The translations under genes were made by a program, and so were the position numbers. Positions 1-64,000 of a stretch of DNA of 64,000 nt are shown here, piece by piece. The stretch's first letter is position 1. Every line of letters starts with the position of its first letter. This stretch comes from Rhodothermales bacterium (GTDB lineage Bacteria > Bacteroidota > Rhodothermia > Rhodothermales > VXPQ01). The notes under the pieces were generated by a model. That model did not search any database, was not told the origin of the DNA, and worked only from the letters and a program-made list of their open reading frames with translations. Location of the stretch: NCBI GenBank assembly GCA_965117025.1, contig OZ220746.1:2357650-2421649 (forward strand). The letters run 5' to 3'.

Positions 1-1934
1 CGCGCGACTGGGGGATGGGCGAGGCTGCTTCCTCGAACGGCGCGACGTACGCTGATCTGGACGACGACGGGGATCTCGATCTTGTGGTCAATAACATCAA
101 TGCGGAAGCTTTTGTCTACCGCAACGATGCGGACCGCCTTGCTATGGGGCGTCACCTGAAGGTTCGTCTTGAAGGGCCGGAAAGCAACCGGTTCGGGATC
201 GGCGCTGTGGTCGAGGCTACGGGGGGAGGCCGGCGGTTTTACCGGGAAATGAACCCGGTCCGGGGGTATTTGTCGTCCGTGGAGCCGGCGCTTTTTTTCG
301 GCCTGGGCGAATTGGAGCAGGTCGATCTCGAGGTGGTCTGGCCGGATGGCGCGCGCCAGCGGCTGCAGGGTGTGCCGGCGAATCAAACGGTGACGCTGCA
401 TCGCCGGGACGCCGATTTCGAGGCGCCGGATGAAGAGGAAGTTCTGCAAGCCCCTCCATTTTTCATGGAGGCCCCGGATGGCAGGGGTCTCCAGTTCGTT
501 CATGAAGAGAATCCGTTCGTCGATTTCGAGCGCGAGCGCCTGCTCCCGCATATGTTGTCGCGCCAGGGCCCCGCGCTTGCAGCCGGCGATACGGACGGAG
601 ACGGGCTGGAGGATGTATTCGTCGGCGGAGCAAGCGGCCAGTCCGGCGTGCTCTTTTTGCAGCGCCCCGACGGATCGTTTTACCGGGGTCCCGGCGCGGC
701 TTTCGAAGCGCATAGCGGCTATGAGGATACGGACGCGCTTTTTCTGGATGCGGACGGCGACGGGGACCAGGACCTGTATGTGGTCAGCGGCGGCTCGTTC
801 GACGCGGAGGATATGTCGGTTTATCAGGACCGCCTGTACGTCAATGACGGCGCCGGTGTTTTCACCCATGCCGCCCAGGCTTTGCCTGCCTTGCACAGCA
901 GCGGAGGTACGGTGGCGGGGCACGATTTTGACAGGGATGGGGATACCGATCTGTTTGTGGGCGGGCGGGTGCTTCCGGGCCGCTACCCGCTTGCTCCGCC
1001 AAGTTATCTGCTGGAGAATAGGGGTGGAGGGTTCGTGGACGTTACGCCGGAGGCGTTGCGTACGCCCGGCATGGTGACCGATGCCTTATGGACAGACATG
1101 GATGGGGATCGGCGCGCCGAACTGGTTCTGGCGGGAGAGTGGATGCCGATTCGGGCATTCCGGTACACCGGAGAATGGACGGAGATCCCCGCTTCCGAAT
1201 CGGGTTTCGCCGGCACGGCGGGCTGGTGGAACGTCTTGCGCGCGCAGGATCTGGACGGCGACGGCGATATTGACCTGATTGCCGGCAACCGGGGGTTGAA
1301 TGCCCAGATGCAAGCCGGTCCGGACAAGCCTGCTGCGGTGTATTCCGCGGATTTTGGCGCCGACGGGCGTTCCGAATTCGTGATGGGGTATTACATCGGT
1401 GAGCAAAGGCATCCCGTCCCCTGGCGAGACGAGTTGCTGGAAGAGATTCCGTTGCTTGCCCGGCAGTTCCCGGATTACGCCTCGTATGCCCGCGCCACGC
1501 TGGAGGATGTGTTTTCCGAGGTGGAGCCTGCGGTCAGGCTGGAAGCCTTCCGATTTTCAAGCAGTGTTTTCGAGAACACCGGAGAGGGTCGGTTTGAGGT
1601 TCGGGAATTGCCTGTCGAAGCGCAGTTTGCTCCGGTGCACGCCATTCTTTTCGAGGATGCGGACGGCGATGGACGGACGGATATGCTTCTGGCAGGCAAT
1701 GCTTTCGAGGCGCGGGTGCAGTGGGGCCGTTACAACGGGAGTCGCGGGCTTCTTTTATTGAATCGCGGGGAGATGACCTGGGAAAGCGTTCCTGTTTCCC
1801 GGAGCGGTTTTTTGACGCCCGGGGTAGTGCGCGACATGGTTCGCGTCGTTACTGCAACGGGTCCGCTTATGGTTGTTGCGCAGAATGACGGGGCCTTGAA
1901 GGCATTCGTGCCGGGCGCCGCCAGCCCCTTATAG
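1..1934 (+). CDS. CRTAC1/ASPIC-UnbV family FG-GAP (VCBS) repeat protein, 5' end outside window
   Basis: The frame is open from nt 3 (RDWGM...), so the listed M at 15 is internal. Repeated Ca-type FG-GAP motifs (ADLDDDGDLDLVV, DADGDGDQDLYVVSGG, DLDGDGDIDLIAG) and a UnbV_ASPIC-like block (RFGIGAVVEATGGGRRFYREMNPVRGYLSSVEP). Colinear with the C-terminal ~640 aa of the next gene. Confidence 0.8.
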   Translation, partial: RDWGMGEAASSNGATYADLDDDGDLDLVVNNINAEAFVYRNDADRLAMGRHLKVRLEGPESNRFGIGAVVEATGGGRRFYREMNPVRGYLSSVEPALFFGLGELEQVDLEVVWPDGARQRLQGVPANQTVTLHRRDADFEAPDEEEVLQAPPFFMEAPDGRGLQFVHEENPFVDFERERLLPHMLSRQGPALAAGDTDGDGLEDVFVGGASGQSGVLFLQRPDGSFYRGPGAAFEAHSGYEDTDALFLDADGDGDQDLYVVSGGSFDAEDMSVYQDRLYVNDGAGVFTHAAQALPALHSSGGTVAGHDFDRDGDTDLFVGGRVLPGRYPLAPPSYLLENRGGGFVDVTPEALRTPGMVTDALWTDMDGDRRAELVLAGEWMPIRAFRYTGEWTEIPASESGFAGTAGWWNVLRAQDLDGDGDIDLIAGNRGLNAQMQAGPDKPAAVYSADFGADGRSEFVMGYYIGEQRHPVPWRDELLEEIPLLARQFPDYASYARATLEDVFSEVEPAVRLEAFRFSSSVFENTGEGRFEVRELPVEAQFAPVHAILFEDADGDGRTDMLLAGNAFEARVQWGRYNGSRGLLLLNRGEMTWESVPVSRSGFLTPGVVRDMVRVVTATGPLMVVAQNDGALKAFVPGAASPL

Positions 1935-2019
1935 AAGGATCGGAAATGTGCAACCGGATAGGCTGCAATACGTTTGTGTCCCGACCTTTCTTACGATCCG
2001 GCCCACGGCTACGCTCCGC

Positions 2020-5000
2020 ATGAAGCGCGCTGCTCCGCTTTCATTTCTTTTGTGCCTGTGCGCTGCGTGCGGCGGCCCGGCGGGCGAGGTCGAGTATACT
2101 GCTGCTCCGCTCTTTACACGCTTGTCCTCGGTCGAGACGGGCATCGCCTTCACGAACAGGATCGAAGAAAGGGAAGGGTTCAATGTGCTGGAGTACGAAT
2201 ACTTCTATAACGGGGCCGGTGTGGCTGCCGGCGACGTGAATGGCGATGGCCTGCCCGATTTGTATTTTTCGGCTAACATCGATCAGGACCGCCTGTATCT
2301 CAACCGGGGCGGGCTGGTGTTCGAAGACGTCACGGAACAGGCGGGTCTTGCAAGCGAATCCGGCTGGACGACCGGCGTGACGATGGCGGATGTCAACGGG
2401 GATGGGCATCTGGATATCTATGTGTGCAAATCCGGCCGGGTGAGTACGGATCGCCGCCGGAACGCCTTGTACGTCAACAACGGGGACGGGACGTTTACCG
2501 AACGAGCGGCGGAATACGGTCTGAACGATCCTGCGTATTCAAACCACGCGGCCCTGTTCGATTACGACCGGGATGGCGACCTGGACTTGTATCTGCTGAA
2601 TCATTCGATCCGGCGTTTGAGCCGCTTCGATGTGGAGTATATGCGGAGTACTCGCGACTCCCTCGCCGGCGACAAGTTGTACCGGAACGACGGCGGGTCG
2701 TTTACGGACGTGAGCGAAGCGGCGGGCATCATCGGCAATCCGCTTGGGTTCGGGCTCAGCGTGATCGTCAGCGATGTGAACCGGGACGCCTGGCCCGATC
2801 TCTACGTTTCCAACGACTATATCGAGGATGATTACCTGTATGTGAACAATGGGGACGGGACCTTTACCGAATCCGTACGCTCGTTCCTGACCCATACGTC
2901 CTACTCGTCCATGGGGGCCGACATTGCCGATGTAAACAACGATGCGTTGCCTGATATCGTGACGCTCGATATGATAGCCGAAGATCATTTCCGGCAGAAG
3001 GTGCTGCAGGGGCCGGAAGACCATGTGTTTTACGAAGACTTTAGGAATAAGGGGTTTCACGAGCAGTATATGCGCAATATGCTGCATCTGAACCGGGGAG
3101 ATGGGACGTTTGCGGAAATCGGGCAACTCGCGGGGGTTTCGAATACCGACTGGAGTTGGGCGGCGCTGCTGGCCGACTTCGATCTCGACGGCCGTAACGA
3201 CCTTTTCGTTACGAATGGCTATATGCGCGACTACACGAATCTCGATTTTCTCCGCCATACGCTGGTGAATGCATACACGGAGGCGAGCGCCCGGGGGGAA
3301 GCCTTGTCTTCGCTGGAAATGGTTCGGCAAATGCCTTCCACCCTGTTGAGTAACTATATCTATCGCAACGAATCGGGGATCGCCTTTGCGGACAAGACGC
3401 GGGACTGGGGCATGAGCGAGGGTTCCTTGTCGAACGGCGCGGCGTACGCCGATCTGGATGGCGATGGGGATCTCGACCTTGCGGTCAACAACATCAATGC
3501 AGAGGCCTTTATTTACCGGAACGATGCGGACCGTCTTGCCGCGGGGCATTATTTGAAGGTTCGCCTCGAAGGCCCGGAAGGCAATCGGTTCGGGATCGGC
3601 GCTGTGATCGAGGCAACGGGGGAAGGACAGCGTTTTTACCGGGAAATGAACCCGGTGCGGGGGTATTTATCGTCCGTGGAGCCGGTGCTTTTTTTCGGCC
3701 TGGGCGCATTGGAGCAGGTTGATCTCGAGGTGATCTGGCCGGACGGCGCGCGCCAGCGGATGCAAGGCGTGCCGGCGAATCAAACGGTGACGCTCCATCG
3801 CCGGGACGCCGATTCCGAGGCGCCGGATGAACGGGACATCCTGCAAGTCTCTCCATTTTTCATAGAGGCGCCGGATGCCCGGGGACTTCAGTTCGTCCAT
3901 GAAGAGAATCCGTTCGTCGATTTCGAGCGGGAGCGGCTTCTTCCGCATATGTTGTCGCGCCAGGGGCCGGCGCTGGCGGCCGGCGATGTGGATGGAGACG
4001 GGCTGGAGGATGTATTCGCAGGCGGGGCGCGAGGCCAGTCCGGTGCGCTCTTTTTGCAGCGTCCCGACGGATCGTTTTACCAGGGTTCCGGCGCGGCTTT
4101 CGAAGCGCATAGCGGCTATGAGGATACGGACGCGCTTTTTCTGGATGCGGACGGTGACGGTGACCAGGACCTGTACGTGGTCAGCGGCGGATCGTTCGAA
4201 GCGGAGGATATGTCGGTTTATCAGGACCGCCTGTACGTCAATGACGGCGCCGGCGGGTACGTCCATGCCGCCCAAGCCTTGCCCGATTTACACAGCAGCG
4301 GAGGTACGGTGGCGGCGCACGATTTCGATGCGGATGGCGATCTCGACCTGTTTGCAGGCGGGCGGGTGCTTCCGGGCCGCTACCCGCTTGCTCCGCAAAG
4401 TTATCTCCTGGAGAATGCGGGAGGAACGTTCGTGGATGTCACTCCGGAGGCGTTGCGGGCGCCGGGGATGGTGACCGATGCGCTGTGGACGGATATGGAT
4501 GGAGATCGGCGCGCCGAACTGGTTCTGGTGGGAGAGTGGATGCCGATCCGGGCATTCCGGTACACCGGAGAATGGGCTGAGATACCCGCTTCCGAAACAG
4601 GTCTCGCCGGTACGGCAGGCTGGTGGAATGTCCTGAGTGCGAAAGATCTGGATGGCGACGGCGATGTCGATCTGGTTGCCGGCAACAGAGGGTTGAATGC
4701 GCAGATGCAGGCCGGTCCGGACCAACCCGCCGCGGTGTATTCCGCGGATTTCGGCGGCGACGGGCATTCCGAATTCGTCATGGGATATTACATCGGCGAA
4801 CAAAGGCATCCGGTCCCCTGGCGGGACGAATTGCTGGAGGAGATACCGTTGCTTGCCCGGCAATTCCCGGATTATGCATCGTACGCCCGCGCCACGCTGG
4901 AGGATGTTTTTTCCGAAGTGGAGTCCGTGGTCAGGCTGGAGGCTTCCCGATTTTCAAGCAGCGTCTTCGAGAATACCGGAGAAGGCCGGTTCCAGGTTCG

Positions 5001-5331
5001 GGAATTGCCTGTCGAAGCGCAGTTTGCCCCGGTGCACGCTATCCTCTTCGAGGATGCGGACGGCGATGGACAGACGGATATCCTCCTTGCCGGAAATGCT
5101 TTCGAGACGCGGGTGCAGTGGGGCCGTTACAATGGGGCGCGCGGACTTCTTTTATTGAATCGCGGGGAGATGACCTGGGAAAGCGTTTCGGCGTCCCGGA
5201 GCGGTTTTTTGACACCCGGAGTAGTGCGCGGCATGGTTCGCGTTGCTGCGGCAACGGGTCCGCTTCTGGTTGTTGCGCAGAATGACGGGGCCTTGAAGGC
5301 ATTCGTGCCAGACGCTGCCAGCCCCTTATAG
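2020..5331 (+). CDS. CRTAC1/ASPIC-UnbV family FG-GAP (VCBS) repeat lipoprotein
   Basis: ORF 1948..5331, with the start moved to ATG 2020 (MKRAAPLSFLLCLCAACGG, a lipoprotein-type signal). Many DxDGDGxxD FG-GAP motifs and a UnbV_ASPIC-like block (RFGIGAVIEATGEGQRFYREMNPVRGYLSS). The C-terminal half is a close paralog of the upstream partial gene. Confidence 0.85.
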   Translation: MKRAAPLSFLLCLCAACGGPAGEVEYTAAPLFTRLSSVETGIAFTNRIEEREGFNVLEYEYFYNGAGVAAGDVNGDGLPDLYFSANIDQDRLYLNRGGLVFEDVTEQAGLASESGWTTGVTMADVNGDGHLDIYVCKSGRVSTDRRRNALYVNNGDGTFTERAAEYGLNDPAYSNHAALFDYDRDGDLDLYLLNHSIRRLSRFDVEYMRSTRDSLAGDKLYRNDGGSFTDVSEAAGIIGNPLGFGLSVIVSDVNRDAWPDLYVSNDYIEDDYLYVNNGDGTFTESVRSFLTHTSYSSMGADIADVNNDALPDIVTLDMIAEDHFRQKVLQGPEDHVFYEDFRNKGFHEQYMRNMLHLNRGDGTFAEIGQLAGVSNTDWSWAALLADFDLDGRNDLFVTNGYMRDYTNLDFLRHTLVNAYTEASARGEALSSLEMVRQMPSTLLSNYIYRNESGIAFADKTRDWGMSEGSLSNGAAYADLDGDGDLDLAVNNINAEAFIYRNDADRLAAGHYLKVRLEGPEGNRFGIGAVIEATGEGQRFYREMNPVRGYLSSVEPVLFFGLGALEQVDLEVIWPDGARQRMQGVPANQTVTLHRRDADSEAPDERDILQVSPFFIEAPDARGLQFVHEENPFVDFERERLLPHMLSRQGPALAAGDVDGDGLEDVFAGGARGQSGALFLQRPDGSFYQGSGAAFEAHSGYEDTDALFLDADGDGDQDLYVVSGGSFEAEDMSVYQDRLYVNDGAGGYVHAAQALPDLHSSGGTVAAHDFDADGDLDLFAGGRVLPGRYPLAPQSYLLENAGGTFVDVTPEALRAPGMVTDALWTDMDGDRRAELVLVGEWMPIRAFRYTGEWAEIPASETGLAGTAGWWNVLSAKDLDGDGDVDLVAGNRGLNAQMQAGPDQPAAVYSADFGGDGHSEFVMGYYIGEQRHPVPWRDELLEEIPLLARQFPDYASYARATLEDVFSEVESVVRLEASRFSSSVFENTGEGRFQVRELPVEAQFAPVHAILFEDADGDGQTDILLAGNAFETRVQWGRYNGARGLLLLNRGEMTWESVSASRSGFLTPGVVRGMVRVAAATGPLLVVAQNDGALKAFVPDAASPL

Positions 5332-5611
5332 ATAAGGCAGAAACGGTCTCGCGATACGTTTCGGAATCCGGTTCCACTGTTGTGAGCCTGCCTCTTGATT
5401 ACATGGGCAAAGGTGAAATAAGAGCTTGTACACACTGTACACACCATAACAAAGTAAAAAATTTTTTTTAATCACGAAAAACATAAAGCATTATTTATAA
5501 AAAACATACTGAATTCTACATAAGTGATGAGCAGGGATGGATAAAAAATTAATCAATTAACTAAAGGGGAATAAAATTCATGGCGACATACCCGGTTGAT
5601 TCTTAACTATG

Positions 5612-5623
5612 TTAAACGTTTAA
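5612..5623. promoter_or_regulatory. Perfect 12-bp palindrome TTAAACGTTTAA in the AT-rich leader of the SusC/SusD pair (candidate operator)
   Basis: Read directly: TTAAACGTTTAA is its own reverse complement. It lies ~95 nt upstream of the SusC ATG, inside a strikingly AT-rich intergenic stretch (about 5440..5640). The ...AAACGTTT... core resembles LacI-family half-site geometry, but no regulator gene is adjacent. Confidence 0.3.
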
Positions 5624-5717
5624 TGTACCAGCCAAGGGGGAGTTGTTTTCCCCTTGCCCGCGCTTCTTGTTTATGCTCAGGCTGCACTTACTCACTTACC
5701 TGATATCCCTTATCGCT

Positions 5718-8700
5718 ATGAAAACGGTTACAGACGCTTTCCGAATCTGCTCCGTACTGTATGTTTCGCTGGTGGTCGCCTTTTTGCTGCCGGGCTTCAA
5801 TACAGCGAATGCTCAGACCCATACCGTGAACGGTATTGTACTGGACGCCGAAGACGACGCACCGCTGCCTGGCGTAAACATCCTTGAAGAGGGCACCTTG
5901 AACGGTGCTGTCAGCGATGTAGACGGTACGTTCGAAATAACGGTGTCCAATGCGAATGCCTCGCTGGTTTTTTCGTTTGTCGGGTACGTTACGGAGACGG
6001 TCGCGGTAAACGGGCAAACCGATCTGACGGTCAGGCTTTCCGAGGATGTCGAATTGCTTGAAGAAGTGGTGGTTACCGCCTTCGGCATTGAGCGGCAGGA
6101 GCGCGCGCTCGGGTACGCCGTGAGCCAGGTTTCCGGAGAGGCCCTGCGGGAAGTGCGAGAGAACAATGTCGCGAACGCGCTGGCGGGCAAAGTGGCCGGT
6201 GTGCTCGTTTCCAAGCCTGCGACCGGTCCCGCGGGATCGAGCCGGGTGATTATCCGGGGCGTCTCGTCGCTGGGTGAGGACAGCCAGCCTCTGTATGTGG
6301 TCGACGGCGTGCCCATCGACAATTCCACGCTCGGGTCCGCCGGAATGTGGGGCGGCGCGGATGGCGGCGATGGCATCGGTTCCATTAACCCGGACGACAT
6401 CGAGAATATATCGGTGCTCAAGGGGCCTTCCGCGGCTGCGCTGTACGGTACGCGCGCCAAGAACGGGGTTGTTTTGATCACGACCAAACGCGCAACCCCC
6501 GGTCTTGGTCTCGGGGTCGAGTTTTCCAGCAACACCACCTTCGAGTCGGTGCTGGTTAACACGGACTGGCAAAACGAGTATGGCCAGGGTGCGAGAGGCG
6601 AGAAGCCGACTTCCGAGGACGAAGCGCTGAATACGGTCGATCAGGCTTGGGGGCCACGGCTGGACGGCTCCAGCGTGATCGGTTGGGACGGCACCAATCA
6701 GCCGTACAGCCGGGCGCCCAACGCCATCAACAGCTTCTATAACACGGGGCTCACCACCACGAACAGCCTTGCGCTTACGACGGCGACCGAGACCAGCTCG
6801 CTTCGCCTGGGATTCTCGCATTTGCAGAACGAAGGCGTTAGTCCCAATTCAGGGTTGTCCCGCACCTCGTTTTCCATGCGGGGCGGGTCGCAATTCGGTG
6901 CCCGACTGAGCGCGGACGCGAAGCTCAATTTCGTGCGCGAGTATGTCAAAAACCGACCGCGGCTGAGCGATTCTCCAGGCAATGCGAATTATTCCGTGTA
7001 TCAACTGGCGCCGAATGTGGATGTAACCACCATGGAGTGCCCGCCCGAGGACGAAGCATGCACGGAGCCCGGAACGGATGTGGACGGCAGGGAACTGCAT
7101 GGCGGGCAGTTGTTCGGCAACACCTTCCAGCAAAATCCTTACTGGGCGGCTCATCAGTACACCACGTCGGATGAAGACCGCCGGATCATCGGTTTCGCCT
7201 CCCTGACCTACAAGTTTGCGGACTGGATTTCGTTGACGGGTCGTTTTGGCGGCGATACCTACGCCACGCGTCGCACGGGCATTACGCCATGGGGCACGGC
7301 CTACCAGCCGTTGGGTAGTCAAAACGAGCAGGAATTCCGCATCACGGAGATCAACACCGATTTTCTGTTCAATATCGACCGTTCTCTACCCGGGAACCTC
7401 GGACTGGTGGCGACAGCCGGCGGCAACATCCTGTACCGGAGCCGGGAGAACCTGACCCTCAGCGGAGGGGGCGGATTCAACGTGCCGGGTCTGGAAGCGG
7501 TAACCAACCAGAACACGCGCTCCCACGGGTACGGCTTTAACGAGAAGCAGATCAATTCGCTGTACGGATCGGCGGAGTTGTCCTATAGCGACTACTTCTT
7601 CCTGACGGCCACGGCCCGAAACGACTGGTCCAGCACGTTGCCCATCGACAACAACTCGTATTTCTATCCTTCCGTCAGCGGGAGCTTCGTGTTTTCGGAT
7701 GCCCTGGATTTGCCGGACTGGATCAGTTTCGGCAAGCTGAGAGCGTCCTGGGCGGAAGTCGGCGGCGACACCAATCCGTATCAGCTGGCGTTGACCTACA
7801 GTTTGGCGGGAAGCCATCTTGGACAACCGCGCGGCGCGATCGCCCAGGGCCGGATTCCGCTGGCCAGCCTCAAGCCCTCCTCCAGCGTCGGCATTGAGGG
7901 CGGGTTAGACATTCGCTTCATGGACAACCGCCTGGGGCTGGACTTTACGTACTACACTCAGTCCGCGACCGACCAGATTCTTTCGACGACCATATCGAAC
8001 GCCTCCGGTTTCGGAAGCCAGGTTATCAACGCCGCCGAAATCAAGAACAGCGGCGTGGAATTGTTGCTCACCACCACGCCGTATCGCACGGGGGACTGGC
8101 GCTGGGATCTGGACGTGAACCTTTCACGCAACACCAACGAGGTGGTGGACCTGATTGAAGGGCAGACATCGCTTGTGCTTGCAGAAAGTCGCCATCGCGG
8201 CAACTTCGTGACGGCGGATGTGGGCGAGCCCTACGGTTCCATCAAGGGCCGCAAGTACCTGCGTCAGAATGTGCCGACTATGGTTGATCCCGTCTCCGGC
8301 GAAACCGTAGACGATTTCTGCAATGCCACGGGCGACATCGTACACGATGCCGACGGGTTGCCTATGCGAACGCCCGGCCTGTGCGTCCTCGGCAATGGCA
8401 CGCCCAACCTGCTCGGAGGCGTCAGCAATACGCTGCGCTGGAGAGGATTTCGCCTTGGCATGCTGATCGATATGCGCTTTGGAGGCGATATTTTCTCGGT
8501 CACCAATAGCGCCGGGTACTCGAACGGTTTGCACAAGAACACGCTCCAGGGCCGCGAGGAAGGCTTCATCGTGGGCGAAGGCGTGGACGCCGATGGCAAT
8601 CCGAACACTGTACAGGCAAACCCCCAGGACTACTGGAGCCGCATTGGCGGCGGCTTCATTGGGGAGGAATTCGTATACGACGCCAGTTTCGTCAAACTCC

Positions 8701-8927
8701 GCGAGCTGAGCTTGGGTTACCGCTTGCCTGCGCGGCTGCTTGCCAACACACCGGTCAAGGTTGCTACGGTTTCGTTGGTAGCCCGCAATCTTTGGCTGCT
8801 TTACAGCAACGTGGATAACCTCGATCCGGAGTCCATTTTCAACAACACGCAGCAAGGCATCGGCCTGGAGCACTCCGGTGTTCCGCAGACGCGCAGCATT
8901 GGCTTCAATGTCAATGTGAGGCTATAG
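5718..8927 (+). CDS. SusC/RagA family TonB-linked outer membrane protein
   Basis: ORF 5643..8927, with the start moved to ATG 5718 (MKTVTDAFRICSVLYVSLVVAFLLPGFNTANAQ signal). CarboxypepD_reg-like N-terminus (VNGIVLDAEDDAPLPGVNILEEGTLNGAVSDVDGTFEI), a plug region (VVVTAFGIERQERALGYAVSQVSGE) and a long barrel. Immediately followed by a SusD-like gene. Confidence 0.9.
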   Translation: MKTVTDAFRICSVLYVSLVVAFLLPGFNTANAQTHTVNGIVLDAEDDAPLPGVNILEEGTLNGAVSDVDGTFEITVSNANASLVFSFVGYVTETVAVNGQTDLTVRLSEDVELLEEVVVTAFGIERQERALGYAVSQVSGEALREVRENNVANALAGKVAGVLVSKPATGPAGSSRVIIRGVSSLGEDSQPLYVVDGVPIDNSTLGSAGMWGGADGGDGIGSINPDDIENISVLKGPSAAALYGTRAKNGVVLITTKRATPGLGLGVEFSSNTTFESVLVNTDWQNEYGQGARGEKPTSEDEALNTVDQAWGPRLDGSSVIGWDGTNQPYSRAPNAINSFYNTGLTTTNSLALTTATETSSLRLGFSHLQNEGVSPNSGLSRTSFSMRGGSQFGARLSADAKLNFVREYVKNRPRLSDSPGNANYSVYQLAPNVDVTTMECPPEDEACTEPGTDVDGRELHGGQLFGNTFQQNPYWAAHQYTTSDEDRRIIGFASLTYKFADWISLTGRFGGDTYATRRTGITPWGTAYQPLGSQNEQEFRITEINTDFLFNIDRSLPGNLGLVATAGGNILYRSRENLTLSGGGGFNVPGLEAVTNQNTRSHGYGFNEKQINSLYGSAELSYSDYFFLTATARNDWSSTLPIDNNSYFYPSVSGSFVFSDALDLPDWISFGKLRASWAEVGGDTNPYQLALTYSLAGSHLGQPRGAIAQGRIPLASLKPSSSVGIEGGLDIRFMDNRLGLDFTYYTQSATDQILSTTISNASGFGSQVINAAEIKNSGVELLLTTTPYRTGDWRWDLDVNLSRNTNEVVDLIEGQTSLVLAESRHRGNFVTADVGEPYGSIKGRKYLRQNVPTMVDPVSGETVDDFCNATGDIVHDADGLPMRTPGLCVLGNGTPNLLGGVSNTLRWRGFRLGMLIDMRFGGDIFSVTNSAGYSNGLHKNTLQGREEGFIVGEGVDADGNPNTVQANPQDYWSRIGGGFIGEEFVYDASFVKLRELSLGYRLPARLLANTPVKVATVSLVARNLWLLYSNVDNLDPESIFNNTQQGIGLEHSGVPQTRSIGFNVNVRL

Positions 8928-8958
8928 TTATCCAATCACGCTATACCAGAACAGATTC

Positions 8959-10488
8959 ATGACCAACCCTCAGAAGTTCTTTTCGGGCATCTTGCTGATC
9001 CTCTGCCTGCTGGTTTTGGCCTCGTGCGATAGCGGGTTCGAAGATATAAACGTGAACCCGACGCAAGCCAGTCAGATTGATCCGAATTTCAAACTGACGA
9101 ACATCCAGCTCAGGATCAGCGGCAGTCGTTACGAAAACTGGCGGACGAACCTGATCTACAGTTCCACCATGATCCAGCATTTCGCTACGCTGCCGGGCTA
9201 TTGGGCAGGCGACAAGTACACGTACATCGGTTCGTACTCTGCCGCGATGTGGGATAATTACTATAACAATATCGCCAGGAACATCGAGGATTTGCTGCTG
9301 CAGACCAGCGAAGATCCTGAACAGGCCAATATGCTTCACATCGCCCAGATTACGCGGGTGATCATGTACCACCGGCTGACGGATCTGTACGGGGACATCC
9401 CGTACTCCGAAGCGGGCAGGGGCTTTATTGACGGCATTACGCAGCCGAAGTATGATGCCCAGAGCGAAATATACGCCGACATGCTGGCGAAGCTGGAGGC
9501 TGCCGCTGCTGGGCTTACTCCGGGTAGTCCCACGTACGGGGGAGGCGACCTCATATACCAGGGGGATGTGGGCCAATGGCGCAAGTTGGCCCATTCGCTC
9601 ATGTTGCGCCTGGGGATGCGGCTGGTCAAGGTAGACCCCGGAGCCGCGCAGAGTTGGGTGCAGAAAGCCATCGCCGGGGGGACTATGGAAAGCAACGACG
9701 ACATTGCCTATGTGCCGCATAACGATCCATCCGGGTGGCAAAACGGAAACGGACAGGTTTTCGCTGCAGATAACAATCCGCGTCTGAGTAAATTCTTTGT
9801 GGACTGGATGGTGGCGCATGGCGATCCGCGCTTGGGAGTATACGGAACCATTCCTGTCGCAGGCGGCGATCCGGTAGGCATGCCCAACGGCAAGGTCGCG
9901 GGTGGATCAGATGCGGTGAACGGCATCGAGAACGATCCCAGTTGGGTTTCCTGCGATAGCGGCGCCACCCCGTGCGGCATGGACGTGTATATGCGGCCGA
10001 ACCCGGTTATTCAGGGACGGGACGACCCCATGTTCTTTATGACCTATGCCGAGGTGGAATTGCTCAAGGCCGAGGCGGCGGTTCGGGGCTGGCATGGCGG
10101 GGATCCAGCGACCCATTACGCCAACGGCGTACGCGCCGCCATGCAGTACCTGTCCATGTACGGCGCAGATGCGGTCATTTCCGACGCCGATATCGATGCA
10201 TATCTTGCGGCGCATCCGTACAATGCGGCTGCCGGGATGCAACAGATCAACGAGCAGATATGGGCGGCGACGCTGCTGAACGAGTATGAGGGGTATGCCA
10301 ACTGGAGGCGGACCGGGTATCCCGAATTGACTCCCGTGGTATTTCCCGGCAATGTGACCGGGGGCACCATTCCCCGGCGCTTGCGTTACCGCGAGGCGGA
10401 AGCCGTGGCGAATCCGGAAAATTATAGTGCCGCCGTATCTCGCCAAGGCCCGGACGAGTTGACTACGCGTATGTGGTGGGATAAATAG
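8959..10488 (+). CDS. SusD/RagB family nutrient-binding outer membrane lipoprotein
   Basis: Lipoprotein signal (LLILCLLVLASCDSGFEDINVNPT), the typical SusD-like N-terminus. Sits 31 nt after SusC. Size (509 aa) and TPR-like helical composition fit the family. Confidence 0.85.
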   Translation: MTNPQKFFSGILLILCLLVLASCDSGFEDINVNPTQASQIDPNFKLTNIQLRISGSRYENWRTNLIYSSTMIQHFATLPGYWAGDKYTYIGSYSAAMWDNYYNNIARNIEDLLLQTSEDPEQANMLHIAQITRVIMYHRLTDLYGDIPYSEAGRGFIDGITQPKYDAQSEIYADMLAKLEAAAAGLTPGSPTYGGGDLIYQGDVGQWRKLAHSLMLRLGMRLVKVDPGAAQSWVQKAIAGGTMESNDDIAYVPHNDPSGWQNGNGQVFAADNNPRLSKFFVDWMVAHGDPRLGVYGTIPVAGGDPVGMPNGKVAGGSDAVNGIENDPSWVSCDSGATPCGMDVYMRPNPVIQGRDDPMFFMTYAEVELLKAEAAVRGWHGGDPATHYANGVRAAMQYLSMYGADAVISDADIDAYLAAHPYNAAAGMQQINEQIWAATLLNEYEGYANWRRTGYPELTPVVFPGNVTGGTIPRRLRYREAEAVANPENYSAAVSRQGPDELTTRMWWDK

Positions 10489-10527
10489 TGCGCGGGTAGG
10501 TGCGTGCACATTTAACTTTATCGTATT

Positions 10528-10562
10528 GCCGGGGGGCGCTTTGAGCGCTCCCCGGCTTTTTT
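10528..10562 (+). terminator. Rho-independent terminator after the SusD-like gene
   Basis: GCCGGGG-G-GCGC-TTTGA-GCGC-T-CCCCGGC nested stem followed by TTTTTT. Confidence 0.7.
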
Positions 10563-10604
10563 ATAGATCTCCTTGTTATATCACCTTTATAGATATTCTT
10601 TATA

Positions 10605-12944
10605 TCACCGCAGCACGTTCAGCAGCCGCGAGTACTTGATAATGATTGCCTGGTCTGTGAATTCCGGGTTGAAGGCTCCGAACTCCCTGTCCAGGTCATA
10701 GTCGGACGTGTGGTTGAAGACGATGAACAGGCCCGTTCCTGCTGATTGCAGCCACCCGAATCGCAAATTCATGGACCAGAGTTCTGCTGCACTGTTGTAC
10801 TGAAGCAGCGTTTGCAGATAGATGCGCGGAGTGAAGGAATACGAAAGCCGGGTACGCACCAGATTCGCGGTGAATTTGCCGCCCGGCAGGTCCACCCAGT
10901 TTTGACTCAGACCGATCTCCGTGTTGAATGCATCCCCCGCCCGTGCGCGGATGGTGGAAAGGATCGTCACGCGATCGCCTCCGAAGAATCCTCCCGCAAT
11001 AACCCGGGTGCTCAGGCTGAGCGGGAGGCTTTCGTCCGTGATGCCGACGATCATGGCTTCCCGGTGATGGTACGATTTCCTCGGCACCCACACGCCTTCA
11101 CTGATTTGAAAGGCTTCCCGGACGCCTTCGGTGGTGAAGTTGATGCCCGTGTGAATTTCCCAGCCGTTTTCCCACTCCCAGTGGTTGTCGATGTGCAGAA
11201 AACCTGTTTCGTACACCCTGTCGAACCCCCAGTACCCATAGTAGCTGACATGCGGGCGCAGTTCGTGAAAACGGAGGAAGTCGGGACGATACCGGTAAAA
11301 AACAAGGCCGTTAAGATACCGGTAGGCGGATGTCCGTTGCATAAAACCGAGTTCCGGATTGAAGTTGTCGGCTACTTCGGCATACGCCGCGTTCAGCATC
11401 CAGGCCTGGGAGTTGTAGTTGGCAGTTGCCCGGTACGCATAGTTTTTCCCCGACATACCCGGCGTCGCCGACAATGCCCCGAAACCCGATATGAAGCCAT
11501 ACTGTCCGATACCGAGCTGACCGTCCAGCGCGAATACGCGGTTGTAATCATTCTCGGCCGCCAGATCACCCACGCCCTGCCGGTTGGTAACAAGCACGCC
11601 GGCGAAGGTCCGGTTCGGAAACTCGCGCTTGAGGCGCGCCACGCTGAAATTATTCCCGGGAATCTCTTCTCCACCGAGTTGCCGGGTTTGCATATTGAGC
11701 ACCCCGATCCGGTAATCGCCCACCGAGCCGGAGAGGCGCGCGCCGCCGAGAATGGGTACCGCTACGCCGCCCGCGCCGATCCCGATGCGCCGGCTGAAGA
11801 ACAGGTCGATCTGCCCCGGCGCGCCCACTGAAAACACGCCGGCGTTCTCCAGGAAGAAGGGCCGTTTTTCCGGGAAGAAAAGATTGAAGCGGTCCAGATT
11901 GATTTGTTGCTCGTCCACCTCGACCTGGGCAAAGTCGGTGTTGTACGTGACGTCGAGCGTCATACTCGGGGTCAGGCTGTACTTCAGATCTATGCCGACA
12001 TCCCCTTCCGGGTCTGAATATTCCGAGGTGGTGTGCAACTCCGAGGAGTCGGTGGTGCGGGCGCCTTGTCCAAGCGCGTACGGGATGATTTGCAGATTGC
12101 GCGGCGCCTGGATGTCCAAACCTTTCAGTGTTCCGGCCAGCGAAACGCGCGCGAGCGTGTATTGCCGGGGAAGCGGGGCCCAGTAGGCGGTTTCGTTCCG
12201 GCGCCGGATGCGGCGTTCGAAGTTGATGCCCCACACCTGATTTTCCCCGGTCGCAAAGCGCAAGGTGCGCAGTGGAATGGCGAATTCGGCGCTCCATCCG
12301 TACGCTCCCGTTTCCGTGTGGACCGTCCATGCACCATCCCAGTTTACGTTCAGTCCGCCGCCCGAACCGCTTTGGTTGCGCGGGCCCTGGGAGAACCGCC
12401 CGCTGTTCTGGCCTTCGTTCGTTACCTGCGCATCGTATTCGATTCCAGCGGAGTTCGTACCGAAGATGAATCCGTTCTGGCGATCACGGTACGTGTCCAG
12501 AATGAGACTGAAACTGTCGGCCTCCTGTGGATCCGCATCCCGGCGGCTGTCCGACACGATGATCTGCGCCGGGTCGCGGTCATAGCACACGACCCCGACG
12601 TACAGGGTCTGTTCGGTGTACCGGATGCGGACCGCGGTCTGCTCGGAGGCCGGTTGCCCCTCGTTCGGGGTGATTTGGATAAATCCGGTGGCAGGTTCGA
12701 TGTCGGACCAGGCGGGGTCGCCCAGTACGTCGCCGTCGAGGGCGGGCAGGGCGTTGCTGTTGCTCTTAACCGCGCGTATTGCGGGGGCGGCGCCCGGAGA
12801 GCTATCGGCTGCGCTGTTATTGGTAGCGTAAGTCCCCGTCTGTTCTGCTTGCTGCGCCGTGGCGGGAAGCGCAAGGAGCAAGGTCAGAAAAAAGAAGAGA
12901 GACGCAAGCATTGCACGGCTTGCGAAGCGCATCCTGTGGTACAT
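10605..12944 (-). CDS. CBM9-like / DUF5916 domain outer-membrane-associated protein
   Basis: Signal peptide (MLASLFFFLTLLLALPATAQQ; alternative start 12932). N-terminal CBM9-like block (LDGDVLGDPAWSDIEPATGFIQITPNEGQPASEQTAVRIRYTEQTLYVGVVCYD), then a long beta-rich C-terminal region as in DUF5916 proteins. Family call is from recalled motifs. Confidence 0.75.
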   Translation of the reverse strand: MYHRMRFASRAMLASLFFFLTLLLALPATAQQAEQTGTYATNNSAADSSPGAAPAIRAVKSNSNALPALDGDVLGDPAWSDIEPATGFIQITPNEGQPASEQTAVRIRYTEQTLYVGVVCYDRDPAQIIVSDSRRDADPQEADSFSLILDTYRDRQNGFIFGTNSAGIEYDAQVTNEGQNSGRFSQGPRNQSGSGGGLNVNWDGAWTVHTETGAYGWSAEFAIPLRTLRFATGENQVWGINFERRIRRRNETAYWAPLPRQYTLARVSLAGTLKGLDIQAPRNLQIIPYALGQGARTTDSSELHTTSEYSDPEGDVGIDLKYSLTPSMTLDVTYNTDFAQVEVDEQQINLDRFNLFFPEKRPFFLENAGVFSVGAPGQIDLFFSRRIGIGAGGVAVPILGGARLSGSVGDYRIGVLNMQTRQLGGEEIPGNNFSVARLKREFPNRTFAGVLVTNRQGVGDLAAENDYNRVFALDGQLGIGQYGFISGFGALSATPGMSGKNYAYRATANYNSQAWMLNAAYAEVADNFNPELGFMQRTSAYRYLNGLVFYRYRPDFLRFHELRPHVSYYGYWGFDRVYETGFLHIDNHWEWENGWEIHTGINFTTEGVREAFQISEGVWVPRKSYHHREAMIVGITDESLPLSLSTRVIAGGFFGGDRVTILSTIRARAGDAFNTEIGLSQNWVDLPGGKFTANLVRTRLSYSFTPRIYLQTLLQYNSAAELWSMNLRFGWLQSAGTGLFIVFNHTSDYDLDREFGAFNPEFTDQAIIIKYSRLLNVLR

Positions 12945-13205
12945 GGAGGGTAGCCGGAAAAGATCAGAGAGGAAGATGCAGAAAAAAGCCGGAAATACAG
13001 AAAATACAACTATGAAATATAACGCAAACGCAGCTGGATATGTATTTTATCGGTTACAAATAAAAGAAGCATGTCATGGAATGCGGAACCGATATTTGGG
13101 GTCTAATCATATGACCTTGGCGCCGCCATGGCTTTCGCCTGGAAATTTGCGCATCGACGAAACAGGATATATCGGGCAATCTTTTTCCTTGAAACTGTGG
13201 TCTCC

Positions 13206-15854
13206 ATGCAACGTGATGCACTGATTTTCTCACATGTTTCGGCATTCGTTGCGGCTGTGTTCGCCGTATGCATCCTGCCGCCTGCCTTCCAGGTCACGGC
13301 CCAGACGAGTGCGCCGCCCTTTCCGATAGAGCGGGAAAACGAGGGCGTCATGCAGGCCCTGTTTGTCGAAGAAGAAATCGCTCTCGACGGCATATTGGAC
13401 GAAGCGGTCTGGCAAAAGGCCGTCGCCGTATCCGGTTTCAGGCAATACGAACCTGTGGACGGCGCCCCGGCATTTCAGGAAACGGAAGTTCGTGTCTTGT
13501 ATGGTGCGAATAATCTCTACGTCGGGGCATTGCTCCATGACGAGGAACCGGGGGCTATTGAAAGGGCATTGGGGCGGCGGGACGATTTCAATCGGGCCGA
13601 CTGGTTTCTGGTGGCTGTAGACGCCTATTTCGACCGGCGCACCGCCTATGTCTTTGGCGTGAATGCGGCCGGCGTACAATTCGATGCGCTTCAGACGGGA
13701 ACCGGAGCAACCGGCGGCGGGCCGGGTGGCGGCGGCGGTGGCGGCGGGCCGGGTGGCGGCGGCGGAGGTAATAATGCGCCCCGAGGCATGGATCCTTCCT
13801 GGGATGCCGTATGGTATTCGGATGTACGCACCACGCAAGAGGGGTGGGTTGTGGAGATGCGCATTCCATATAGCATGCTGCGTTTCTCGGAGGCGCCCAC
13901 GCAAACATGGGGAGTTCAATTCACGCGCAGGATTCCCCGGCTCGGCGAACAATCGGAGTGGCCCCATGTGCCCCGCACGGAGCGGACCAACCTGGTGGCC
14001 CAATTTGGTCGTCTGGAAGGCATTCGGGATGTGAAGCCCCGGCGCAATGTACAAATCATACCCTATACCGTCACCGGGGTGAACACCCTCGAAAGCGAGG
14101 AGGTTGCCGGAAAACGGGCAAGCAGCCGCACCTTCGATGTGGGCGGGGATATGAAGATAGGTCTCGGTACGAACGTTACGCTGGATGCGACGATCAATCC
14201 GGATTTTGGTCAGGTCGAGGCCGACCCGGCGGTATTGAATCTCACGGCCTTCGAAACCTTTTTCCAGGAGCGGCGCCCTTTCTTCGTGGAGGGCATCAAT
14301 ATCTACGAATTTTCCGTCGGCCCCGGACGGCTTCTGTATACGCGCCGGATAGGGGCGGATGCCCCCATTATTGGCGCCACGAAGCTTTCCGGACGCACAG
14401 GCTCAGGTCTTTCCTTTGGCGTGTTGGGCGCCGCGACGGGATCCGATTTCAGTCCTTCGCGAGGGTATGGCGTCGGACGGGCGAGCCAGCAAATCGGATC
14501 CTATTCGAGCGTGGGGGGCATCGTAACCCTGTTCGAAGGATCCAATGTGGGCGGGAACCACTTGCGAAGCCTGGCGGCAGGTGCGGACTGGGATCTCCGG
14601 TTTCTCGAAAACCGGTACGGCATCGAGGGGTTTTTTGCGCTTACGAACCGAAACCGGATCGATGCGGATATCGGCGGAGAGACCGGGTTCGCCAGCAAGC
14701 TATGGGCGCGCAAACGACAGGGGGCCTGGTATGGGTTCGCAGGGCTGGATGTATTCAGCGACGCCTTTAATCCAAACGATATAGGCCAACTTCGCGAGAC
14801 CAATTTCATTGCGCTGCTCTCCTCCATGCAGCACCAGGTCAATGGTGGAAGGCCCTTTGGCCCTTTCTCGCGAGCCGGAGCGCGTATCTTCTTCGTTCAG
14901 GAATTCTCCTACCGGGAAGGGCTGGATCTCGGACAGCGCCTGGATTTTGGTTCCCGGTGGACGCTCCGCGGTTTCCAGTCCATCATTTTTGGCCTTGAAT
15001 ATGAAAATCCGTTCGGGGGGTACGATTTGTACGAGACACGCGGACTGCTGCCCTGGTCTCCACCAGGGAGTTTTGCCATTCAAGGGCGGTTCCAAACCGA
15101 CGAAAGACGGAACTGGCAAATCGAGCCGGGACTGGATTTAGCATTTTACGGCGATGGAGGCACAGAATCGGAAGTCAGCCTCGAAGGACAATGGAATGCC
15201 AGTAATCGTTTGTCGTTGTCTGCCCAAATAGAAGGCGAGTGGGAACGCGATGTGCTGGCCTGGTCCGCAAACGAAACCTTGCTGCGCTCCGGGGCTGGTT
15301 GGCGCATCGGGCGGGAAGCGTCTTCACCGTCCGGTTTGACTGATGCGGATTTTGTAGCGTTCGATGATCACGGAACGCTGGACGCCATTCTCGCCGGTGT
15401 CGATCCCACAGGCGTCGACCAGTATTATGTATCCGTGTTTGGCGCGAGGGATACGCGTTCGGCGGACATTACGCTGCGCGGCACGTTTACCCTGACACCC
15501 AAGTTGTCTTTGCAGCTCTACAGTCAGCTTTTCGCGGCGAGGGGACGCTACGACCGTTTCCGGATTCAACAGGATCGGGACCACCTGACTGACTTTGATG
15601 CCTATCCGAAGCGCGATGAATTTGCATTCAGCAGCCTGAACTCCAATCTCGTGCTGCGCTGGGAATACCGTCCCGGCTCTGTACTGTTCGTTGTCTGGAC
15701 GCATGGCAGAGAAGCGGAAGACATATTGAATCCTCTCGCACCTATGATCCGTTCGCCTTACGATCGTTCGATCAACGATCAATTCAGCAACACCTTCGAT
15801 GTCTTTCCCGAGAACGCCTTCCTGATCAAGCTGAATTACAACTTCCTGAATTAG
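13206..15854 (+). CDS. CBM9-like / DUF5916 domain protein (divergent paralog) with a poly-Gly insert
   Basis: ORF 13128..15854, with the start moved to ATG 13206 (MQRDALIFSHVSAFVAAVFAVCILPPAFQVTAQT). Same architecture as 10605..12944 (LDGILDEAVWQKAVAVSGFRQYEPVDGAPAFQETEVRVLYGANNLYVGALLHD). Contains GGGPGGGGGGGGPGGGGGGNN. Confidence 0.75.
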   Translation: MQRDALIFSHVSAFVAAVFAVCILPPAFQVTAQTSAPPFPIERENEGVMQALFVEEEIALDGILDEAVWQKAVAVSGFRQYEPVDGAPAFQETEVRVLYGANNLYVGALLHDEEPGAIERALGRRDDFNRADWFLVAVDAYFDRRTAYVFGVNAAGVQFDALQTGTGATGGGPGGGGGGGGPGGGGGGNNAPRGMDPSWDAVWYSDVRTTQEGWVVEMRIPYSMLRFSEAPTQTWGVQFTRRIPRLGEQSEWPHVPRTERTNLVAQFGRLEGIRDVKPRRNVQIIPYTVTGVNTLESEEVAGKRASSRTFDVGGDMKIGLGTNVTLDATINPDFGQVEADPAVLNLTAFETFFQERRPFFVEGINIYEFSVGPGRLLYTRRIGADAPIIGATKLSGRTGSGLSFGVLGAATGSDFSPSRGYGVGRASQQIGSYSSVGGIVTLFEGSNVGGNHLRSLAAGADWDLRFLENRYGIEGFFALTNRNRIDADIGGETGFASKLWARKRQGAWYGFAGLDVFSDAFNPNDIGQLRETNFIALLSSMQHQVNGGRPFGPFSRAGARIFFVQEFSYREGLDLGQRLDFGSRWTLRGFQSIIFGLEYENPFGGYDLYETRGLLPWSPPGSFAIQGRFQTDERRNWQIEPGLDLAFYGDGGTESEVSLEGQWNASNRLSLSAQIEGEWERDVLAWSANETLLRSGAGWRIGREASSPSGLTDADFVAFDDHGTLDAILAGVDPTGVDQYYVSVFGARDTRSADITLRGTFTLTPKLSLQLYSQLFAARGRYDRFRIQQDRDHLTDFDAYPKRDEFAFSSLNSNLVLRWEYRPGSVLFVVWTHGREAEDILNPLAPMIRSPYDRSINDQFSNTFDVFPENAFLIKLNYNFLN
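13713..13766 (+). repeat. 27-bp tandem duplication (x2) encoding the GGGPGGGGG low-complexity insert
   Basis: 13713..13739 ggcggcgggccgggtggcggcggcggt and 13740..13766 ggcggcgggccgggtggcggcggcgga differ only at the last base. Confidence 0.9.
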
Positions 15855-16121
15855 GGCCTGTTAATACTATGCAGCGGCGCTCTGCGGGGCCTGTTTTCCT
15901 GTCAGGTCAGGCGCCGCGAGCGCATTGTGGCCCAGCCACATAAGCGAGCGGCAACGCCGCATGGCGGGAAAAGAGGCCCCGCCCTTCGGGTTCCGCCGGT
16001 CACGGCGTCACTCTTCGTTGCTCGTCGCTCATTTGGAATCACCAAACTTCACTCCTCGCGCCTTGATTGACGCCGTGCCTGACGAAACAGAGCATTGCTG
16101 CATAGTATTAACAGGCCCTAA
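15851..16121. mobile_element. MITE-like element: 271 bp bounded by perfect 25-bp terminal inverted repeats
   Basis: 15851..15875 ttagggcctgttaatactatgcagc is the exact reverse complement of 16097..16121 gctgcatagtattaacaggccctaa. Subterminal regions show weaker complementarity (gctctg / gtcagg / ggcgc blocks). There is no credible ORF inside. Flanking TA on both sides could be a TA target duplication. Confidence 0.5.
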
Positions 16122-16176
16122 TGGCTATTTTGAAGTCGAGGGGTATTGCAATCTGTCCTATCCTCGGCTCTACTGC

Positions 16177-16815
16177 ATGAAAACGTGGATTGTGTCGCTT
16201 GTTGGTGTTTTAATCGTCGGCGTTACCGGCGATCAATCTTCTCATGCGCAACCCGTACCCATTGAATTTATGGCCGGTCAGCGCTATGCATCAGCCAATG
16301 TGGTGATGAGCAAAAAATTCAATACGGATTCCAATATTGGTTTTTTTCACGTGAATAGCCTCACAATGGACTATGATGATAAAAGCAATGATAATTTAGT
16401 CGTGCAGAATATGTTGTTTTACGAACTGCCAGGAAATTTCCGGATTACGGGAGGCGCCGCGTATGCGACCAAGCCCGGATTCAGTCCCGCTGCAGGATTG
16501 CAATATATCCATGCAGGACCGCATTGGTTTATTCTTTTTTCTCCTCGTATTACCGTTGAAAGCGATCCTTCCTATACAATGTTCGCCATCGCGAGATATG
16601 CCGTCGGAATAAACGAAAAATACAATTTCTATGCCTCTCTACAGGCAGTGAACGTGTTTGATGCAAGCGAGCATATTACCAGTTCTCAATGGATGCGCGC
16701 AGGGCTGGATCGTCACGGTCTGCAGTTTGGGGTAGCTGTCAATTTCGATGAAGCCGGCCCGGCTCCGAAGGTGAAACTTAACGCCGGGTTGTTTATACGC
16801 CGCGAAATATTTTAA
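16177..16815 (+). CDS. Hypothetical small outer-membrane beta-barrel-like protein
   Basis: ORF 15925..16815 trimmed to ATG 16177 ([25 protein letters not shown] signal). The upstream 84 codons run through the inverted-repeat element. Alternating beta-strand-like pattern and a C-terminal ...IRREIF (terminal Phe, as in OMPs). No family recognised. Confidence 0.55.
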
Positions 16816-16847
16816 CCGTACCGCTTGCCGAACGGAGGGGCATTCCG

Positions 16848-17738
16848 ATGAAGAACATTGAAAACGGGCAGTTGGGTCAGGAGGTGTTTGATCTTTTCGA
16901 TCGCTATGTCCATGGCAAGATCGATCGCCGCGAGTTCATGGAACGGGTTTCCCGGTATGCCGTGGGCGGGCTTACCGTCGCAGCCATTATCGATTACCTG
17001 TCCCCGGACTATGCCGCTGCGCAACAGGTAAGGGCGGGGGATCCGCGTCTGGATGAAGAATACGTCGAGTATGATTCACCGAAGGGCGGGGGCAGGATGC
17101 GGGGCCTGTTGTCCATGCCGGTCGGCAATGAATCCAGGTTGCCGGGTGTGGTGGTGGTGCATGAAAACCGGGGACTCAATCCGCACATAGAGGATGTGTG
17201 CAGAAGGGCGGGGCTGGCTGATTTTATCGCCCTGGCCCCGGATGCGCTAACGCCGCTTGGCGGGTATCCCGGCAACGACGATGACGGGAGGGTCCTGCAA
17301 CGGGAACGGGACCGCGAAGAGATGCTGGAAGATTTTATCGCGGCCTATGAATATCTGAAAGCCCATCCCGCATGCAGCGGCAACGTGGGTGTCGTCGGAT
17401 TCTGTTTCGGCGGATGGATTTCCAACATGATGGCGGTGCGGGCGCCGGGGCTGCTTGCGGCGGTTCCTTTCTACGGCGGGCAGCCTGCTGCGGAAGAAGT
17501 ATCCTCGATCCAGGCTCCGCTGGTTCTTCATTTTGCAGGGCTTGACGCGCGGGTGAATGCAGGATGGCCGGCGTACGAGGCCGCATTGATGGAGCACCAG
17601 AAGGAATATACGGCCCACTTCTACCCGAATGTGAACCACGGCTTCCACAATGACACCACTCCGCGCTATGATGAGGAAGCCGCCAGACTGGCCTGGAAAA
17701 GGACCATTGATTTCTTCAATGAGCGGCTGCGCGGATAA
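16848..17738 (+). CDS. Dienelactone hydrolase family protein
   Basis: N-terminal [23 protein letters not shown] (Tat-like region typical of this family), [32 protein letters not shown], and nucleophile-elbow-like [10 protein letters not shown]. Confidence 0.85.
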
Positions 17739-17752
17739 GGTGCTATCCGTTA

Positions 17753-18280
17753 CTATTCTTCCTCTTCTTCGGGTTGGCGTTGGCCGAGTTCACGGTCGAG
17801 CAGGAAAAGGCTGGCGCCGGAATCGCCGACGAGGCGCAGGTCGTCGATGATGTCGCGGGCGGATTCTTCCTCTTCTATCTGTTCGTCGACAAACCATTGC
17901 AGCAGCGTCTGCGAGGCATAATCGCGTTCTTTGCTTGAGAGCGCGTAGAGGTCGTTGATGCGCCGGGTGATGTACTGTTCGTGCTTCAGGACGAGTTCGA
18001 AGATTTCGAGGGGCGTCTCGGCTTCGTATACCGGCATCGGCAGTGCCTTCAACTGCACGACCCCATCGCGCTGGAGAAGATAATCGTAGAACTTGAGGGC
18101 GTGCTGTGTTTCTTCCTGCCACTGCAAACGCAGCCAGTGCGCAAAGCCCTTGAGGTTGAGTTGCTCCATGCGCGCTGCCAAAGCCAGGTACAGATAGGCG
18201 GATTCCAATTCAGCCTGGATCTGATCGTTGATGGCGTCCTGCATGGTTTGGCTGATCGAAGACGATTTCGTTGTTTGCAT
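17753..18280 (-). CDS. Ferritin (non-heme, Ftn-type)
   Basis: Ferritin-like di-iron motifs (INDQIQAELESAYLYLALAARM, QEETQHALKFYDYLLQRDG, LEIFELVLKHEQYIT). Acidic tail PEEEEE. Confidence 0.85.
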   Translation of the reverse strand: MQTTKSSSISQTMQDAINDQIQAELESAYLYLALAARMEQLNLKGFAHWLRLQWQEETQHALKFYDYLLQRDGVVQLKALPMPVYEAETPLEIFELVLKHEQYITRRINDLYALSSKERDYASQTLLQWFVDEQIEEEESARDIIDDLRLVGDSGASLFLLDRELGQRQPEEEEE

Positions 18281-18567
18281 GGAAATGGTCCGTAAGGGTT
18301 GGATAGTGCTTTACGTGTACTGTCGCGTCACGCCATGTTGCTTTGGCGAGCGGTTTTCGTTAGGCTCTGGAAGAATACGTCGGCGGGCGTTCGGCTGTCA
18401 AGCCCCTGCGGAGCGTTTGTGCTGCCGTTGCACATCCACAGGATTCGGTGCACCTACCCGTTTAATTTTGAAGATTTTGTGAAGAGGCATGGCCGCCGGG
18501 CTATTTATTTGTATTAAGTCTAAATTGACAGCGCTTTATCAGGTTCTGTATTTACGAAAACGAATTC

Positions 18568-18795
18568 ATGGCGCCCCTGACCAGCTTCGGCAACGGCAGC
18601 GATATCGAACTGGCCTTTTTAGGCCTTGAGCCGGCCACTGCACAGCGTGTGCGCGAACTGGGCCTGCGCGAAGGAGCGCACGTCGCCATCCTGCAAAACT
18701 CCGACAAGTTGATTGTTCGCGTGTCCGGGAGCCGCATCGGCCTTCGGCGCGAACTGGCCATGCGCATCTTCGGAAGTCCGGCCGTCGCGTTATGA
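18568..18795 (+). CDS. feoA: FeoA domain protein (first of two)
   Basis: 75 aa with an SH3-like FeoA pattern (RVRELGLREGAHVAILQNSDKLIVRVSGSRIGLRRELAMRIF). Overlaps the next feoA by 4 nt (ATGA). Confidence 0.8.
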   Translation: MAPLTSFGNGSDIELAFLGLEPATAQRVRELGLREGAHVAILQNSDKLIVRVSGSRIGLRRELAMRIFGSPAVAL

Positions 18796-19013
18796 CACTG
18801 AAAGAACTTGAGCCCGGACAGTGTGGTATCGTGACCGGCTTTGCAGGTCCTGACCCGCCCGACCGTCTGTTGGAGATGGGCCTGTTGTCCGGTACGCGTG
18901 TCGAAGTCGTACGGTATGCTCCACTGGGTGATCCCATAGACCTGAAAGTGCGCGGATATCACCTCTCGATCCGCAAGCATGAAGCTGCGATGATCCGCGT
19001 TGAGCGAGCATGA
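18792..19013 (+). CDS. feoA: FeoA domain protein (second of two)
   Basis: Classical FeoA sequence (LKELEPGQCGIVTGF...RLLEMGLLSGTRVEVVRYAPLGDPIDLKVRGYHLSIRKHEAAMIRVE). Confidence 0.8.
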   Translation: MTLKELEPGQCGIVTGFAGPDPPDRLLEMGLLSGTRVEVVRYAPLGDPIDLKVRGYHLSIRKHEAAMIRVERA

Positions 19014-19111
19014 GCCTGTCCGTAAAGGATGGTGGGGTGAGGAGAAGATAGCCGACATCCGGCATTTGCAATTTTCTGGTTCAATATCCCGATCCGGGGT
19101 TATCATTTCCG

Positions 19112-21511
19112 ATGGTCGAACCTGAGCCGGTCCCTCCACTGACGGATACGCCGCCCGACTTGCGCCGGGTTGCCCTGATCGGCAATCCCAATGTCGGCAA
19201 GACGACGGTATTCAATCTATTGACGGGTCGGCGTCAGAAAGTGGCCAATTACCCCGGCGTCACCGTCGAGCGCAAGAGCGGGCGGCTTATCGGGGCGGAG
19301 ACCGTCGAAGTAGTCGATCTGCCGGGGACATACAGTCTCAATCCCAGGTCGCTCGACGAGCAGATCGCCTACGACATGCTCGTGGGACGCATTGAGGGGG
19401 AGACGCCGCCCGATCTGGTCGTTTGCGTGGTGGATGCCACCAACCTGGAGCGCAACCTGTATCTGGTTTCGCAGGTGATGGACCTGGGTCTTCCGGTCAT
19501 CGTGGCGCTGAATATGATGGATACCGTGCGGGAGAGTGATCTGTCGATTGATGCGGAAGCGCTCGGTAAAGCATTGGGTCTCCCGATCGTTCCGATGGCG
19601 GCGCTTCACAAAGAAGGCGTTGATGCGCTGCGTCGCACCATTCTGGATATTCCTTCACCTGCGCCGGCGCAGCGCTGGACGCTGATGCCTGCTGTTGCGG
19701 CGCATGTGGGGCCGCTGTGCGAAATACTTGCCGAGCATGTCCCCGATCTTCCCGAAAATCATCGTTTCAACGAGGTCCTGCACGCGCTTGTCAACGAGAA
19801 GGCCATGGCGTACTGGGCGATACGCGCCCCGGCGTTTCATGCAGCGGTGCTGGCGGTACAGGAAACCCTGGAGGCGCGCAAGGCGCCTTATCGCCAGGCG
19901 GAGATCACGGGACGCTATACATGGCTCGGCCCCATTGTTGCGCAAGTGACGGCACGGCACAAGGCCTCCTCGAAAAAGACATGGTCGGACCGTTTCGATG
20001 CGGTGCTGACACATCGGATATTCGGCCTCCCGATATTTCTTGCCGTTCTCGTGATTGTTTTCCAGGCGGTCTTTTCCTGGGCCGTTCCGGCCATGGACCT
20101 GATCGAAGCGGCAGTGGCGGGACTGGGCTCCCTGGTGCGAAACACGTTGCCCGGCGGCGTTTTTACGGACCTCTTGGTTGAGGGGGCCATCGCGGGAGTG
20201 GGCAATGTCCTGATTTTTCTGCCGCAAATCCTGCTGCTTTTTTTCTTCATCGGACTGATGGAGGATTCCGGCTACATGGCCCGCACGGCGTTCATCATGG
20301 ACCGGCTGATGAAGAGGGTGGGGCTCAGCGGCGGTTCGGTGGTGCCCCTGTTGAGCAGTTTCGCATGCGCTATTCCCGGCATCATGGCGGCCCGGACGCT
20401 CGATAACGAACGCGACCGGATTATCACGATCATGGTTGCCCCGCTGATGAGTTGCTCGGCGCGTTTGCCGGTCTATACCCTGTTCATCGCCGCCTTTATT
20501 CCGGCGGGCAAACTCTTCGGGGTTTTCGGCTACCAGGGCCTGACGATGTTCACGATGTACCTTATGGGCACCCTGACCGCTTTCGTAGCGGCCTGGATCC
20601 TGAAACGATACGTTTTCAAAGGCTCGGCGTCTTTCTTTGCCATGGAGTTGCCGCCGTACCGGCGGCCGAAGATGCGATACCTCTTCTGGCGAATGATCGC
20701 ACGGTCGAAGATATTCGTTTATCGTGCAGGAAAGATCATCTTTCTGCTGAGCATCGTGCTCTGGTTTTTGGCCAGTTATCCCAAAGCGCAGCTCGGCCCG
20801 GACCTGTTGGCGCAACGGACGGCTATCGAGACCCGACATCAGGACGCATACGATCGGATCGCGGGGCAGGAAGGTATGCCCATCCCCGACTTGCTTGCTC
20901 AGCCTCCCGTTGCCGAGGCGATGCGTTTTCTCTCGGCGGATCCCGAAAACGATCCCGAAGCCGGGGCGGCCTTCGACGCCTTGCGCAATCAATACCCCGG
21001 TCAGGTTGCCAACGCCCAGGCGCTGTACGAGGCGCAGCAGGAATACGAAGACGATTTAGCTCGTCTGGCCGATGCCGAAGCCGGTTACCTGATCCGCCAC
21101 AGCTTCATCGGCCGGTTTGGCCGCGCATTAGAGCCCGTCATGCAACCCCTCGGCTTCGACTGGAAGATCACCGCGGGCATCATTGCGGCGTTTGCCGCGC
21201 GCGAAGTCATCGTCAGCACGCTTGCCACGCTCTACAGTGTCAGCGACGCCGATGAGACAAGCCCTGTCCTGCGCGATTACCTCAAAGCCGACCGTTATCC
21301 GGACGGACGGCCTGTTTTTACGCCGCTGGTGGCGCTGAGCCTGCTGGTGTTCTTCGTGTTTGCGCTGCAATGCATGAGTACGCTTGCCATTGCCCGGCGC
21401 GAGACGAACACATGGCGCTGGCCGGTGGTCATGTGGCTATACATGACAGGGCTTGCCTACCTGTGCTCACTTATCGTCTACCAGGGCGGCCTGATGCTGG
21501 GGCTGAGCTGA
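19112..21511 (+). CDS. feoB: Ferrous iron transporter FeoB
   Basis: N-terminal G-domain (VALIGNPNVGKTTVFNLLTG, DLPGTYSL, NMMD) followed by a polytopic membrane domain. 799 aa. Confidence 0.95.
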   Translation: MVEPEPVPPLTDTPPDLRRVALIGNPNVGKTTVFNLLTGRRQKVANYPGVTVERKSGRLIGAETVEVVDLPGTYSLNPRSLDEQIAYDMLVGRIEGETPPDLVVCVVDATNLERNLYLVSQVMDLGLPVIVALNMMDTVRESDLSIDAEALGKALGLPIVPMAALHKEGVDALRRTILDIPSPAPAQRWTLMPAVAAHVGPLCEILAEHVPDLPENHRFNEVLHALVNEKAMAYWAIRAPAFHAAVLAVQETLEARKAPYRQAEITGRYTWLGPIVAQVTARHKASSKKTWSDRFDAVLTHRIFGLPIFLAVLVIVFQAVFSWAVPAMDLIEAAVAGLGSLVRNTLPGGVFTDLLVEGAIAGVGNVLIFLPQILLLFFFIGLMEDSGYMARTAFIMDRLMKRVGLSGGSVVPLLSSFACAIPGIMAARTLDNERDRIITIMVAPLMSCSARLPVYTLFIAAFIPAGKLFGVFGYQGLTMFTMYLMGTLTAFVAAWILKRYVFKGSASFFAMELPPYRRPKMRYLFWRMIARSKIFVYRAGKIIFLLSIVLWFLASYPKAQLGPDLLAQRTAIETRHQDAYDRIAGQEGMPIPDLLAQPPVAEAMRFLSADPENDPEAGAAFDALRNQYPGQVANAQALYEAQQEYEDDLARLADAEAGYLIRHSFIGRFGRALEPVMQPLGFDWKITAGIIAAFAAREVIVSTLATLYSVSDADETSPVLRDYLKADRYPDGRPVFTPLVALSLLVFFVFALQCMSTLAIARRETNTWRWPVVMWLYMTGLAYLCSLIVYQGGLMLGLS

Positions 21512-21527
21512 GGCCGCCGAAGCCGTT

Positions 21528-23183
21528 TCAAGGCCCGGATACGACGATTTCCGTCGTTGCAAGCGGTATGCCGGATATGTCCGACATGGCATCGTAGAAT
21601 TCGACGAATCGATTGGTTTCGGGCGCGTCGTAGTCCTTCAGGTTATGGGCCCACCGGTAGCCGATCGGCTGATACCAGAGCGAGGCCTGCATGGTAAAGG
21701 GGCCTTGCTGTCCGCTCACATCGACGATATAGCGTACGGTGTCGGTTCCTCCCGCAAAATCGATGTCCTCCCTTGCCCGTCCATGGACTGCTATATCCTC
21801 GGATGCGGACGCTTTGTCGAACCCTCTCGGCAACAGTCGATTGTCCTTGATGTACCGCACTCCCTGCAAAAGTCCCGTCGTCACCAGACCCTGTGTATCG
21901 ACCATTACGGACTCGTAGATCTGCACCTGATCGCTTTGCGTGATTTCCTGATAATGGGGTTCGTAGCGTGCCGGATCCGTGTCGTTGTCGTTTCCCGGAA
22001 TTTCGCCCGTGGACCGGATCCCGCCGGATTCGAAAACAGGCGTCCCGTTCCGGTCGCGCACCGTAAAATGAATCCAGCTTCTGCGGGAGGGATACCCCGT
22101 CGGAAGTTTATGCCCGGCCAGGTTTTCAAGACGAACCTCGACGTGCAATGCATCTTGCACCCGTTCGGCGTTTTCTATCGAGATACGCGCGGTCCTGGTT
22201 TGTAAATGCTGCTCGGTTTGTCGGGCCGTGGCCTCCAGTTCGTTCGGGAGGGCTTCTACGCCCAGTTCGGCCCGGTACCGGTTGAGCATGCGGAGCATAA
22301 AGAAGTTGCCTCCCTGAAATACATGCCGGGAAACACCGGTTCGCCCCTCACCCAATACGGAGGAGATGGTTGTGGTATCCTCCACGACAGGCATGTGGCA
22401 GGACTGACAACTTTGTTCTTCGCGGTAGGCGCTGTGGAGCCATTCCAGATACGGGACTTGCTCGGGCAGTTCGCCTGCAATCTCTCCCGTGGGCCCGATC
22501 GCTTCCGTAAACAGGGTATGGCATGTCGCGCATAGTTCGGACTTTTGAATATGAAGCGATTCCACTTGCCGGAACCCCGATGCGGAATGCATCACGGTTC
22601 GGCGGCCTGTGTCCACTTCATAGGGCCCGAAAATGGCGCGTTGTTCGATCGGTGTCTCCGTATCGATCACGAATCCGGCCGTAAAACTTTCTCTGGCGCC
22701 CAGATTATCGGCGGTAATCTGGTGGCATACGGTGCAGGAAACGCCATCGGCGGCCAGATCGTCGGTGCGGTGTGTCTTTTCCCCGACCGGCAGATGAGAA
22801 AAGACCTGCCCTTGTTTGTCCGCAGCCTTTGCCTCAAAGCGGGACATGGGCATATGGCAGGCGGCGCACTCGTCTTCGATGCGGGCCTGCGCCCCCGGAT
22901 GATCCATCGTTTCCCGCCGCACTGCGGCCTGCCAATACGGATCGCGGGCCGAATTGGCCATCATGGAAGCGCGCCAGTCCGTGCCGATCGAGATGTCCTC
23001 GCCGGAAGGGGTAATCAGATTGCTATGACAACTTATGCACGCGGCGCCGGTCGCGAACAGGTGCGGGTCCGTTTCGGAAGAAGCCGTGTCCGGCGCCTGC
23101 GGGGGCACGGAGAAGAACAGCGGATGAACGAATGCCAATCCTGCCGAAGCAACAAGAATTACCAGAAGCAGCTTTCCGCTCAT
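21528..23183 (-). CDS. Secreted pentaheme c-type cytochrome with a ~290-aa heme-free C-terminal domain
   Basis: Signal peptide MSGKLLLVILVASAGLAFV. Five CxxCH motifs (CISCH, CAACH, CTVCH, CATCH, CQSCH), all in the first ~260 aa. C-terminal region has LENLAGHKLPTGYPSRRSWIHFTVRDRNG. Sits 26 nt downstream of the cytochrome-barrel gene. Confidence 0.85.
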   Translation of the reverse strand: MSGKLLLVILVASAGLAFVHPLFFSVPPQAPDTASSETDPHLFATGAACISCHSNLITPSGEDISIGTDWRASMMANSARDPYWQAAVRRETMDHPGAQARIEDECAACHMPMSRFEAKAADKQGQVFSHLPVGEKTHRTDDLAADGVSCTVCHQITADNLGARESFTAGFVIDTETPIEQRAIFGPYEVDTGRRTVMHSASGFRQVESLHIQKSELCATCHTLFTEAIGPTGEIAGELPEQVPYLEWLHSAYREEQSCQSCHMPVVEDTTTISSVLGEGRTGVSRHVFQGGNFFMLRMLNRYRAELGVEALPNELEATARQTEQHLQTRTARISIENAERVQDALHVEVRLENLAGHKLPTGYPSRRSWIHFTVRDRNGTPVFESGGIRSTGEIPGNDNDTDPARYEPHYQEITQSDQVQIYESVMVDTQGLVTTGLLQGVRYIKDNRLLPRGFDKASASEDIAVHGRAREDIDFAGGTDTVRYIVDVSGQQGPFTMQASLWYQPIGYRWAHNLKDYDAPETNRFVEFYDAMSDISGIPLATTEIVVSGP

Positions 23184-23209
23184 GGGTACATTTTCCGGTC
23201 AGATACAGG

Positions 23210-24514
23210 TTACCAGCCCTCGAAAAAACCTCCGTCGAACCATTCCCACAACAGATAGACTATAAATTGCGCATCGCGGGCGTACTGATCTGCGGGAATA
23301 CGGAGTCCGATGTTGAGCATCACGTGCTGCCGCCGGTTCAGGGTGATTTGCGCCTGGGGCACGATATCCCAATGCAAAACGCCCTCCGCCCCCAGAGGAC
23401 GGGTTCCGAGTACTTCCAGCATGGGCGACCAGGTGCGCCCCCAGTTTCCCTGCGTGAAGCTTTTGCCTGCCACGCCGCGAAAAAAAGCCTCGTCCGCCGC
23501 TGCATTCCGATCCAGGGGGAGTTCGAAACCACCCTGAAATTGCAGAAAAGCGTCCGCAGGCAGAATCTGCCCGTACGAAGCAAAGGGTTCGATGCGCGTC
23601 AGACCTTTTCCTATGCCCCTGTTTTTGCGCCCCGTGGGCAGAATCACTTCGCCCCCGAGACTAAGTATGCTGCCATGCGACAAGCTCTGGAGCATGACGC
23701 GTTTCAAACCGAGCGCTACATCCCCGAGTTGCCCGCCTTGCCTATGCTCCTCGAAGCCGAACGGTACGACCACCTCGAACTGATTGCGCGCGCCGAATCG
23801 TTTTTCATAGAGCAGTTCATGGAGAATGGCGCCCCTGCTGGCTACGATATCGACCGTGGTCGTCAGCACCGCCTCGTCTTCCGGAAACGCTTTTTCGGTC
23901 ACCAGGGGGCGCGGCGTATTCAATTCGCCTCTCGGCCATTCGTCGTCCGGGCACAGGGTGCGAATGTGATCCAGTATCTTTTGCAGTTCGTCCTGCGTCA
24001 GCGCATCGCCAAAGGCCGGCATCTCCCGGGCGAACCCGCGCACGGGCCCTCCTTGATGGGCCACCGCAAGCCAGTCCGCGTCGGGTTCGCGGGTGGCGAA
24101 GTTGCAGTCGGTGAAATCGGGAAGCGGAATATCGAACCCCAGTAAGGCCGCGGGAGCGCCTCTGCCGTCTGCGCCATGACAGGTTGCACAGGCCTTTCTG
24201 TAGAGTTCCTCGCCGGTATCGTTCGTCCGCGCAGGGCCGTATCTGACTTGCTCTGCGATGCCGCTGCGCTGCAACGTTTCGTTTGTACGCCTGGGCCCGG
24301 GTTGCATTGGCCCCTGACAGGTTGCGGGAGGCGCCCCGGCGCTATGCACATCGTCCGGACCGACCGGATTGCCGGCGGCATGGACGAATGCCGAAACATG
24401 ACGGCTTTCCGGCTCATAAGCCCCGAACGCACCGGTCGATCCCATGCCGCACCCAAGCACGAGCAGGGCCAGTGCATGACCGGATCGGCGCAAGTACCAG
24501 CAGGGATATTTCAT
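23210..24514 (-). CDS. Monoheme cytochrome c domain fused to a putative outer-membrane beta-barrel
   Basis: ORF 23210..24652 trimmed to ATG 24514 (MKYPCWYLRRSGHALALLVLGCG). Single CATCH in a class-I-like block (EELYRKACATCHGADGRG ... EMPAFGDALTQDELQKILDHIRTL). The last ~230 aa have short alternating strands (FEVVVPFGF, VALGLKRVML, ILSLGGEVILP, AFLQFQGGFELPL) and an aromatic terminus ...WFDGGFFEGW. Confidence 0.7.
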   Translation of the reverse strand: MKYPCWYLRRSGHALALLVLGCGMGSTGAFGAYEPESRHVSAFVHAAGNPVGPDDVHSAGAPPATCQGPMQPGPRRTNETLQRSGIAEQVRYGPARTNDTGEELYRKACATCHGADGRGAPAALLGFDIPLPDFTDCNFATREPDADWLAVAHQGGPVRGFAREMPAFGDALTQDELQKILDHIRTLCPDDEWPRGELNTPRPLVTEKAFPEDEAVLTTTVDIVASRGAILHELLYEKRFGARNQFEVVVPFGFEEHRQGGQLGDVALGLKRVMLQSLSHGSILSLGGEVILPTGRKNRGIGKGLTRIEPFASYGQILPADAFLQFQGGFELPLDRNAAADEAFFRGVAGKSFTQGNWGRTWSPMLEVLGTRPLGAEGVLHWDIVPQAQITLNRRQHVMLNIGLRIPADQYARDAQFIVYLLWEWFDGGFFEGW

Positions 24515-24830
24515 GCGCTTTCGGGGGATGTCCCTTTTTTCTACGGCCGGGATCGCTCCACGATATAGCGTCCGCTTGCCCGGACCGTACATATCCTTTC
24601 CAAACATACGAGCCGGGTGATGGTTTGTCCAATGAAGCCGGATATTTTCCATGTGTGTGAACCAATGATTGCACAGCGGATGTCCTTTGGAACCTGCTGA
24701 AGAAGATTTCCTTCGATGGGATCAAAGCCCGGCTGATCGGTTCAGCAATCCGAATCCGATCCACGGAGGTTTCAGGAACATTCCCGTTTGCATACCGCTC
24801 CCCGGCCTGCTAATTTTCCGAAAATGCCAT

Positions 24831-24861
24831 CCGCCGGTGTTTTTGCGGCGGTTATCTTTTT
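24831..24861 (+). promoter_or_regulatory. Terminator-like hairpin in the thiO 5' leader (candidate attenuator)
   Basis: CCGCCG-GTGTTTTTG-CGGCGG followed by TTATCTTTTT, ending 18 nt before the thiO ATG. No upstream same-strand gene exists for it to terminate. Confidence 0.4.
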
Positions 24862-24878
24862 CCGCGCGTTGTTTTCTC

Positions 24879-26030
24879 ATGCCCGATTCTGTGAAAACAC
24901 CTCCTTCTGACAGATCCGTGCTCATTGTCGGCGGCGGCGTGGCGGGGCTTGCGCTGGGTTGGCGCTTGCTGCATGCCGGTCGGTCCGTACATCTTTTCGA
25001 GCGGGATCAAGCCGGGCGCGGGGCTTCCTGGGCGGCGGCAGGCATGCTGGCGCCGGATGCGGAAATCGGGTTCGAGGACCCGGAACTCTACCGGCTCAAC
25101 CGAGAAAGCCTGCGGAGATGGCCGGCGTTTGCGGCAGCGCTTGAAGCGGAAAGCGGAATCGGGACGGGGTTTCGGGTCGGAGGGGCCGTGCATGTGGCTG
25201 CCGACCGGGACGAGGCGGAAGCCCTCCGCCGCCGCTACGATTTTATGAAGGCGCAGGGCTTGGACATCCGGTGGCTGTCGCCGGCAGAGGCGCTGGATAT
25301 AGAACCGTTTATCACGTCCCGACCGGCGGCGGTGATGTATTCTCCTTCGGATAGCCAGGTGGATAGCCGCGCGCTGGTCGAAGCGTTGCAGACTTCTTTT
25401 CTGAAGGCCGGGGGCACGCTGCGCGAAGGGACCGCTGTGCGCGCTGTCGAACCCGATGCGCGGACTCCCGCCGTCATGACGGAACACGGCGAGCGGGTCG
25501 AGGGATCGTGCGTGGTGCTTGCCACGGGCGCCTGGTCGCATGGCATGGAAGGACTGACGGCGGATCAGCGGCCGCCTGTACGTCCGGTGCGCGGGCAGAT
25601 GATGGAATTGGAGGCCGAGCCTCCGTTCGACTTGCAGCATGTCGTACGGAGTGCGCATATGTGCGTGGTGCCCAAGCCGGGCGGACGGGTGCTTGTCGGC
25701 ACCACGATGGAGGAAATGGGCTTCGATGCGCGCGTTACGGCGGGCGGGTTGTACACTATCCTGGAGGAGGCGCGCAAAATCGTGCCGGGGATCGACGATC
25801 TCCCCGTGCGCGATATATGGGCGGGGCTTCGCCCGGCAAGCCGCGATCATTTACCCATTCTGGGCCCTTCCTCTGCACCCGGCGTAGTGATGACCACGGG
25901 TTTCTACCGGCACGGCATGCTGCTTGCCCCGGTCGCTTCCGAAGAAGTGGCGCAATACATTCTTACCGGAGAAACCTCTGCATGGATCGTCCCGTTTTTA
26001 CCGGGACGTTTCGAGGCGGTATCCGCGTGA
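24879..26030 (+). CDS. thiO: Glycine oxidase ThiO (FAD-dependent)
   Basis: ORF 24669..26030 trimmed to ATG 24879 (MPDSVKTPPSDRSVLIVGGGVAGLALGWRL = GxGxxG FAD fold; ASWAAAGMLAP). First gene of the thiS-thiG-thiE-thiD cluster. Confidence 0.85.
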   Translation: MPDSVKTPPSDRSVLIVGGGVAGLALGWRLLHAGRSVHLFERDQAGRGASWAAAGMLAPDAEIGFEDPELYRLNRESLRRWPAFAAALEAESGIGTGFRVGGAVHVAADRDEAEALRRRYDFMKAQGLDIRWLSPAEALDIEPFITSRPAAVMYSPSDSQVDSRALVEALQTSFLKAGGTLREGTAVRAVEPDARTPAVMTEHGERVEGSCVVLATGAWSHGMEGLTADQRPPVRPVRGQMMELEAEPPFDLQHVVRSAHMCVVPKPGGRVLVGTTMEEMGFDARVTAGGLYTILEEARKIVPGIDDLPVRDIWAGLRPASRDHLPILGPSSAPGVVMTTGFYRHGMLLAPVASEEVAQYILTGETSAWIVPFLPGRFEAVSA

Positions 26031-26080
26031 CGACCGGGTCCGATATGCGGACCGGTTAAGCCGGATCCGGCGCACGGCAT

Positions 26081-26208
26081 GCGCCGCTATGTACAAAGAC
26101 AGCGCACGGCATGCGCCGCCACACGAATACGCCGCACACACAGGCGGATGGACCATGTCTTCCGAATCTCTCATCGATGTGTTGATCAACGGGGAAACAC
26201 ATTCCGTG
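26081..26208 (+). repeat. Copy A of a duplicated segment (thiS leader plus first ~18 codons)
   Basis: Aligns by eye with 27195..27320, with most positions identical (gcgccgctatg...cgccgcaca.a.a.gcggatggaccatgtcttcc.aatctctcatcgat.tgttgatcaacgg). Confidence 0.85.
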
Positions 26209-26382
26209 CCGGCGCGGGCGACGGTGTCCGTACTGGTGCGGAAGATGGGGTTCGATCCGGCCGATGCGAAGGGCATGGCCGTGGCGGTCAACGATACGGT
26301 GGCGCCGAAGGGGACATGGGACCGCCATGCCATCCGGTCCGGCGACCGGATCGAGGTGATTGCTGCGCAACAGGGAGGATAG
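26155..26382 (+). CDS. thiS: Sulfur carrier protein ThiS
   Basis: 75 aa ([18 protein letters not shown]...[11 protein letters not shown]) with the C-terminal GG typical of ThiS. Lies inside listed ORF 25924..26382. Confidence 0.9.
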
Positions 26383-26384
26383 AT

Positions 26385-27173
26385 ATGACGGTGAACGGAC
26401 ACCCGGATGTACTGAAAATCGGCGACATGGCGTTGTCCTCCCGGCTGATCATGGGTACGAGCCGGTATCCGAATCCGCGGGTCATGCTGGACGCGCTCGA
26501 GGCGTCCGGCACGGAACTCGTCACCGTAGCGATCCGGCGCGTGAACCTGCAGGACACGTCGGGGGAACGCCTTCTGGAATTGCTCAAGCCGTATCGCTGT
26601 CTGCCCAACACCGCCGGATGCTATACGGCGAAAGAAGCGGTGCTGGTGGCGCAACTGGCCCGCGAAGCGCTGGAAACCCATCTGATCAAACTGGAGGTCA
26701 TCGGAGACGACGAAACGCTGCTTCCGGATGTCGAACAGTTGCTGCGGGCGGCGAAGGAACTCGTGGACGACGGCTTTTCCGTGATGGTCTATGCAAACGA
26801 CGATCCCATCACATGCCGCAAACTGGCCGATCTCGGGTGCGCTGCGATCATGCCGCTGGCCTCCCCGATAGGCAGCGGGCAGGGACTGGTGAACCCCTAC
26901 AATCTGGCGCTCATACGGGACATCATCCGCGATACTCCGCTGATCGTGGATGCCGGGATCGGCACGGCGAGCGATGCGGCGCGGGTGATGGAACTGGGCT
27001 ACGACGGGGTGCTTCTGAACACGGCGGTTTCCGATGCGCAGCATCCCGTGACGATGGCCTCCGCCATGCGCCGGGCCGTGGAGGCAGGGCGGCTGGCCTT
27101 TCTGTCCGGGCGTATGCCGCGCCGCACGTATGCACAGGCTTCGTCGCCTATGGAGGGGCGCATCGGCGAATAA
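26385..27173 (+). CDS. thiG: Thiazole synthase ThiG
   Basis: Starts 2 nt after thi[80 protein letters not shown]. Lies inside listed ORF 26079..27173. Confidence 0.95.
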
Positions 27174-27320
27174 CGCACAGGAGGCGTCGGAACCGCGCCG
27201 CTATGCACATACAGCGCCCGGCAGGCGCCACCACAAAAATACGCCGCACAAACAAGCGGATGGACCATGTCTTCCAAATCTCTCATCGATATGTTGATCA
27301 ACGGAAAAATGCTTTCCGTG
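27118..27320 (+). repeat. Junction segment: copy B (thiG 3' end plus trailer) directly followed by copy A' (thiS leader plus 5' codons)
   Basis: 27118..27192 matches 28881..28952. 27195..27320 matches 26081..26208. The A' part encodes MSSKSLIDMLINGKMLSV, compared with thi[19 protein letters not shown]. Confidence 0.85.
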
Positions 27321-28871
27321 ATGCGCCGCCTGCTCGCAGCGTGGCTCCTCGCGCTGAGCCTTCCGATCGCACTCGCTGCGCAGGAAAGACCGCCGAACAT
27401 CGTCTTCTTCATGGTCGACGATTTGGGCTGGAGCGATATCGGCGTCTTCGGCAGTTCGTTCTACGAGACGCCGAACATCGACCGACTTGCCGAGCAGGGC
27501 GTGCGCTTCACGAACGCCTACGCGGCGGCGCATGTCTGCTCGCCCACCCGCGCGGCGCTCATGACCGGCAAGTATCCGGCGCGCTTGCGCTTGACGGACT
27601 GGTTGCCCGGCCGCAGAGAACATGCCTTCGAGCAGATGCTGAGCGCCGAGAAGCTGGCCGCCCTCCCGCTTGAAGAGGTCACGCTGGCGGAGGCCTTCAA
27701 GGAGCACGGCTATCGCACGGCCATCTTCGGCAAGTGGCATCTCGGCACAGGCGAGGCGGGTCCGCTCCACCAGGGCTTCGATGTGCAAGCGCCCGATTTC
27801 CCCGGCTCGACCCCGCGCGGCGGCTACTTTCCGCCCTATCTGATGAAGGGCCTGACGGTCGAAGGAGAGGACGACGAGTACCTGACCGACCGTCTCGCCG
27901 GCTTCGCGGTCGAGTTCATCGAGCAAAGCAGCGAAGAGCCGTTCTTCCTCTACCTCTCGCACTTTTCGGTGCACGACCCGATCGAAGGACGCCCGGATCT
28001 GGTCACGAGGTATCGGGAGAAGCTGGCGCGAGCAGCGCCTTCTGATGGGCCGGCATTTCTCCTCGAGGGCAACCCGGACGATCCCGAGCCGCTCTCACGC
28101 GCCCAACTGGATTCTCTGCAGCAAGAGCCCTCGCATCGGGAGCACCGGGTGCTGCCCCAGCGTACGGTCCCGATCAAGCAACACCAGGACAACGTCGAGT
28201 TCGCGGCGATGGTCACCGCCGTCGACGAGAGCATGGGACGTGTGCTCCGCACCCTTGAGGAACTGGGGTTGACCGAGCACACGATCGTCGTTTTTTACTC
28301 GGACAACGGCGGCATGTCGGCGGCCAACTTCGGCAATCCCGCGAGAGTCGTCAATCCGGACTGGCTGGACGTCGCCTACTCGACCTCGAATCTGCCCCTG
28401 CGGGGAGCCAAGGGCTGGCTGTACGAAGGCGGCATCCGCGTGCCCCTCATCGTGCGCTGGCCGGGCGGGGGGCAGGTCGGCGCGATTCGCCACGAGCCGG
28501 TGATCAGCACGGACTTCTATCCGACCCTTCTCGAGATGGCCGGACTGCCCGCAAGGTCCGACCAGCACGTCGACGGCGTGAGCTTTGCCGCCGCGCTACA
28601 AGGCAGCGCGTTCGAACGCGATGCGATCTACTGGCACTTCCCGCACTACAGCAATCACGGTATGCAGAGTCCCGGCGGCGCCATTCGAGCCGGTCCCTAC
28701 AAACTGCTCGAGTACTTCGAGAACGGCACGGTGCAACTCTTCGATCTGGATAACGACCCTGGCGAGCAGCATGACCTGGCCGCCGGGCAGCCGGCGAAAG
28801 CCGCCGAGCTGCGCGCCCGGCTGCAAGCCTGGCGCGAGTCCGTGTCGGCTGCGATGCCGACGGCTCGTTGA
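27321..28871 (+). CDS. Sulfatase (formylglycine-dependent arylsulfatase family)
   Basis: ORF 27267..28871. The first 18 codons are thiS-derived, so the start is placed at ATG 27321 (MRRLLAAWLLALSLPIALAAQ signal). PNIVFFMVDDLGWSD and the active-site box CSPTRAALMTGK. Confidence 0.85.
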   Translation: MRRLLAAWLLALSLPIALAAQERPPNIVFFMVDDLGWSDIGVFGSSFYETPNIDRLAEQGVRFTNAYAAAHVCSPTRAALMTGKYPARLRLTDWLPGRREHAFEQMLSAEKLAALPLEEVTLAEAFKEHGYRTAIFGKWHLGTGEAGPLHQGFDVQAPDFPGSTPRGGYFPPYLMKGLTVEGEDDEYLTDRLAGFAVEFIEQSSEEPFFLYLSHFSVHDPIEGRPDLVTRYREKLARAAPSDGPAFLLEGNPDDPEPLSRAQLDSLQQEPSHREHRVLPQRTVPIKQHQDNVEFAAMVTAVDESMGRVLRTLEELGLTEHTIVVFYSDNGGMSAANFGNPARVVNPDWLDVAYSTSNLPLRGAKGWLYEGGIRVPLIVRWPGGGQVGAIRHEPVISTDFYPTLLEMAGLPARSDQHVDGVSFAAALQGSAFERDAIYWHFPHYSNHGMQSPGGAIRAGPYKLLEYFENGTVQLFDLDNDPGEQHDLAAGQPAKAAELRARLQAWRESVSAAMPTAR

Positions 28872-28880
28872 GCGCCCGAC

Positions 28881-28952
28881 GCGCCGCGCGTATGCGCAGA
28901 TTTCGTTGCCCATGGAGGGGTGCATGGTGGATAACGCACAGGAGGCCTCGGA
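28881..28952 (+). repeat. Copy B' of the thiG 3' end plus trailer, downstream of the sulfatase
   Basis: gcgccgcgcgtatgcgcagatttcgttgcccatggaggggtgcatggtggataacgcacaggaggcctcggaa aligns with thiG's last codons plus taacgcacaggaggcgtcggaa. It has a 1-nt deletion that removes the in-frame TAA. Confidence 0.8.
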
Positions 28953-29694
28953 AAAGCACCGCACCGGAAGTGCATCCTCGTGGAGTTTGCCCCGGCTCAT
29001 TCTGATCGGGGACGGATTCACAGACCCCGAATGCGCCGACCGGATCGTCGAAGCCGTGAAAGCAGCATCCGGTTGTGTATTCGGAAGACCCTCCGATGAA
29101 GCGGTATCCGATCCTGTTCCTGAAAAAACTCCCGGACAGATCCTGTGGGTGCATTTACGGGATCGTGCGGCGTCCGCTGGTCTTTTCCGGGAATGCGCTG
29201 CCCGTTTAGTCGAACGTTTGCGGAATGCTTCTCCGTCGATTCTGCTTTCCGTAAACGGCCGGCCGGAGGTGGCTGAAGCCTTGCAGTGCGGCTACCATGC
29301 CGGGGTGCGGGATGCGCCGCCGGGGTTTTCGTGCGGGCCCCGGCAACCCTACGGCAGGTCGGCGCACAATCCCGACGAGGCCCGGGCCGCAATGGGGGGA
29401 GATCATCAGAATCATCCCCAATACCTTTTTTTCAGCCCCGTTTTCAATCCGCAGGGCAAGCCCGGGTATACCGGCGCGGGCATCGATGCGCTGCACGATT
29501 TTGTGCACTATGTCCAGGGACGCGTCCCTGTATATGCCCTGGGCGGCGTTACTCCCGAACGGGTAGGGCCTTGTCTTGACGCAGGGAGTTACGGCGTGGC
29601 TGTTTTATCCGGAATTATGCGGGCCGACCACCCCGAAAAAGCGGCCGGTGCCTATCTTAACGCCTTGCGCGCATATTTCGAGGATGTTTCATGA
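28924..29694 (+). CDS. thiE: Thiamine-phosphate synthase family protein (ThiE/TenI-type)
   Basis: TMP-TENI-like C-terminus (YLFFSPVFNPQGKPGYTGAGIDALHDFV...VPVYALGGVTPERVGPCLDAGSYGVAVLSGIM). The start is uncertain: ATG 28912 or 28924 both lie in the thiG-derived repeat. ThiE and TenI cannot be told apart by eye. Confidence 0.65.
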   Translation: MVDNAQEASEKHRTGSASSWSLPRLILIGDGFTDPECADRIVEAVKAASGCVFGRPSDEAVSDPVPEKTPGQILWVHLRDRAASAGLFRECAARLVERLRNASPSILLSVNGRPEVAEALQCGYHAGVRDAPPGFSCGPRQPYGRSAHNPDEARAAMGGDHQNHPQYLFFSPVFNPQGKPGYTGAGIDALHDFVHYVQGRVPVYALGGVTPERVGPCLDAGSYGVAVLSGIMRADHPEKAAGAYLNALRAYFEDVS

Positions 29695-30506
29695 ACGTGG
29701 CCCTTACCATTGCAGGCAGCGACTCCGGCGGCGGGGCCGGCATTCAGGCCGATATGAAGGCCATGCAGGCCCAGGGCGTGTTTGCAGCGAGCGTCGTAAC
29801 GGCAGTCACGGCGCAGAACACGCTGGCCGTGCTGGATGCTTTCGAGCTTCCGCCCGATCTGATCGCAAAGCAGATCGACGCGGTGTACGACGATTTTACG
29901 GTGGGCGCTACGAAGACGGGCATGCTTTCTTCCGCAGCGATCATTGAAATCGTGGCGGAAAAACTTCAGGAGCGCCAGATATCTCCGGTTGTGGTTGATC
30001 CGGTCATGATTTCCAAGAGCGGATTTCCGTTGTTGCGCGACGATGCGGTCGAGACGCTCCGGGAACGGCTTCTGCCGCTTGCCGCGTTGGTCACGCCCAA
30101 TGCGCACGAAGCCCGGCGCCTTACAGGGATCGAGATGGGTTCGGAGGAAGCCCAGCAGGAAGCCGCCGCGGCGATTCATGCCATGGGACCGAGGGCGGTT
30201 CTGGTCAAGGGGGGACATGTGGATGAGCCCGGCGATGCGGTGGATGTGCTGTACGACGGCAAGCGGATGCGTGCGTTTCGCGCGACTCGCATCGCAACGG
30301 GGCACACGCACGGAACGGGCTGCACCTATGCGTCCGCCATTGCTGCGAATCTGGCGCGCGGGTTTTCGCTTAAGGAATCCGTTGCGCGGGCCAAACGGTA
30401 TGTGACCGAAGCCATCCGGCACGCCCCGGCCATCGGACAGGGCCGCGGCCCCGTGAACCATTTTTACTTTCTGAAGCAGGTGGACGTCTTTCCCCCGGCG
30501 GAATAA
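29691..30506 (+). CDS. thiD: Hydroxymethylpyrimidine/phosphomethylpyrimidine kinase ThiD
   Basis: MNVALTIAGSDSGGGAGIQADMKAMQAQGVF..., VVVDPVMISKSG, HGTGCTYASAIAANLA. 4-nt overlap with the preceding gene. Confidence 0.9.
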   Translation: MNVALTIAGSDSGGGAGIQADMKAMQAQGVFAASVVTAVTAQNTLAVLDAFELPPDLIAKQIDAVYDDFTVGATKTGMLSSAAIIEIVAEKLQERQISPVVVDPVMISKSGFPLLRDDAVETLRERLLPLAALVTPNAHEARRLTGIEMGSEEAQQEAAAAIHAMGPRAVLVKGGHVDEPGDAVDVLYDGKRMRAFRATRIATGHTHGTGCTYASAIAANLARGFSLKESVARAKRYVTEAIRHAPAIGQGRGPVNHFYFLKQVDVFPPAE

Positions 30507-30635
30507 AGGGAAGCGATTGCTTCGGTATACTATCGTTCGCTTGCGGTTCGTTGCCCGCTGGATGTTCATAGCATGTCCGCCGTTTTCCCAACCGCCTTTT
30601 CACATTTCGGGGGGTTCTTCCGCTTGGAGACGGAC

Positions 30636-30773
<138 letters not shown>

Positions 30774-30774
30774 C

Positions 30775-32543
30775 TCACTTGACGAGCATCATGGTTCGCA
30801 CCATGATCTTGTCCTGCGCCTGCAACCGGTAGACATAGGTTCCGCTGGGCAAAGACGCTGCGTCGAATACGGAGGCCTGCTTTCCTGCATGCTGCACGCC
30901 GTCAACCAGAGTGGCTACCTCTCGCCCCAGGACGTCGTACACGCTCAGATGTACGTGCCCGGATGCGGGCAAGGCGTATTCGATGGTCGTCGCATGGGTG
31001 AAGGGATTGGGGTAATTCGATGTCAGCGTGGCGGCGCTCGGGAGTTCAGGGGCGGTTTCGTTCGCAACGATCGTAGCGGCGTCGTACTTGGCCACGAACA
31101 TATTCAGGCCGCCACCCCTTTGCTCCAGTTTCTCCGGCCCCAGGTAAAGCGTTCCGTGGAATTTGCCCGCGACATAGAGATCTCCTGAGGGCCCCACTGC
31201 TATGGCCGTGATATCTTGCACTCCCGGTCCGGTTGCGAGGCCGGCCCAGCGCAGATTCCCGTCGGCGTCGTAGTGCGCCACGAAACCATCCTTCCTTGGG
31301 GGCTGTACGTGGTCGGGGGGATGCAGCACCGTGTCTCCAAGCCGGAGCGAGTCGCCGGAAAAGGAGCCTCCTGCATAAACGTGGCCCTGGGCATCTGTCG
31401 CGATGCCGGAGATGCGCAGATTATCCGCCAGGAGTTCTCGGCGCCACAAGAGGGCGCCATCCTGAGAGAATTTTGTGATTGTCGAAGCGCCCGCGGTCAG
31501 GAGATGTCCAGCAGCATCGACGGTAAGGCGATGTAACCCTCTGTCAAAGTCCAGATCACTCCGAGTGCGGACCCAGCGCAGATCGCCCTCAGCGGTAAAA
31601 CTCGCCAGGGCATGGTGCACTTCATTCGGTCCAAATATCACCTCGTTTGGCTGGCCTTCCCCGAACACAACACCCAGACTGTAAAAGTCTCTAACGACGA
31701 GATACGTATTTCCGTCATCATCGACCGCAAAAAGACCCTCCTCTAACAGATCGGGAGCTCCACCACCCATGCGACGGGTCCAGCGGATAGCGCCCTCGGG
31801 CGTATAACTGGCCAGAAAGATATCGGGATGGCCTGATTCACCGTGAAAGCCGTCCCTGGGAAAAGCGGCAAGCGCGTGCGGGCCGGAAAAGAGCGAGTCC
31901 CCGTATCGATATCTATCCCCTTCGTACATGCCGGCGATGTAGATGTTGCCGGCCCGGTCGAGACCCAGGCCATTGATCTCGACGCCTGGTATATCGGCAG
32001 GGTTATCCCCGAGGAAGATGGTCCGGAGCGAGTCGCTGTTGTTGGCATAGGCATTAATCATAATGCCGCCGTGGGAGACATGATAATCAGTTCCCCTGTC
32101 TATATAGGGTGTCCCGTCGTTCGTGTAGATGCGATCGTCTCCGGCTGCTATGCCGTACCCTATGAACGCATTGAAAAATCTCGTTTTTTTACGGGGGACA
32201 GCTCCCGGCCGCTCCCAGCGCAGCGAACCGTCGGCGTCGTAGCTGACAATAAAGCTGTCTTGTACGTAGACATATCCGCCTAGTTGGACGACAGAAGAGT
32301 CTGGTAATACGTGATTAAAATCGGTGTAAGCAGTATCCGAGAGCACCTTGGTTACATATATCTCGTCCTCGTCGTTTACGTCGATGGCATAGGGCAGAAC
32401 ACGGCTGCCTTCCTCCCAGGTGTGCCGAACCCAGGCCGGGGCCGCAGAAGAGGGCGCCGAACTATGAGACTGCCCCTGGCATCTGCAGGAACGAGCAGTA
32501 TACCAGACAACAACACTGCCGCGAGAATCGCTGTATGTCTCAT
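30775..32543 (-). pseudogene. SBBP beta-propeller repeat protein with T9SS CTD, apparently frameshifted between signal peptide and mature domain
   Basis: The listed ORF 30775..32346 starts at an internal GTG and lacks a signal peptide. Upstream, MRHTAILAAVLLSGILLVP (ATG 32543) is in a different frame from the continuing CRCQGQSHSSAPSSAAPAWVRHTWEEG... that matches paralog 32663..34450. The interval 32473..32507 is 2 nt longer than in the paralog. CTD: NYPNPFTHATTIEYALP...YVYRLQAQDKIMVRTMMLVK. Confidence 0.6.
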
Positions 32544-32662
32544 AAGGCCCTCCATTTGTGTTCGTGAAGACGGGACGCGCCCGGTTATTTCATCAACATT
32601 AATGACTTCGTAAATGTTTTTTCAGCGTGAGCATTCGGATGGGTGACCTTCGCAGGGACCGT

Positions 32663-34450
32663 TTACTTCATAAGCGTCATCAGGCCCGTACGCACTTGGC
32701 CCGAGGCTTCGAGACGGTAGACATAGGTCCCGCTGGGCAAAGACGCTGCGTCGAATACGGAGGCGTGCTTTCCTGCATGCTGCACGCCGTCGACGAGAAT
32801 GGCTACTTCACGCCCCAGGACGTCGTACACGCTCAGATGTACGTGCCCGGATGCGGGCAAGGCGTATTCGATGGTCGTCGCATGAGTGAAGGGATTGGGG
32901 TAGTTCGACATCAGCGTGGCGGCGCTTGGGAGTTCAGGGGTTGTTTCGCTTGATGTGATCGTCGCGGCGTCGTATTTGGCCACAAACATGTTTGCTTCAC
33001 CGCCCGTTTGCTCCAATTGCTCCGGCCCCAGGTAAAGCGTTCCGTGGAATTTGCCCGCGACATAGAAATCACCTGAAGGACCCACGGCTATGGCCGTAAC
33101 GACTTGCGATCCCGGTCCGGTTGCAAGCCCGGCCCAACGCAGATTGCCTTCGGCGTCAAAGTGCGCCACGAAACCATCCTCCCCTGAGGGCTGTACGTGG
33201 TTGGGGGAATGCAGCATCCTATCTCCGAGTTGGAGCGGGCCGCCAAGAAAGGAGCCCCCCACATAAACGTGGCCCATAGCGTCTGTCTCAATGCCGGCGA
33301 TATGCACATTATCCGCCAGGAGTTGTTGGCTCCACAGGATCGCGCCATCCTGAGATGATTTTGTGATTGTCGAGCCGGGCTTTAGTCTGGGAAAATCGGA
33401 CGGGCTGGAATGGTGCCAGCCAATCAAGAGATGTCCATCGTCATCGACGGCAAGGCGATGTGGGCTGAGCTCGAACGTGTCGAAGTCCAGAGCATAACGA
33501 GTACGGACCCAGCGCAGATCGCCCTCGGCGTTAAAACTCGCCAGCGGAAAGTCAAAAGAGTCCCAAATACCGCCCTCAAATGTTGCCTCGTTCGGCTGTC
33601 CTTCTCCGAACACAGCATTTCCGCCGGAATACCCGTGGAAATATGTATTTCCGTCGACATCTACAGCAAATTCATCCCTATAGACCAGATCAAGTTCCGA
33701 GCCACCGATGCGGCGGGTCCAGCGGATGGCGCCCTCGGGCGTATAACTGGCCAGAAAGATATCGGCACGCCCCAGTGCACTGAGATAGCGGTCATTTACA
33801 GGAAACCCCGCAAGCGCATGCGGAGCGGAAAAGAGCGAGTCTGCGTGGTATGTGCCGACGAGATAGATGTTGGCGGCCTGATCGAGACCCAAGCCTTGAA
33901 TTCGGACGGGCGTGTATTGAATATTGTCAGGGAACTCCCCGATAAACATGGTCCGAAGCGAGTCGCCATCGGCGGCGGCATACGTATTAATCATAATGCC
34001 GCCCGGATGAATATAACCGTGGGCTTCGGTGTCGAGCGCAATGGGCACCCCCTCGTTCGTGTAGATGCGATCGTTCCGGGCTGCTATGTCGTACCCTGCG
34101 AAAGTATTGAAGAATCTCGTTTCCTCGCGGGGAGCGCTTCCGGCCCGTTCCCATCGCAGCAAACCGTTGGCGTCGTAGCTGACAATAAAATTTCCTTGTA
34201 CATAAACAAAGCGTAGTCCATCATGGTCATAGTGATAGGCGGGGTCTTGGACTACCTTGGTTACATATACCTCGTCCTCATCGTTTACGTCGATGGCGTA
34301 GGGCAAAACGTGGCTGCCTTCCTCCCATGCGTGCCGAACCCAGGCCGGCGTCGTGGAAGAGGGCGCCGAACTATGAGACTGGCCTTGGGCGCACACAGGA
34401 AGGAATAGGATGCCCAACAACATCGCCGCGAGAATCGCTGTATGTCTCAT
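32663..34450 (-). CDS. SBBP beta-propeller repeat protein with T9SS type-A C-terminal sorting domain
   Basis: ORF 32663..34498 trimmed to ATG 34450 (MRHTAILAAMLLGILFLPVCAQG). Repeated ...DGFVAHFDAEGNLRWA..., ...FLASYTPEGAIRWTRR..., ...SFNAEGDLRWVRT... units typical of SBBP repeats. CTD: MSNYPNPFTHATTIEYALPASGHVHLSVYDVLGREVAILV...GTYVYRLEASGQVRTGLMTLMK. Confidence 0.8.
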   Translation of the reverse strand: MRHTAILAAMLLGILFLPVCAQGQSHSSAPSSTTPAWVRHAWEEGSHVLPYAIDVNDEDEVYVTKVVQDPAYHYDHDGLRFVYVQGNFIVSYDANGLLRWERAGSAPREETRFFNTFAGYDIAARNDRIYTNEGVPIALDTEAHGYIHPGGIMINTYAAADGDSLRTMFIGEFPDNIQYTPVRIQGLGLDQAANIYLVGTYHADSLFSAPHALAGFPVNDRYLSALGRADIFLASYTPEGAIRWTRRIGGSELDLVYRDEFAVDVDGNTYFHGYSGGNAVFGEGQPNEATFEGGIWDSFDFPLASFNAEGDLRWVRTRYALDFDTFELSPHRLAVDDDGHLLIGWHHSSPSDFPRLKPGSTITKSSQDGAILWSQQLLADNVHIAGIETDAMGHVYVGGSFLGGPLQLGDRMLHSPNHVQPSGEDGFVAHFDAEGNLRWAGLATGPGSQVVTAIAVGPSGDFYVAGKFHGTLYLGPEQLEQTGGEANMFVAKYDAATITSSETTPELPSAATLMSNYPNPFTHATTIEYALPASGHVHLSVYDVLGREVAILVDGVQHAGKHASVFDAASLPSGTYVYRLEASGQVRTGLMTLMK

Positions 34451-34572
34451 AAGTCCCTCCATGGTGGTTCGTGAAGATGTGTGCTCGTCCCTGGTCACTT
34501 CATCAGCAGCACGGACTTCGTGAACGTTTTTTCAGCGTGAACATTCGGATGGGTGGCTTTCGCAGGGACCGA

Positions 34573-34872
34573 CTACTTCATAAGCGTCATCAGGCCCGTA
34601 CGCACCTGCCCTGAGGCTTCGAGACGGTAGAGATAGGTTCCGCTGGGCAGAGACGCTCCGTCGAATACGGAGGCGTGTTTTCCTGCATGCTGCACGCCGC
34701 TCGGAAGGTTCCCGGCGTCGAAGCGAGCGCGGTGCGTGCCGGCGTGCAACTCCTCCTGGACAAGACGAGTCACCTCTTTGCCCAACACATCGTATACGAC
34801 GAGCTATACCATGGCATCCCCGGGCAGATCGAACAGTATCTCCGTAGACGGATTGAAGGGATTGAGAAAATT
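34573..34872 (-). pseudogene. Chimeric T9SS CTD remnant (lyase-type CTD 5' part with in-frame TAG, fused to SBBP-type CTD 3' part)
   Basis: Minus-strand reading: NFLNPFNPSTEILFDLPGDAMV*LVVYDVLGKEVTRLVQEELHAGTHRARFDAGNLPSGV | QHAGKHASVFDGASLPSGTYLYRLEASGQVRTGLMTLMK. The first part matches the CTD of 35439..38888 and the second part matches the CTD of 32663..34450. There is no upstream cargo domain. Confidence 0.7.
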
Positions 34873-34936
34873 TTGTCGAAGAGAAAATTAACCCGAAAGC
34901 TCCCTGTAGTATTTGTATATAAGTATACAATTTCCC

Positions 34937-35422
34937 TTAAAAGTGTATCCCAAATTTAAGATTCGGTATTACAATTTCACTGGTTATCGCTATATCTGCT
35001 TCCAATGTATATCTAGAAGAATGTGAAAATTTTCTTGTAACGCCTAATAAAACGCCCGCAACAGATTCAGTCTCATCAATACCTCCAGCTGCTATCTCAA
35101 ACCCGATATAAGGGCTCCATGTATTTTTTGAAAAAAGATTATAACGTTCAGTAAAGCGTATATATACGGGATTCAGAACAATAATACTCTGTAATGGATT
35201 ATATCGAAGGCTTACATGTAATGAAGGAATTCCAGTGACGAGAAATAAAATATCAATAGCAGAAACATAAACTCCGAATTCCATGTCTTTTATTATCGGT
35301 TTGGTGATTTGCACAGAAACAGAATCGGTTTGGGCTTCTGCTTTACCCGTTGAGAAAAGCATGACTAACAACAGCACACAGGTATGTGCTGGAAAAGAGA
35401 TGTATCTACGTAAATTCCGCAT
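34937..35422 (-). CDS. Hypothetical small secreted beta-barrel-like protein (AT-rich gene)
   Basis: Signal peptide (CVLLLVMLFSTGKAEAQ), short alternating strands, and a C-terminal ...NLKFGIHF (terminal Phe). Much lower GC than the surroundings. No family recognised. Confidence 0.5.
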   Translation of the reverse strand: MRNLRRYISFPAHTCVLLLVMLFSTGKAEAQTDSVSVQITKPIIKDMEFGVYVSAIDILFLVTGIPSLHVSLRYNPLQSIIVLNPVYIRFTERYNLFSKNTWSPYIGFEIAAGGIDETESVAGVLLGVTRKFSHSSRYTLEADIAITSEIVIPNLKFGIHF

Positions 35423-35438
35423 ATTCGGTGTGATTCTT

Positions 35439-38400
35439 CTATTTTAGGAGTGTCATTCGGTGCGTACTGTGAAAATCGCCAGCCCGTATCCTGTAGAAGT
35501 AGACGCCGCTCGGAAGATTCCCGGCGTCGAAGCGAGCGCGGTGCGTGCCAGCGCGCAACTCCTCCTGGAGGAGACGAGTTACCTCTCTGCCCAGCACATC
35601 GTATACGATGAGTGATACCATCGCATCTTCCGGGAGATCGAAAAGTATCTCCGTAGAAGGATTGAAAGGATTGGGAAAATTTTGCCGGAGCGCATACGTT
35701 TCGGGAATATCCTGATCGGCCTCAAGCAAATCCGCATCCGATGAAAGCATTTCCTTGGTATCCGAGTTTTTCTTGCCGTTTGGATCCGTTGGACACGAAC
35801 CTTCCGTAGATGATAGAACACGTACCTCCCATTCACTTGAAACCACAGACTGCCGGGGAGAAGAACTGTCCATTACCTGGACCCGGATCTTGAAGTTTTC
35901 CCCGTTGTATCCCCCATAGTCAATGGTCCGGGTAGCTCCTACATTATTCCAGGCATTGCATTCAGGGGCTCTGGCTCGGTCACAGATTCGATAGGATGAC
36001 CAGGAATACGAATAAGGGGGCTTGCCGCCGGATGACGACGCAACGAAATGCCCGGTGGAGGTTCCGGAGTCAATACAAGTAGGCCCTGAAGCTGAGATGC
36101 GCAACTGAGATTTTTCCAGGTTCAACTGAAAAGATGGATCAACACTCCATACTTCATTCTGCTGGGTGAGTCTCACAAAGCCATAATTCAGATTAGCTGG
36201 CAGTTCCACATAGAAAGAATCGGCTTCGGTGATGGGAAAATGTAATATTCCCCCAGAAGCCGAATTGGCCGGATCAACATAATATTCGGCAGACCGCGCC
36301 GCGACAACATCCACAGTGCTACTGTCACGCAGCCAAGTATAATATTGCCATGCTCTATTACCTTCGCTAGGTAGGTCATTATTTTCTCGTGCACGCTTGT
36401 TAGGATCTCCTGCATTGGCATGAGGACGGATCAAGGCAACTGTAGTAAAATATTTTTTAGAATCTCCATTGGGAAGGCTATCATTACCACGCAGCACCAT
36501 TTTTTTTATAGGAATTCCGACACCTTTAGCAGAGCCAGAAATGTACGACTCTCTAATTTGATCTGATTGGATAACGTCGTAACGCATTCGTTCGACAGTA
36601 AAAGGTTGAATATAAAGCCTATGACTTGTATTATGTGAAGGTGACAAAGAATTTTCGGATATATAAAGATTAGTCCATTGTCGAGCGACAGCGTCTCCAG
36701 AATAAGTCACATCCAATACAGTATTCGAATTGCCGTGATAATACATTTTGTACCAATTTGTACGATTATCAACTCGACTAATTGCATTGATATCTACTAT
36801 ATAAGGGTATTCTTCATCGCGGATAAAAAGTACATTCCGATAGTATTTCCCGAAAACATGATATCCACTGGCTCCAAGATTTGTAATTGTTGCCTTGGCT
36901 TTCAGGCCTATTTGTGCGGAGAGTAAATCAATATTCTCGTGAGTTTGCCGGTATATTTCATTAATATCTTGATGTTCCGAATGTATACGATGACCACTAA
37001 GTCGATTATAGAACGGAGATCGGACACCGCCATTATTATTAGTCCACTGCGGTGCGTCTGGTGAAAGTGTCATCACATTGTGATCCGTATAATTATTCCA
37101 GGTACTTCGATCCCAAGCATCGGGGAAACCAGGATATGGCTTATCATAACCCGAATCGACGAGATACGAAAGATTGTCCACGTAATATAGCAGCTGCATC
37201 TGATCTCCCTGTTCGTGCCCTTCGCCTCTTTCAATGGCGTCACCACTCTCGCCGTTGAGCAGAATGTAATGTGTACGCCCACCTATTTCTCTTCTGATTA
37301 CAACCTCTTGGCGTGCGTAGTCTGACGCGGGGACATTGTTGCTGCCGCCATCGCCACTTTGTCTGTTTGCGAATGTGTTGCCGACAACTTCGTCGAGTGG
37401 ATTAGAAGACGGTATAGAGGCATTGGGGATAGCAATTTCAACAGGGTAGAGATCTTTTCGAAAAGCGGACGAGTTTATTTTTTTGCCGATCCAGGCAAAT
37501 TTATTTCCCACGGAACCCTCTCCATAAGCGCTACTCCAGCGAAGAGGACCGATGTTATACATAATATGCTTGTGCCCGTCGTCCAATGGAGGCGTTTTGC
37601 CGTCCGGTGTGGAAATATCGGCTAGCCAATGGAGCGGTCGCAGAAGCCAGTCTTCTCTGAACGGGTCGTTGAATTCGTAACTGTGGATGACTGGCCTCTG
37701 GCTGAGTGGGTGTCGGTCGTCGATGCGCAAGAGCAAACTGTTTATACGTGCAGCGTGCCAGAACGGAATAACCTTGCTAAGGGTGATATGGAGGTAATAG
37801 GGGCCTTCTGCCCAGAAGTGTTTGCCATTGTCGGTTTGGTAGTGCCAATACTTGTGCCGAAAGTTTGTACCGGCCTCTATACCGGCAGCCTCAAAGGCGC
37901 GCCTCAGAAATCTGCTCATGTCCGAACGTGTGTCCGACCAAGAAGAACCAAAAGGTATTGGCTCCTGCTGCCAAGCAAGCGTCGCATAGCCGATAGCCAA
38001 CTGCATCGCCAAGGCGGCGTTACCGGGCTCCCCATCATATCTATTCCATACAGCAATTCCCAACTTCTTAATATTATGCAATTCCTCCAACTTGTTAATC
38101 AAGATAGTGTACTCGTTTTTTAGATTAAATTTTTCACTTGATGACAGAAGGTTTGTTGAATTTCCGTTTGCATATTCGGCCGGATCATAATGCTTGTATG
38201 CATTTTCCAATGCCAGATAAAAATCCATAGCCCGGGCGACGCTTGTTACGGGCGTCGCCCAATGGACACCGTCGTCATGATGGTCAGTATTGATCATCCA
38301 ACTCGTTGTGTTCAGAAGGGCCGTGCGGAACGAATCCACAGCCGCGGATGCCGACGGAAGCGTCGGATTTAAAGTGGTGGGGTCATAATCGTTATTATCA

Positions 38401-38888
38401 AGTACGTACGCAACCAGCGCCACAAAGCCCCTCGACTGCAAGCGGACAGTGTTACTCGATATGTTTCCAAGGCTTGTCGAAGGTGATAGCGATTCGTTGG
38501 ATTTTTTAATAATCTTTTGAAAAATAGCTTTCATGGTTGAGTCAGCGCTGGGACTGTACACCTCTTCCAGTACCTGCTTAAGTCCATATCCTATATTGCA
38601 GTTGGTTTCACTGCTTTCAGTGCAGTCGAACCCGTTGAGGGATAGAGAAGGGTGTTTGATGGCGTGAGGAAGGTAACTGAGAAAGCGATCATTGCCCACC
38701 GTGTCGGGTGGCAGGCAGTCGATGACCACCGCTGTCTGGCTCTGCGCAATCGCAGGCTGAGCGGCAGAGGCGATCAGCAACAGCAAGAGCGCAGCGCTTC
38801 GCCCCGCGATGGCACAGCCGTGCCGTACGACGCATGCCGCCGCTGCGGGCGCAAGGAGAGCGTTTCTGATTACAGGGAAGAACTTCAT
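35439..38888 (-). CDS. Heparinase II/III-like (polysaccharide lyase-like) protein with an Ig-like domain and T9SS CTD
   Basis: ORF 35439..39050 trimmed to ATG 38888 (MKFFPVIRNALLAPAAAACV...AQPAIAQ). Toroid-like HFWAEGPYYLHITLSKVIPFWHAA. Hepar_II_III-like GEGHEQGDQMQLLYYVDNLSYLVDSGYD ... STWNNYTDHNVMTL. SprB/PKD-like SSGGKPPYSYSW. CTD: QNFPNPFNPSTEILFDLPEDAMVSLIVYDVLGREV...YFYRIRAGDFHSTHRMTLLK. Confidence 0.7.
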   Translation of the reverse strand: MKFFPVIRNALLAPAAAACVVRHGCAIAGRSAALLLLLIASAAQPAIAQSQTAVVIDCLPPDTVGNDRFLSYLPHAIKHPSLSLNGFDCTESSETNCNIGYGLKQVLEEVYSPSADSTMKAIFQKIIKKSNESLSPSTSLGNISSNTVRLQSRGFVALVAYVLDNNDYDPTTLNPTLPSASAAVDSFRTALLNTTSWMINTDHHDDGVHWATPVTSVARAMDFYLALENAYKHYDPAEYANGNSTNLLSSSEKFNLKNEYTILINKLEELHNIKKLGIAVWNRYDGEPGNAALAMQLAIGYATLAWQQEPIPFGSSWSDTRSDMSRFLRRAFEAAGIEAGTNFRHKYWHYQTDNGKHFWAEGPYYLHITLSKVIPFWHAARINSLLLRIDDRHPLSQRPVIHSYEFNDPFREDWLLRPLHWLADISTPDGKTPPLDDGHKHIMYNIGPLRWSSAYGEGSVGNKFAWIGKKINSSAFRKDLYPVEIAIPNASIPSSNPLDEVVGNTFANRQSGDGGSNNVPASDYARQEVVIRREIGGRTHYILLNGESGDAIERGEGHEQGDQMQLLYYVDNLSYLVDSGYDKPYPGFPDAWDRSTWNNYTDHNVMTLSPDAPQWTNNNGGVRSPFYNRLSGHRIHSEHQDINEIYRQTHENIDLLSAQIGLKAKATITNLGASGYHVFGKYYRNVLFIRDEEYPYIVDINAISRVDNRTNWYKMYYHGNSNTVLDVTYSGDAVARQWTNLYISENSLSPSHNTSHRLYIQPFTVERMRYDVIQSDQIRESYISGSAKGVGIPIKKMVLRGNDSLPNGDSKKYFTTVALIRPHANAGDPNKRARENNDLPSEGNRAWQYYTWLRDSSTVDVVAARSAEYYVDPANSASGGILHFPITEADSFYVELPANLNYGFVRLTQQNEVWSVDPSFQLNLEKSQLRISASGPTCIDSGTSTGHFVASSSGGKPPYSYSWSSYRICDRARAPECNAWNNVGATRTIDYGGYNGENFKIRVQVMDSSSPRQSVVSSEWEVRVLSSTEGSCPTDPNGKKNSDTKEMLSSDADLLEADQDIPETYALRQNFPNPFNPSTEILFDLPEDAMVSLIVYDVLGREVTRLLQEELRAGTHRARFDAGNLPSGVYFYRIRAGDFHSTHRMTLLK

Positions 38889-38908
38889 GGCTTGGGTACT
38901 TCTGTCTT

Positions 38909-39352
38909 TTACGGATTCGGATAGGAGAGCGTGGCCGTGGCGGTGTCGTTGTCGGCGTCGGCGTCGGTCACCGTCACTTCGAGGTTCGTCGAGCGCGACA
39001 GCGTGAGCGAGAAGCTGCTTGCGGTTCTGCCTGAGGCCCACTCGGTGCATGGAGGCGCGGCCCTGTCGCCGGGTTCATCGACACCGCCGAGTAGCTCAGT
39101 GCGCTGCCGCTCGTCTCTCTGAAATAGGAGCGGACGCTGAAACGAACGAACGAGTCGCCCTCGGATATGGTCTTGGTGGGAATACGGCCTGTGCTGTCCG
39201 GGAAGAGCCTCCGAAAAGAAGCTCCAGGATGTCCCGATATCGTCCGCAGCCGCCGGACTGCATTTTTCTGCACGGGCCGAAGCGCCAGTGAAATGCATTG
39301 CGCCCAGCGCAAACGCCAGAACCAGCGCATACCGCGCCGTCGTGGTAAACAT
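38909..39352 (-). pseudogene. Possible truncated secreted (T9SS-cargo) gene remnant ending ...ATLSYPNP*
   Basis: ATG 39352 gives MFTTTARYALVLAFALGAMHFTGASARAE (signal). The ORF stops right after LSYPNP, the first residues of the (N/S)YPNPFNP CTD motif. The middle section reads more protein-like in another frame (ISEGDSFVRFSVRSYFRETSGSALSYSAV), which suggests frameshifts. Confidence 0.4.
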
Positions 39353-39734
39353 ATCGATGCCTCTAAAAAACCTTTGGCGAACTGCAAAATGAATCATTCT
39401 GCCGGCGGCCGGGAAAAGGCCGAAAGCCTGAGAATCGTCGTGAAGCACAAAATTTCGTCAATAATTGGCAAAATTCAAATGAGCATCACATGATTTATTA
39501 TTATAAAACATGTTTTTATCATGAACTTCTGTAAAAAATGTATAAAACATCTTCGGAATGCTGGCGCCGGCGCGGCTCTGCGCTGAAATCGATCTGACCG
39601 AGGCGGTTGTGGATTTGGTAAAGCGGGGTGACAGAACGGCATGGCCTCGACCATTTGCAAGGCTAACCGTTTGTCGCCTCGGTTATTTGCCGCCGGATTC
39701 CTGTCGTTTTCCTGCCGAATCGCTGGCGTTTTAC

Positions 39735-39866
<132 letters not shown>

Positions 39867-39874
<8 letters not shown>

Positions 39875-39911
39875 GGAAATAGCCGGAAACGGCGATTCCG
39901 GGGCGTTTTTT
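39867..39911 (+). terminator. Rho-independent terminator after tRNA-Arg copy 2
   Basis: AACGCC-TC-GGAA...TTCC-GG-GGCGTT stem followed by TTTTT. Confidence 0.6.
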
Positions 39912-40103
39912 GTTTGCGTCGGTTCGGCCCGTCAGGCGGAGGGTGATTTGCAGCGGGACGGGGCTTATTATACCCTTTCCAGAAAGGGCAATCCGATCGT
40001 CTATCCATGCCGTCTGTTTGCCGCGAAGTTCTCCTCCTTGATCCGGAGACTCCCTGCCGGGACGAACACCTGCGCGTTAGCCGGCCTGAATGATCGGGAA
40101 GAT

Positions 40104-40940
40104 ATGAGCGAAGAATACCGCCACGACCCGGTTTCGGCGATTGCAGAGGCAGAAGCGACGGGGGAAACCGCCGCCGTTTTCGCCGACATCCGCCAGACCA
40201 TGCGGCTTCCGCTGGTCACGTCGATCTGGCGCACGCTCGCCGGTGTGGACGGGGGATTGTGCGCCGTCTGGGCGGCGGCGAAGCCGCTTTATGCGTCGGG
40301 CCAGCCCGATGCGGCGCTATTCAGGGTACTTGAGCGTGTCGTGCTGCCGGTACCCGGCCCGCTCGTTCCCGGCCAACTGGACCGCGCGGGCATCCCGGCG
40401 GACGACCTGCCGGTGATCCGGGCGCTCCTCGATGCCTATAATCGCTCGAACGGGTTGAACCTGATGGCGCTCACGAGCCTTGTCGTGGCGCCAGACGGAC
40501 GGCCCGCGAACTATCCGGTCCCTCCTCCGCCATCGCCGTGGCCGACCTTGCCCCCGCTGCTTGCGCAGGACGACATGGCGGCGGATACATGGATCCTTCT
40601 CCATCATCTGAACCGCTTCGGCGCCACGCCCGACGAACCCGGTCTCGCCACGCTCTGGCGACACCTTGCCCACTGGCCCGGCTTGCTCGCCGTCATTCAT
40701 GCGGGCTTCGCGCCGCTCCAAAAAGACGGGACGATCCAGCGCTCGATCCGGCAGTTGCTGGCGGGAGCGCAAGCGGAGGGAGCCTCCCTTGCGCATCTTC
40801 GCCCGGAGCGCATCGATATGCCGGAGACGGCGCGGGCGATGGTCGCGCAGTACGCGCGCCATCCGGGGCTCGTCGTCCGCATGGTCGCCATCGGCCACGG
40901 CCTCGCGCACTGGCTGCGGCAAGCGGAAAAGCAGGTTTGA
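40104..40940 (+). CDS. DehI-family (group I alpha-haloacid dehalogenase-like) protein
   Basis: ORF 39948..40940 trimmed to ATG 40104. Recalled DehI-like blocks: GETAAVFADIRQTMRLPLVTSIWRTLA (compare YEDIRLTLRVPWV), VIRALLDAYNRSNGLNLMALTSLV, LHHLNRFGATPDEPGLATLWRHLAHWPGLL. An internally duplicated helical fold is plausible. Confidence 0.65.
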   Translation: MSEEYRHDPVSAIAEAEATGETAAVFADIRQTMRLPLVTSIWRTLAGVDGGLCAVWAAAKPLYASGQPDAALFRVLERVVLPVPGPLVPGQLDRAGIPADDLPVIRALLDAYNRSNGLNLMALTSLVVAPDGRPANYPVPPPPSPWPTLPPLLAQDDMAADTWILLHHLNRFGATPDEPGLATLWRHLAHWPGLLAVIHAGFAPLQKDGTIQRSIRQLLAGAQAEGASLAHLRPERIDMPETARAMVAQYARHPGLVVRMVAIGHGLAHWLRQAEKQV

Positions 40941-40976
40941 TCAGCGTATCCTGTAGTCCGGGCATTCCATGAATCC

Positions 40977-41687
40977 ATGAATCTTTCCTCCGTAAAAGCG
41001 CTCACCTTCGATGTCTTCGGCACGGTCGTTGACTGGCGAAGCACCATCCTTCGCGAGGGCCGGGCGCTGGGCAAGCAGAAGGCACTGGAGGTGGACTGGG
41101 TGGAATTTGCCCATGCATGGCGGGCCGGATACGAGCCGTTCATGCACCGCGTTCGCACGGGCGAGCTGCCTTGGTTGAACATCGACGAACTCCATCGGAT
41201 GATCCTGGACGAATTGCTGGTCCGGTTCCGGATCGAGGGGCTTGGCGAGGCGGAGAAAGATCATCTGAACCGCGTATGGCGCCGGCTCGATCCCTGGCCG
41301 GATGCCCGCGCAGGGCTGGCGCGGCTGCGCCGGCGTTTCCTCGTAGCCCCCCTCTCCAATGGGAACATCGCGCTCCTGACCCACATGGCGAAACGGGCCG
41401 ACCTGCGATGGGATTGTATCCTCTCCTCGGAGCTGGCGCATCGTTACAAGCCCGACCCGGAGGTCTACCTGACGGCGGCCCGGTTGCTCGGCCTCCGTCC
41501 ACAGCAGGTGATGATGGTCGCCGCCCACAATGCTGATCTGCTGGCGGCGCAGGCAGTGGGATTCCGCACTGCCTTCGTCTATCGAACCCGGGAATACGGC
41601 CCAAGCCAAACGACGGACCTCGCTCCGGATCCCTCGGTGGATGTGATCGCCAGGGATTTCGAGGATCTCGCAGATCAGATTGCCTGA
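40977..41687 (+). CDS. Haloacid dehalogenase type II (HAD superfamily, L-2-haloacid dehalogenase-like)
   Basis: Nucleophile motif ALTFDVFGTVVDW, APLSNGN, and HRYKPDPEVY with the downstream MVAAHNADLLAAQAVGF. Confidence 0.85.
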   Translation: MNLSSVKALTFDVFGTVVDWRSTILREGRALGKQKALEVDWVEFAHAWRAGYEPFMHRVRTGELPWLNIDELHRMILDELLVRFRIEGLGEAEKDHLNRVWRRLDPWPDARAGLARLRRRFLVAPLSNGNIALLTHMAKRADLRWDCILSSELAHRYKPDPEVYLTAARLLGLRPQQVMMVAAHNADLLAAQAVGFRTAFVYRTREYGPSQTTDLAPDPSVDVIARDFEDLADQIA

Positions 41688-41710
41688 ATCCGGATCAACA
41701 TACGTCTCAT

Positions 41711-42382
41711 TCAAAGCGAAGCGATGGACCGGAGATGCGGTACGCTTGCGATGATTGCCGGGCGATCTTTCCCTCTGTAGCGCACCCCATCGTCCGTATG
41801 GCGGAGCCACTGCTCCGCGTTCCATATCGCTGCATTGGCCGTCGTTCGGATATATGCTTCCGTCCAGTAGCCATCCAGCAAATGCAGCGCCTCCAGAATC
41901 ATGTCCGCGTTGGGAGCTTCTATGGACATCAGCATGTCCGTGAAATATCCGACCGCTTCCGGGGAGGCGTTGCCGTCATGGAGCAAATGATTCAGCAGCT
42001 CGGGCGCCACGAATTCTATTACATACGATGGAATCGCTTCATCCCCTGCAATCACTTCATCTTCGATAGCTTTCTCGATGAGGTTCCGGACACCCTTGTA
42101 CAATTCCTCTGCAGAAATTACATCCTCTGTGTACCGCTTTTCAAGCTCCCACACCGGCAGCATCACGGTCTCAAAAGTACGAACACGTTGTGCCCTCGCT
42201 TCCTCGAATCTGGCTTTTTCCGCCTCCGTGGAGAACGTCAGCTCCCCGGCATTGAAGGAAGAGGCGTCTGAGGACCCTGTGGGGTTATTGTCGCAACCCC
42301 CAAGAAGCGCCAGCGCCAGGATCGGCAGGTACACGGTCCGGGCAAGAGAGCTGAACAGAAGTCTTTGCATGCGTTTGTTCAT
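41711..42382 (-). CDS. Hypothetical lipoprotein
   Basis: ORF 41711..42547 trimmed to ATG 42382 (MNKRMQRLLFSSLARTVYLPILALALLGGCDNN lipobox). Helical and acidic. No family recognised. Confidence 0.55.
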   Translation of the reverse strand: MNKRMQRLLFSSLARTVYLPILALALLGGCDNNPTGSSDASSFNAGELTFSTEAEKARFEEARAQRVRTFETVMLPVWELEKRYTEDVISAEELYKGVRNLIEKAIEDEVIAGDEAIPSYVIEFVAPELLNHLLHDGNASPEAVGYFTDMLMSIEAPNADMILEALHLLDGYWTEAYIRTTANAAIWNAEQWLRHTDDGVRYRGKDRPAIIASVPHLRSIASL

Positions 42383-42617
42383 ATGGCGTTTTCCTCCCCT
42401 TTCAAGGTGTATTCCGCTGGTTTGGGTTAGCGTTAGGGGGACTTTCGGGCCTGATTCAGGCCTTGGCTCGAGCGCGTACACATACTGATTATAAGGGATT
42501 GTATCCCGGGTTCCCAAACGAAAAAAGATTTCCATCGCCAGACCCATCTATAGAATAATTGCATAATAGACCCTATCTTTATGCAGTTTTTGCATAGATC
42601 GCATTTTTGCACCTGTT

Positions 42618-43517
42618 GTGGACACCCAGCATATCCTTTCTTTCGTAGCCGCCGCCGAGGAAAAGAACTTCAGCCGGGCCGCCGAGCGGGTTTCCCTGAC
42701 CCAGCCCACACTGAGTCGTCATATCCAGCGTCTCGAGGAAGAACTGGGCGTGGAGTTGTTCGACCGGAGCGGGCATGCCGTGGAGTTGACCGGGCCGGGC
42801 GCGGCGTTTTTGCAGGAAGCCCGGCGTACGCTCGATCAGGTGGAGATCGCCCGCCGAGAAGCGCAGCGGGCTGCGCACGGAGAGGTGGGCCGTCTCGTGG
42901 TCGGGTTCACAGGGTATGCGATGTATGGCGCGTTGCCCCGTTTTCTGCGCCGTTTCCGGGAACGTCACCCCCGCGTGGCGCTCACCCTGCGCGAAATGCA
43001 GACGCACGAACAACCGGATGCGCTCCGCCGCCGAACGATCTCCGTAGGGTTTACCGGCGCCTGTCCCGAAGATTTCGCTTCCGAGGTGGTGGCCCGCGAG
43101 GAGGTATTGCTGGCATTTCCGGCCCGTCACCCTCTTGCCGGCGCCTCCGAAATCGCTTTGGCCGATCTGGCCGAAGAATCCTTCGTAATGGTGGCGCGGC
43201 CTTCCGAGCCGGAATTGTTTGACGGCCTCATCGATTTGTGCCGGCGGGCGGGATTCGGACCACGTGTTGCGCAGCGGGCAAACCGCATGGGCGTGGCGCT
43301 CGGTATGGTAGGCGCCGGACTGGGTGTGGCCTTTGTGCCTGCTTCCCTGCGGAATCGACCGGGTACGCAGGATGTGCGGTTCGTACCGCTTGCCGGTCCC
43401 GCACCCCATCTTCTGCTCAGAATGGTGTGGTCGGAAGACGATCCGGACCCTGTGCTTCGTCATTTTGTGGAAGCGGTTCGTTCCGTGCCGCCATCCGCGC
43501 CGTCCCCGTCCCTGTAA
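42618..43517 (+). CDS. LysR family transcriptional regulator
   Basis: HTH region ILSFVAAAEEKNFSRAAERVSLTQPTLSRHIQRLEEELGVELFDRSG, plus a LysR substrate-binding-like C-terminus. GTG start. Confidence 0.9.
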   Translation: MDTQHILSFVAAAEEKNFSRAAERVSLTQPTLSRHIQRLEEELGVELFDRSGHAVELTGPGAAFLQEARRTLDQVEIARREAQRAAHGEVGRLVVGFTGYAMYGALPRFLRRFRERHPRVALTLREMQTHEQPDALRRRTISVGFTGACPEDFASEVVAREEVLLAFPARHPLAGASEIALADLAEESFVMVARPSEPELFDGLIDLCRRAGFGPRVAQRANRMGVALGMVGAGLGVAFVPASLRNRPGTQDVRFVPLAGPAPHLLLRMVWSEDDPDPVLRHFVEAVRSVPPSAPSPSL

Positions 43518-43524
43518 AGCCCGT

Positions 43525-44895
43525 ATGTCCCGTTCTTCTTCCGGTTATCTGCTGCGCCTCGCGCTCATCGCATCGCTCGGCGGGTTTTTGTTCGGCTACG
43601 ACACGGCGGTTATTTCCGGCACGATCGGGTTCGTAACGGACAAGTTCGGGCTGGGTCCGGTCATGGAGGGATGGTATGTCAGTTCGGCGCTGATCGGGTG
43701 CATTACGGGGGTTTCGGTGGCGGGCTTTTTGAGCGACCGGTTCGGGCGCAGGCTGATCCTGATGCTGTCCGCCGCGCTGTTTCTGCTTTCCGCGATCGGG
43801 TGCGCGTATTCCGGCGGGCATTTCATGCTCATTGTGTACCGGCTTATCGGGGGTGTGGGCGTGGGCGTGGCCTCCATGCTGTCCCCATTGTATATCTCCG
43901 AAGTTTCGCCGTCCCGCGTGCGCGGACGCATGGTGTCCATGTACCAGTTGGCCATCACGGTCGGCATCCTGTGTTCGTACTTCATAAATGCCTGGCTGCT
44001 GCACCGGGCGCCCGGCGTATCCGAAGGCATTTTCGCCGGAGACGAAGTGTGGCGCGGCATGCTCGGCAGCGAATCCGTGCCTGCGCTGCTTTTTCTTTTG
44101 CTCCTCTTCATCGTGCCGGAAAGCCCGCGCTGGCTGGTTGCCCGGAGTCGCCCCGACGAAGCGCACAAGATTCTGGCGCAGGTGGCGGATGCGGAAACCG
44201 CCGCCGGTCAGGTTCAGGAGATCGAAACGACCCTGGCCCAGGAGCCGGAATCCTGGAAGCGTATTCTGGGGCATCGCGGCATCCGGTTTTCGATCATACT
44301 CGGGGTGGCTCTTGGCTTTTTGACCCAGGTGAGCGGCATCAACGCCATCATTTACTATGGCCCGAGGATTCTCGAAGAGGCGGGCTTTACGCTGGGCGAT
44401 GCGCTGGGCGGACAGGTAGTGATCGGGGTGGTGAATGTGTTGTTCACCCTGGTCGCCATCTGGAAAATAGACGATCTCGGCAGGAGGCCGCTGCTCATCG
44501 GGGGCGTATCGGGGCTGGTCTTTTCGCTGCTGGTCATCGGAGCGCTCTTCCAGGCCGGCGCGACGGAAGGCCCGTGGCTGCTGATCTTTATTCTGATTTA
44601 CATCGCCTGCTTTGCGGCGTCGTTCGGACCGGTCATCTGGGTGTTGCTTGCGGAGATGTACCCGACGCGCGTGCGGGGGCGGGCCATGTCCGTCGCCACC
44701 TTTGCCCTGTGGGGCGGTACGGCGCTTGTGGGGCAGACGGTGCCGTGGCTGCTGGAGACGTTGCAGCCGAGCGGCACGTTCTGGCTGTTCGCCGTGCTGT
44801 GCGCTCCGGCTATTTACCTCGGCTGGAAGGTGCTGCCGGAAACGAAGGGCAAGAGCCTGGAAGAGATTGAAGCCTATTGGATGGGGCGGGGGTAA
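43525..44895 (+). CDS. Sugar porter family MFS transporter
   Basis: ORF 43324..44895 trimmed to ATG 43525. LGGFLFGYDTAVISG, GFLSDRFGRRLIL, PESPRWL, and PETKGKSLEEIE signatures. Confidence 0.9.
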   Translation: MSRSSSGYLLRLALIASLGGFLFGYDTAVISGTIGFVTDKFGLGPVMEGWYVSSALIGCITGVSVAGFLSDRFGRRLILMLSAALFLLSAIGCAYSGGHFMLIVYRLIGGVGVGVASMLSPLYISEVSPSRVRGRMVSMYQLAITVGILCSYFINAWLLHRAPGVSEGIFAGDEVWRGMLGSESVPALLFLLLLFIVPESPRWLVARSRPDEAHKILAQVADAETAAGQVQEIETTLAQEPESWKRILGHRGIRFSIILGVALGFLTQVSGINAIIYYGPRILEEAGFTLGDALGGQVVIGVVNVLFTLVAIWKIDDLGRRPLLIGGVSGLVFSLLVIGALFQAGATEGPWLLIFILIYIACFAASFGPVIWVLLAEMYPTRVRGRAMSVATFALWGGTALVGQTVPWLLETLQPSGTFWLFAVLCAPAIYLGWKVLPETKGKSLEEIEAYWMGRG

Positions 44896-44952
44896 GGGGA
44901 GGATACCTCGGCCCCTGCATAGACATAAGGGGATGCTGCGGCCCTTGGTGAT

Positions 44953-45273
44953 TTACTGAAAGTTCAGCCCGATCAGATTCAGGATACCGATAAAAACAAG
45001 GGTACCGGCAATAGCCGTTCCGACGACCCACTTGATGATCCTGGACTCTCCCTCTTTAACCCCGGCGCGGAGGTCCGAAATTCCCGTCCGTACCTCTGTC
45101 CGGACTCCTGCAATTTCGGTTCGTACTTCCGCAATTTCGGTTCGTACTTCCGCAATCTCGGTCCGTACTTCCGCAATCTCGGTCCGCACGAAGTCCTTCG
45201 TGGCAATGCCATGCTCAAGCAGTTCCTTGTACTCCATCGTTACCGGCGTTTGAGAAGAATGGCGCAGCAACAT
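44953..45273 (-). CDS. Small tail-anchored protein with tandem heptad repeats (VRTEIAE x4)
   Basis: KDFVRTEIAEVRTEIAEVRTEIAEVRTEIAGVRTEVRTGISDLRAGV, then a C-terminal TM segment (IIKWVVGTAIAGTLVFIGILNLIGL). Alternative start at MEYKELL (45237). Resembles DUF1640/XhlA-like coiled-coil membrane proteins, but this is not verified. Confidence 0.55.
   Translation of the reverse strand: MLLRHSSQTPVTMEYKELLEHGIATKDFVRTEIAEVRTEIAEVRTEIAEVRTEIAGVRTEVRTGISDLRAGVKEGESRIIKWVVGTAIAGTLVFIGILNLIGLNFQ
45110..45193 (-). repeat. 21-bp tandem repeat, about 4 copies (coding, heptad units)
   Basis: 45110..45130 and 45131..45151 are identical (gcaatttcggttcgtacttcc). 45152..45172 is gcaatctcggtccgtacttcc. The fourth copy, from 45173, is partial. 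Confidence 0.9.
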
Positions 45274-45380
45274 AATTGCATTACGTCTTCTGCCCCGCTT
45301 GGGGTCCGGAAAAAATCACAAAATTGCTTTTTACCGGTTTTCGTGGCGTCATGCACCATGCGTTACGCTTCATGCCGGGT

Positions 45381-45447
45381 GGATTCGAGAGCATGCGGGC
45401 TACAGCGTCGGTTCCATACAGACACCCCCGCCCTGTAAACATAACCC
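45381..45447 (-). repeat. Copy X3 of a conserved noncoding element (see 52274 and 52347)
   Basis: Minus-strand reading ggttatgtttacagggcgggggtgtctgtatggaaccgacgctgtagcccgcatgctctcgaatcc aligns with 52347..52433. Lies ~175 nt upstream of the 44953..45273 gene, in the same orientation. Confidence 0.6.
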
Positions 45448-46001
45448 TTTGAGGATAAATAAACGTGAACAAGCGACCGGATCAGTGGCGACGCAGGGCG
45501 ATCTCTACGCTGTGCTTCTTCCGGAATTATATCCGGTTCGGACGAAACTCGAAACGTTCGAGGAGTTCGGCTGGTGTACACTATCAATACGGACGGAGAG
45601 TTATCTTTGTCTTGAACAAAGAACTACAGATTGGCCTTGGGGTATGATGAAACCGAGATGAATCGGAACCGTAGATGCGTCCTTGAACTTGCTCTCGGAT
45701 GACGCGGTCGGACCTCGCTTGCGGGCCGGCGAGAGATGCCGTATCCGCGCAGCGCCATCCACTGTAGGAACCCCGCACAGCCTGCAGGGCATCGCTCCGG
45801 CGCAAGTCAAACTCGCATGTCACGGCACGGCAGTGCTGTTTTGCACATTTTTCGCCGTGTTTGTCGCCATATTGGCCTTTGGGGCCAAATCGGTGGGTCT
45901 TCAACCTGCAATATCCGGCATCGGTGCAAACTCAACCCTGTGTCGGTGTTGATCCCACTGATTCACCTGGCGCACCGAAAACCCGTTTTTTCCACGGGTT
46001 C

Positions 46002-47111
46002 TTAGTTATCGTAGCGCCATCCCTCGACAGTCATGTTGGTCCCGTTCAGGTCACCATAGACACTGATCGGCAGTCCAAGAATGGTGGACGGAAGTCCCAC
46101 TCCAGATGCAAATGTGAGTGTGTATGTTGTTCCTCCAGCGACGAAGCTCGATAGGCCGTCGTAGTCCTCGTCTCCAACAAGAAAATCCTTGTCGGTGGCG
46201 TACTCCCAATCGTATGCTGTCTGTGTACCATCCTCGACAGCAAATTTTATTAGTTTGGATGCAGATCCGGACGGCTTTGCTTCATCAATATCTATGAGAT
46301 CAGCCCAGGTAATAGCCCCATCGCAGCTCGTGTCGCCGCCGCCATGCTCCTTGATTTCATCTGGAATGCCGTGGTAAATCGCATAACACATCTCATATCC
46401 ACCTATGCCGGGGACATCCGTGCCACTGCATCTCGCAGCGCTTTCGCCCGTGCAGTCAATGGTTTCTTCGTCAAATATACCCTCTATGGACCATGCCCAG
46501 ACATCAGGGGGTAGGGACTGATGCTCATCCAGCCAGTGAGCGAGAAAGTGATCGTCTGTACCGCTTCCCTCAGAACGTATAGTGTCATATATCAGGTACG
46601 TCGTGTAGGGCTCGAGCAGGTCATCATTATCCGTGTCTTCACATTTGTTAACGCCTGCATATTCGTTTTCCCTTAGCCCGATAACCAAGTTGTAACCCTT
46701 AGATACGCCAGTCCAAGATGTGCATTCGTGATCATACGATTTCCTTGCAATGGTCGGGTGGTCGCCCATAATCGGAACGAAATTAAATTCCGTGGCCAAG
46801 TAGTCGTGCATGATACTTTCACCATCCTCATTCTCCGCACCTTCTCCCCAGCAAGATTTCAGCAATAGTTCGCCTATTGCAATCGACTGAGTCTCAAAGT
46901 CCTCTTCGCATGGCAGGGTGTCCGTTGCATAGGACAAGGCCCTTTGCCGGGGTGCTGACGAGGATTCTTCAAGTGACAGGGTCTTGTCATCAGCAAGCAC
47001 CTTGCTCTGTGTTATTTGGGCATCGTCGCACGAGGCGATCCAAGGCAGGACCAGAATGCCGATTCCCAATCGCAAGACAGGAGTAAATACCTGAAAGCAT
47101 ATGCAGCGCAT
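46002..47111 (-). CDS. Hypothetical acidic Cys-rich lipoprotein (low-GC gene)
   Basis: Signal/lipobox GIGILVLPWIASCDD. 369 aa with no recognisable domain. A hand count of one line gave ~40% GC, against ~65% in flanking genes. Confidence 0.6.
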   Translation of the reverse strand: MRCICFQVFTPVLRLGIGILVLPWIASCDDAQITQSKVLADDKTLSLEESSSAPRQRALSYATDTLPCEEDFETQSIAIGELLLKSCWGEGAENEDGESIMHDYLATEFNFVPIMGDHPTIARKSYDHECTSWTGVSKGYNLVIGLRENEYAGVNKCEDTDNDDLLEPYTTYLIYDTIRSEGSGTDDHFLAHWLDEHQSLPPDVWAWSIEGIFDEETIDCTGESAARCSGTDVPGIGGYEMCYAIYHGIPDEIKEHGGGDTSCDGAITWADLIDIDEAKPSGSASKLIKFAVEDGTQTAYDWEYATDKDFLVGDEDYDGLSSFVAGGTTYTLTFASGVGLPSTILGLPISVYGDLNGTNMTVEGWRYDN

Positions 47112-47257
47112 GGAATTATAGAGTCTTTTTAAGGGATCAGAAAGTCAAGATCATCGACCCGCTCGACTATCGGCCAGTGCGGATCACTGGTCTTCATAGT
47201 ATACAAAGATTGAGAGTATACACACCTCTTTCTTGAGTACCAATATACCACCACGAT

Positions 47258-47745
47258 TCACCTGGATTTCATCTTCCCGGTCTGCTTGATGATCCGGGTT
47301 ACCGAGAAATGATCCGAAAAACCCCGACATTTTTTCGCGGATTTAAGTATACTGTCGCTTCGGGTTATGCCGCGTACACGTTGTCCAGCCAGCGACCCTT
47401 CCAGTCCATAGAAATGCGCCCGCCGGTGCGCCTTCAGTGCACCCGTGAATGCCTCTATCGGTCGTGACCGAGCGCCTTCGATAAACAATCCTTCTCCACC
47501 GATAATTCCTCGATCTTTGCGCGAAGCGCCTGAATCTTCCTGTCGCGTTCGCCGGGAACGTTGCGACTTCGGAAAAACGCCTCCTCGGCGCTCTCCAGCA
47601 ACTGTTTCTTTTAGGGCTGTATCTGGTTCGGGTGCACCTCAAAGCGTTCTGTGAATTCGGCCGGCGTGCTGTCGCCACGAACGGCAGCAAGAGCTAACTT
47701 CGCCCTGAACGAAGAACGACGAATTCTGCGCGTTCGTTTTGACAT
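47258..47745 (-). mobile_element. Decayed IS3-family insertion sequence remnant (orfA with an in-frame stop, joined to an orfB C-terminal fragment)
   Basis: Minus strand: MSKRTRRIRRSSFRAKLALAAVRGDSTPAEFTERFEVHPNQIQP*KKQLLESAEEAFF...KIQALRAKIEELSVEKDCLSKAL, which is IS3 OrfA-like, with TAA at 47611..47613. Further on, a frameshifted RISMDWKGRWLDNVYAA* fragment resembles the DDE transposase tail (SMDGKGRWLDNVF). Most of orfB is missing and the terminal IRs were not identified. Confidence 0.75.
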
Positions 47746-47876
47746 GGGTTCCCGCCATGTCGATTCAATCGAAACAAAGTCGCAACAGTACACCTTAAAT
47801 TCCGCCAAAATCTGTCCAATCAAGCCGAACCGCCTCTGCCCGCCCGCAGCCGTCACTATCTCCCCCACCAAAATCC

Positions 47877-48668
47877 ATGGGATCCGCACAAACCTACTAC
47901 GACAAAACCATTAACCTGCTGGAACGTCTGCGGGATACGCAGCTTCCCCACATCGAGCAGGCTGCCGAGTTGTGCGCCGAGCGCATCGCCAGAGGGGGGC
48001 TCGTATTTCTCTTCGGCGCCGGGCACTCCCGGATGATGTGTGAGGAAATGACCCCGAGGCAAGGCGGCTTTGTGGGTTTCGTGGCCCTCGTGGAGCACGC
48101 CATTTCGAATCATTCCTCCATTGTGGGGGCGAATGGCCTCCGCGGACCGCTTTTTCTCGAGAAATACGAGGGCTATGCCGAAGAAATTCTGAAAGGATTC
48201 CGTTTCGGCCCGCATGACGCATTCATTATCATTTCGACATCCGGGATTCGCCCGCTCATCGTGGAAATGGCGCTGGGCGCGCAGCGCCGCGGCATGCCGG
48301 TGATCGGTATCTTGTCCCGGCATCATTGCGAGCAATCGCCGCCGGCCCATTCCTCCGGCAAGAAACTCGTGGATGTCGCCGATGTGGTGCTGGACAACCT
48401 GTCTCCTCCGGGGGATTGCGTACTGGAGCTGGAAGGAATGGAGTGGCGTACGGGCCCCGTGTCCACTGTCACAGGTGGCATGTTGATCAACATGTTGCGC
48501 GTGGAGGTGGCGGAGCGGCTCCTTGCAAACGGCATCTGCCCGGAGGTGCTTCCAAGTCACCAGTTCGTGGGCGACACGAGCGCCGAGGAACAACTGGATC
48601 GTTTTTACGAGGCCTACCGCAAGAGCCTGGCGCACATGTATACCGGGAATAACTCGGAGCATGCCTGA
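47877..48668 (+). CDS. SIS domain protein (UPF0309-like sugar isomerase domain)
   Basis: GGLVFLFGAGHSRMMCEEM..., AFIIISTSGIRPLIVEMALGAQRRGMPVIGI. Confidence 0.8.
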   Translation: MGSAQTYYDKTINLLERLRDTQLPHIEQAAELCAERIARGGLVFLFGAGHSRMMCEEMTPRQGGFVGFVALVEHAISNHSSIVGANGLRGPLFLEKYEGYAEEILKGFRFGPHDAFIIISTSGIRPLIVEMALGAQRRGMPVIGILSRHHCEQSPPAHSSGKKLVDVADVVLDNLSPPGDCVLELEGMEWRTGPVSTVTGGMLINMLRVEVAERLLANGICPEVLPSHQFVGDTSAEEQLDRFYEAYRKSLAHMYTGNNSEHA

Positions 48669-49659
48669 GGAATACGTCATAGGATTCGATGTCGGGGGGA
48701 CCCGTATCAAGAGCGGGGCCGTATCGGCCTCCGGCGAACTGACGGAGCCGGGCGTCCGGCCGTCGGGGTTCTCCTTGCCGCCGGAGGAGATTCTTGGCGC
48801 CATGGCGGAAGAGACGGAACGGATTTCGGAAGCCCTCGGGCGCCGGCCTGCGGCAATCGGACTCGGATTTCCCGGCGCCGTCGATCCGGAATTCGGGAGC
48901 GTGCTCCTGCCCGGCAAACTGAAAGTGGAGGGGTTTCCCATTGTGCCTCGTCTGACGGAGGCCACGGGCGTCCCGGTCATTGCGGACAACGATGCGCGCC
49001 TGTGTATTCTTGCGGAAGCCCGCTACGGGTTAGCGCAAGGCCGCAAGTGGGTCGTCACGATTACGCTGGGAACCGGTGTGGGATCGGGGGTGATGCTCGA
49101 CGGCAAGGTGCTCCGCGATCCGCATCTTATGTTCGGCACGCAGGCGAGCCACATCATTCAGGATGCGCATAGCGACCGGCGCTGCATTACGCGGGGGATG
49201 GGCACCGCCAATATCTTATGCGCGGCGGCGAGTCTCGCCATGATGGCGCGGGATGGCCTTCAGCGCGGGTTGCCGTCGGTGCTCAACGACTTGTATTTCG
49301 AGAACCCTCATGCCGTCGATTTCGCGGCGGTCATCCGCGGGGTGGAAGAGAAAGACGCCTTGTGTCTGGATGTCCTGGATCGGTGGACAACGGCCCTCGG
49401 ATGGTTTCTGGTCAGCGTGGTGCATATGTACGCCCCTGAAATCATTATTCTTGGAGGCGGGGGCGCAAACGCCGCAGAACATTTTCTGGACCGGGTGCAG
49501 GCGCACATCGACGGGCATGTTTTTCGATACCCGCGGGGAAGTTCGGTCCCTGTCGTACTTTCGGAATTGGGAAATCATGCAGGAGTTCTCGGCGCGGCGG
49601 CGCTTGCCTGGGAACGGGCGGAGCGTGCAGCATCGGGCGAGCAGGGAGACGCAGGGTGA
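48661..49659 (+). CDS. ROK family sugar kinase
   Basis: ORF 48523..49659 trimmed to ATG 48661 (MPEEYVIGFDVGGTRIKSGAV). ADNDARLCILAEARYG, ITLGTGVGSGVMLDGK. 8-nt overlap with the SIS gene. Confidence 0.85.
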   Translation: MPEEYVIGFDVGGTRIKSGAVSASGELTEPGVRPSGFSLPPEEILGAMAEETERISEALGRRPAAIGLGFPGAVDPEFGSVLLPGKLKVEGFPIVPRLTEATGVPVIADNDARLCILAEARYGLAQGRKWVVTITLGTGVGSGVMLDGKVLRDPHLMFGTQASHIIQDAHSDRRCITRGMGTANILCAAASLAMMARDGLQRGLPSVLNDLYFENPHAVDFAAVIRGVEEKDALCLDVLDRWTTALGWFLVSVVHMYAPEIIILGGGGANAAEHFLDRVQAHIDGHVFRYPRGSSVPVVLSELGNHAGVLGAAALAWERAERAASGEQGDAG

Positions 49660-49825
49660 TCGGGCGGTAGAGGGCGAATGGCGGCTCGGGTGCGGTGCGG
49701 GTGCAGGGCGGCAAAGCGCAGGGGTAGCAGGGAGGCTGGGCGTTTCCCTGTCCAAGTGTAGTGCGGGATTAGCAAAAGAGGGCAAAATTACTTTGCGGAC
49801 GTAATCAGAGTATCCTAAAGAAACA

Positions 49826-51232
49826 ATGAAGTCACATTTCGTAACATCTTCTTCGTGTCTGATAGCCTGTTTGCTCATATTCATGGCGGGAAGCGTTGCC
49901 GGAGAGGACAGGCCGGCGCAACAGAATAATAGTGGTAGTGATATATCCCGCTCCGTTCCTGTGACATCCTACGATGCTCCCTTGACACCTTCCGACACCC
50001 CCTCGATATTTCCCGACGCCTTGACATCCTCCGACACTCCCTCGATACCGCCTGACACCCTGGACCTGCTCATTTCGGGCGGACACGTCATCGACCCGAA
50101 AAACGGCGTGGACGGCGTGCGCGACGTGGGAATCGCCGATGGGCGCATCGCCGAAGTGGCCGAACATATCGATCCCGCGCGGGCGAAACAGGTGGTGGAT
50201 GCCTCCGAGCTCTATGTAGCACCGGGTTTCATCGACCTGCACGCCCATGTATTTCACGGCACCACGGCGGACAACTATCTGGCGAACAGCTACGGCAGCC
50301 TGCCGCCGGACGCCTTCACCTTCCGGTCCGGCGTGACGACGATCGTGGATACGGGCGGGCCCGGTTGGCGCACTCTCCGCACATTCATCGAACAAACCGT
50401 GGACCATGCGGAAACCCGGGTGCTGGCGTTCCTGAATATCGTGGGTCAGGGGATGAAGGGGGAGCCTATCGAGCAGGACCTGTCCGACATGGACCCCAAA
50501 CTGACGGCGATGGCCGCCGGGCTGCACGCGGATGTGGTTGTGGGCGTGAAACTGGCCCACTACCTCGGACCGGACTGGACTCCCGTGGAACGGGCTGTGG
50601 AGGCGGGACGGCAAGCCGGTATGCCCGTAATGATCGATTTCGGGAGAGCCGAGCCCCCGTTGCCGCTGCGAGAGCTTTTCCTGGATTACCTTCGCCCCGG
50701 CGACATCTTTACTCATGCGTATGCGGCGGTATCACGCCGCGAAGCCATTGTGGAGGATGGAGTGCTGCGGCCTTTTGTGCTTGAAGCGGCGGAGCGCGGC
50801 ATTGTGTTCGATGTGGGGCATGGCGGCGGCAGCTTCGTCTATTCCGTAGCCGTTCCTGCCGTGGAAGCAGGCCTCTGGCCGCACACGATCAGCACGGACC
50901 TGCATACCGGCAGCATGAATCACGGGATGAAGGATATGGCGAATGTCATGTCCAAATTTCTCAATCTCGGCATGCCGCTCGAAGAAGTGATCCGTGCCTC
51001 GACCTGGACCCCGGCGCAAGTGATCCAGCGGGACGAACTGGGGCATCTGGATGTGGGGGCCGAGGCGGATGTGACGGTGTTCCGGGTCCGTGCAGGAAAT
51101 TTCGGATTCTGGGATATAGAAGGGTATCGGATGGATGGCGCCCATAAAATCGAGGCGGAACTCACCATGCGGGCGGGCCGCGTGGTGTGGGATTTGAATG
51201 GTATTTCCAAAGAAGCATGGGTACAGGAATGA
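49826..51232 (+). CDS. Amidohydrolase/deacetylase family metallohydrolase with signal peptide and Pro/Ser/Thr linker
   Basis: Signal CLIACLLIFMAGSVAGE. LLISGGHVIDPKNGVDGVRDVGIADGRIAEV, APGFIDLHAHVF (HxH metal motif). The linker is encoded by a 39-bp tandem repeat (49981..50058). Confidence 0.8.
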   Translation: MKSHFVTSSSCLIACLLIFMAGSVAGEDRPAQQNNSGSDISRSVPVTSYDAPLTPSDTPSIFPDALTSSDTPSIPPDTLDLLISGGHVIDPKNGVDGVRDVGIADGRIAEVAEHIDPARAKQVVDASELYVAPGFIDLHAHVFHGTTADNYLANSYGSLPPDAFTFRSGVTTIVDTGGPGWRTLRTFIEQTVDHAETRVLAFLNIVGQGMKGEPIEQDLSDMDPKLTAMAAGLHADVVVGVKLAHYLGPDWTPVERAVEAGRQAGMPVMIDFGRAEPPLPLRELFLDYLRPGDIFTHAYAAVSRREAIVEDGVLRPFVLEAAERGIVFDVGHGGGSFVYSVAVPAVEAGLWPHTISTDLHTGSMNHGMKDMANVMSKFLNLGMPLEEVIRASTWTPAQVIQRDELGHLDVGAEADVTVFRVRAGNFGFWDIEGYRMDGAHKIEAELTMRAGRVVWDLNGISKEAWVQE

Positions 51233-52269
51233 CTTTTTACGCAGGGACGTATTCGGAGCGGGGAAGCAAGGGGATCTACACCGGGCAATTCGATCTGCAA
51301 ACCGGCGCGATGCAGATCACCGGCCATGTCGGAGGTATACAGAATCCTTCCTTCCTGACCCTTGACGCCTCCGGGAAGGTTTTATATGCGGTCAGCGAGA
51401 CGCTCGAATTCGAGGGGGTGTTCGGCGGGGGGCTGCATGCGTTCGGCGTCGACAATGGCTTGCATGCGATCAATGCGGTACCCACGCACGGCACGGATCC
51501 GTGCTATGTGGCGCTTACGCCGGACGGGCAGTTCGTGCTCGTTTCCAATTACAGCAGCGGGAGCCTCGCCGTGTTTGCGGTGCGCGAGGATGGCGGGGTA
51601 AGCGAGGCGGTTACTTTCGTGCAGCACGAGGGGGCTTCCGGCGTGAATCCTGCGCGGCAGGAAGGGCCACATGCGCATTGCATCGTGCCCGATGCGACGG
51701 GCCGGTATGCAGTGGTGGCCGACCTGGGACAGGATCGCGTGCTGGTGTACCAACTTGGCGAGGACGGTAGCCTGCATTCTGTAGATCAGTCCCCGATCGA
51801 TCTGGCGCCGGGCGCCGGTCCCCGGCATTTCGTGTTCCATCCCGACGGGGCTCGCGCCTTCGTGATCAACGAGTTAGGTTCCACGGTAACGGCTTTCGAC
51901 TGGGACGCTGCACAGGGCAGGCTCACGGAAACGCAGACGATCACCACGTTGCCGGAGGATTTTATCGAGCGAAACGATTCGGCAGACCTGCATGTGCATC
52001 CGAACGGGCGGTTTCTGTATGGATCGAACCGAGGCCACGATAGCATCGCGGTATTCGAAATCGCTTCGGATGGATTGCGGCCTGTGCAGCACATCCATAC
52101 CGGCGGGCACTGGCCGCGCAATTTCTGCATCCATGACCGTTTCCTGCTGGTAGCCAACCGGCACACGGACCGTATTGCCGTTTTTGAGATCGACGAGGGG
52201 ACCGGGAAGTTGTCCGCGACCGGTCAGGGGCTCGATATGCCTTCCCCTGTGTGCATTTGTTTTGCCTGA
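51229..52269 (+). CDS. Lactonase family protein (7-bladed beta-propeller, 6-phosphogluconolactonase-like)
   Basis: ORF 51187..52269 trimmed to ATG 51229 (ATGA overlap with the upstream stop). GTDPCYVALTPDGQFVLVSNYSSGSLAVF, GPRHFVFHPDGARAFVINELGSTVTAF, NGRFLYGSNRGHDSIAVFEI. Confidence 0.85.
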   Translation: MTFYAGTYSERGSKGIYTGQFDLQTGAMQITGHVGGIQNPSFLTLDASGKVLYAVSETLEFEGVFGGGLHAFGVDNGLHAINAVPTHGTDPCYVALTPDGQFVLVSNYSSGSLAVFAVREDGGVSEAVTFVQHEGASGVNPARQEGPHAHCIVPDATGRYAVVADLGQDRVLVYQLGEDGSLHSVDQSPIDLAPGAGPRHFVFHPDGARAFVINELGSTVTAFDWDAAQGRLTETQTITTLPEDFIERNDSADLHVHPNGRFLYGSNRGHDSIAVFEIASDGLRPVQHIHTGGHWPRNFCIHDRFLLVANRHTDRIAVFEIDEGTGKLSATGQGLDMPSPVCICFA

Positions 52270-52273
52270 AGGG

Positions 52274-52307
52274 AGTTATGTTTGAAGGGAGCAGGTGTCT
52301 GTATGGA
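52274..52307 (+). repeat. Copy X1 (partial) of the conserved noncoding element
   Basis: agttatgtttgaagggagcaggtgtctgtatgga, starting 73 nt upstream of the X2 start. Contains TATGTTTG. Confidence 0.6.
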
Positions 52308-52346
52308 CTTGCCCTGGTTTCATGCTGCAACGGGTCATTACCCTAC

Positions 52347-52433
52347 AGGTTATGTTTGAGGGAAACAGGTGTCTGTATGGATCCGTTGTCGTAACCCGTA
52401 TGCACTCGAAATCTCTGAAATCCGCTCGAATCC
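52347..52433 (+). repeat. Copy X2 of the conserved noncoding element, upstream of the PD40 lipoprotein gene
   Basis: aggttatgtttgagggaaacaggtgtctgtatggatccgttgtcgtaacccgtatgcactcgaa...ctcgaatcc. Starts 124 nt before ATG 52471. Contains TATGTTTG (52351..52358). Confidence 0.6.
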
Positions 52434-52470
52434 GTACCCCCTCCACCCCGAACCCATACGTATATTTCTC

Positions 52471-53409
52471 ATGCTCCGTACCTCTTTCGCATTCACCGCC
52501 TCGCTACTGCTCCTGACCGGGTGTGCTCCGCAGGCCGATCCGGACACCACGAATAATCCGACAGACGAAGCTGCTCCTGTGCTGTACAGTTCGCTGGAAA
52601 CGATCGACATCGAAACGGGGGAACGCGAGGTCGTGCTCACGCTCCCTGCGCATTTCGAGGCGCCCAACTGGTCGCCCGACGGGACGTATTTCCTGTTCAA
52701 TTCGGGGGGCAGGATATTCCGGTTGCCGGTCGAAGGAGGCGAGCCCGCACTGGTCGACGCCGGATTCGCGGTGCGATCGAACAACGATCACGGCATCTCG
52801 CCGGATGGCAAGACGCTTATTATCAGCGACGGTACGGAAGAGGGGGTGTCTATTATCTACACGCTGCCCATCGAAGGGGGCGAGCCGCGTCGCGTGACCG
52901 AACACGGCCCGTCTTACTGGCATGGTGTATCTCCGGATGGTCAGATGCTGGCTTACACGGGTCTGCGCAACGACGACTACGACATTTACGCGATCTCCGC
53001 GGAAGGCGGCGAGGAGACCCGGCTAACGACGGCTCCGGGGCTGGACGACGGGCCGGATTATTCGCCGGACGGGCGATACATCTACTTCAATTCGGTACGC
53101 ACCGGCGCCATGCAGATCTATCGCATGGATGCGACCGGCGGCAATGTGGAAGCCCTCACCTCGGATCCTTATAACGACTGGTTTCCGCATCCGTCGCCCG
53201 ACGGGAAATGGATTGCGTTTCTCTCGTACGAGCCGGATGTGGAAGGGCACCCGCCCAACAAGGACGTGATGCTGCGGATTATCCCGGCGGAGGGCGGCGA
53301 ACCCCGCGTGCTGGCGCACCTCTTCGGGGGACAGGGTACGATCAATGTGCCGTCCTGGGCGCCCGACAGCAAACGGTTCGCGTTCGTCAGTTACAGACTG
53401 GAGGAATAA
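52471..53409 (+). CDS. TolB-like PD40/WD40-like beta-propeller repeat lipoprotein
   Basis: ORF 52369..53409 trimmed to ATG 52471 ([20 protein letters not shown] lipobox). Repeated ...SPDG(K/T/Q/R)x... units ([61 protein letters not shown]). Confidence 0.75.
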
Positions 53410-54179
53410 TAGATATTCAAGGTCCAGTCGTAGTCGGTAAACCGGATGCGGGCCTTGCCGGAGGCGAGGAACGTACGTTCAGGGCCCGGCGGGAAAAAGC
53501 GCGCCAGATACCGGGTGATTTCGGCGTCGTTTTTTCCAAAATCCCTTGCGTACCAGTCAAACACCTTGGTCAGGTATACGGTGTTGTCGGCAATGTCCAC
53601 GCGGTTTTTTTCCGGGGAATCCAGTAAAAACCGTTTCGACTGATCGTTCAGTTGGTCATTGAGATGCGTGCCGATATACGCTTCCTGGCGCAGAGGCGGG
53701 CACGAGACAGCTGCGCAGACCAGCGCGAAATGAATGCGCGGGTCGTCGAATTCCTTCCGGATGATTCCATGCTCGATGTCGTCGAGGGTGTACGTGACCC
53801 CGCCCACCTTCGCCAGAGGCTGGGTCCATGGGCCCTTTATCGCCAGCCCCAGCGTCTTGTTGATGTTGCGGATGCTTTCTCGCTCGTTGTGCAGGTTGAT
53901 GAGTTCGATGGTCCAGGCGTTATAGGCGTTGAGCCAGAGGGCCAGTTGGCCATTCCGGGATAGCGAAGCCGGATCGATGCGGTCCAGCAGTTCGAGATAC
54001 TCGTCGAACGCTTCCGAGGCGGCGAAGGCGTCGTAATCGACCATGCCTTCGTAGGTCACATGGTTTTGCAGGAGCGTAGTGAAGATCGAATGGTCGACTC
54101 CTTGTGCCTGCGCCGGCTGCGATGCGGCATGCGCAAGGAGGAATACGAAGAGAGCGAGATAGGATCCAGTGTGCTTCAT
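53391..54179 (-). CDS. DUF547 domain protein
   Basis: Signal [53 protein letters not shown]. Its 3' end overlaps the convergent PD40 gene by 19 nt. Confidence 0.8.
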
Positions 54180-54254
54180 GGCATGTTGGCGGCAATGCCT
54201 GTCTTCGGTTTCAGAATGGACTATGTTGCACTATGTGATGCGGGGCGTCCGGTT

Positions 54255-56012
54255 TCAGTATCCGAGCGCGTTCCCGTCTTTACGCATATCGGCGCCTCCG
54301 TGATACACTCCTTGCTCGGCGCCCCAGAGGATGGCCTGGTACCCTCCGAAGTAATCGGTAGGGGCAAGAATGTGCCCCCGCCGGGCCAACTCCTCCCGTA
54401 CTTCCGGCGCGATGCCGCTTTCGAGCGCCAGGCGTCCACCATCCGTCATGGTTCCGCCCGTAGGCTGTAGCGCGCTGGAGTGGCTGAACCGCGCCGCATC
54501 CCCGGCCTCCTGTACATTCATGCCGAATTCAATCATGTTCAGCAGCACCTGTACCTGTCCTTGCGGCTGGAACGGTCCTCCCATGACTCCGAAGGCCATA
54601 ACCGGCTGCCCGTCGCGCATCACGAAACCGGGAATGATGGTATGGAAGGGGCGCTTGCCGGGAGCGTACACATTCGCATGATCCGGGTCGAGGGAGAACT
54701 GGGATCCCCGGCTTTGCAACGCGAATCCGAGGCCGTCCGGGGTCATGCCGCTGCCGAACTCGAAGAAATTGCTCTGGATGAGCGATACCATGTTTCCGTT
54801 CGCATCCGCAACCGTCAGGTACACGGTATCTCCGTGTTCGAGATCACCGGTCGCGATGCGTTGCATCGCCTGCGTCATGTCGATGCGGCCGCGTTGTTCG
54901 GCGGCGTATTCTTCCGAAAGCAGGCGTTCGAGAGGAATGTCCACGAAGGCCGGATCGGCGTAATGCCGGGCGCGGTCCGCGAAGGCGAGTTTTTTCGCTT
55001 CCACAAGGACATGGAGGTAATCGGCGGTATTATGTCCCAGCGACGCGAGGTCGAAGCCTTCGAGGATACGGAGCATCTGCAGCACCGCGATTCCCTGTCC
55101 GTTCGGGGGCAATTCATACACCTCGACATCCCGGTAGGGGACAGATACCGGGTCTACCCAGGTGCTTGTGTGCGTCTCGAAATCGGCTTTCCGAAGCGGC
55201 GTACTCGTGCGGCGGGCCCATGCGTCGATGGCGTCGGCAATGGGGCCCTCGTAGAATATGTCGCGTCCCCCTGCGGCAATCCGTTCGTACGTGGCGGCAA
55301 GATCGGGATTGCGGAAAATTTTACCTTCGGGCGGCATGCGCCCATCCACGAAATAGGTGTTTTCGAAGCTGCTGAGATCGCCGATTTCGTGGATATGATC
55401 CTTTAGCCGCTGGTGCGCCTGTGCCCACGAGAAGCCCACGACCTGTGTGATGGGCGTTCCCTCACGGGCGTACCGGATAGCGGGAGCCAGCACGTCCTGC
55501 ATCGGAAGCACCCCGAAGCGCTCGTGCAGCGTGAACCATCCGTCCACGGCGCCCGGTACGGAAACGGCAAGCGGTCCATGCAGCGGAATTCCGTCGGCCC
55601 CGTCCAGACGCTCCATGAGGTCATCCAGCGATTGCCCAAGGGGTGCGCGTCCGCTCGCATTCAGCCCATGGAGTTGTCCCGATGCTTCGTCCCACACGAT
55701 CGCGAACAGGTCTCCGCCGATTCCGCAGTTGTTCGCTTCGACGAAACCCAGTACGGCGTTCGCGGCAATGGCGGCGTCCACCGCCGAGCCGCCCTGTTTC
55801 AGAATATCGATGGCGGTTTGCGTAGCCAACGGGTGGCTGGTGGAAGCCATGCCGTTTTGGCCGACCGCGGGGCTGCGTGTGGCGAAGGTGGCTCCGGTGA
55901 GGCGGTCTCCCCGCCCCGTGGGCAGTGCGCTTTGGTCGGAGGCGGGCTGGCAAGCCGTTTGCCAGACGAGCGCCGGAAGGATAAGGAGCATGAGCCGGCT
56001 GGTCGATCGCAT
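54255..56012 (-). CDS. ggt: Gamma-glutamyltransferase
   Basis: GMASTSHPLATQTAIDILKQGGSAVDAAIAA, the autoprocessing region GDTVYLTVADANGNMVSLIQSN, and FGVMGGPFQPQGQVQVLLN. Confidence 0.95.
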   Translation of the reverse strand: MRSTSRLMLLILPALVWQTACQPASDQSALPTGRGDRLTGATFATRSPAVGQNGMASTSHPLATQTAIDILKQGGSAVDAAIAANAVLGFVEANNCGIGGDLFAIVWDEASGQLHGLNASGRAPLGQSLDDLMERLDGADGIPLHGPLAVSVPGAVDGWFTLHERFGVLPMQDVLAPAIRYAREGTPITQVVGFSWAQAHQRLKDHIHEIGDLSSFENTYFVDGRMPPEGKIFRNPDLAATYERIAAGGRDIFYEGPIADAIDAWARRTSTPLRKADFETHTSTWVDPVSVPYRDVEVYELPPNGQGIAVLQMLRILEGFDLASLGHNTADYLHVLVEAKKLAFADRARHYADPAFVDIPLERLLSEEYAAEQRGRIDMTQAMQRIATGDLEHGDTVYLTVADANGNMVSLIQSNFFEFGSGMTPDGLGFALQSRGSQFSLDPDHANVYAPGKRPFHTIIPGFVMRDGQPVMAFGVMGGPFQPQGQVQVLLNMIEFGMNVQEAGDAARFSHSSALQPTGGTMTDGGRLALESGIAPEVREELARRGHILAPTDYFGGYQAILWGAEQGVYHGGADMRKDGNALGY

Positions 56013-56016
56013 GGTT

Positions 56017-56238
56017 TCAGCCCTTGTACCGGAACACGATGCGACCTTTGGAAAGGTCGTACGGAGAAATTTCGATGTCTACCCGGTCTCCGGGAATGAT
56101 GCGGATGTAGTGTTTGCGCATCTTGCCGGAGAGCAGCCCGAGGATTTCGTGCCCATTGTCGAGCCGGACGCGGAACTGTGCGTTCGGCAGCGCCTCCGTC
56201 ACGATGCCCTCCTGTTTGATTGCTTCCTGTTTCGCCAT
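56017..56238 (-). CDS. infA: Translation initiation factor IF-1
   Basis: ORF 56017..56334 trimmed to ATG 56238: [73 protein letters not shown]. Confidence 0.95.
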
Positions 56239-56482
56239 GTAATAAGGTATGTTTGCGGAATGCCGGATTGCGAGTGATACGGCAAGGCGGTTCGAAAGTG
56301 CCTTGCGCTCACAATTCGTTACATTTTGAGACATCTCGGACGCAAATCCGGGGTACTTACGGAACCGTATATTCCCGGAAAAATTTCAGTGTAAAAGATG
56401 TACCTTGAGCGTGTGAAAAAATTATTACGGATTTTCCCAAGCCCATTTTCCCCATGCGCTAAAGAAAAATCGGAGGCGCAAG

Positions 56483-58258
56483 ATGTATAGCGTACGCATG
56501 CGGTATCCCGTAATCGTGTCACGGCTTCTCCCTTGTGCGGCTCCGGTGCCCCGCTCCCCCGGAATCTTCACGAAAGCGGCAGGGGGAGCGTTTTTTCCCA
56601 GACGTTCTGTCCGTCTTGCACGGTATGCCCTTGCCGGCTTTGTGCTTCTGTTTGTGGTTTCCGCCGCAGAGGCTTCTTCGGGTCGATTTTTGCAGCAGCA
56701 GGCCGGGGACGGCAAGGCCGCGTCCGTTAGTGTGGAAGACGCGCGCGACAGAGTTTCCCGAACGGCGCGCGTTGCAGGGCGGGTTCCCTGTGTGGATGGA
56801 GAAGCCGCCGGATATCCCTGCAGGGATATGGATTTGCTGGCCTTCGTACCCCGGGAGGAGATGGAGGGATTTCCATGCCCTGGTTCAGGGGACTGCTTCA
56901 ATGATATCTGGGGCTGGACCGATCCGGTTACGAGGGTCGAGTATGCGTTGCTCGGTCGGGTCGACGGTGTTGCATTTTTCGATCTTAGCGATCCCGAATA
57001 TCCTTTCTTCGTCGGAATGTTACCGATGACGCCCGGCAGCCGCGCCAGCGGGTGGCGCGACGTAAAGGTCGTGAACAATCATGCCGTCATTGTAGCTGAT
57101 TTCGCTGGCCCGCATGGCATGCAGGTGTTCGATCTTGCACAACTTCGGGATGTGACGGATGCCCCGGTGGCCTTCGATCCTACTGCCGTGTACGATAGCT
57201 TCAGTTGGGCGCATAATGTAGTTGTCAACGATATCTCGGATCATGTATATATCGTGGGCATACAGGGTGCTCAGCAGACACCGTCCGGATTTTCATGCGG
57301 TGCGGGCCCGCATATCGTGGACATGAGCGATCCGGCGCAGCCCACATTTGCCGGGTGCTACAATCCTTCCCCGGGCCGGGGGTACACGCACGATGCGCAA
57401 TGCGTTCGGTACAGCGGGCCGGATACGAGATACGCCGGGAAAGATATTTGCTTCAGTTCCGATGAGAAGGGCGGAGCCATTACGGACGTAACGGACCCGG
57501 CTTCGCCTGAAGAACTCGGGATGTTCACATACCCGAATTTCGCCTACACGCACCAGGGATGGCTGACGGAGGATCAGCGCTATCTTTTCGTAAACGACGA
57601 ACAGGATGAGGGTGATGAGGCTAAGACCCGGACCCTGATCTTCGATGTGCAGGAGTTAGACGACCCCGTTTTTGTGGGTAACTGGTATGGGCCTACCACA
57701 GCCATAGATCATAACCTGTACATCCATGAAGGCAAGTTGTATGAAGCAAACTATACGGCCGGATTGCGGGTCATGGATATTTCCTACGACGGCGCGGTGT
57801 CGCCCGATGACATTCGCGAAGTGGCTTATTTCGATGTCTATCCTCAATCGGATCTACCAGGCTTTATAGGTTCCTGGAGCAGTTATCCCTTTTTCGAGAG
57901 CGGAATCATTGTGGTTTCCAGCATGGATGACGGGTTATTCGTTCTTGCGCCGTCCTTATCGGTAGGCGTAAGTGCAGAGAGCGAGGAACTTCCGACCGAA
58001 GTGGCGCTTCTTGGCAACTATCCGAACCCGTTCAATCCAGAGACGACGATACGCTATGCGTTGCCGCAAGCCGGCAACGTGCGCCTTGCGGTGTACGATT
58101 TACTCGGGCAGGAAGTGGCGGTGCTTGTCGACGGTTCCCGGCCCGCGGGCCATCACACGGTGCGGTTTGACGGGGACGATTTGCCGAGCGGTTCGTACGT
58201 GTACCGCTTACAGGTCGGGGAGGAGGTCGGGGCTCGCACGATGATGCTGGTCAAATAG
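56483..58258 (+). CDS. Choice-of-anchor-B / LVIVD-repeat-like secreted protein with T9SS CTD (paralog 1)
   Basis: Signal-like RRSVRLARYALAGFVLLFVVSAAEA. CFNDIWGWTDPVTRVEYALLGRVDGVAFFDLSDPEYPFFVGMLP, WRDVKVVNNHAVIVADFAGPHGMQVFDL. CTD: LLGNYPNPFNPETTIRYALPQAGNVRLAVYDLLGQEV...YVYRLQVGEEVGARTMMLVK. Family call is from recalled motifs. Confidence 0.7.
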   Translation: MYSVRMRYPVIVSRLLPCAAPVPRSPGIFTKAAGGAFFPRRSVRLARYALAGFVLLFVVSAAEASSGRFLQQQAGDGKAASVSVEDARDRVSRTARVAGRVPCVDGEAAGYPCRDMDLLAFVPREEMEGFPCPGSGDCFNDIWGWTDPVTRVEYALLGRVDGVAFFDLSDPEYPFFVGMLPMTPGSRASGWRDVKVVNNHAVIVADFAGPHGMQVFDLAQLRDVTDAPVAFDPTAVYDSFSWAHNVVVNDISDHVYIVGIQGAQQTPSGFSCGAGPHIVDMSDPAQPTFAGCYNPSPGRGYTHDAQCVRYSGPDTRYAGKDICFSSDEKGGAITDVTDPASPEELGMFTYPNFAYTHQGWLTEDQRYLFVNDEQDEGDEAKTRTLIFDVQELDDPVFVGNWYGPTTAIDHNLYIHEGKLYEANYTAGLRVMDISYDGAVSPDDIREVAYFDVYPQSDLPGFIGSWSSYPFFESGIIVVSSMDDGLFVLAPSLSVGVSAESEELPTEVALLGNYPNPFNPETTIRYALPQAGNVRLAVYDLLGQEVAVLVDGSRPAGHHTVRFDGDDLPSGSYVYRLQVGEEVGARTMMLVK

Positions 58259-58330
58259 GTGGCTGGCCGTTCTTTTTCGGATATTCATCAGGGTTTTTCC
58301 CCGTGCGCTGACAAAAAACGGAGAGGCGAC

Positions 58331-60112
58331 ATGTATAATGTACGCACGCGATATACCGTAAACGCCTCCTCGTTTCTCTCTTGCACGATTCTGGCGTTCC
58401 ACTTCCCCGGAATCTTCATGAAAGCGATTAGGAGGGATGTTTTTTCCGGACGTTCTGTCCGTTTCGCGGGGTACGTCCTTGCTGGTCTTGTGTTTCTGTC
58501 GGGCGTTTCCGTTGCAGAGGCTTCTTCCGGTCGATTTTTCCGGCAGCAGGTCGCCGATGGCAAAGCTGCGCCCGTTCGCGTGGAAGACGGGAACGACGGA
58601 GTTTCCCGAACGGTGCGCATTGAGGGGCGGGTTCCCTGTGTGGATGGAGAAGCCGCCGGGTATCCCTGCAAGGACCTGGACTTGCTGGCTGTTGTCCCCC
58701 GGGAGGAGATGGAGGGATTTCCATGCCCTGATTCGGGGAACTGCTTCAATGACATCTGGGGCTGGACCGATCCGGTGACGAGGGTCGAGTATGTGTTGCT
58801 CGGCCGGGTCGACGGTGTTGCATTTTTCGATCTGAGCGATCCCGAATATCCTTTCTTCGTCGGCATGCTGCCGATGACGCCCGATAGCCGGCCCAGCTCG
58901 TGGCGCGATATAAAGGTCGTGAACGGTCATGCCGTCATTGTGGCCGATGCTGCCTACTCGCATGGTATGCAGGTGTTTGACCTTGCGCAACTTCGGGATG
59001 TAACGGATGCTCCGGCGACCTTCGAGCCCACTGCCTTGTACGACGCCTTCGATTCGGCGCATAATCTGGTGGTCAACGAAGCAACGTATGAGGTATATAT
59101 CGTCGGCATACAGGGGCGCCAGACTGTGCCGCCGGGATTTTCCTGCGGCCCCGGGTCGCATATCGTGGACATGAGCGATCCGGCGCAACCCGCGTTTGCA
59201 GGGTGCTACAATCCCTCCCCGGGCCGGGGGTACACGCACGATGCGCAATGCGTTCGGTACCGCGGGCCGGATACGAGATACGCCGGGAAAGATATTTGCT
59301 TCAGTTCCGACGAGGATGGCGGAGCCATTACGGATGTCACGGACCCGGCTTCGCCTGAAGAACTCGGGATGTTCACATACCCGGATTTCGGCTACACGCA
59401 CCAGGGATGGCTGACGGAGGATCACCGCTATCTTTTCGTCAACGACGAATTCGATGAGCGCAATGGAGAGGCTTCTTCAACCCGCACCCTGATTTTCGAT
59501 GTGCAGGAACTGGACGACCCCGTTTTTTTGGACGCCTGGTATGGGTCAACCACCGCTACAGATCATAACCTGTACATTCGCGGGGACAAATTGTACGAAG
59601 CGAACTATACGGCCGGATTGCGCGTCATGGATATTTCCTATGACAGGGGGTTGTCGCCCGGCGCGATCCGCGAAGTGGCGTACTTCGATGTGTATCCTGC
59701 CTCGGATGAACCATATACTGTCGGGGCGTGGAGCAGTTATCCCTGGTTTGAAAGTGGAATCATTGCGGTGTCCAGCAGAGTGGGCGGGTTGTTTATTCTG
59801 GCGCCGTCCTTATCGGTAGGCGTAAGCGCAGAGAGCGAGGAATTGCCCGCTGAAGTGAAGCTTACAGGTAACTACCCCAATCCGTTCAATCCGGAGACGA
59901 CGATACGGTATGCCTTGCCGCAGGCCGGTAAAGTCCGTCTTGTGGTGTACGATCTGCTCGGGCAGGAAGTGGCGATACTCGTCGACGGTTCCCGGCCTGC
60001 GGGCCATCACACAGTGCGGTTCGACGGGGATGATTTGCCGAGCGGTTCGTACGTGTACCGTTTACAGGTCGGGGAAGAGGTCGTAGTCCGCACGATGACG
60101 CTGGTCAAATAA
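58331..60112 (+). CDS. Choice-of-anchor-B / LVIVD-repeat-like secreted protein with T9SS CTD (paralog 2)
   Basis: ORF 58259..60112. Start set at ATG 58331 (MYNVRTRYTV, homologous to MYSVRMRYPV of paralog 1). An internal ATG 58418 (MKAIRRDVF...) is an alternative that paralog 1 lacks (ACG there). Colinear with paralog 1 and has the same CTD. Confidence 0.7.
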   Translation: MYNVRTRYTVNASSFLSCTILAFHFPGIFMKAIRRDVFSGRSVRFAGYVLAGLVFLSGVSVAEASSGRFFRQQVADGKAAPVRVEDGNDGVSRTVRIEGRVPCVDGEAAGYPCKDLDLLAVVPREEMEGFPCPDSGNCFNDIWGWTDPVTRVEYVLLGRVDGVAFFDLSDPEYPFFVGMLPMTPDSRPSSWRDIKVVNGHAVIVADAAYSHGMQVFDLAQLRDVTDAPATFEPTALYDAFDSAHNLVVNEATYEVYIVGIQGRQTVPPGFSCGPGSHIVDMSDPAQPAFAGCYNPSPGRGYTHDAQCVRYRGPDTRYAGKDICFSSDEDGGAITDVTDPASPEELGMFTYPDFGYTHQGWLTEDHRYLFVNDEFDERNGEASSTRTLIFDVQELDDPVFLDAWYGSTTATDHNLYIRGDKLYEANYTAGLRVMDISYDRGLSPGAIREVAYFDVYPASDEPYTVGAWSSYPWFESGIIAVSSRVGGLFILAPSLSVGVSAESEELPAEVKLTGNYPNPFNPETTIRYALPQAGKVRLVVYDLLGQEVAILVDGSRPAGHHTVRFDGDDLPSGSYVYRLQVGEEVVVRTMTLVK

Positions 60113-60163
60113 GAAAAGTTGGCCGTATCTTGCTCAGGGTATTCACTGAGGCTGTATTTTTCC

Positions 60164-61645
60164 ATGATGCGTGCTATTCGTTTTCTCTTTTCCGGCTTTG
60201 CACTGTGTGCGTTGGCGGTCGTGTGGGCGGCCTGCGGCGGTTCCGAACAAGCGGCTCCGCCGCCCAACATTGTAGTCATCCTTGCGGACGATATGGGATA
60301 CGGCGATCCGGGCGCCTGGAATCCGGATTCGAAGGTTCCGACGCCGCACATCGACCGGCTGGCGGCGGAGGGTATGCGTTTCACGGACGCCCATTCGCCG
60401 TCCGCCGTATGCACGCCCACGCGCTACGGATTGCTTACCGGACGATACGCCTGGCGGACCCGCCTGACACAAGGTGTCCTGGTGGGCTATTCCCCCAACC
60501 TGATCGACACGACCCGCCTGACGCTTCCCGGGATGTTGCGACAAGCCGGTTATGCGACGGCAGGCATCGGCAAATGGCATCTGGGGCTGGGGGACGCCGA
60601 ACGGACCGACTATGCCCAGCCACTCCGTCCGGGACCGGTTTCCCTGGGATTCGATTATTACTTCGGTATTCCGTCCTCGCTTGACTTCGAACCATATGTA
60701 TGGTTCGAAAACGACCGGGTCGAGCAATTGCCCACGGATTCCATAGAGGCTTCCCGGCCCTGTTGCAAGGAAGACTTTTACCGGGGAGGCGGCATTGCGC
60801 CGGATTTCCGGCATGTGGATGTGCTGCCCCGTACCGTCGAGAAGTCCGTGGAATATGTGATGCAGGCGGGTGACAAGCCGTTTTTTCTGTACGTTCCCTT
60901 CTCCGCACCGCATACGCCCTGGCTGCCGACCGAGCCGTTCCTGGGGAGCAGCGGTGCCGGGACCTACGGCGATTTCGCGGTGCAAGTGGATGCCGGGGTG
61001 GGGGATATCCTCAACGCACTGGACGAGGCGGGCGTCGCGGAAAATACACTGGTCGTGTTCACCAGCGACAATGGCGCCCACTGGCTTCCGTACGAAATCG
61101 AAATGTTCGACCACCGGGCGAATCTTGACTGGCGCGGGATGAAGGCGGACATTTACGAAGGCGGGCACCGCGTGCCCTTTGTCGCCCGCTGGCCGGGCAG
61201 GATCGAAGCAGGCTCGGTGAGCCATGAACTGATCTCGCTCGTCGATCTGATGGCGACGTTTGCCTCCGTTACCGGGCAGATGCTTCCCGACGATGCAGGC
61301 GAAGACAGCTACGATCTGACGCCCGTGCTGCTGGGTGAATCTCTGGAAGGACCCATCCGCGAGGCCACCGTGCATCACTCGGTCAACGGCACATTCGCTA
61401 TCCGGCAGGGCTCCTGGAAGCTGATCGAAGGACTCGGATCGGGCGGTTTCACACAGCCTGTATCCGTCGAGCCGGGCCCGGGAGATCCGCCGGGACAGTT
61501 GTACCACCTTGGAGACGATCCGGGCGAGACGAACAATCTGTATGCAGAGCACCCGGAAGTCGTCGAAAGGCTATCCGCCTTGCTCGCCCGGTACCGGGAA
61601 CAGGGATACAGCCGCCCAATGACCGGGGCCCCCGCTCAACACTGA
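60164..61645 (+). CDS. Sulfatase (arylsulfatase family) lipoprotein
   Basis: ORF 60119..61645 trimmed to ATG 60164 (MMRAIRFLFSGFALCALAVVWAACGG). PNIVVILADDMGYGD and the active-site box CTPTRYGLLTGR. Confidence 0.85.
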   Translation: MMRAIRFLFSGFALCALAVVWAACGGSEQAAPPPNIVVILADDMGYGDPGAWNPDSKVPTPHIDRLAAEGMRFTDAHSPSAVCTPTRYGLLTGRYAWRTRLTQGVLVGYSPNLIDTTRLTLPGMLRQAGYATAGIGKWHLGLGDAERTDYAQPLRPGPVSLGFDYYFGIPSSLDFEPYVWFENDRVEQLPTDSIEASRPCCKEDFYRGGGIAPDFRHVDVLPRTVEKSVEYVMQAGDKPFFLYVPFSAPHTPWLPTEPFLGSSGAGTYGDFAVQVDAGVGDILNALDEAGVAENTLVVFTSDNGAHWLPYEIEMFDHRANLDWRGMKADIYEGGHRVPFVARWPGRIEAGSVSHELISLVDLMATFASVTGQMLPDDAGEDSYDLTPVLLGESLEGPIREATVHHSVNGTFAIRQGSWKLIEGLGSGGFTQPVSVEPGPGDPPGQLYHLGDDPGETNNLYAEHPEVVERLSALLARYREQGYSRPMTGAPAQH

Positions 61646-61649
61646 TATA

Positions 61650-63026
61650 ATGAAACCGTACGAAACTATGGATATCCGGAACGCAACCCCGGCTCGTCAC
61701 AGAAGCAACGGCAAAGCCACCTGGATCGAATCCATGGGATCGCTGCCCCGCTTCCGCGCTGTGTTTGTGTTGTTTGCAGCGTTGCTCTTCTGTGTGCCCG
61801 CGGCGACACAGGCTTTTTCCCAGTCTTTTGCGCCGGCCACCCCGGAGGAGGCGGGCGTTTCTTCGGAACGGCTTGCACGCATCGATGCGGCACTCGAACA
61901 GTACATCGAGGAAGAACGGCTACCGGGCGCCGCACTCGTAATAGGCCGGCGTGGGCATGTCGTCTACGCCAGGGCGTTCGGCTACCGGGACCGTGAGGCG
62001 GAAGAACCGCTCGATGTTACTGATCTTTTTCGCATCGCTTCGCAGACCAAGGCGGTCATTTCCGTGGGCGTGATGATTTTGCAGGAGCAGGGACACCTGC
62101 TGATCGATCAGGACCTGAGCGATTTTATTCCCGAATTCGACAGCACCACCGTCGCCGTGGAGAAAGAGGAAGGGGGCTACGAGATAGTTCCTGCCAATCG
62201 CAGCATCACGGTGCGCGATTTGCTCACGCACACCGCCGGCATCGGGTATGGTTGGGGACCCGCCGCCGAGCGCTGGGTGGAGGCAGGTATACAGGGATGG
62301 TATTTTGCGGATCGCGATGAGCCGATTGCTGCAACGGTCGAGCGCATGGGCGATTTACCCATGGATGACCAACCGGGCGAGCAGTTCGTGTACGGCTACG
62401 CTACGGACATTCTGGGCGTGGTTATCGAGCGGGCTTCCGGGATGCCGCTGGACGAATTTCTGCAGGTCGAGATTTTCGAGCCGCTGGGCATGGTGGATAC
62501 GCACTTCTACGTGCCTCCGGAAAAAGCGGACCGGCTCACAGTGGTGTACTCGGTGACGGAAATGAACGGGATGGTTCGCGCACCCGATCCTGGTCACATG
62601 GTCGGCCAGGGCATGTATCTCGAGGGGCCGCGAAAGAGTTTTTCCGGGGGCGCGGGTCTGGTTTCCACGCCGGGAGATTATGCCCGCTTTCTCGAGGCGC
62701 TCCGCCGGGGAGGAATACTTGACGGTACGCGCATCCTGTCGCCCAAGACCGTGCAACTGATGACCGTCGATCATGTGCACGACGCATGGCAGGGAGGCGG
62801 CGGTGGTGGATTTGGTCTGGGTTTCGGCGTGACCGAGGAGCTCGGATGGAGCGGATTGCCGGGTTCTCCGGGAGCATACACATGGGGAGGGGCCTATCAC
62901 ACTACGTACTGGGTCGATCCGGTGGAAGAACTGGTCGTTTCGTATATGACGCAGGTTATCCCTGCCCAGGGTCTTGACGACCACCAGCGTATCCGGGCGC
63001 TTGTCTACCAGGCGCTGGTGGATTGA
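61650..63026 (+). CDS. Serine hydrolase, beta-lactamase/transpeptidase-like family
   Basis: SxxK motif in FRIASQTKAVIS and a signal-like FAALLFCVPAATQA (possible alternative start at ATG 61734). YGY... and GGAGLVSTPGDYARFL blocks. Confidence 0.8.
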   Translation: MKPYETMDIRNATPARHRSNGKATWIESMGSLPRFRAVFVLFAALLFCVPAATQAFSQSFAPATPEEAGVSSERLARIDAALEQYIEEERLPGAALVIGRRGHVVYARAFGYRDREAEEPLDVTDLFRIASQTKAVISVGVMILQEQGHLLIDQDLSDFIPEFDSTTVAVEKEEGGYEIVPANRSITVRDLLTHTAGIGYGWGPAAERWVEAGIQGWYFADRDEPIAATVERMGDLPMDDQPGEQFVYGYATDILGVVIERASGMPLDEFLQVEIFEPLGMVDTHFYVPPEKADRLTVVYSVTEMNGMVRAPDPGHMVGQGMYLEGPRKSFSGGAGLVSTPGDYARFLEALRRGGILDGTRILSPKTVQLMTVDHVHDAWQGGGGGGFGLGFGVTEELGWSGLPGSPGAYTWGGAYHTTYWVDPVEELVVSYMTQVIPAQGLDDHQRIRALVYQALVD

Positions 63027-63291
63027 AGGGCCTGGACTGAATCGGCGCAAGATGCGGCGCAGGGGTTGCGAACGTCGATTCGGATCGGGAAAGCGATGCG
63101 GTCGGGGGCTGCCGAGGTGCGCATTTTGGCGCGGCGTCGCGCAGGGCTTGACAGCAAACGAAAAATTTGTACATTCAAAAGGAATACACAGGCGCGGTGG
63201 CATGCCGGGGGTATTGCAGGTGCGATAGCCTCCATAGCCACAGGAAGATGTACTCATTCCGGTCAACTACTCACGAAGACGCAATACGCTG

Positions 63292-64000
63292 ATGGAAGGA
63301 TCGAAAAAGGGTTTTTCACGCAGAAAATTTATCGGGGGCATGGCGGCGGCCTCGGCTCTCTCTGTAGTTCCTCGTCATGTACTGGGCGGTGCGGGCTTTG
63401 TAGCCCCCAGCGACAAGATCAACATTGCGCAGATCGGCGCCGGCACCCAGGCGCTTCGCCAGTTGAACGGTGGTACGATGCAGCGCGACGACGTCCGGAT
63501 TACGAGCGTCACCGATCCCAACCGCGATACGCAGGATTATGTGGATTGGGGCCGGTTCGGCACGCGGCGCAGTATCCGCCGGTTGCTGCAGGATGATTCC
63601 TGGGGCGAGGGCGATACGGGCACGCGCGGCGGCCGCGATTATGCCAAGCGCGTCATCGATACGTACTATGCCGAGTCGGGCGAGTCCGACGGGGTGCGCG
63701 CGTACGAGGATTACCGGGAGATGCTTGCGGCCGAAGACGACGCGGACGCCGTGGTCGTTATCGTGCCGGATCACCTTCATGCGCACATTTCCATTGCCGC
63801 CATGAAGGCGGGGAAAGCGGTCATCATGCACAAGCCGGTCGGGCTTTCGCCGCATGAAGTGCGCCGTGTTCTCGAGACGGAAAAGGAAACCGGCGCCGTG
63901 ACGCATCTGCTGGCCTACAGCGCGCCGGAGAACCACGGGCGCCTGAAAGGCTGGCTGGAAATCGGCGCCATAGGGCATGTCCGTGAAGTGCACAACTGGA
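63292..64000 (+). CDS. Gfo/Idh/MocA family oxidoreductase with twin-arginine signal, 3' end outside window
   Basis: Not in the supplied ORF track because there is no stop before the window end. ATG 63292 gives MEGSKKGFSRRKFIGGMAAASALSVVPRHVLGG (Tat motif), then INIAQIGAGTQALRQL (Rossmann), DAVVVIVPDHLHAHISIAAMKAGKAVIMHKP. The overlapping listed ORF 63066..63596 is in another frame and looks spurious. Confidence 0.75.
   Translation, partial: MEGSKKGFSRRKFIGGMAAASALSVVPRHVLGGAGFVAPSDKINIAQIGAGTQALRQLNGGTMQRDDVRITSVTDPNRDTQDYVDWGRFGTRRSIRRLLQDDSWGEGDTGTRGGRDYAKRVIDTYYAESGESDGVRAYEDYREMLAAEDDADAVVVIVPDHLHAHISIAAMKAGKAVIMHKPVGLSPHEVRRVLETEKETGAVTHLLAYSAPENHGRLKGWLEIGAIGHVREVHNW

Follow-up and report, generated by a model that had tools for sequence, protein, structure and literature searches.

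Cyc2 and the porin-cytochrome complexes are the standard genomic markers of iron cycling and of extracellular electron transfer, and the locus considered here raises the question of whether two c-type cytochrome genes beside iron-uptake genes form a conduit of this kind in another layout. The two genes lie on the minus strand of the window, by which we mean the whole stretch of 64,000 nucleotides that was analysed: gene A (23210..24514, 434 aa), a fusion of a monoheme cytochrome c with a predicted outer-membrane barrel, and gene B (21528..23183, 551 aa), a pentaheme cytochrome c of the PHC family. A sequence-only reading had proposed a porin-cytochrome conduit linked to iron, and its observations on open reading frames, motifs, gaps and neighbours are correct in every detail. 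As to function, the pair looks like a widespread and unstudied electron-transfer module at the outer membrane, with an architecture of a different kind, in which a class-I cytochrome c is carried on a 12-stranded barrel of the COG4313/FapF type and is accompanied by a PHC pentaheme or a cupredoxin-like protein.

Conservation and neighbourhood of the gene pair

Gene A is contained in a longer open reading frame (23210..24652), and its start was placed at the ATG at 24514, with which the closest homologues agree. It is separated from gene B by 26 nt, and gene B from feoB by 16 nt (21512..21527), both spacings being as noted earlier. Pfam and NCBIfam bear out the names given to the neighbours, the feoA-feoA-feoB genes (18568..21511, plus strand), which stand outside the module, and a ferritin gene (17753..18280) beyond them. 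Among the open reading frames in the 64-kb window that reach 100 aa or more, a CxxCH motif is confined to genes A and B.

The pair is conserved, as the earlier proposal needed it to be: gene B directly follows gene A on the same strand in 75 of 80 related loci, and such a recurrence is not due to chance. These loci span at least six phyla and include Rhodothermales, Balneolaceae, Acidobacteriota and Gemmatimonadota, among others. The module was found in at least 586 species-level genomes and in thousands of metagenomic proteins, with more than 4451 gene A homologues at 90% clustering and, when the barrel part is taken by itself, 682 clusters at 50% identity. Members of the family are named only "c-type cytochrome" or "hypothetical protein" in the databases, and a search of the literature returned no description of this cytochrome-barrel fusion. 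Neither gene scores above threshold against a characterised respiratory enzyme family in Pfam or NCBIfam, in keeping with what the sequence-only reading presupposed. Beyond the two genes no neighbour is conserved among the 80 loci, the next gene cluster occurring in 8 of them, and in isolate genomes the pair stands alone.

The second position of the pair is exchangeable. At three loci (L048, L053 and L077) and at the distant L086, gene A is followed by a cupredoxin-like protein with an H..C..H..M motif and a CarboxypepD_reg domain in place of gene B, and from this replacement we argue that the heme domain of gene A serves a dedicated electron-transfer partner. Some distant homologues of gene A have no co-directional partner.

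The proposed link to iron, which rested on adjacency, fared less well. Only 2 of the 80 loci have the feo genes next to the pair. Both come from the closest relatives within Rhodothermales, one of which keeps the pair but has feoAB deleted. A crude scan upstream of gene A gave no enrichment of a Fur box, nor was an FNR box enriched. The pair is thus without a conserved tie to the neighbouring iron-uptake genes.

A cytochrome c joined to a predicted 12-stranded barrel

The gene A protein begins with a signal peptide, MKYPCWYLRRSGHALALLVLGCGMGSTGAFG (aa 1-31, 24422..24514), which has an n-h-c pattern and a predicted helix at aa 6-26; a possible lipobox, LVLGC, occurs in this region in the present Rhodothermales clade only. 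It is followed by a lineage-specific disordered spacer (aa 32-95, 24230..24421, pLDDT below 50), which is missing from homologues beyond the closest Rhodothermales, so that these cover about 77% of the query. The class-I cytochrome c domain itself (aa 96-187, 23954..24229) contains the single CATCH heme motif (24176..24190), as the sequence-only reading had it, and is matched by PF13442 Cytochrome_CBB3 (aa 98-184, E about 1.6e-11 to 1.9e-11) and PF00034 Cytochrom_C (aa 100-187, E about 1.5e-07 to 1.7e-07), generic cytochrome c domains being all that Pfam and NCBIfam return for the heme region. Alignment of the homologues shows C109, C112, H113 and M165 to be invariant together with an extra cysteine pair, C137 and C188; M165 is likely the axial heme ligand, and a C137-C188 disulfide probably staples the domain. 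Modelled without heme the domain is poorly defined, with a pLDDT of 41-47 at aa 140-168. The fusion is obligate, since every full-length homologue checked has one CxxCH about 85 aa upstream of the WPRG linker.

This linker, the Pro- and acid-rich segment CPDDEWPRGELNTPRPLVTEKAFPED (aa 188-213, 23876..23953), is 26 aa long and nearly invariant across phyla. It is predicted as coil, with an AlphaFold2 pLDDT of about 90 at aa 201-213, and it is a candidate plug of the barrel lumen, a part played in Pput2725 and FapF by the corresponding segments ahead of strand 1 (PMC4493636, PMC5557850).

The remaining part had been read as an outer-membrane barrel from its short alternating strands, and the prediction agrees: the C-terminal region of about 220 aa is modelled by AlphaFold2 as a barrel of 12 strands (aa 214-424, 23243..23875, pLDDT about 90) and not as a soluble fold. 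The aromatic C-terminus noted earlier is also borne out, the tail WFDGGFFEGW before the stop codon (23210..23242) being invariant. In Foldseek the barrel matches FapF best (E 1.3e-09), followed by the COG4313 channel 4RL8 (E 2.3e-06), with further matches to NanC, KdgM, invasin/intimin beta-domains and the autotransporter 9OQA, and the best fold matches are all 12-stranded. Among 60 family members PF13557 recognises 52, at best with E 2.2e-11, the window's own gene A reaching E 0.071 and 13.6 bits, below the cut-off of 22. A PTG motif stands directly after strand 5, with P293 and G295 invariant and T294 present in at least 70% of the 60 sequences. Hydrophobic and polar residues alternate along the strands, and long and short loops alternate in the way expected for a first strand that begins at the periplasm. 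Conserved on the polar face are 9 acidic and 4 basic residues together with M365 and M399, and H397 is placed in a turn adjoining the polar strand faces. From this composition the pore is apparently acidic, though the acidic residues could merely form salt bridges to the plug without selecting cations.

Known members of the FapF/COG4313 group (Pput2725, TcpY and SphA; PF13557) share with gene A the 12-stranded barrel, the PTG after strand 5 and the conserved segment before strand 1, and FapF also has an N-terminal periplasmic domain. They differ from gene A in having no redox domain, the cytochrome c being always present in gene A, and in that the conserved lumen face of gene A is acidic and not hydrophobic. 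In barrels of this type the lumen is about 10-12 Å wide and is blocked from the periplasmic side by the segment before strand 1 (PMC4493636, PMC5557850); in FapF, PTG lies at the base of the loop between strands 5 and 6 and the periplasmic position of the N-terminal domain has been shown by test (PMC5557850). By standard barrel topology the cytochrome domain of gene A would likewise be periplasmic. Since a heme domain of about 90 aa does not fit into a lumen of 10-12 Å within 12 strands, the membrane-spanning porin-cytochrome conduit that had been proposed is not supported, and in architecture the pair is neither a Cyc2 nor an Mtr-type conduit.

With MtrCAB, MtoAB and PioAB the pair shares the combination of an outer-membrane barrel with multiheme cytochromes, the porin of these systems forming 26-28 strands around a decaheme wire. 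An Mtr-type complex was considered and rejected, given the 12 strands of the barrel and the 5 hemes and 5ZE8-like fold of gene B; in Pfam, PF22113 (MtrC/MtrF domain II/IV) reached 21.7 bits, below its cut-off of 30. Cyc2 of the Fe(II) oxidisers, which has a barrel of about 16 strands and hands its electrons to rusticyanin or Cyc1, is closer in plan: it too is one polypeptide with a single c-type heme on the N-terminal side and an outer-membrane barrel on the C-terminal side, served by a soluble periplasmic redox partner that is a cytochrome or a cupredoxin. Compared by architecture, gene A differs in that its heme is held in a complete class-I domain, separated by the 26-aa linker from a 12-stranded barrel of the PF13557/COG4313/FapF lineage, whereas in Cyc2 the single CxxCH belongs to a short stretch right behind the signal peptide, proposed as a plug of the larger barrel (PMC5566968).

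The pentaheme partner

Gene B starts with a Sec-type signal peptide (aa 1-25, 23109..23183) with a helix at aa 5-15, and its homologues show the n-h-c pattern; only 2 of 63 carry a lipobox-like match, and the plain Sec signal peptide places the protein in the periplasm. The heme-binding cap (22194..23054) holds CISCH (aa 49, 23025..23039), CAACH (aa 106, 22854..22868), CTVCH (aa 150, 22722..22736), CATCH (aa 218, 22518..22532) and CQSCH (aa 259, 22395..22409), exactly the five motifs that had been counted, followed as described by a heme-free domain of about 290 aa. All 10 cysteines and 5 histidines of these motifs are invariant among the 63 homologues, and gene B has no Cys or Sec beyond them. 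The C-terminal "stem" (21528..22193) is a beta-rich, Ig-like sandwich (pLDDT 90-97).

The AlphaFold2 model (pLDDT 81, pTM 0.83) has a sole significant fold match in the PDB, the penta-heme cytochrome c552 of Thermochromatium tepidum (5ZE8; Foldseek E 5.5e-14, target-normalised TM-score 0.65), which is also found by profile (E 2.9e-05), and this match assigns gene B to the PHC pentaheme family, together with Geobacter ExtKL/MccSep, Gsu2801 and the sPHC/lPHC of cable bacteria. Gene B has in common with this family a helical cap at the N-terminus, which holds five CxxCH motifs, and an Ig-like beta-sandwich at the C-terminus; gene B is the longer protein, with 551 aa against 435 aa in 5ZE8. The T. 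tepidum protein is said to have a role in sulfur metabolism. Identity with MccSep/ExtKL was considered and set aside, as gene B lacks both the Cys that ligates heme 2 and a Sec or Cys of the catalytic loop, and the NCBIfam ExtKL model NF040886 matches it with E 1.5e-09 and 37 bits, below the cut-off of 250. An invariant loop of the Ig domain, GHKLPTGYPSRRSW (GHKLPTxYPSRRxW, 22074..22115), was recognised in the alignment of homologues and aligns to "PHAMPTGAP" of 5ZE8; by analogy it is a possible equivalent of the Sec loop beside heme 2 in MccSep (bioRxiv 10.1101/2025.11.18.688581).

A PHC-type pentaheme gene adjoins an outer-membrane barrel gene also in extHIJKL of Geobacter and in ptdABCDEFG, both of which have been proposed as porin-cytochrome systems (PMC11976967; bioRxiv 10.1101/2023.11.21.568154). 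In these the porins are separate and heme-free, ExtI being much larger than gene A, and additional cytochromes and oxidoreductases take part, whereas only two genes are conserved here; PtdA and PtdB were compared by their description. In the putative ptd operon the pentaheme and porin genes are followed by FAD oxidoreductase, tetraheme, 4Fe-4S protein, ferric-reductase-like and decaheme genes (bioRxiv 10.1101/2023.11.21.568154), and an operon of this type was rejected for the present pair in view of the 80 loci, where no other neighbour is conserved.

A proposed tethered redox pair and its alternatives

We favour, at about an even chance, the reading that the redox pair works in the periplasm, tethered beneath the outer membrane by a barrel that is both its anchor and a narrow solute gate. 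The two genes would form a self-contained operon encoding a redox module that is attached to the outer membrane from the inside. Gene A would be exported by Sec and its C-terminal COG4313/FapF-type barrel would insert into the outer membrane, with the linker in or at the periplasmic mouth so that the His/Met cytochrome c is held tightly there. Gene B, soluble in the periplasm, would exchange electrons with this tethered cytochrome, a role that the cupredoxin-like protein may fill in some lineages. A barrel of this width leaves no room for hemes to cross the membrane, and it is therefore assigned the part of an anchor and narrow, gated pore, through which a small soluble substrate might reach the hemes; Fe2+, Mn2+ or another metal cation would be a candidate, as would a small inorganic species. 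The module would then exchange electrons with the respiratory chain by way of its general periplasmic carriers. The role of a tether alone does not account for the strong conservation of the barrel, which shows 55-60% identity across phyla.

If Fe(II) or another metal ion, admitted through the pore, were oxidised or reduced at the heme of gene A itself and the electrons went on to gene B or the cupredoxin, the module would be a Cyc2-like iron oxidoreductase of the outer membrane linked to iron handling, a reading that we regard as unlikely. A fused monoheme cytochrome and barrel with a dedicated multiheme or cupredoxin partner is what it expects, Cyc2 with rusticyanin offers a parallel to the cupredoxin variant, the lumen face is acidic in its conserved residues, which include Met, and the feo genes adjoin the pair in the window and in its closest relative, with ferritin following in the window. 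However, feo and ferritin are lost from the neighbourhood outside the two close relatives, one of which has deleted feoAB, and the crude scan upstream of gene A did not find Fur boxes enriched. The barrel has 12 strands and not 16, and with a class-I domain of about 90 aa outside it the heme would lie about 35 Å from the cell surface. The cultured hosts also fit badly, as Fodinibius, Longibacter and Rhodohalobacter are to our knowledge aerobic organoheterotrophs, and we know of no iron redox metabolism in them. The related and broader proposal is likewise doubtful; on it, the fusions would form a second class of cytochrome-barrel proteins that evolved independently on a COG4313/FapF barrel, for outer-membrane redox reactions of a soluble metal ion, Fe(II) or Mn(II) for instance, with an exchangeable PHC pentaheme or cupredoxin to take over the electrons.

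Gene B might instead be the catalytic member, a periplasmic multiheme enzyme for a sulfur compound or another small or hydrophobic substrate that is imported by gene A, whose cytochrome c would be the electron partner; to this we give a rather low probability. It draws on the PHC fold, since the family member MccSep is a proven enzyme, a polysulfide reductase (bioRxiv 10.1101/2025.11.18.688581), and on the GHKLPTxYPSRRxW loop, whose putative placement is where MccSep has its Sec loop. COG4313 channels have moreover been implicated in taking up hydrophobic molecules (PMC4493636), and PHC genes recur beside barrels, as extI with extKL (PMC11976967) and ptdB with ptdA (bioRxiv 10.1101/2023.11.21.568154). 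Against this, MccSep-type chemistry is excluded by the cysteine and Sec content of gene B, and the invariant or nearly invariant H211, H287, H358, H410, H95, H130 and H250 suffice for five bis-His hemes, which suggests a pure electron carrier. Replacement by a cupredoxin-like protein fits a carrier better than a specific enzyme, and the lumen face of gene A is polar and acidic instead of hydrophobic. Very improbable, in our view, is an autotransporter-like arrangement in which the cytochrome c is a surface passenger and the linker spans the barrel, even though the layout is that of type Va, from signal peptide and N-terminal domain through the linker to the 12-stranded barrel at the C-terminus, the barrels of COG4313 and FapF are similar to those of autotransporters after cleavage (PMC4493636, PMC5557850), 9OQA and intimin/invasin are among the fold matches, and an extended Pro-rich linker of 26 residues is long enough to cross the membrane. 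Pfam returned no autotransporter match for gene A, the linker is predicted as coil where a helix is typical of autotransporters, and the closest structural relatives hold their N-terminal domain in the periplasm, as tested for FapF (PMC5557850). Covalent attachment of heme takes place in the periplasm, and a 12-stranded pore is unlikely to let a folded holo-cytochrome through; from a heme on the surface, no chain of cofactors would lead back to gene B in the periplasm.

The module matters beyond the present genome, as its hosts belong to dominant phyla of soil, sediment and saline habitats. Should its substrate be a metal or otherwise inorganic, a large number of organisms not so far recognised would have to be added to the respective cycles, and the PHC family would gain a second physiological context. 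On the metal-ion reading in particular, a Cyc2-like function would be present in very abundant aerobic Acidobacteriota, Gemmatimonadota and Rhodothermales/Balneolales, lineages that are not counted as metal-cycling organisms, and even a mere electron relay tethered to the outer membrane would be a new use of the FapF/COG4313 barrel. Hosts available in culture include Fodinibius sediminis DSM 21194, Longibacter salinarum and Rhodohalobacter spp.

A cytochrome c domain fused to an outer-membrane barrel

Gene A (23210..24514, minus strand) encodes a 434-aa protein joining a monoheme cytochrome c domain to an outer-membrane barrel, and it lies where the sequence-only reading had placed it: its open reading frame would allow a start no further upstream than 24652, and the ATG at 24514 agrees with the N-termini of the closest homologues. 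The sole heme motif, CATCH (24176..24190, minus strand), had been assigned to a class-I cytochrome c block and is indeed enclosed by Pfam matches to PF13442 (E = 1.9e-11) and PF00034 (E = 1.7e-07); a PDB sequence search with the protein returned generic cytochrome c domains only. This domain was poorly modelled by AlphaFold2, as expected for a model that contains no heme. Residues 27-95 are disordered and take in an insert of about 65 residues following the signal peptide (24230-24421), and the signal peptide itself (24422-24514) carries a cysteine in a lipobox-like context, LVLGC. Both features are confined to the protein's own Rhodothermales clade, and neither was found in the A homologues of other phyla.

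The C-terminal part had been taken for an outer-membrane barrel, and structure prediction bears this out. In the AlphaFold2 model, run on an alignment of 60 homologues, aa 214-424 form 12 beta-strands with pLDDT around 90, and the top PDB matches retrieved by Foldseek are exclusively 12-stranded outer-membrane barrels, including FapF (E = 1.3e-09) and the COG4313 channel Pput2725 (4RL8; E = 2.3e-06), with further fold matches to NanC, KdgM and the beta-domains of invasin and intimin. The Pfam entry for the COG4313 family, PF13557, is matched by 52 of 60 members of the A family (best E = 2.2e-11), the window protein itself scoring 13.6 bits against a threshold of 22. Hydrophobic and polar residues alternate along the strands, which fits a membrane barrel, and long loops alternate with short ones as expected if strand 1 begins on the periplasmic side. 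A PTG motif after strand 5 is invariant, and PTG in this position has been described for FapF (PMC5557850). In FapF and Pput2725, the lumen is blocked by the segment preceding strand 1, which folds in from the periplasmic side (PMC4493636, PMC5557850). The corresponding linker of A (aa 188-213), a candidate lumen plug of 26 residues (CPDDEWPRGELNTPRPLVTEKAFPED), is nearly invariant across phyla. Judging from the polarity pattern, the polar strand faces probably line the lumen; their conserved residues comprise 9 acidic against 4 basic ones and include M365 and M399, and H397 is located in an adjoining turn. Overall identity between Bacteroidota, Acidobacteriota and Gemmatimonadota reaches 55-60%, unusually high for an outer-membrane protein.

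A phmmer search of 1.84 billion representative proteins with the linker and barrel alone gave 682 clusters at E ≤ 0.001. All full-length matches that were checked possess a single CxxCH some 85 residues N-terminal to the linker, and the short matches that could pass for barrel-only relatives begin at an internal 'MPAFG' and were rejected, being contig ends or genes called too short. It follows that the A family is defined by its fusion of cytochrome and barrel. Public names of its members are 'c-type cytochrome' or 'hypothetical protein' only, and a literature search, with most subscription journals outside its coverage, returned no paper on the fusion or on its pairing with gene B.

The pentaheme partner and its exchange

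Gene B (21528..23183, minus strand; 551 aa) follows A after 26 nt and is separated by 16 nt from the convergent feoB, just as the sequence-only reading had stated. Its position, its five CxxCH motifs (residues 49, 106, 150, 218 and 259) and the subsequent stretch of about 290 heme-free residues were all confirmed, and A and B are the only ORFs of 100 aa or more within the 64-kb window to contain a CxxCH. The AlphaFold2 model, built without heme (pLDDT 81, pTM 0.83), shows a heme-binding cap made of helices and, C-terminal to it, a domain rich in beta-structure, and its sole significant PDB match is 5ZE8 (E = 5.5e-14, target-normalised TM-score 0.65), a fold match supported by weak similarity in PDB sequence and profile searches. 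The protein in 5ZE8, penta-heme cytochrome c552 from Thermochromatium tepidum, has been grouped as 'PHC' with Geobacter ExtKL, Gsu2801 and cable-bacteria pentahemes, all of them built from an Ig-like stem and a heme cap (PMC11976967; bioRxiv 10.1101/2025.11.18.688581). Geobacter ExtKL has since been identified as MccSep, a polysulfide reductase (bioRxiv 10.1101/2025.11.18.688581). Assignment of B as an MccSep-type enzyme was rejected, because it has no Cys outside the heme motifs and no Sec and scores 37 bits against the ExtKL model, for which the cut-off is 250. The Ig-like domain of B contains an invariant loop, GHKLPTxYPSRRxW, which can be aligned to 5ZE8 and is perhaps the counterpart of the MccSep loop reaching heme 2. 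Since the homologues of B carry standard Sec signal peptides without being lipoproteins, a periplasmic location appears most likely.

Relatives of A were found in at least 586 genomes when each species was represented by one genome, their hosts belonging to Rhodothermales, Balneolaceae, Acidobacteriota, Gemmatimonadota, Longimicrobiales, Bradymonadales, Pirellulales and Verrucomicrobiota; the closest relatives are Rhodothermales MAGs. For the 80 best-scoring loci of the family, partners were sought by tblastn and simple ORF calling, and a B homologue lies immediately 3′ of A on the same strand in 75, two of the five exceptions being contig ends, so that the pairing itself is conserved. All-against-all ORF clustering likewise recovered A in 80 and B in 75 of these loci and no third gene family kept around the pair, the next real family, a generic ABC ATPase, being present in 8 of 80. 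In two isolates, Longibacter salinarum and Fodinibius sediminis, A and B have only unrelated genes around them. The module is widespread, strongly conserved and distinct in architecture, and it can be tested in cultured hosts.

Three Gemmatimonadota loci, together with that of one distant homologue of A (33-40% identity), have another gene in place of B after A, its product about 230-270 aa long (L053, 11093-11902; L048, about 11090-11898; L077, about 9890-10700; L086, 1302-1997). This protein has a signal or anchor sequence, a cupredoxin-like H..C..H..M pattern and a CarboxypepD_reg domain; its cupredoxin part is unmatched in Pfam, and its best PDB alignments, both weak, are to the cupredoxin domain of copper nitrite reductase (E = 0.26) and to plastocyanin (E = 0.53). 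Two other distant A homologues are without a co-directional partner. Given this replacement of B in some loci and its absence in others, A is the core of the module and the partner an exchangeable electron carrier.

Mode of action and rival readings

Every part of the module comes from a known family: the cytochrome c is of class I, the barrel a divergent one of PF13557/FapF type, and B a PHC pentaheme. It had been suggested that A and B form a porin-cytochrome conduit across the membrane, a proposal that the barrel does not sustain. In structural relatives of this barrel the lumen measures about 10-12 Å and is occluded (PMC4493636). The 12-stranded barrel as modelled is too narrow and can house neither a cytochrome domain of 90 residues nor a multiheme wire, and electrons cannot pass over about 35 Å of barrel without cofactors. 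An Mtr-type conduit fails as a reading, and so does a heme plug within the barrel as pictured for Cyc2.

In the likeliest reading, to which we give about an even chance, A and B would work as an electron-transfer pair held by a tether on the periplasmic face of the outer membrane. The barrel would anchor the module, and the invariant linker would plug or gate the lumen and keep the cytochrome c domain against its mouth on the periplasmic side, where B or the cupredoxin-like protein would exchange electrons with it; a small soluble substrate would pass through the pore to the hemes. In its working the pair is somewhat like Cyc2 with its partner, and a Cyc2-like role as a metal oxidoreductase is an unlikely but credible rival reading; by membership tests the pair falls outside Cyc2, Mtr/Mto/Pio, MccSep and the ptd operon, the last being set apart by its described gene content. 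Some likeness also exists to the extHIJKL and ptdAB porin-plus-PHC clusters. Nearly as credible as the Cyc2-like role, and likewise unlikely, is a second rival, in which B is an enzyme of the PHC family whose substrate, a sulfur compound or a hydrophobic one, enters through the COG4313-type barrel. Autotransporter-like display of the heme domain at the cell surface is very improbable; the barrel does resemble those of invasin and intimin, and in FapF the N-terminal domain is periplasmic (PMC5557850).

Iron-uptake neighbours and other features of the window

The neighbouring feoA-feoA-feoB (18568..21511, plus strand) and ferritin (17753..18280) genes were confirmed by Pfam and NCBIfam, and from their adjacency a link of the pair to iron had been proposed. 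With the window neighbours as queries, tblastn against the 80 loci located feoA and feoB in L001 alone; L002 retains a 3′ remnant of feoB, and ferritin is present only in L002 and L007. The feo adjacency is confined to the two closest Rhodothermales relatives, so the proposed link is unsupported and a functional tie of A-B to feo or ferritin was rejected. In one of these two, L002 (12995-13863), both feoA genes and most of feoB are gone, the part for feoB residues 682-799 remains abutting ferritin, and A-B is intact, which looks like a recent deletion. A crude scan with E. coli consensus sequences found no enrichment of the Fur consensus or the FNR/CRP half-site upstream of A in 76 loci plus the window, and Rfam gave no match near A or B.

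Elsewhere in the window, a 908-aa ORF (13128-15854) with a long glycine-rich low-complexity insert (GGGPGGGGGGGGPGGGGGGNN) keeps 81-89% identity in the two closest relatives. An apparent thiamine cluster comprises thiO-like (24669..26030), thiS/thiG-like (about 26180..27173) and thiE/thiD-like (about 29000..30506) genes and includes a sulfatase ORF (27267..28871). A 115-nt direct repeat (26094-26208 and 27206-27320; 86% identical, 1112 nt apart) covers the start of the thiS-like ORF with one copy and that of the sulfatase ORF with the other, the two ORFs opening with nearly identical peptides (the second being MSSKSLIDMLING); the repeat region matches no Rfam family, the TPP riboswitch included. 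Between 34000 and 38000 the G+C content is 0.46-0.49, compared to 0.55-0.63 elsewhere in the window, and this region, in which a 1203-aa ORF lies (35439..39050, minus strand), may be horizontally acquired. A tRNA gene (30684-30757; Rfam 66.5 bits) adjoins a 523-aa ORF (30775-32346, minus strand), whose C-terminus resembles the sorting domains of type IX secretion, consistent with a Bacteroidota/Rhodothermia host.
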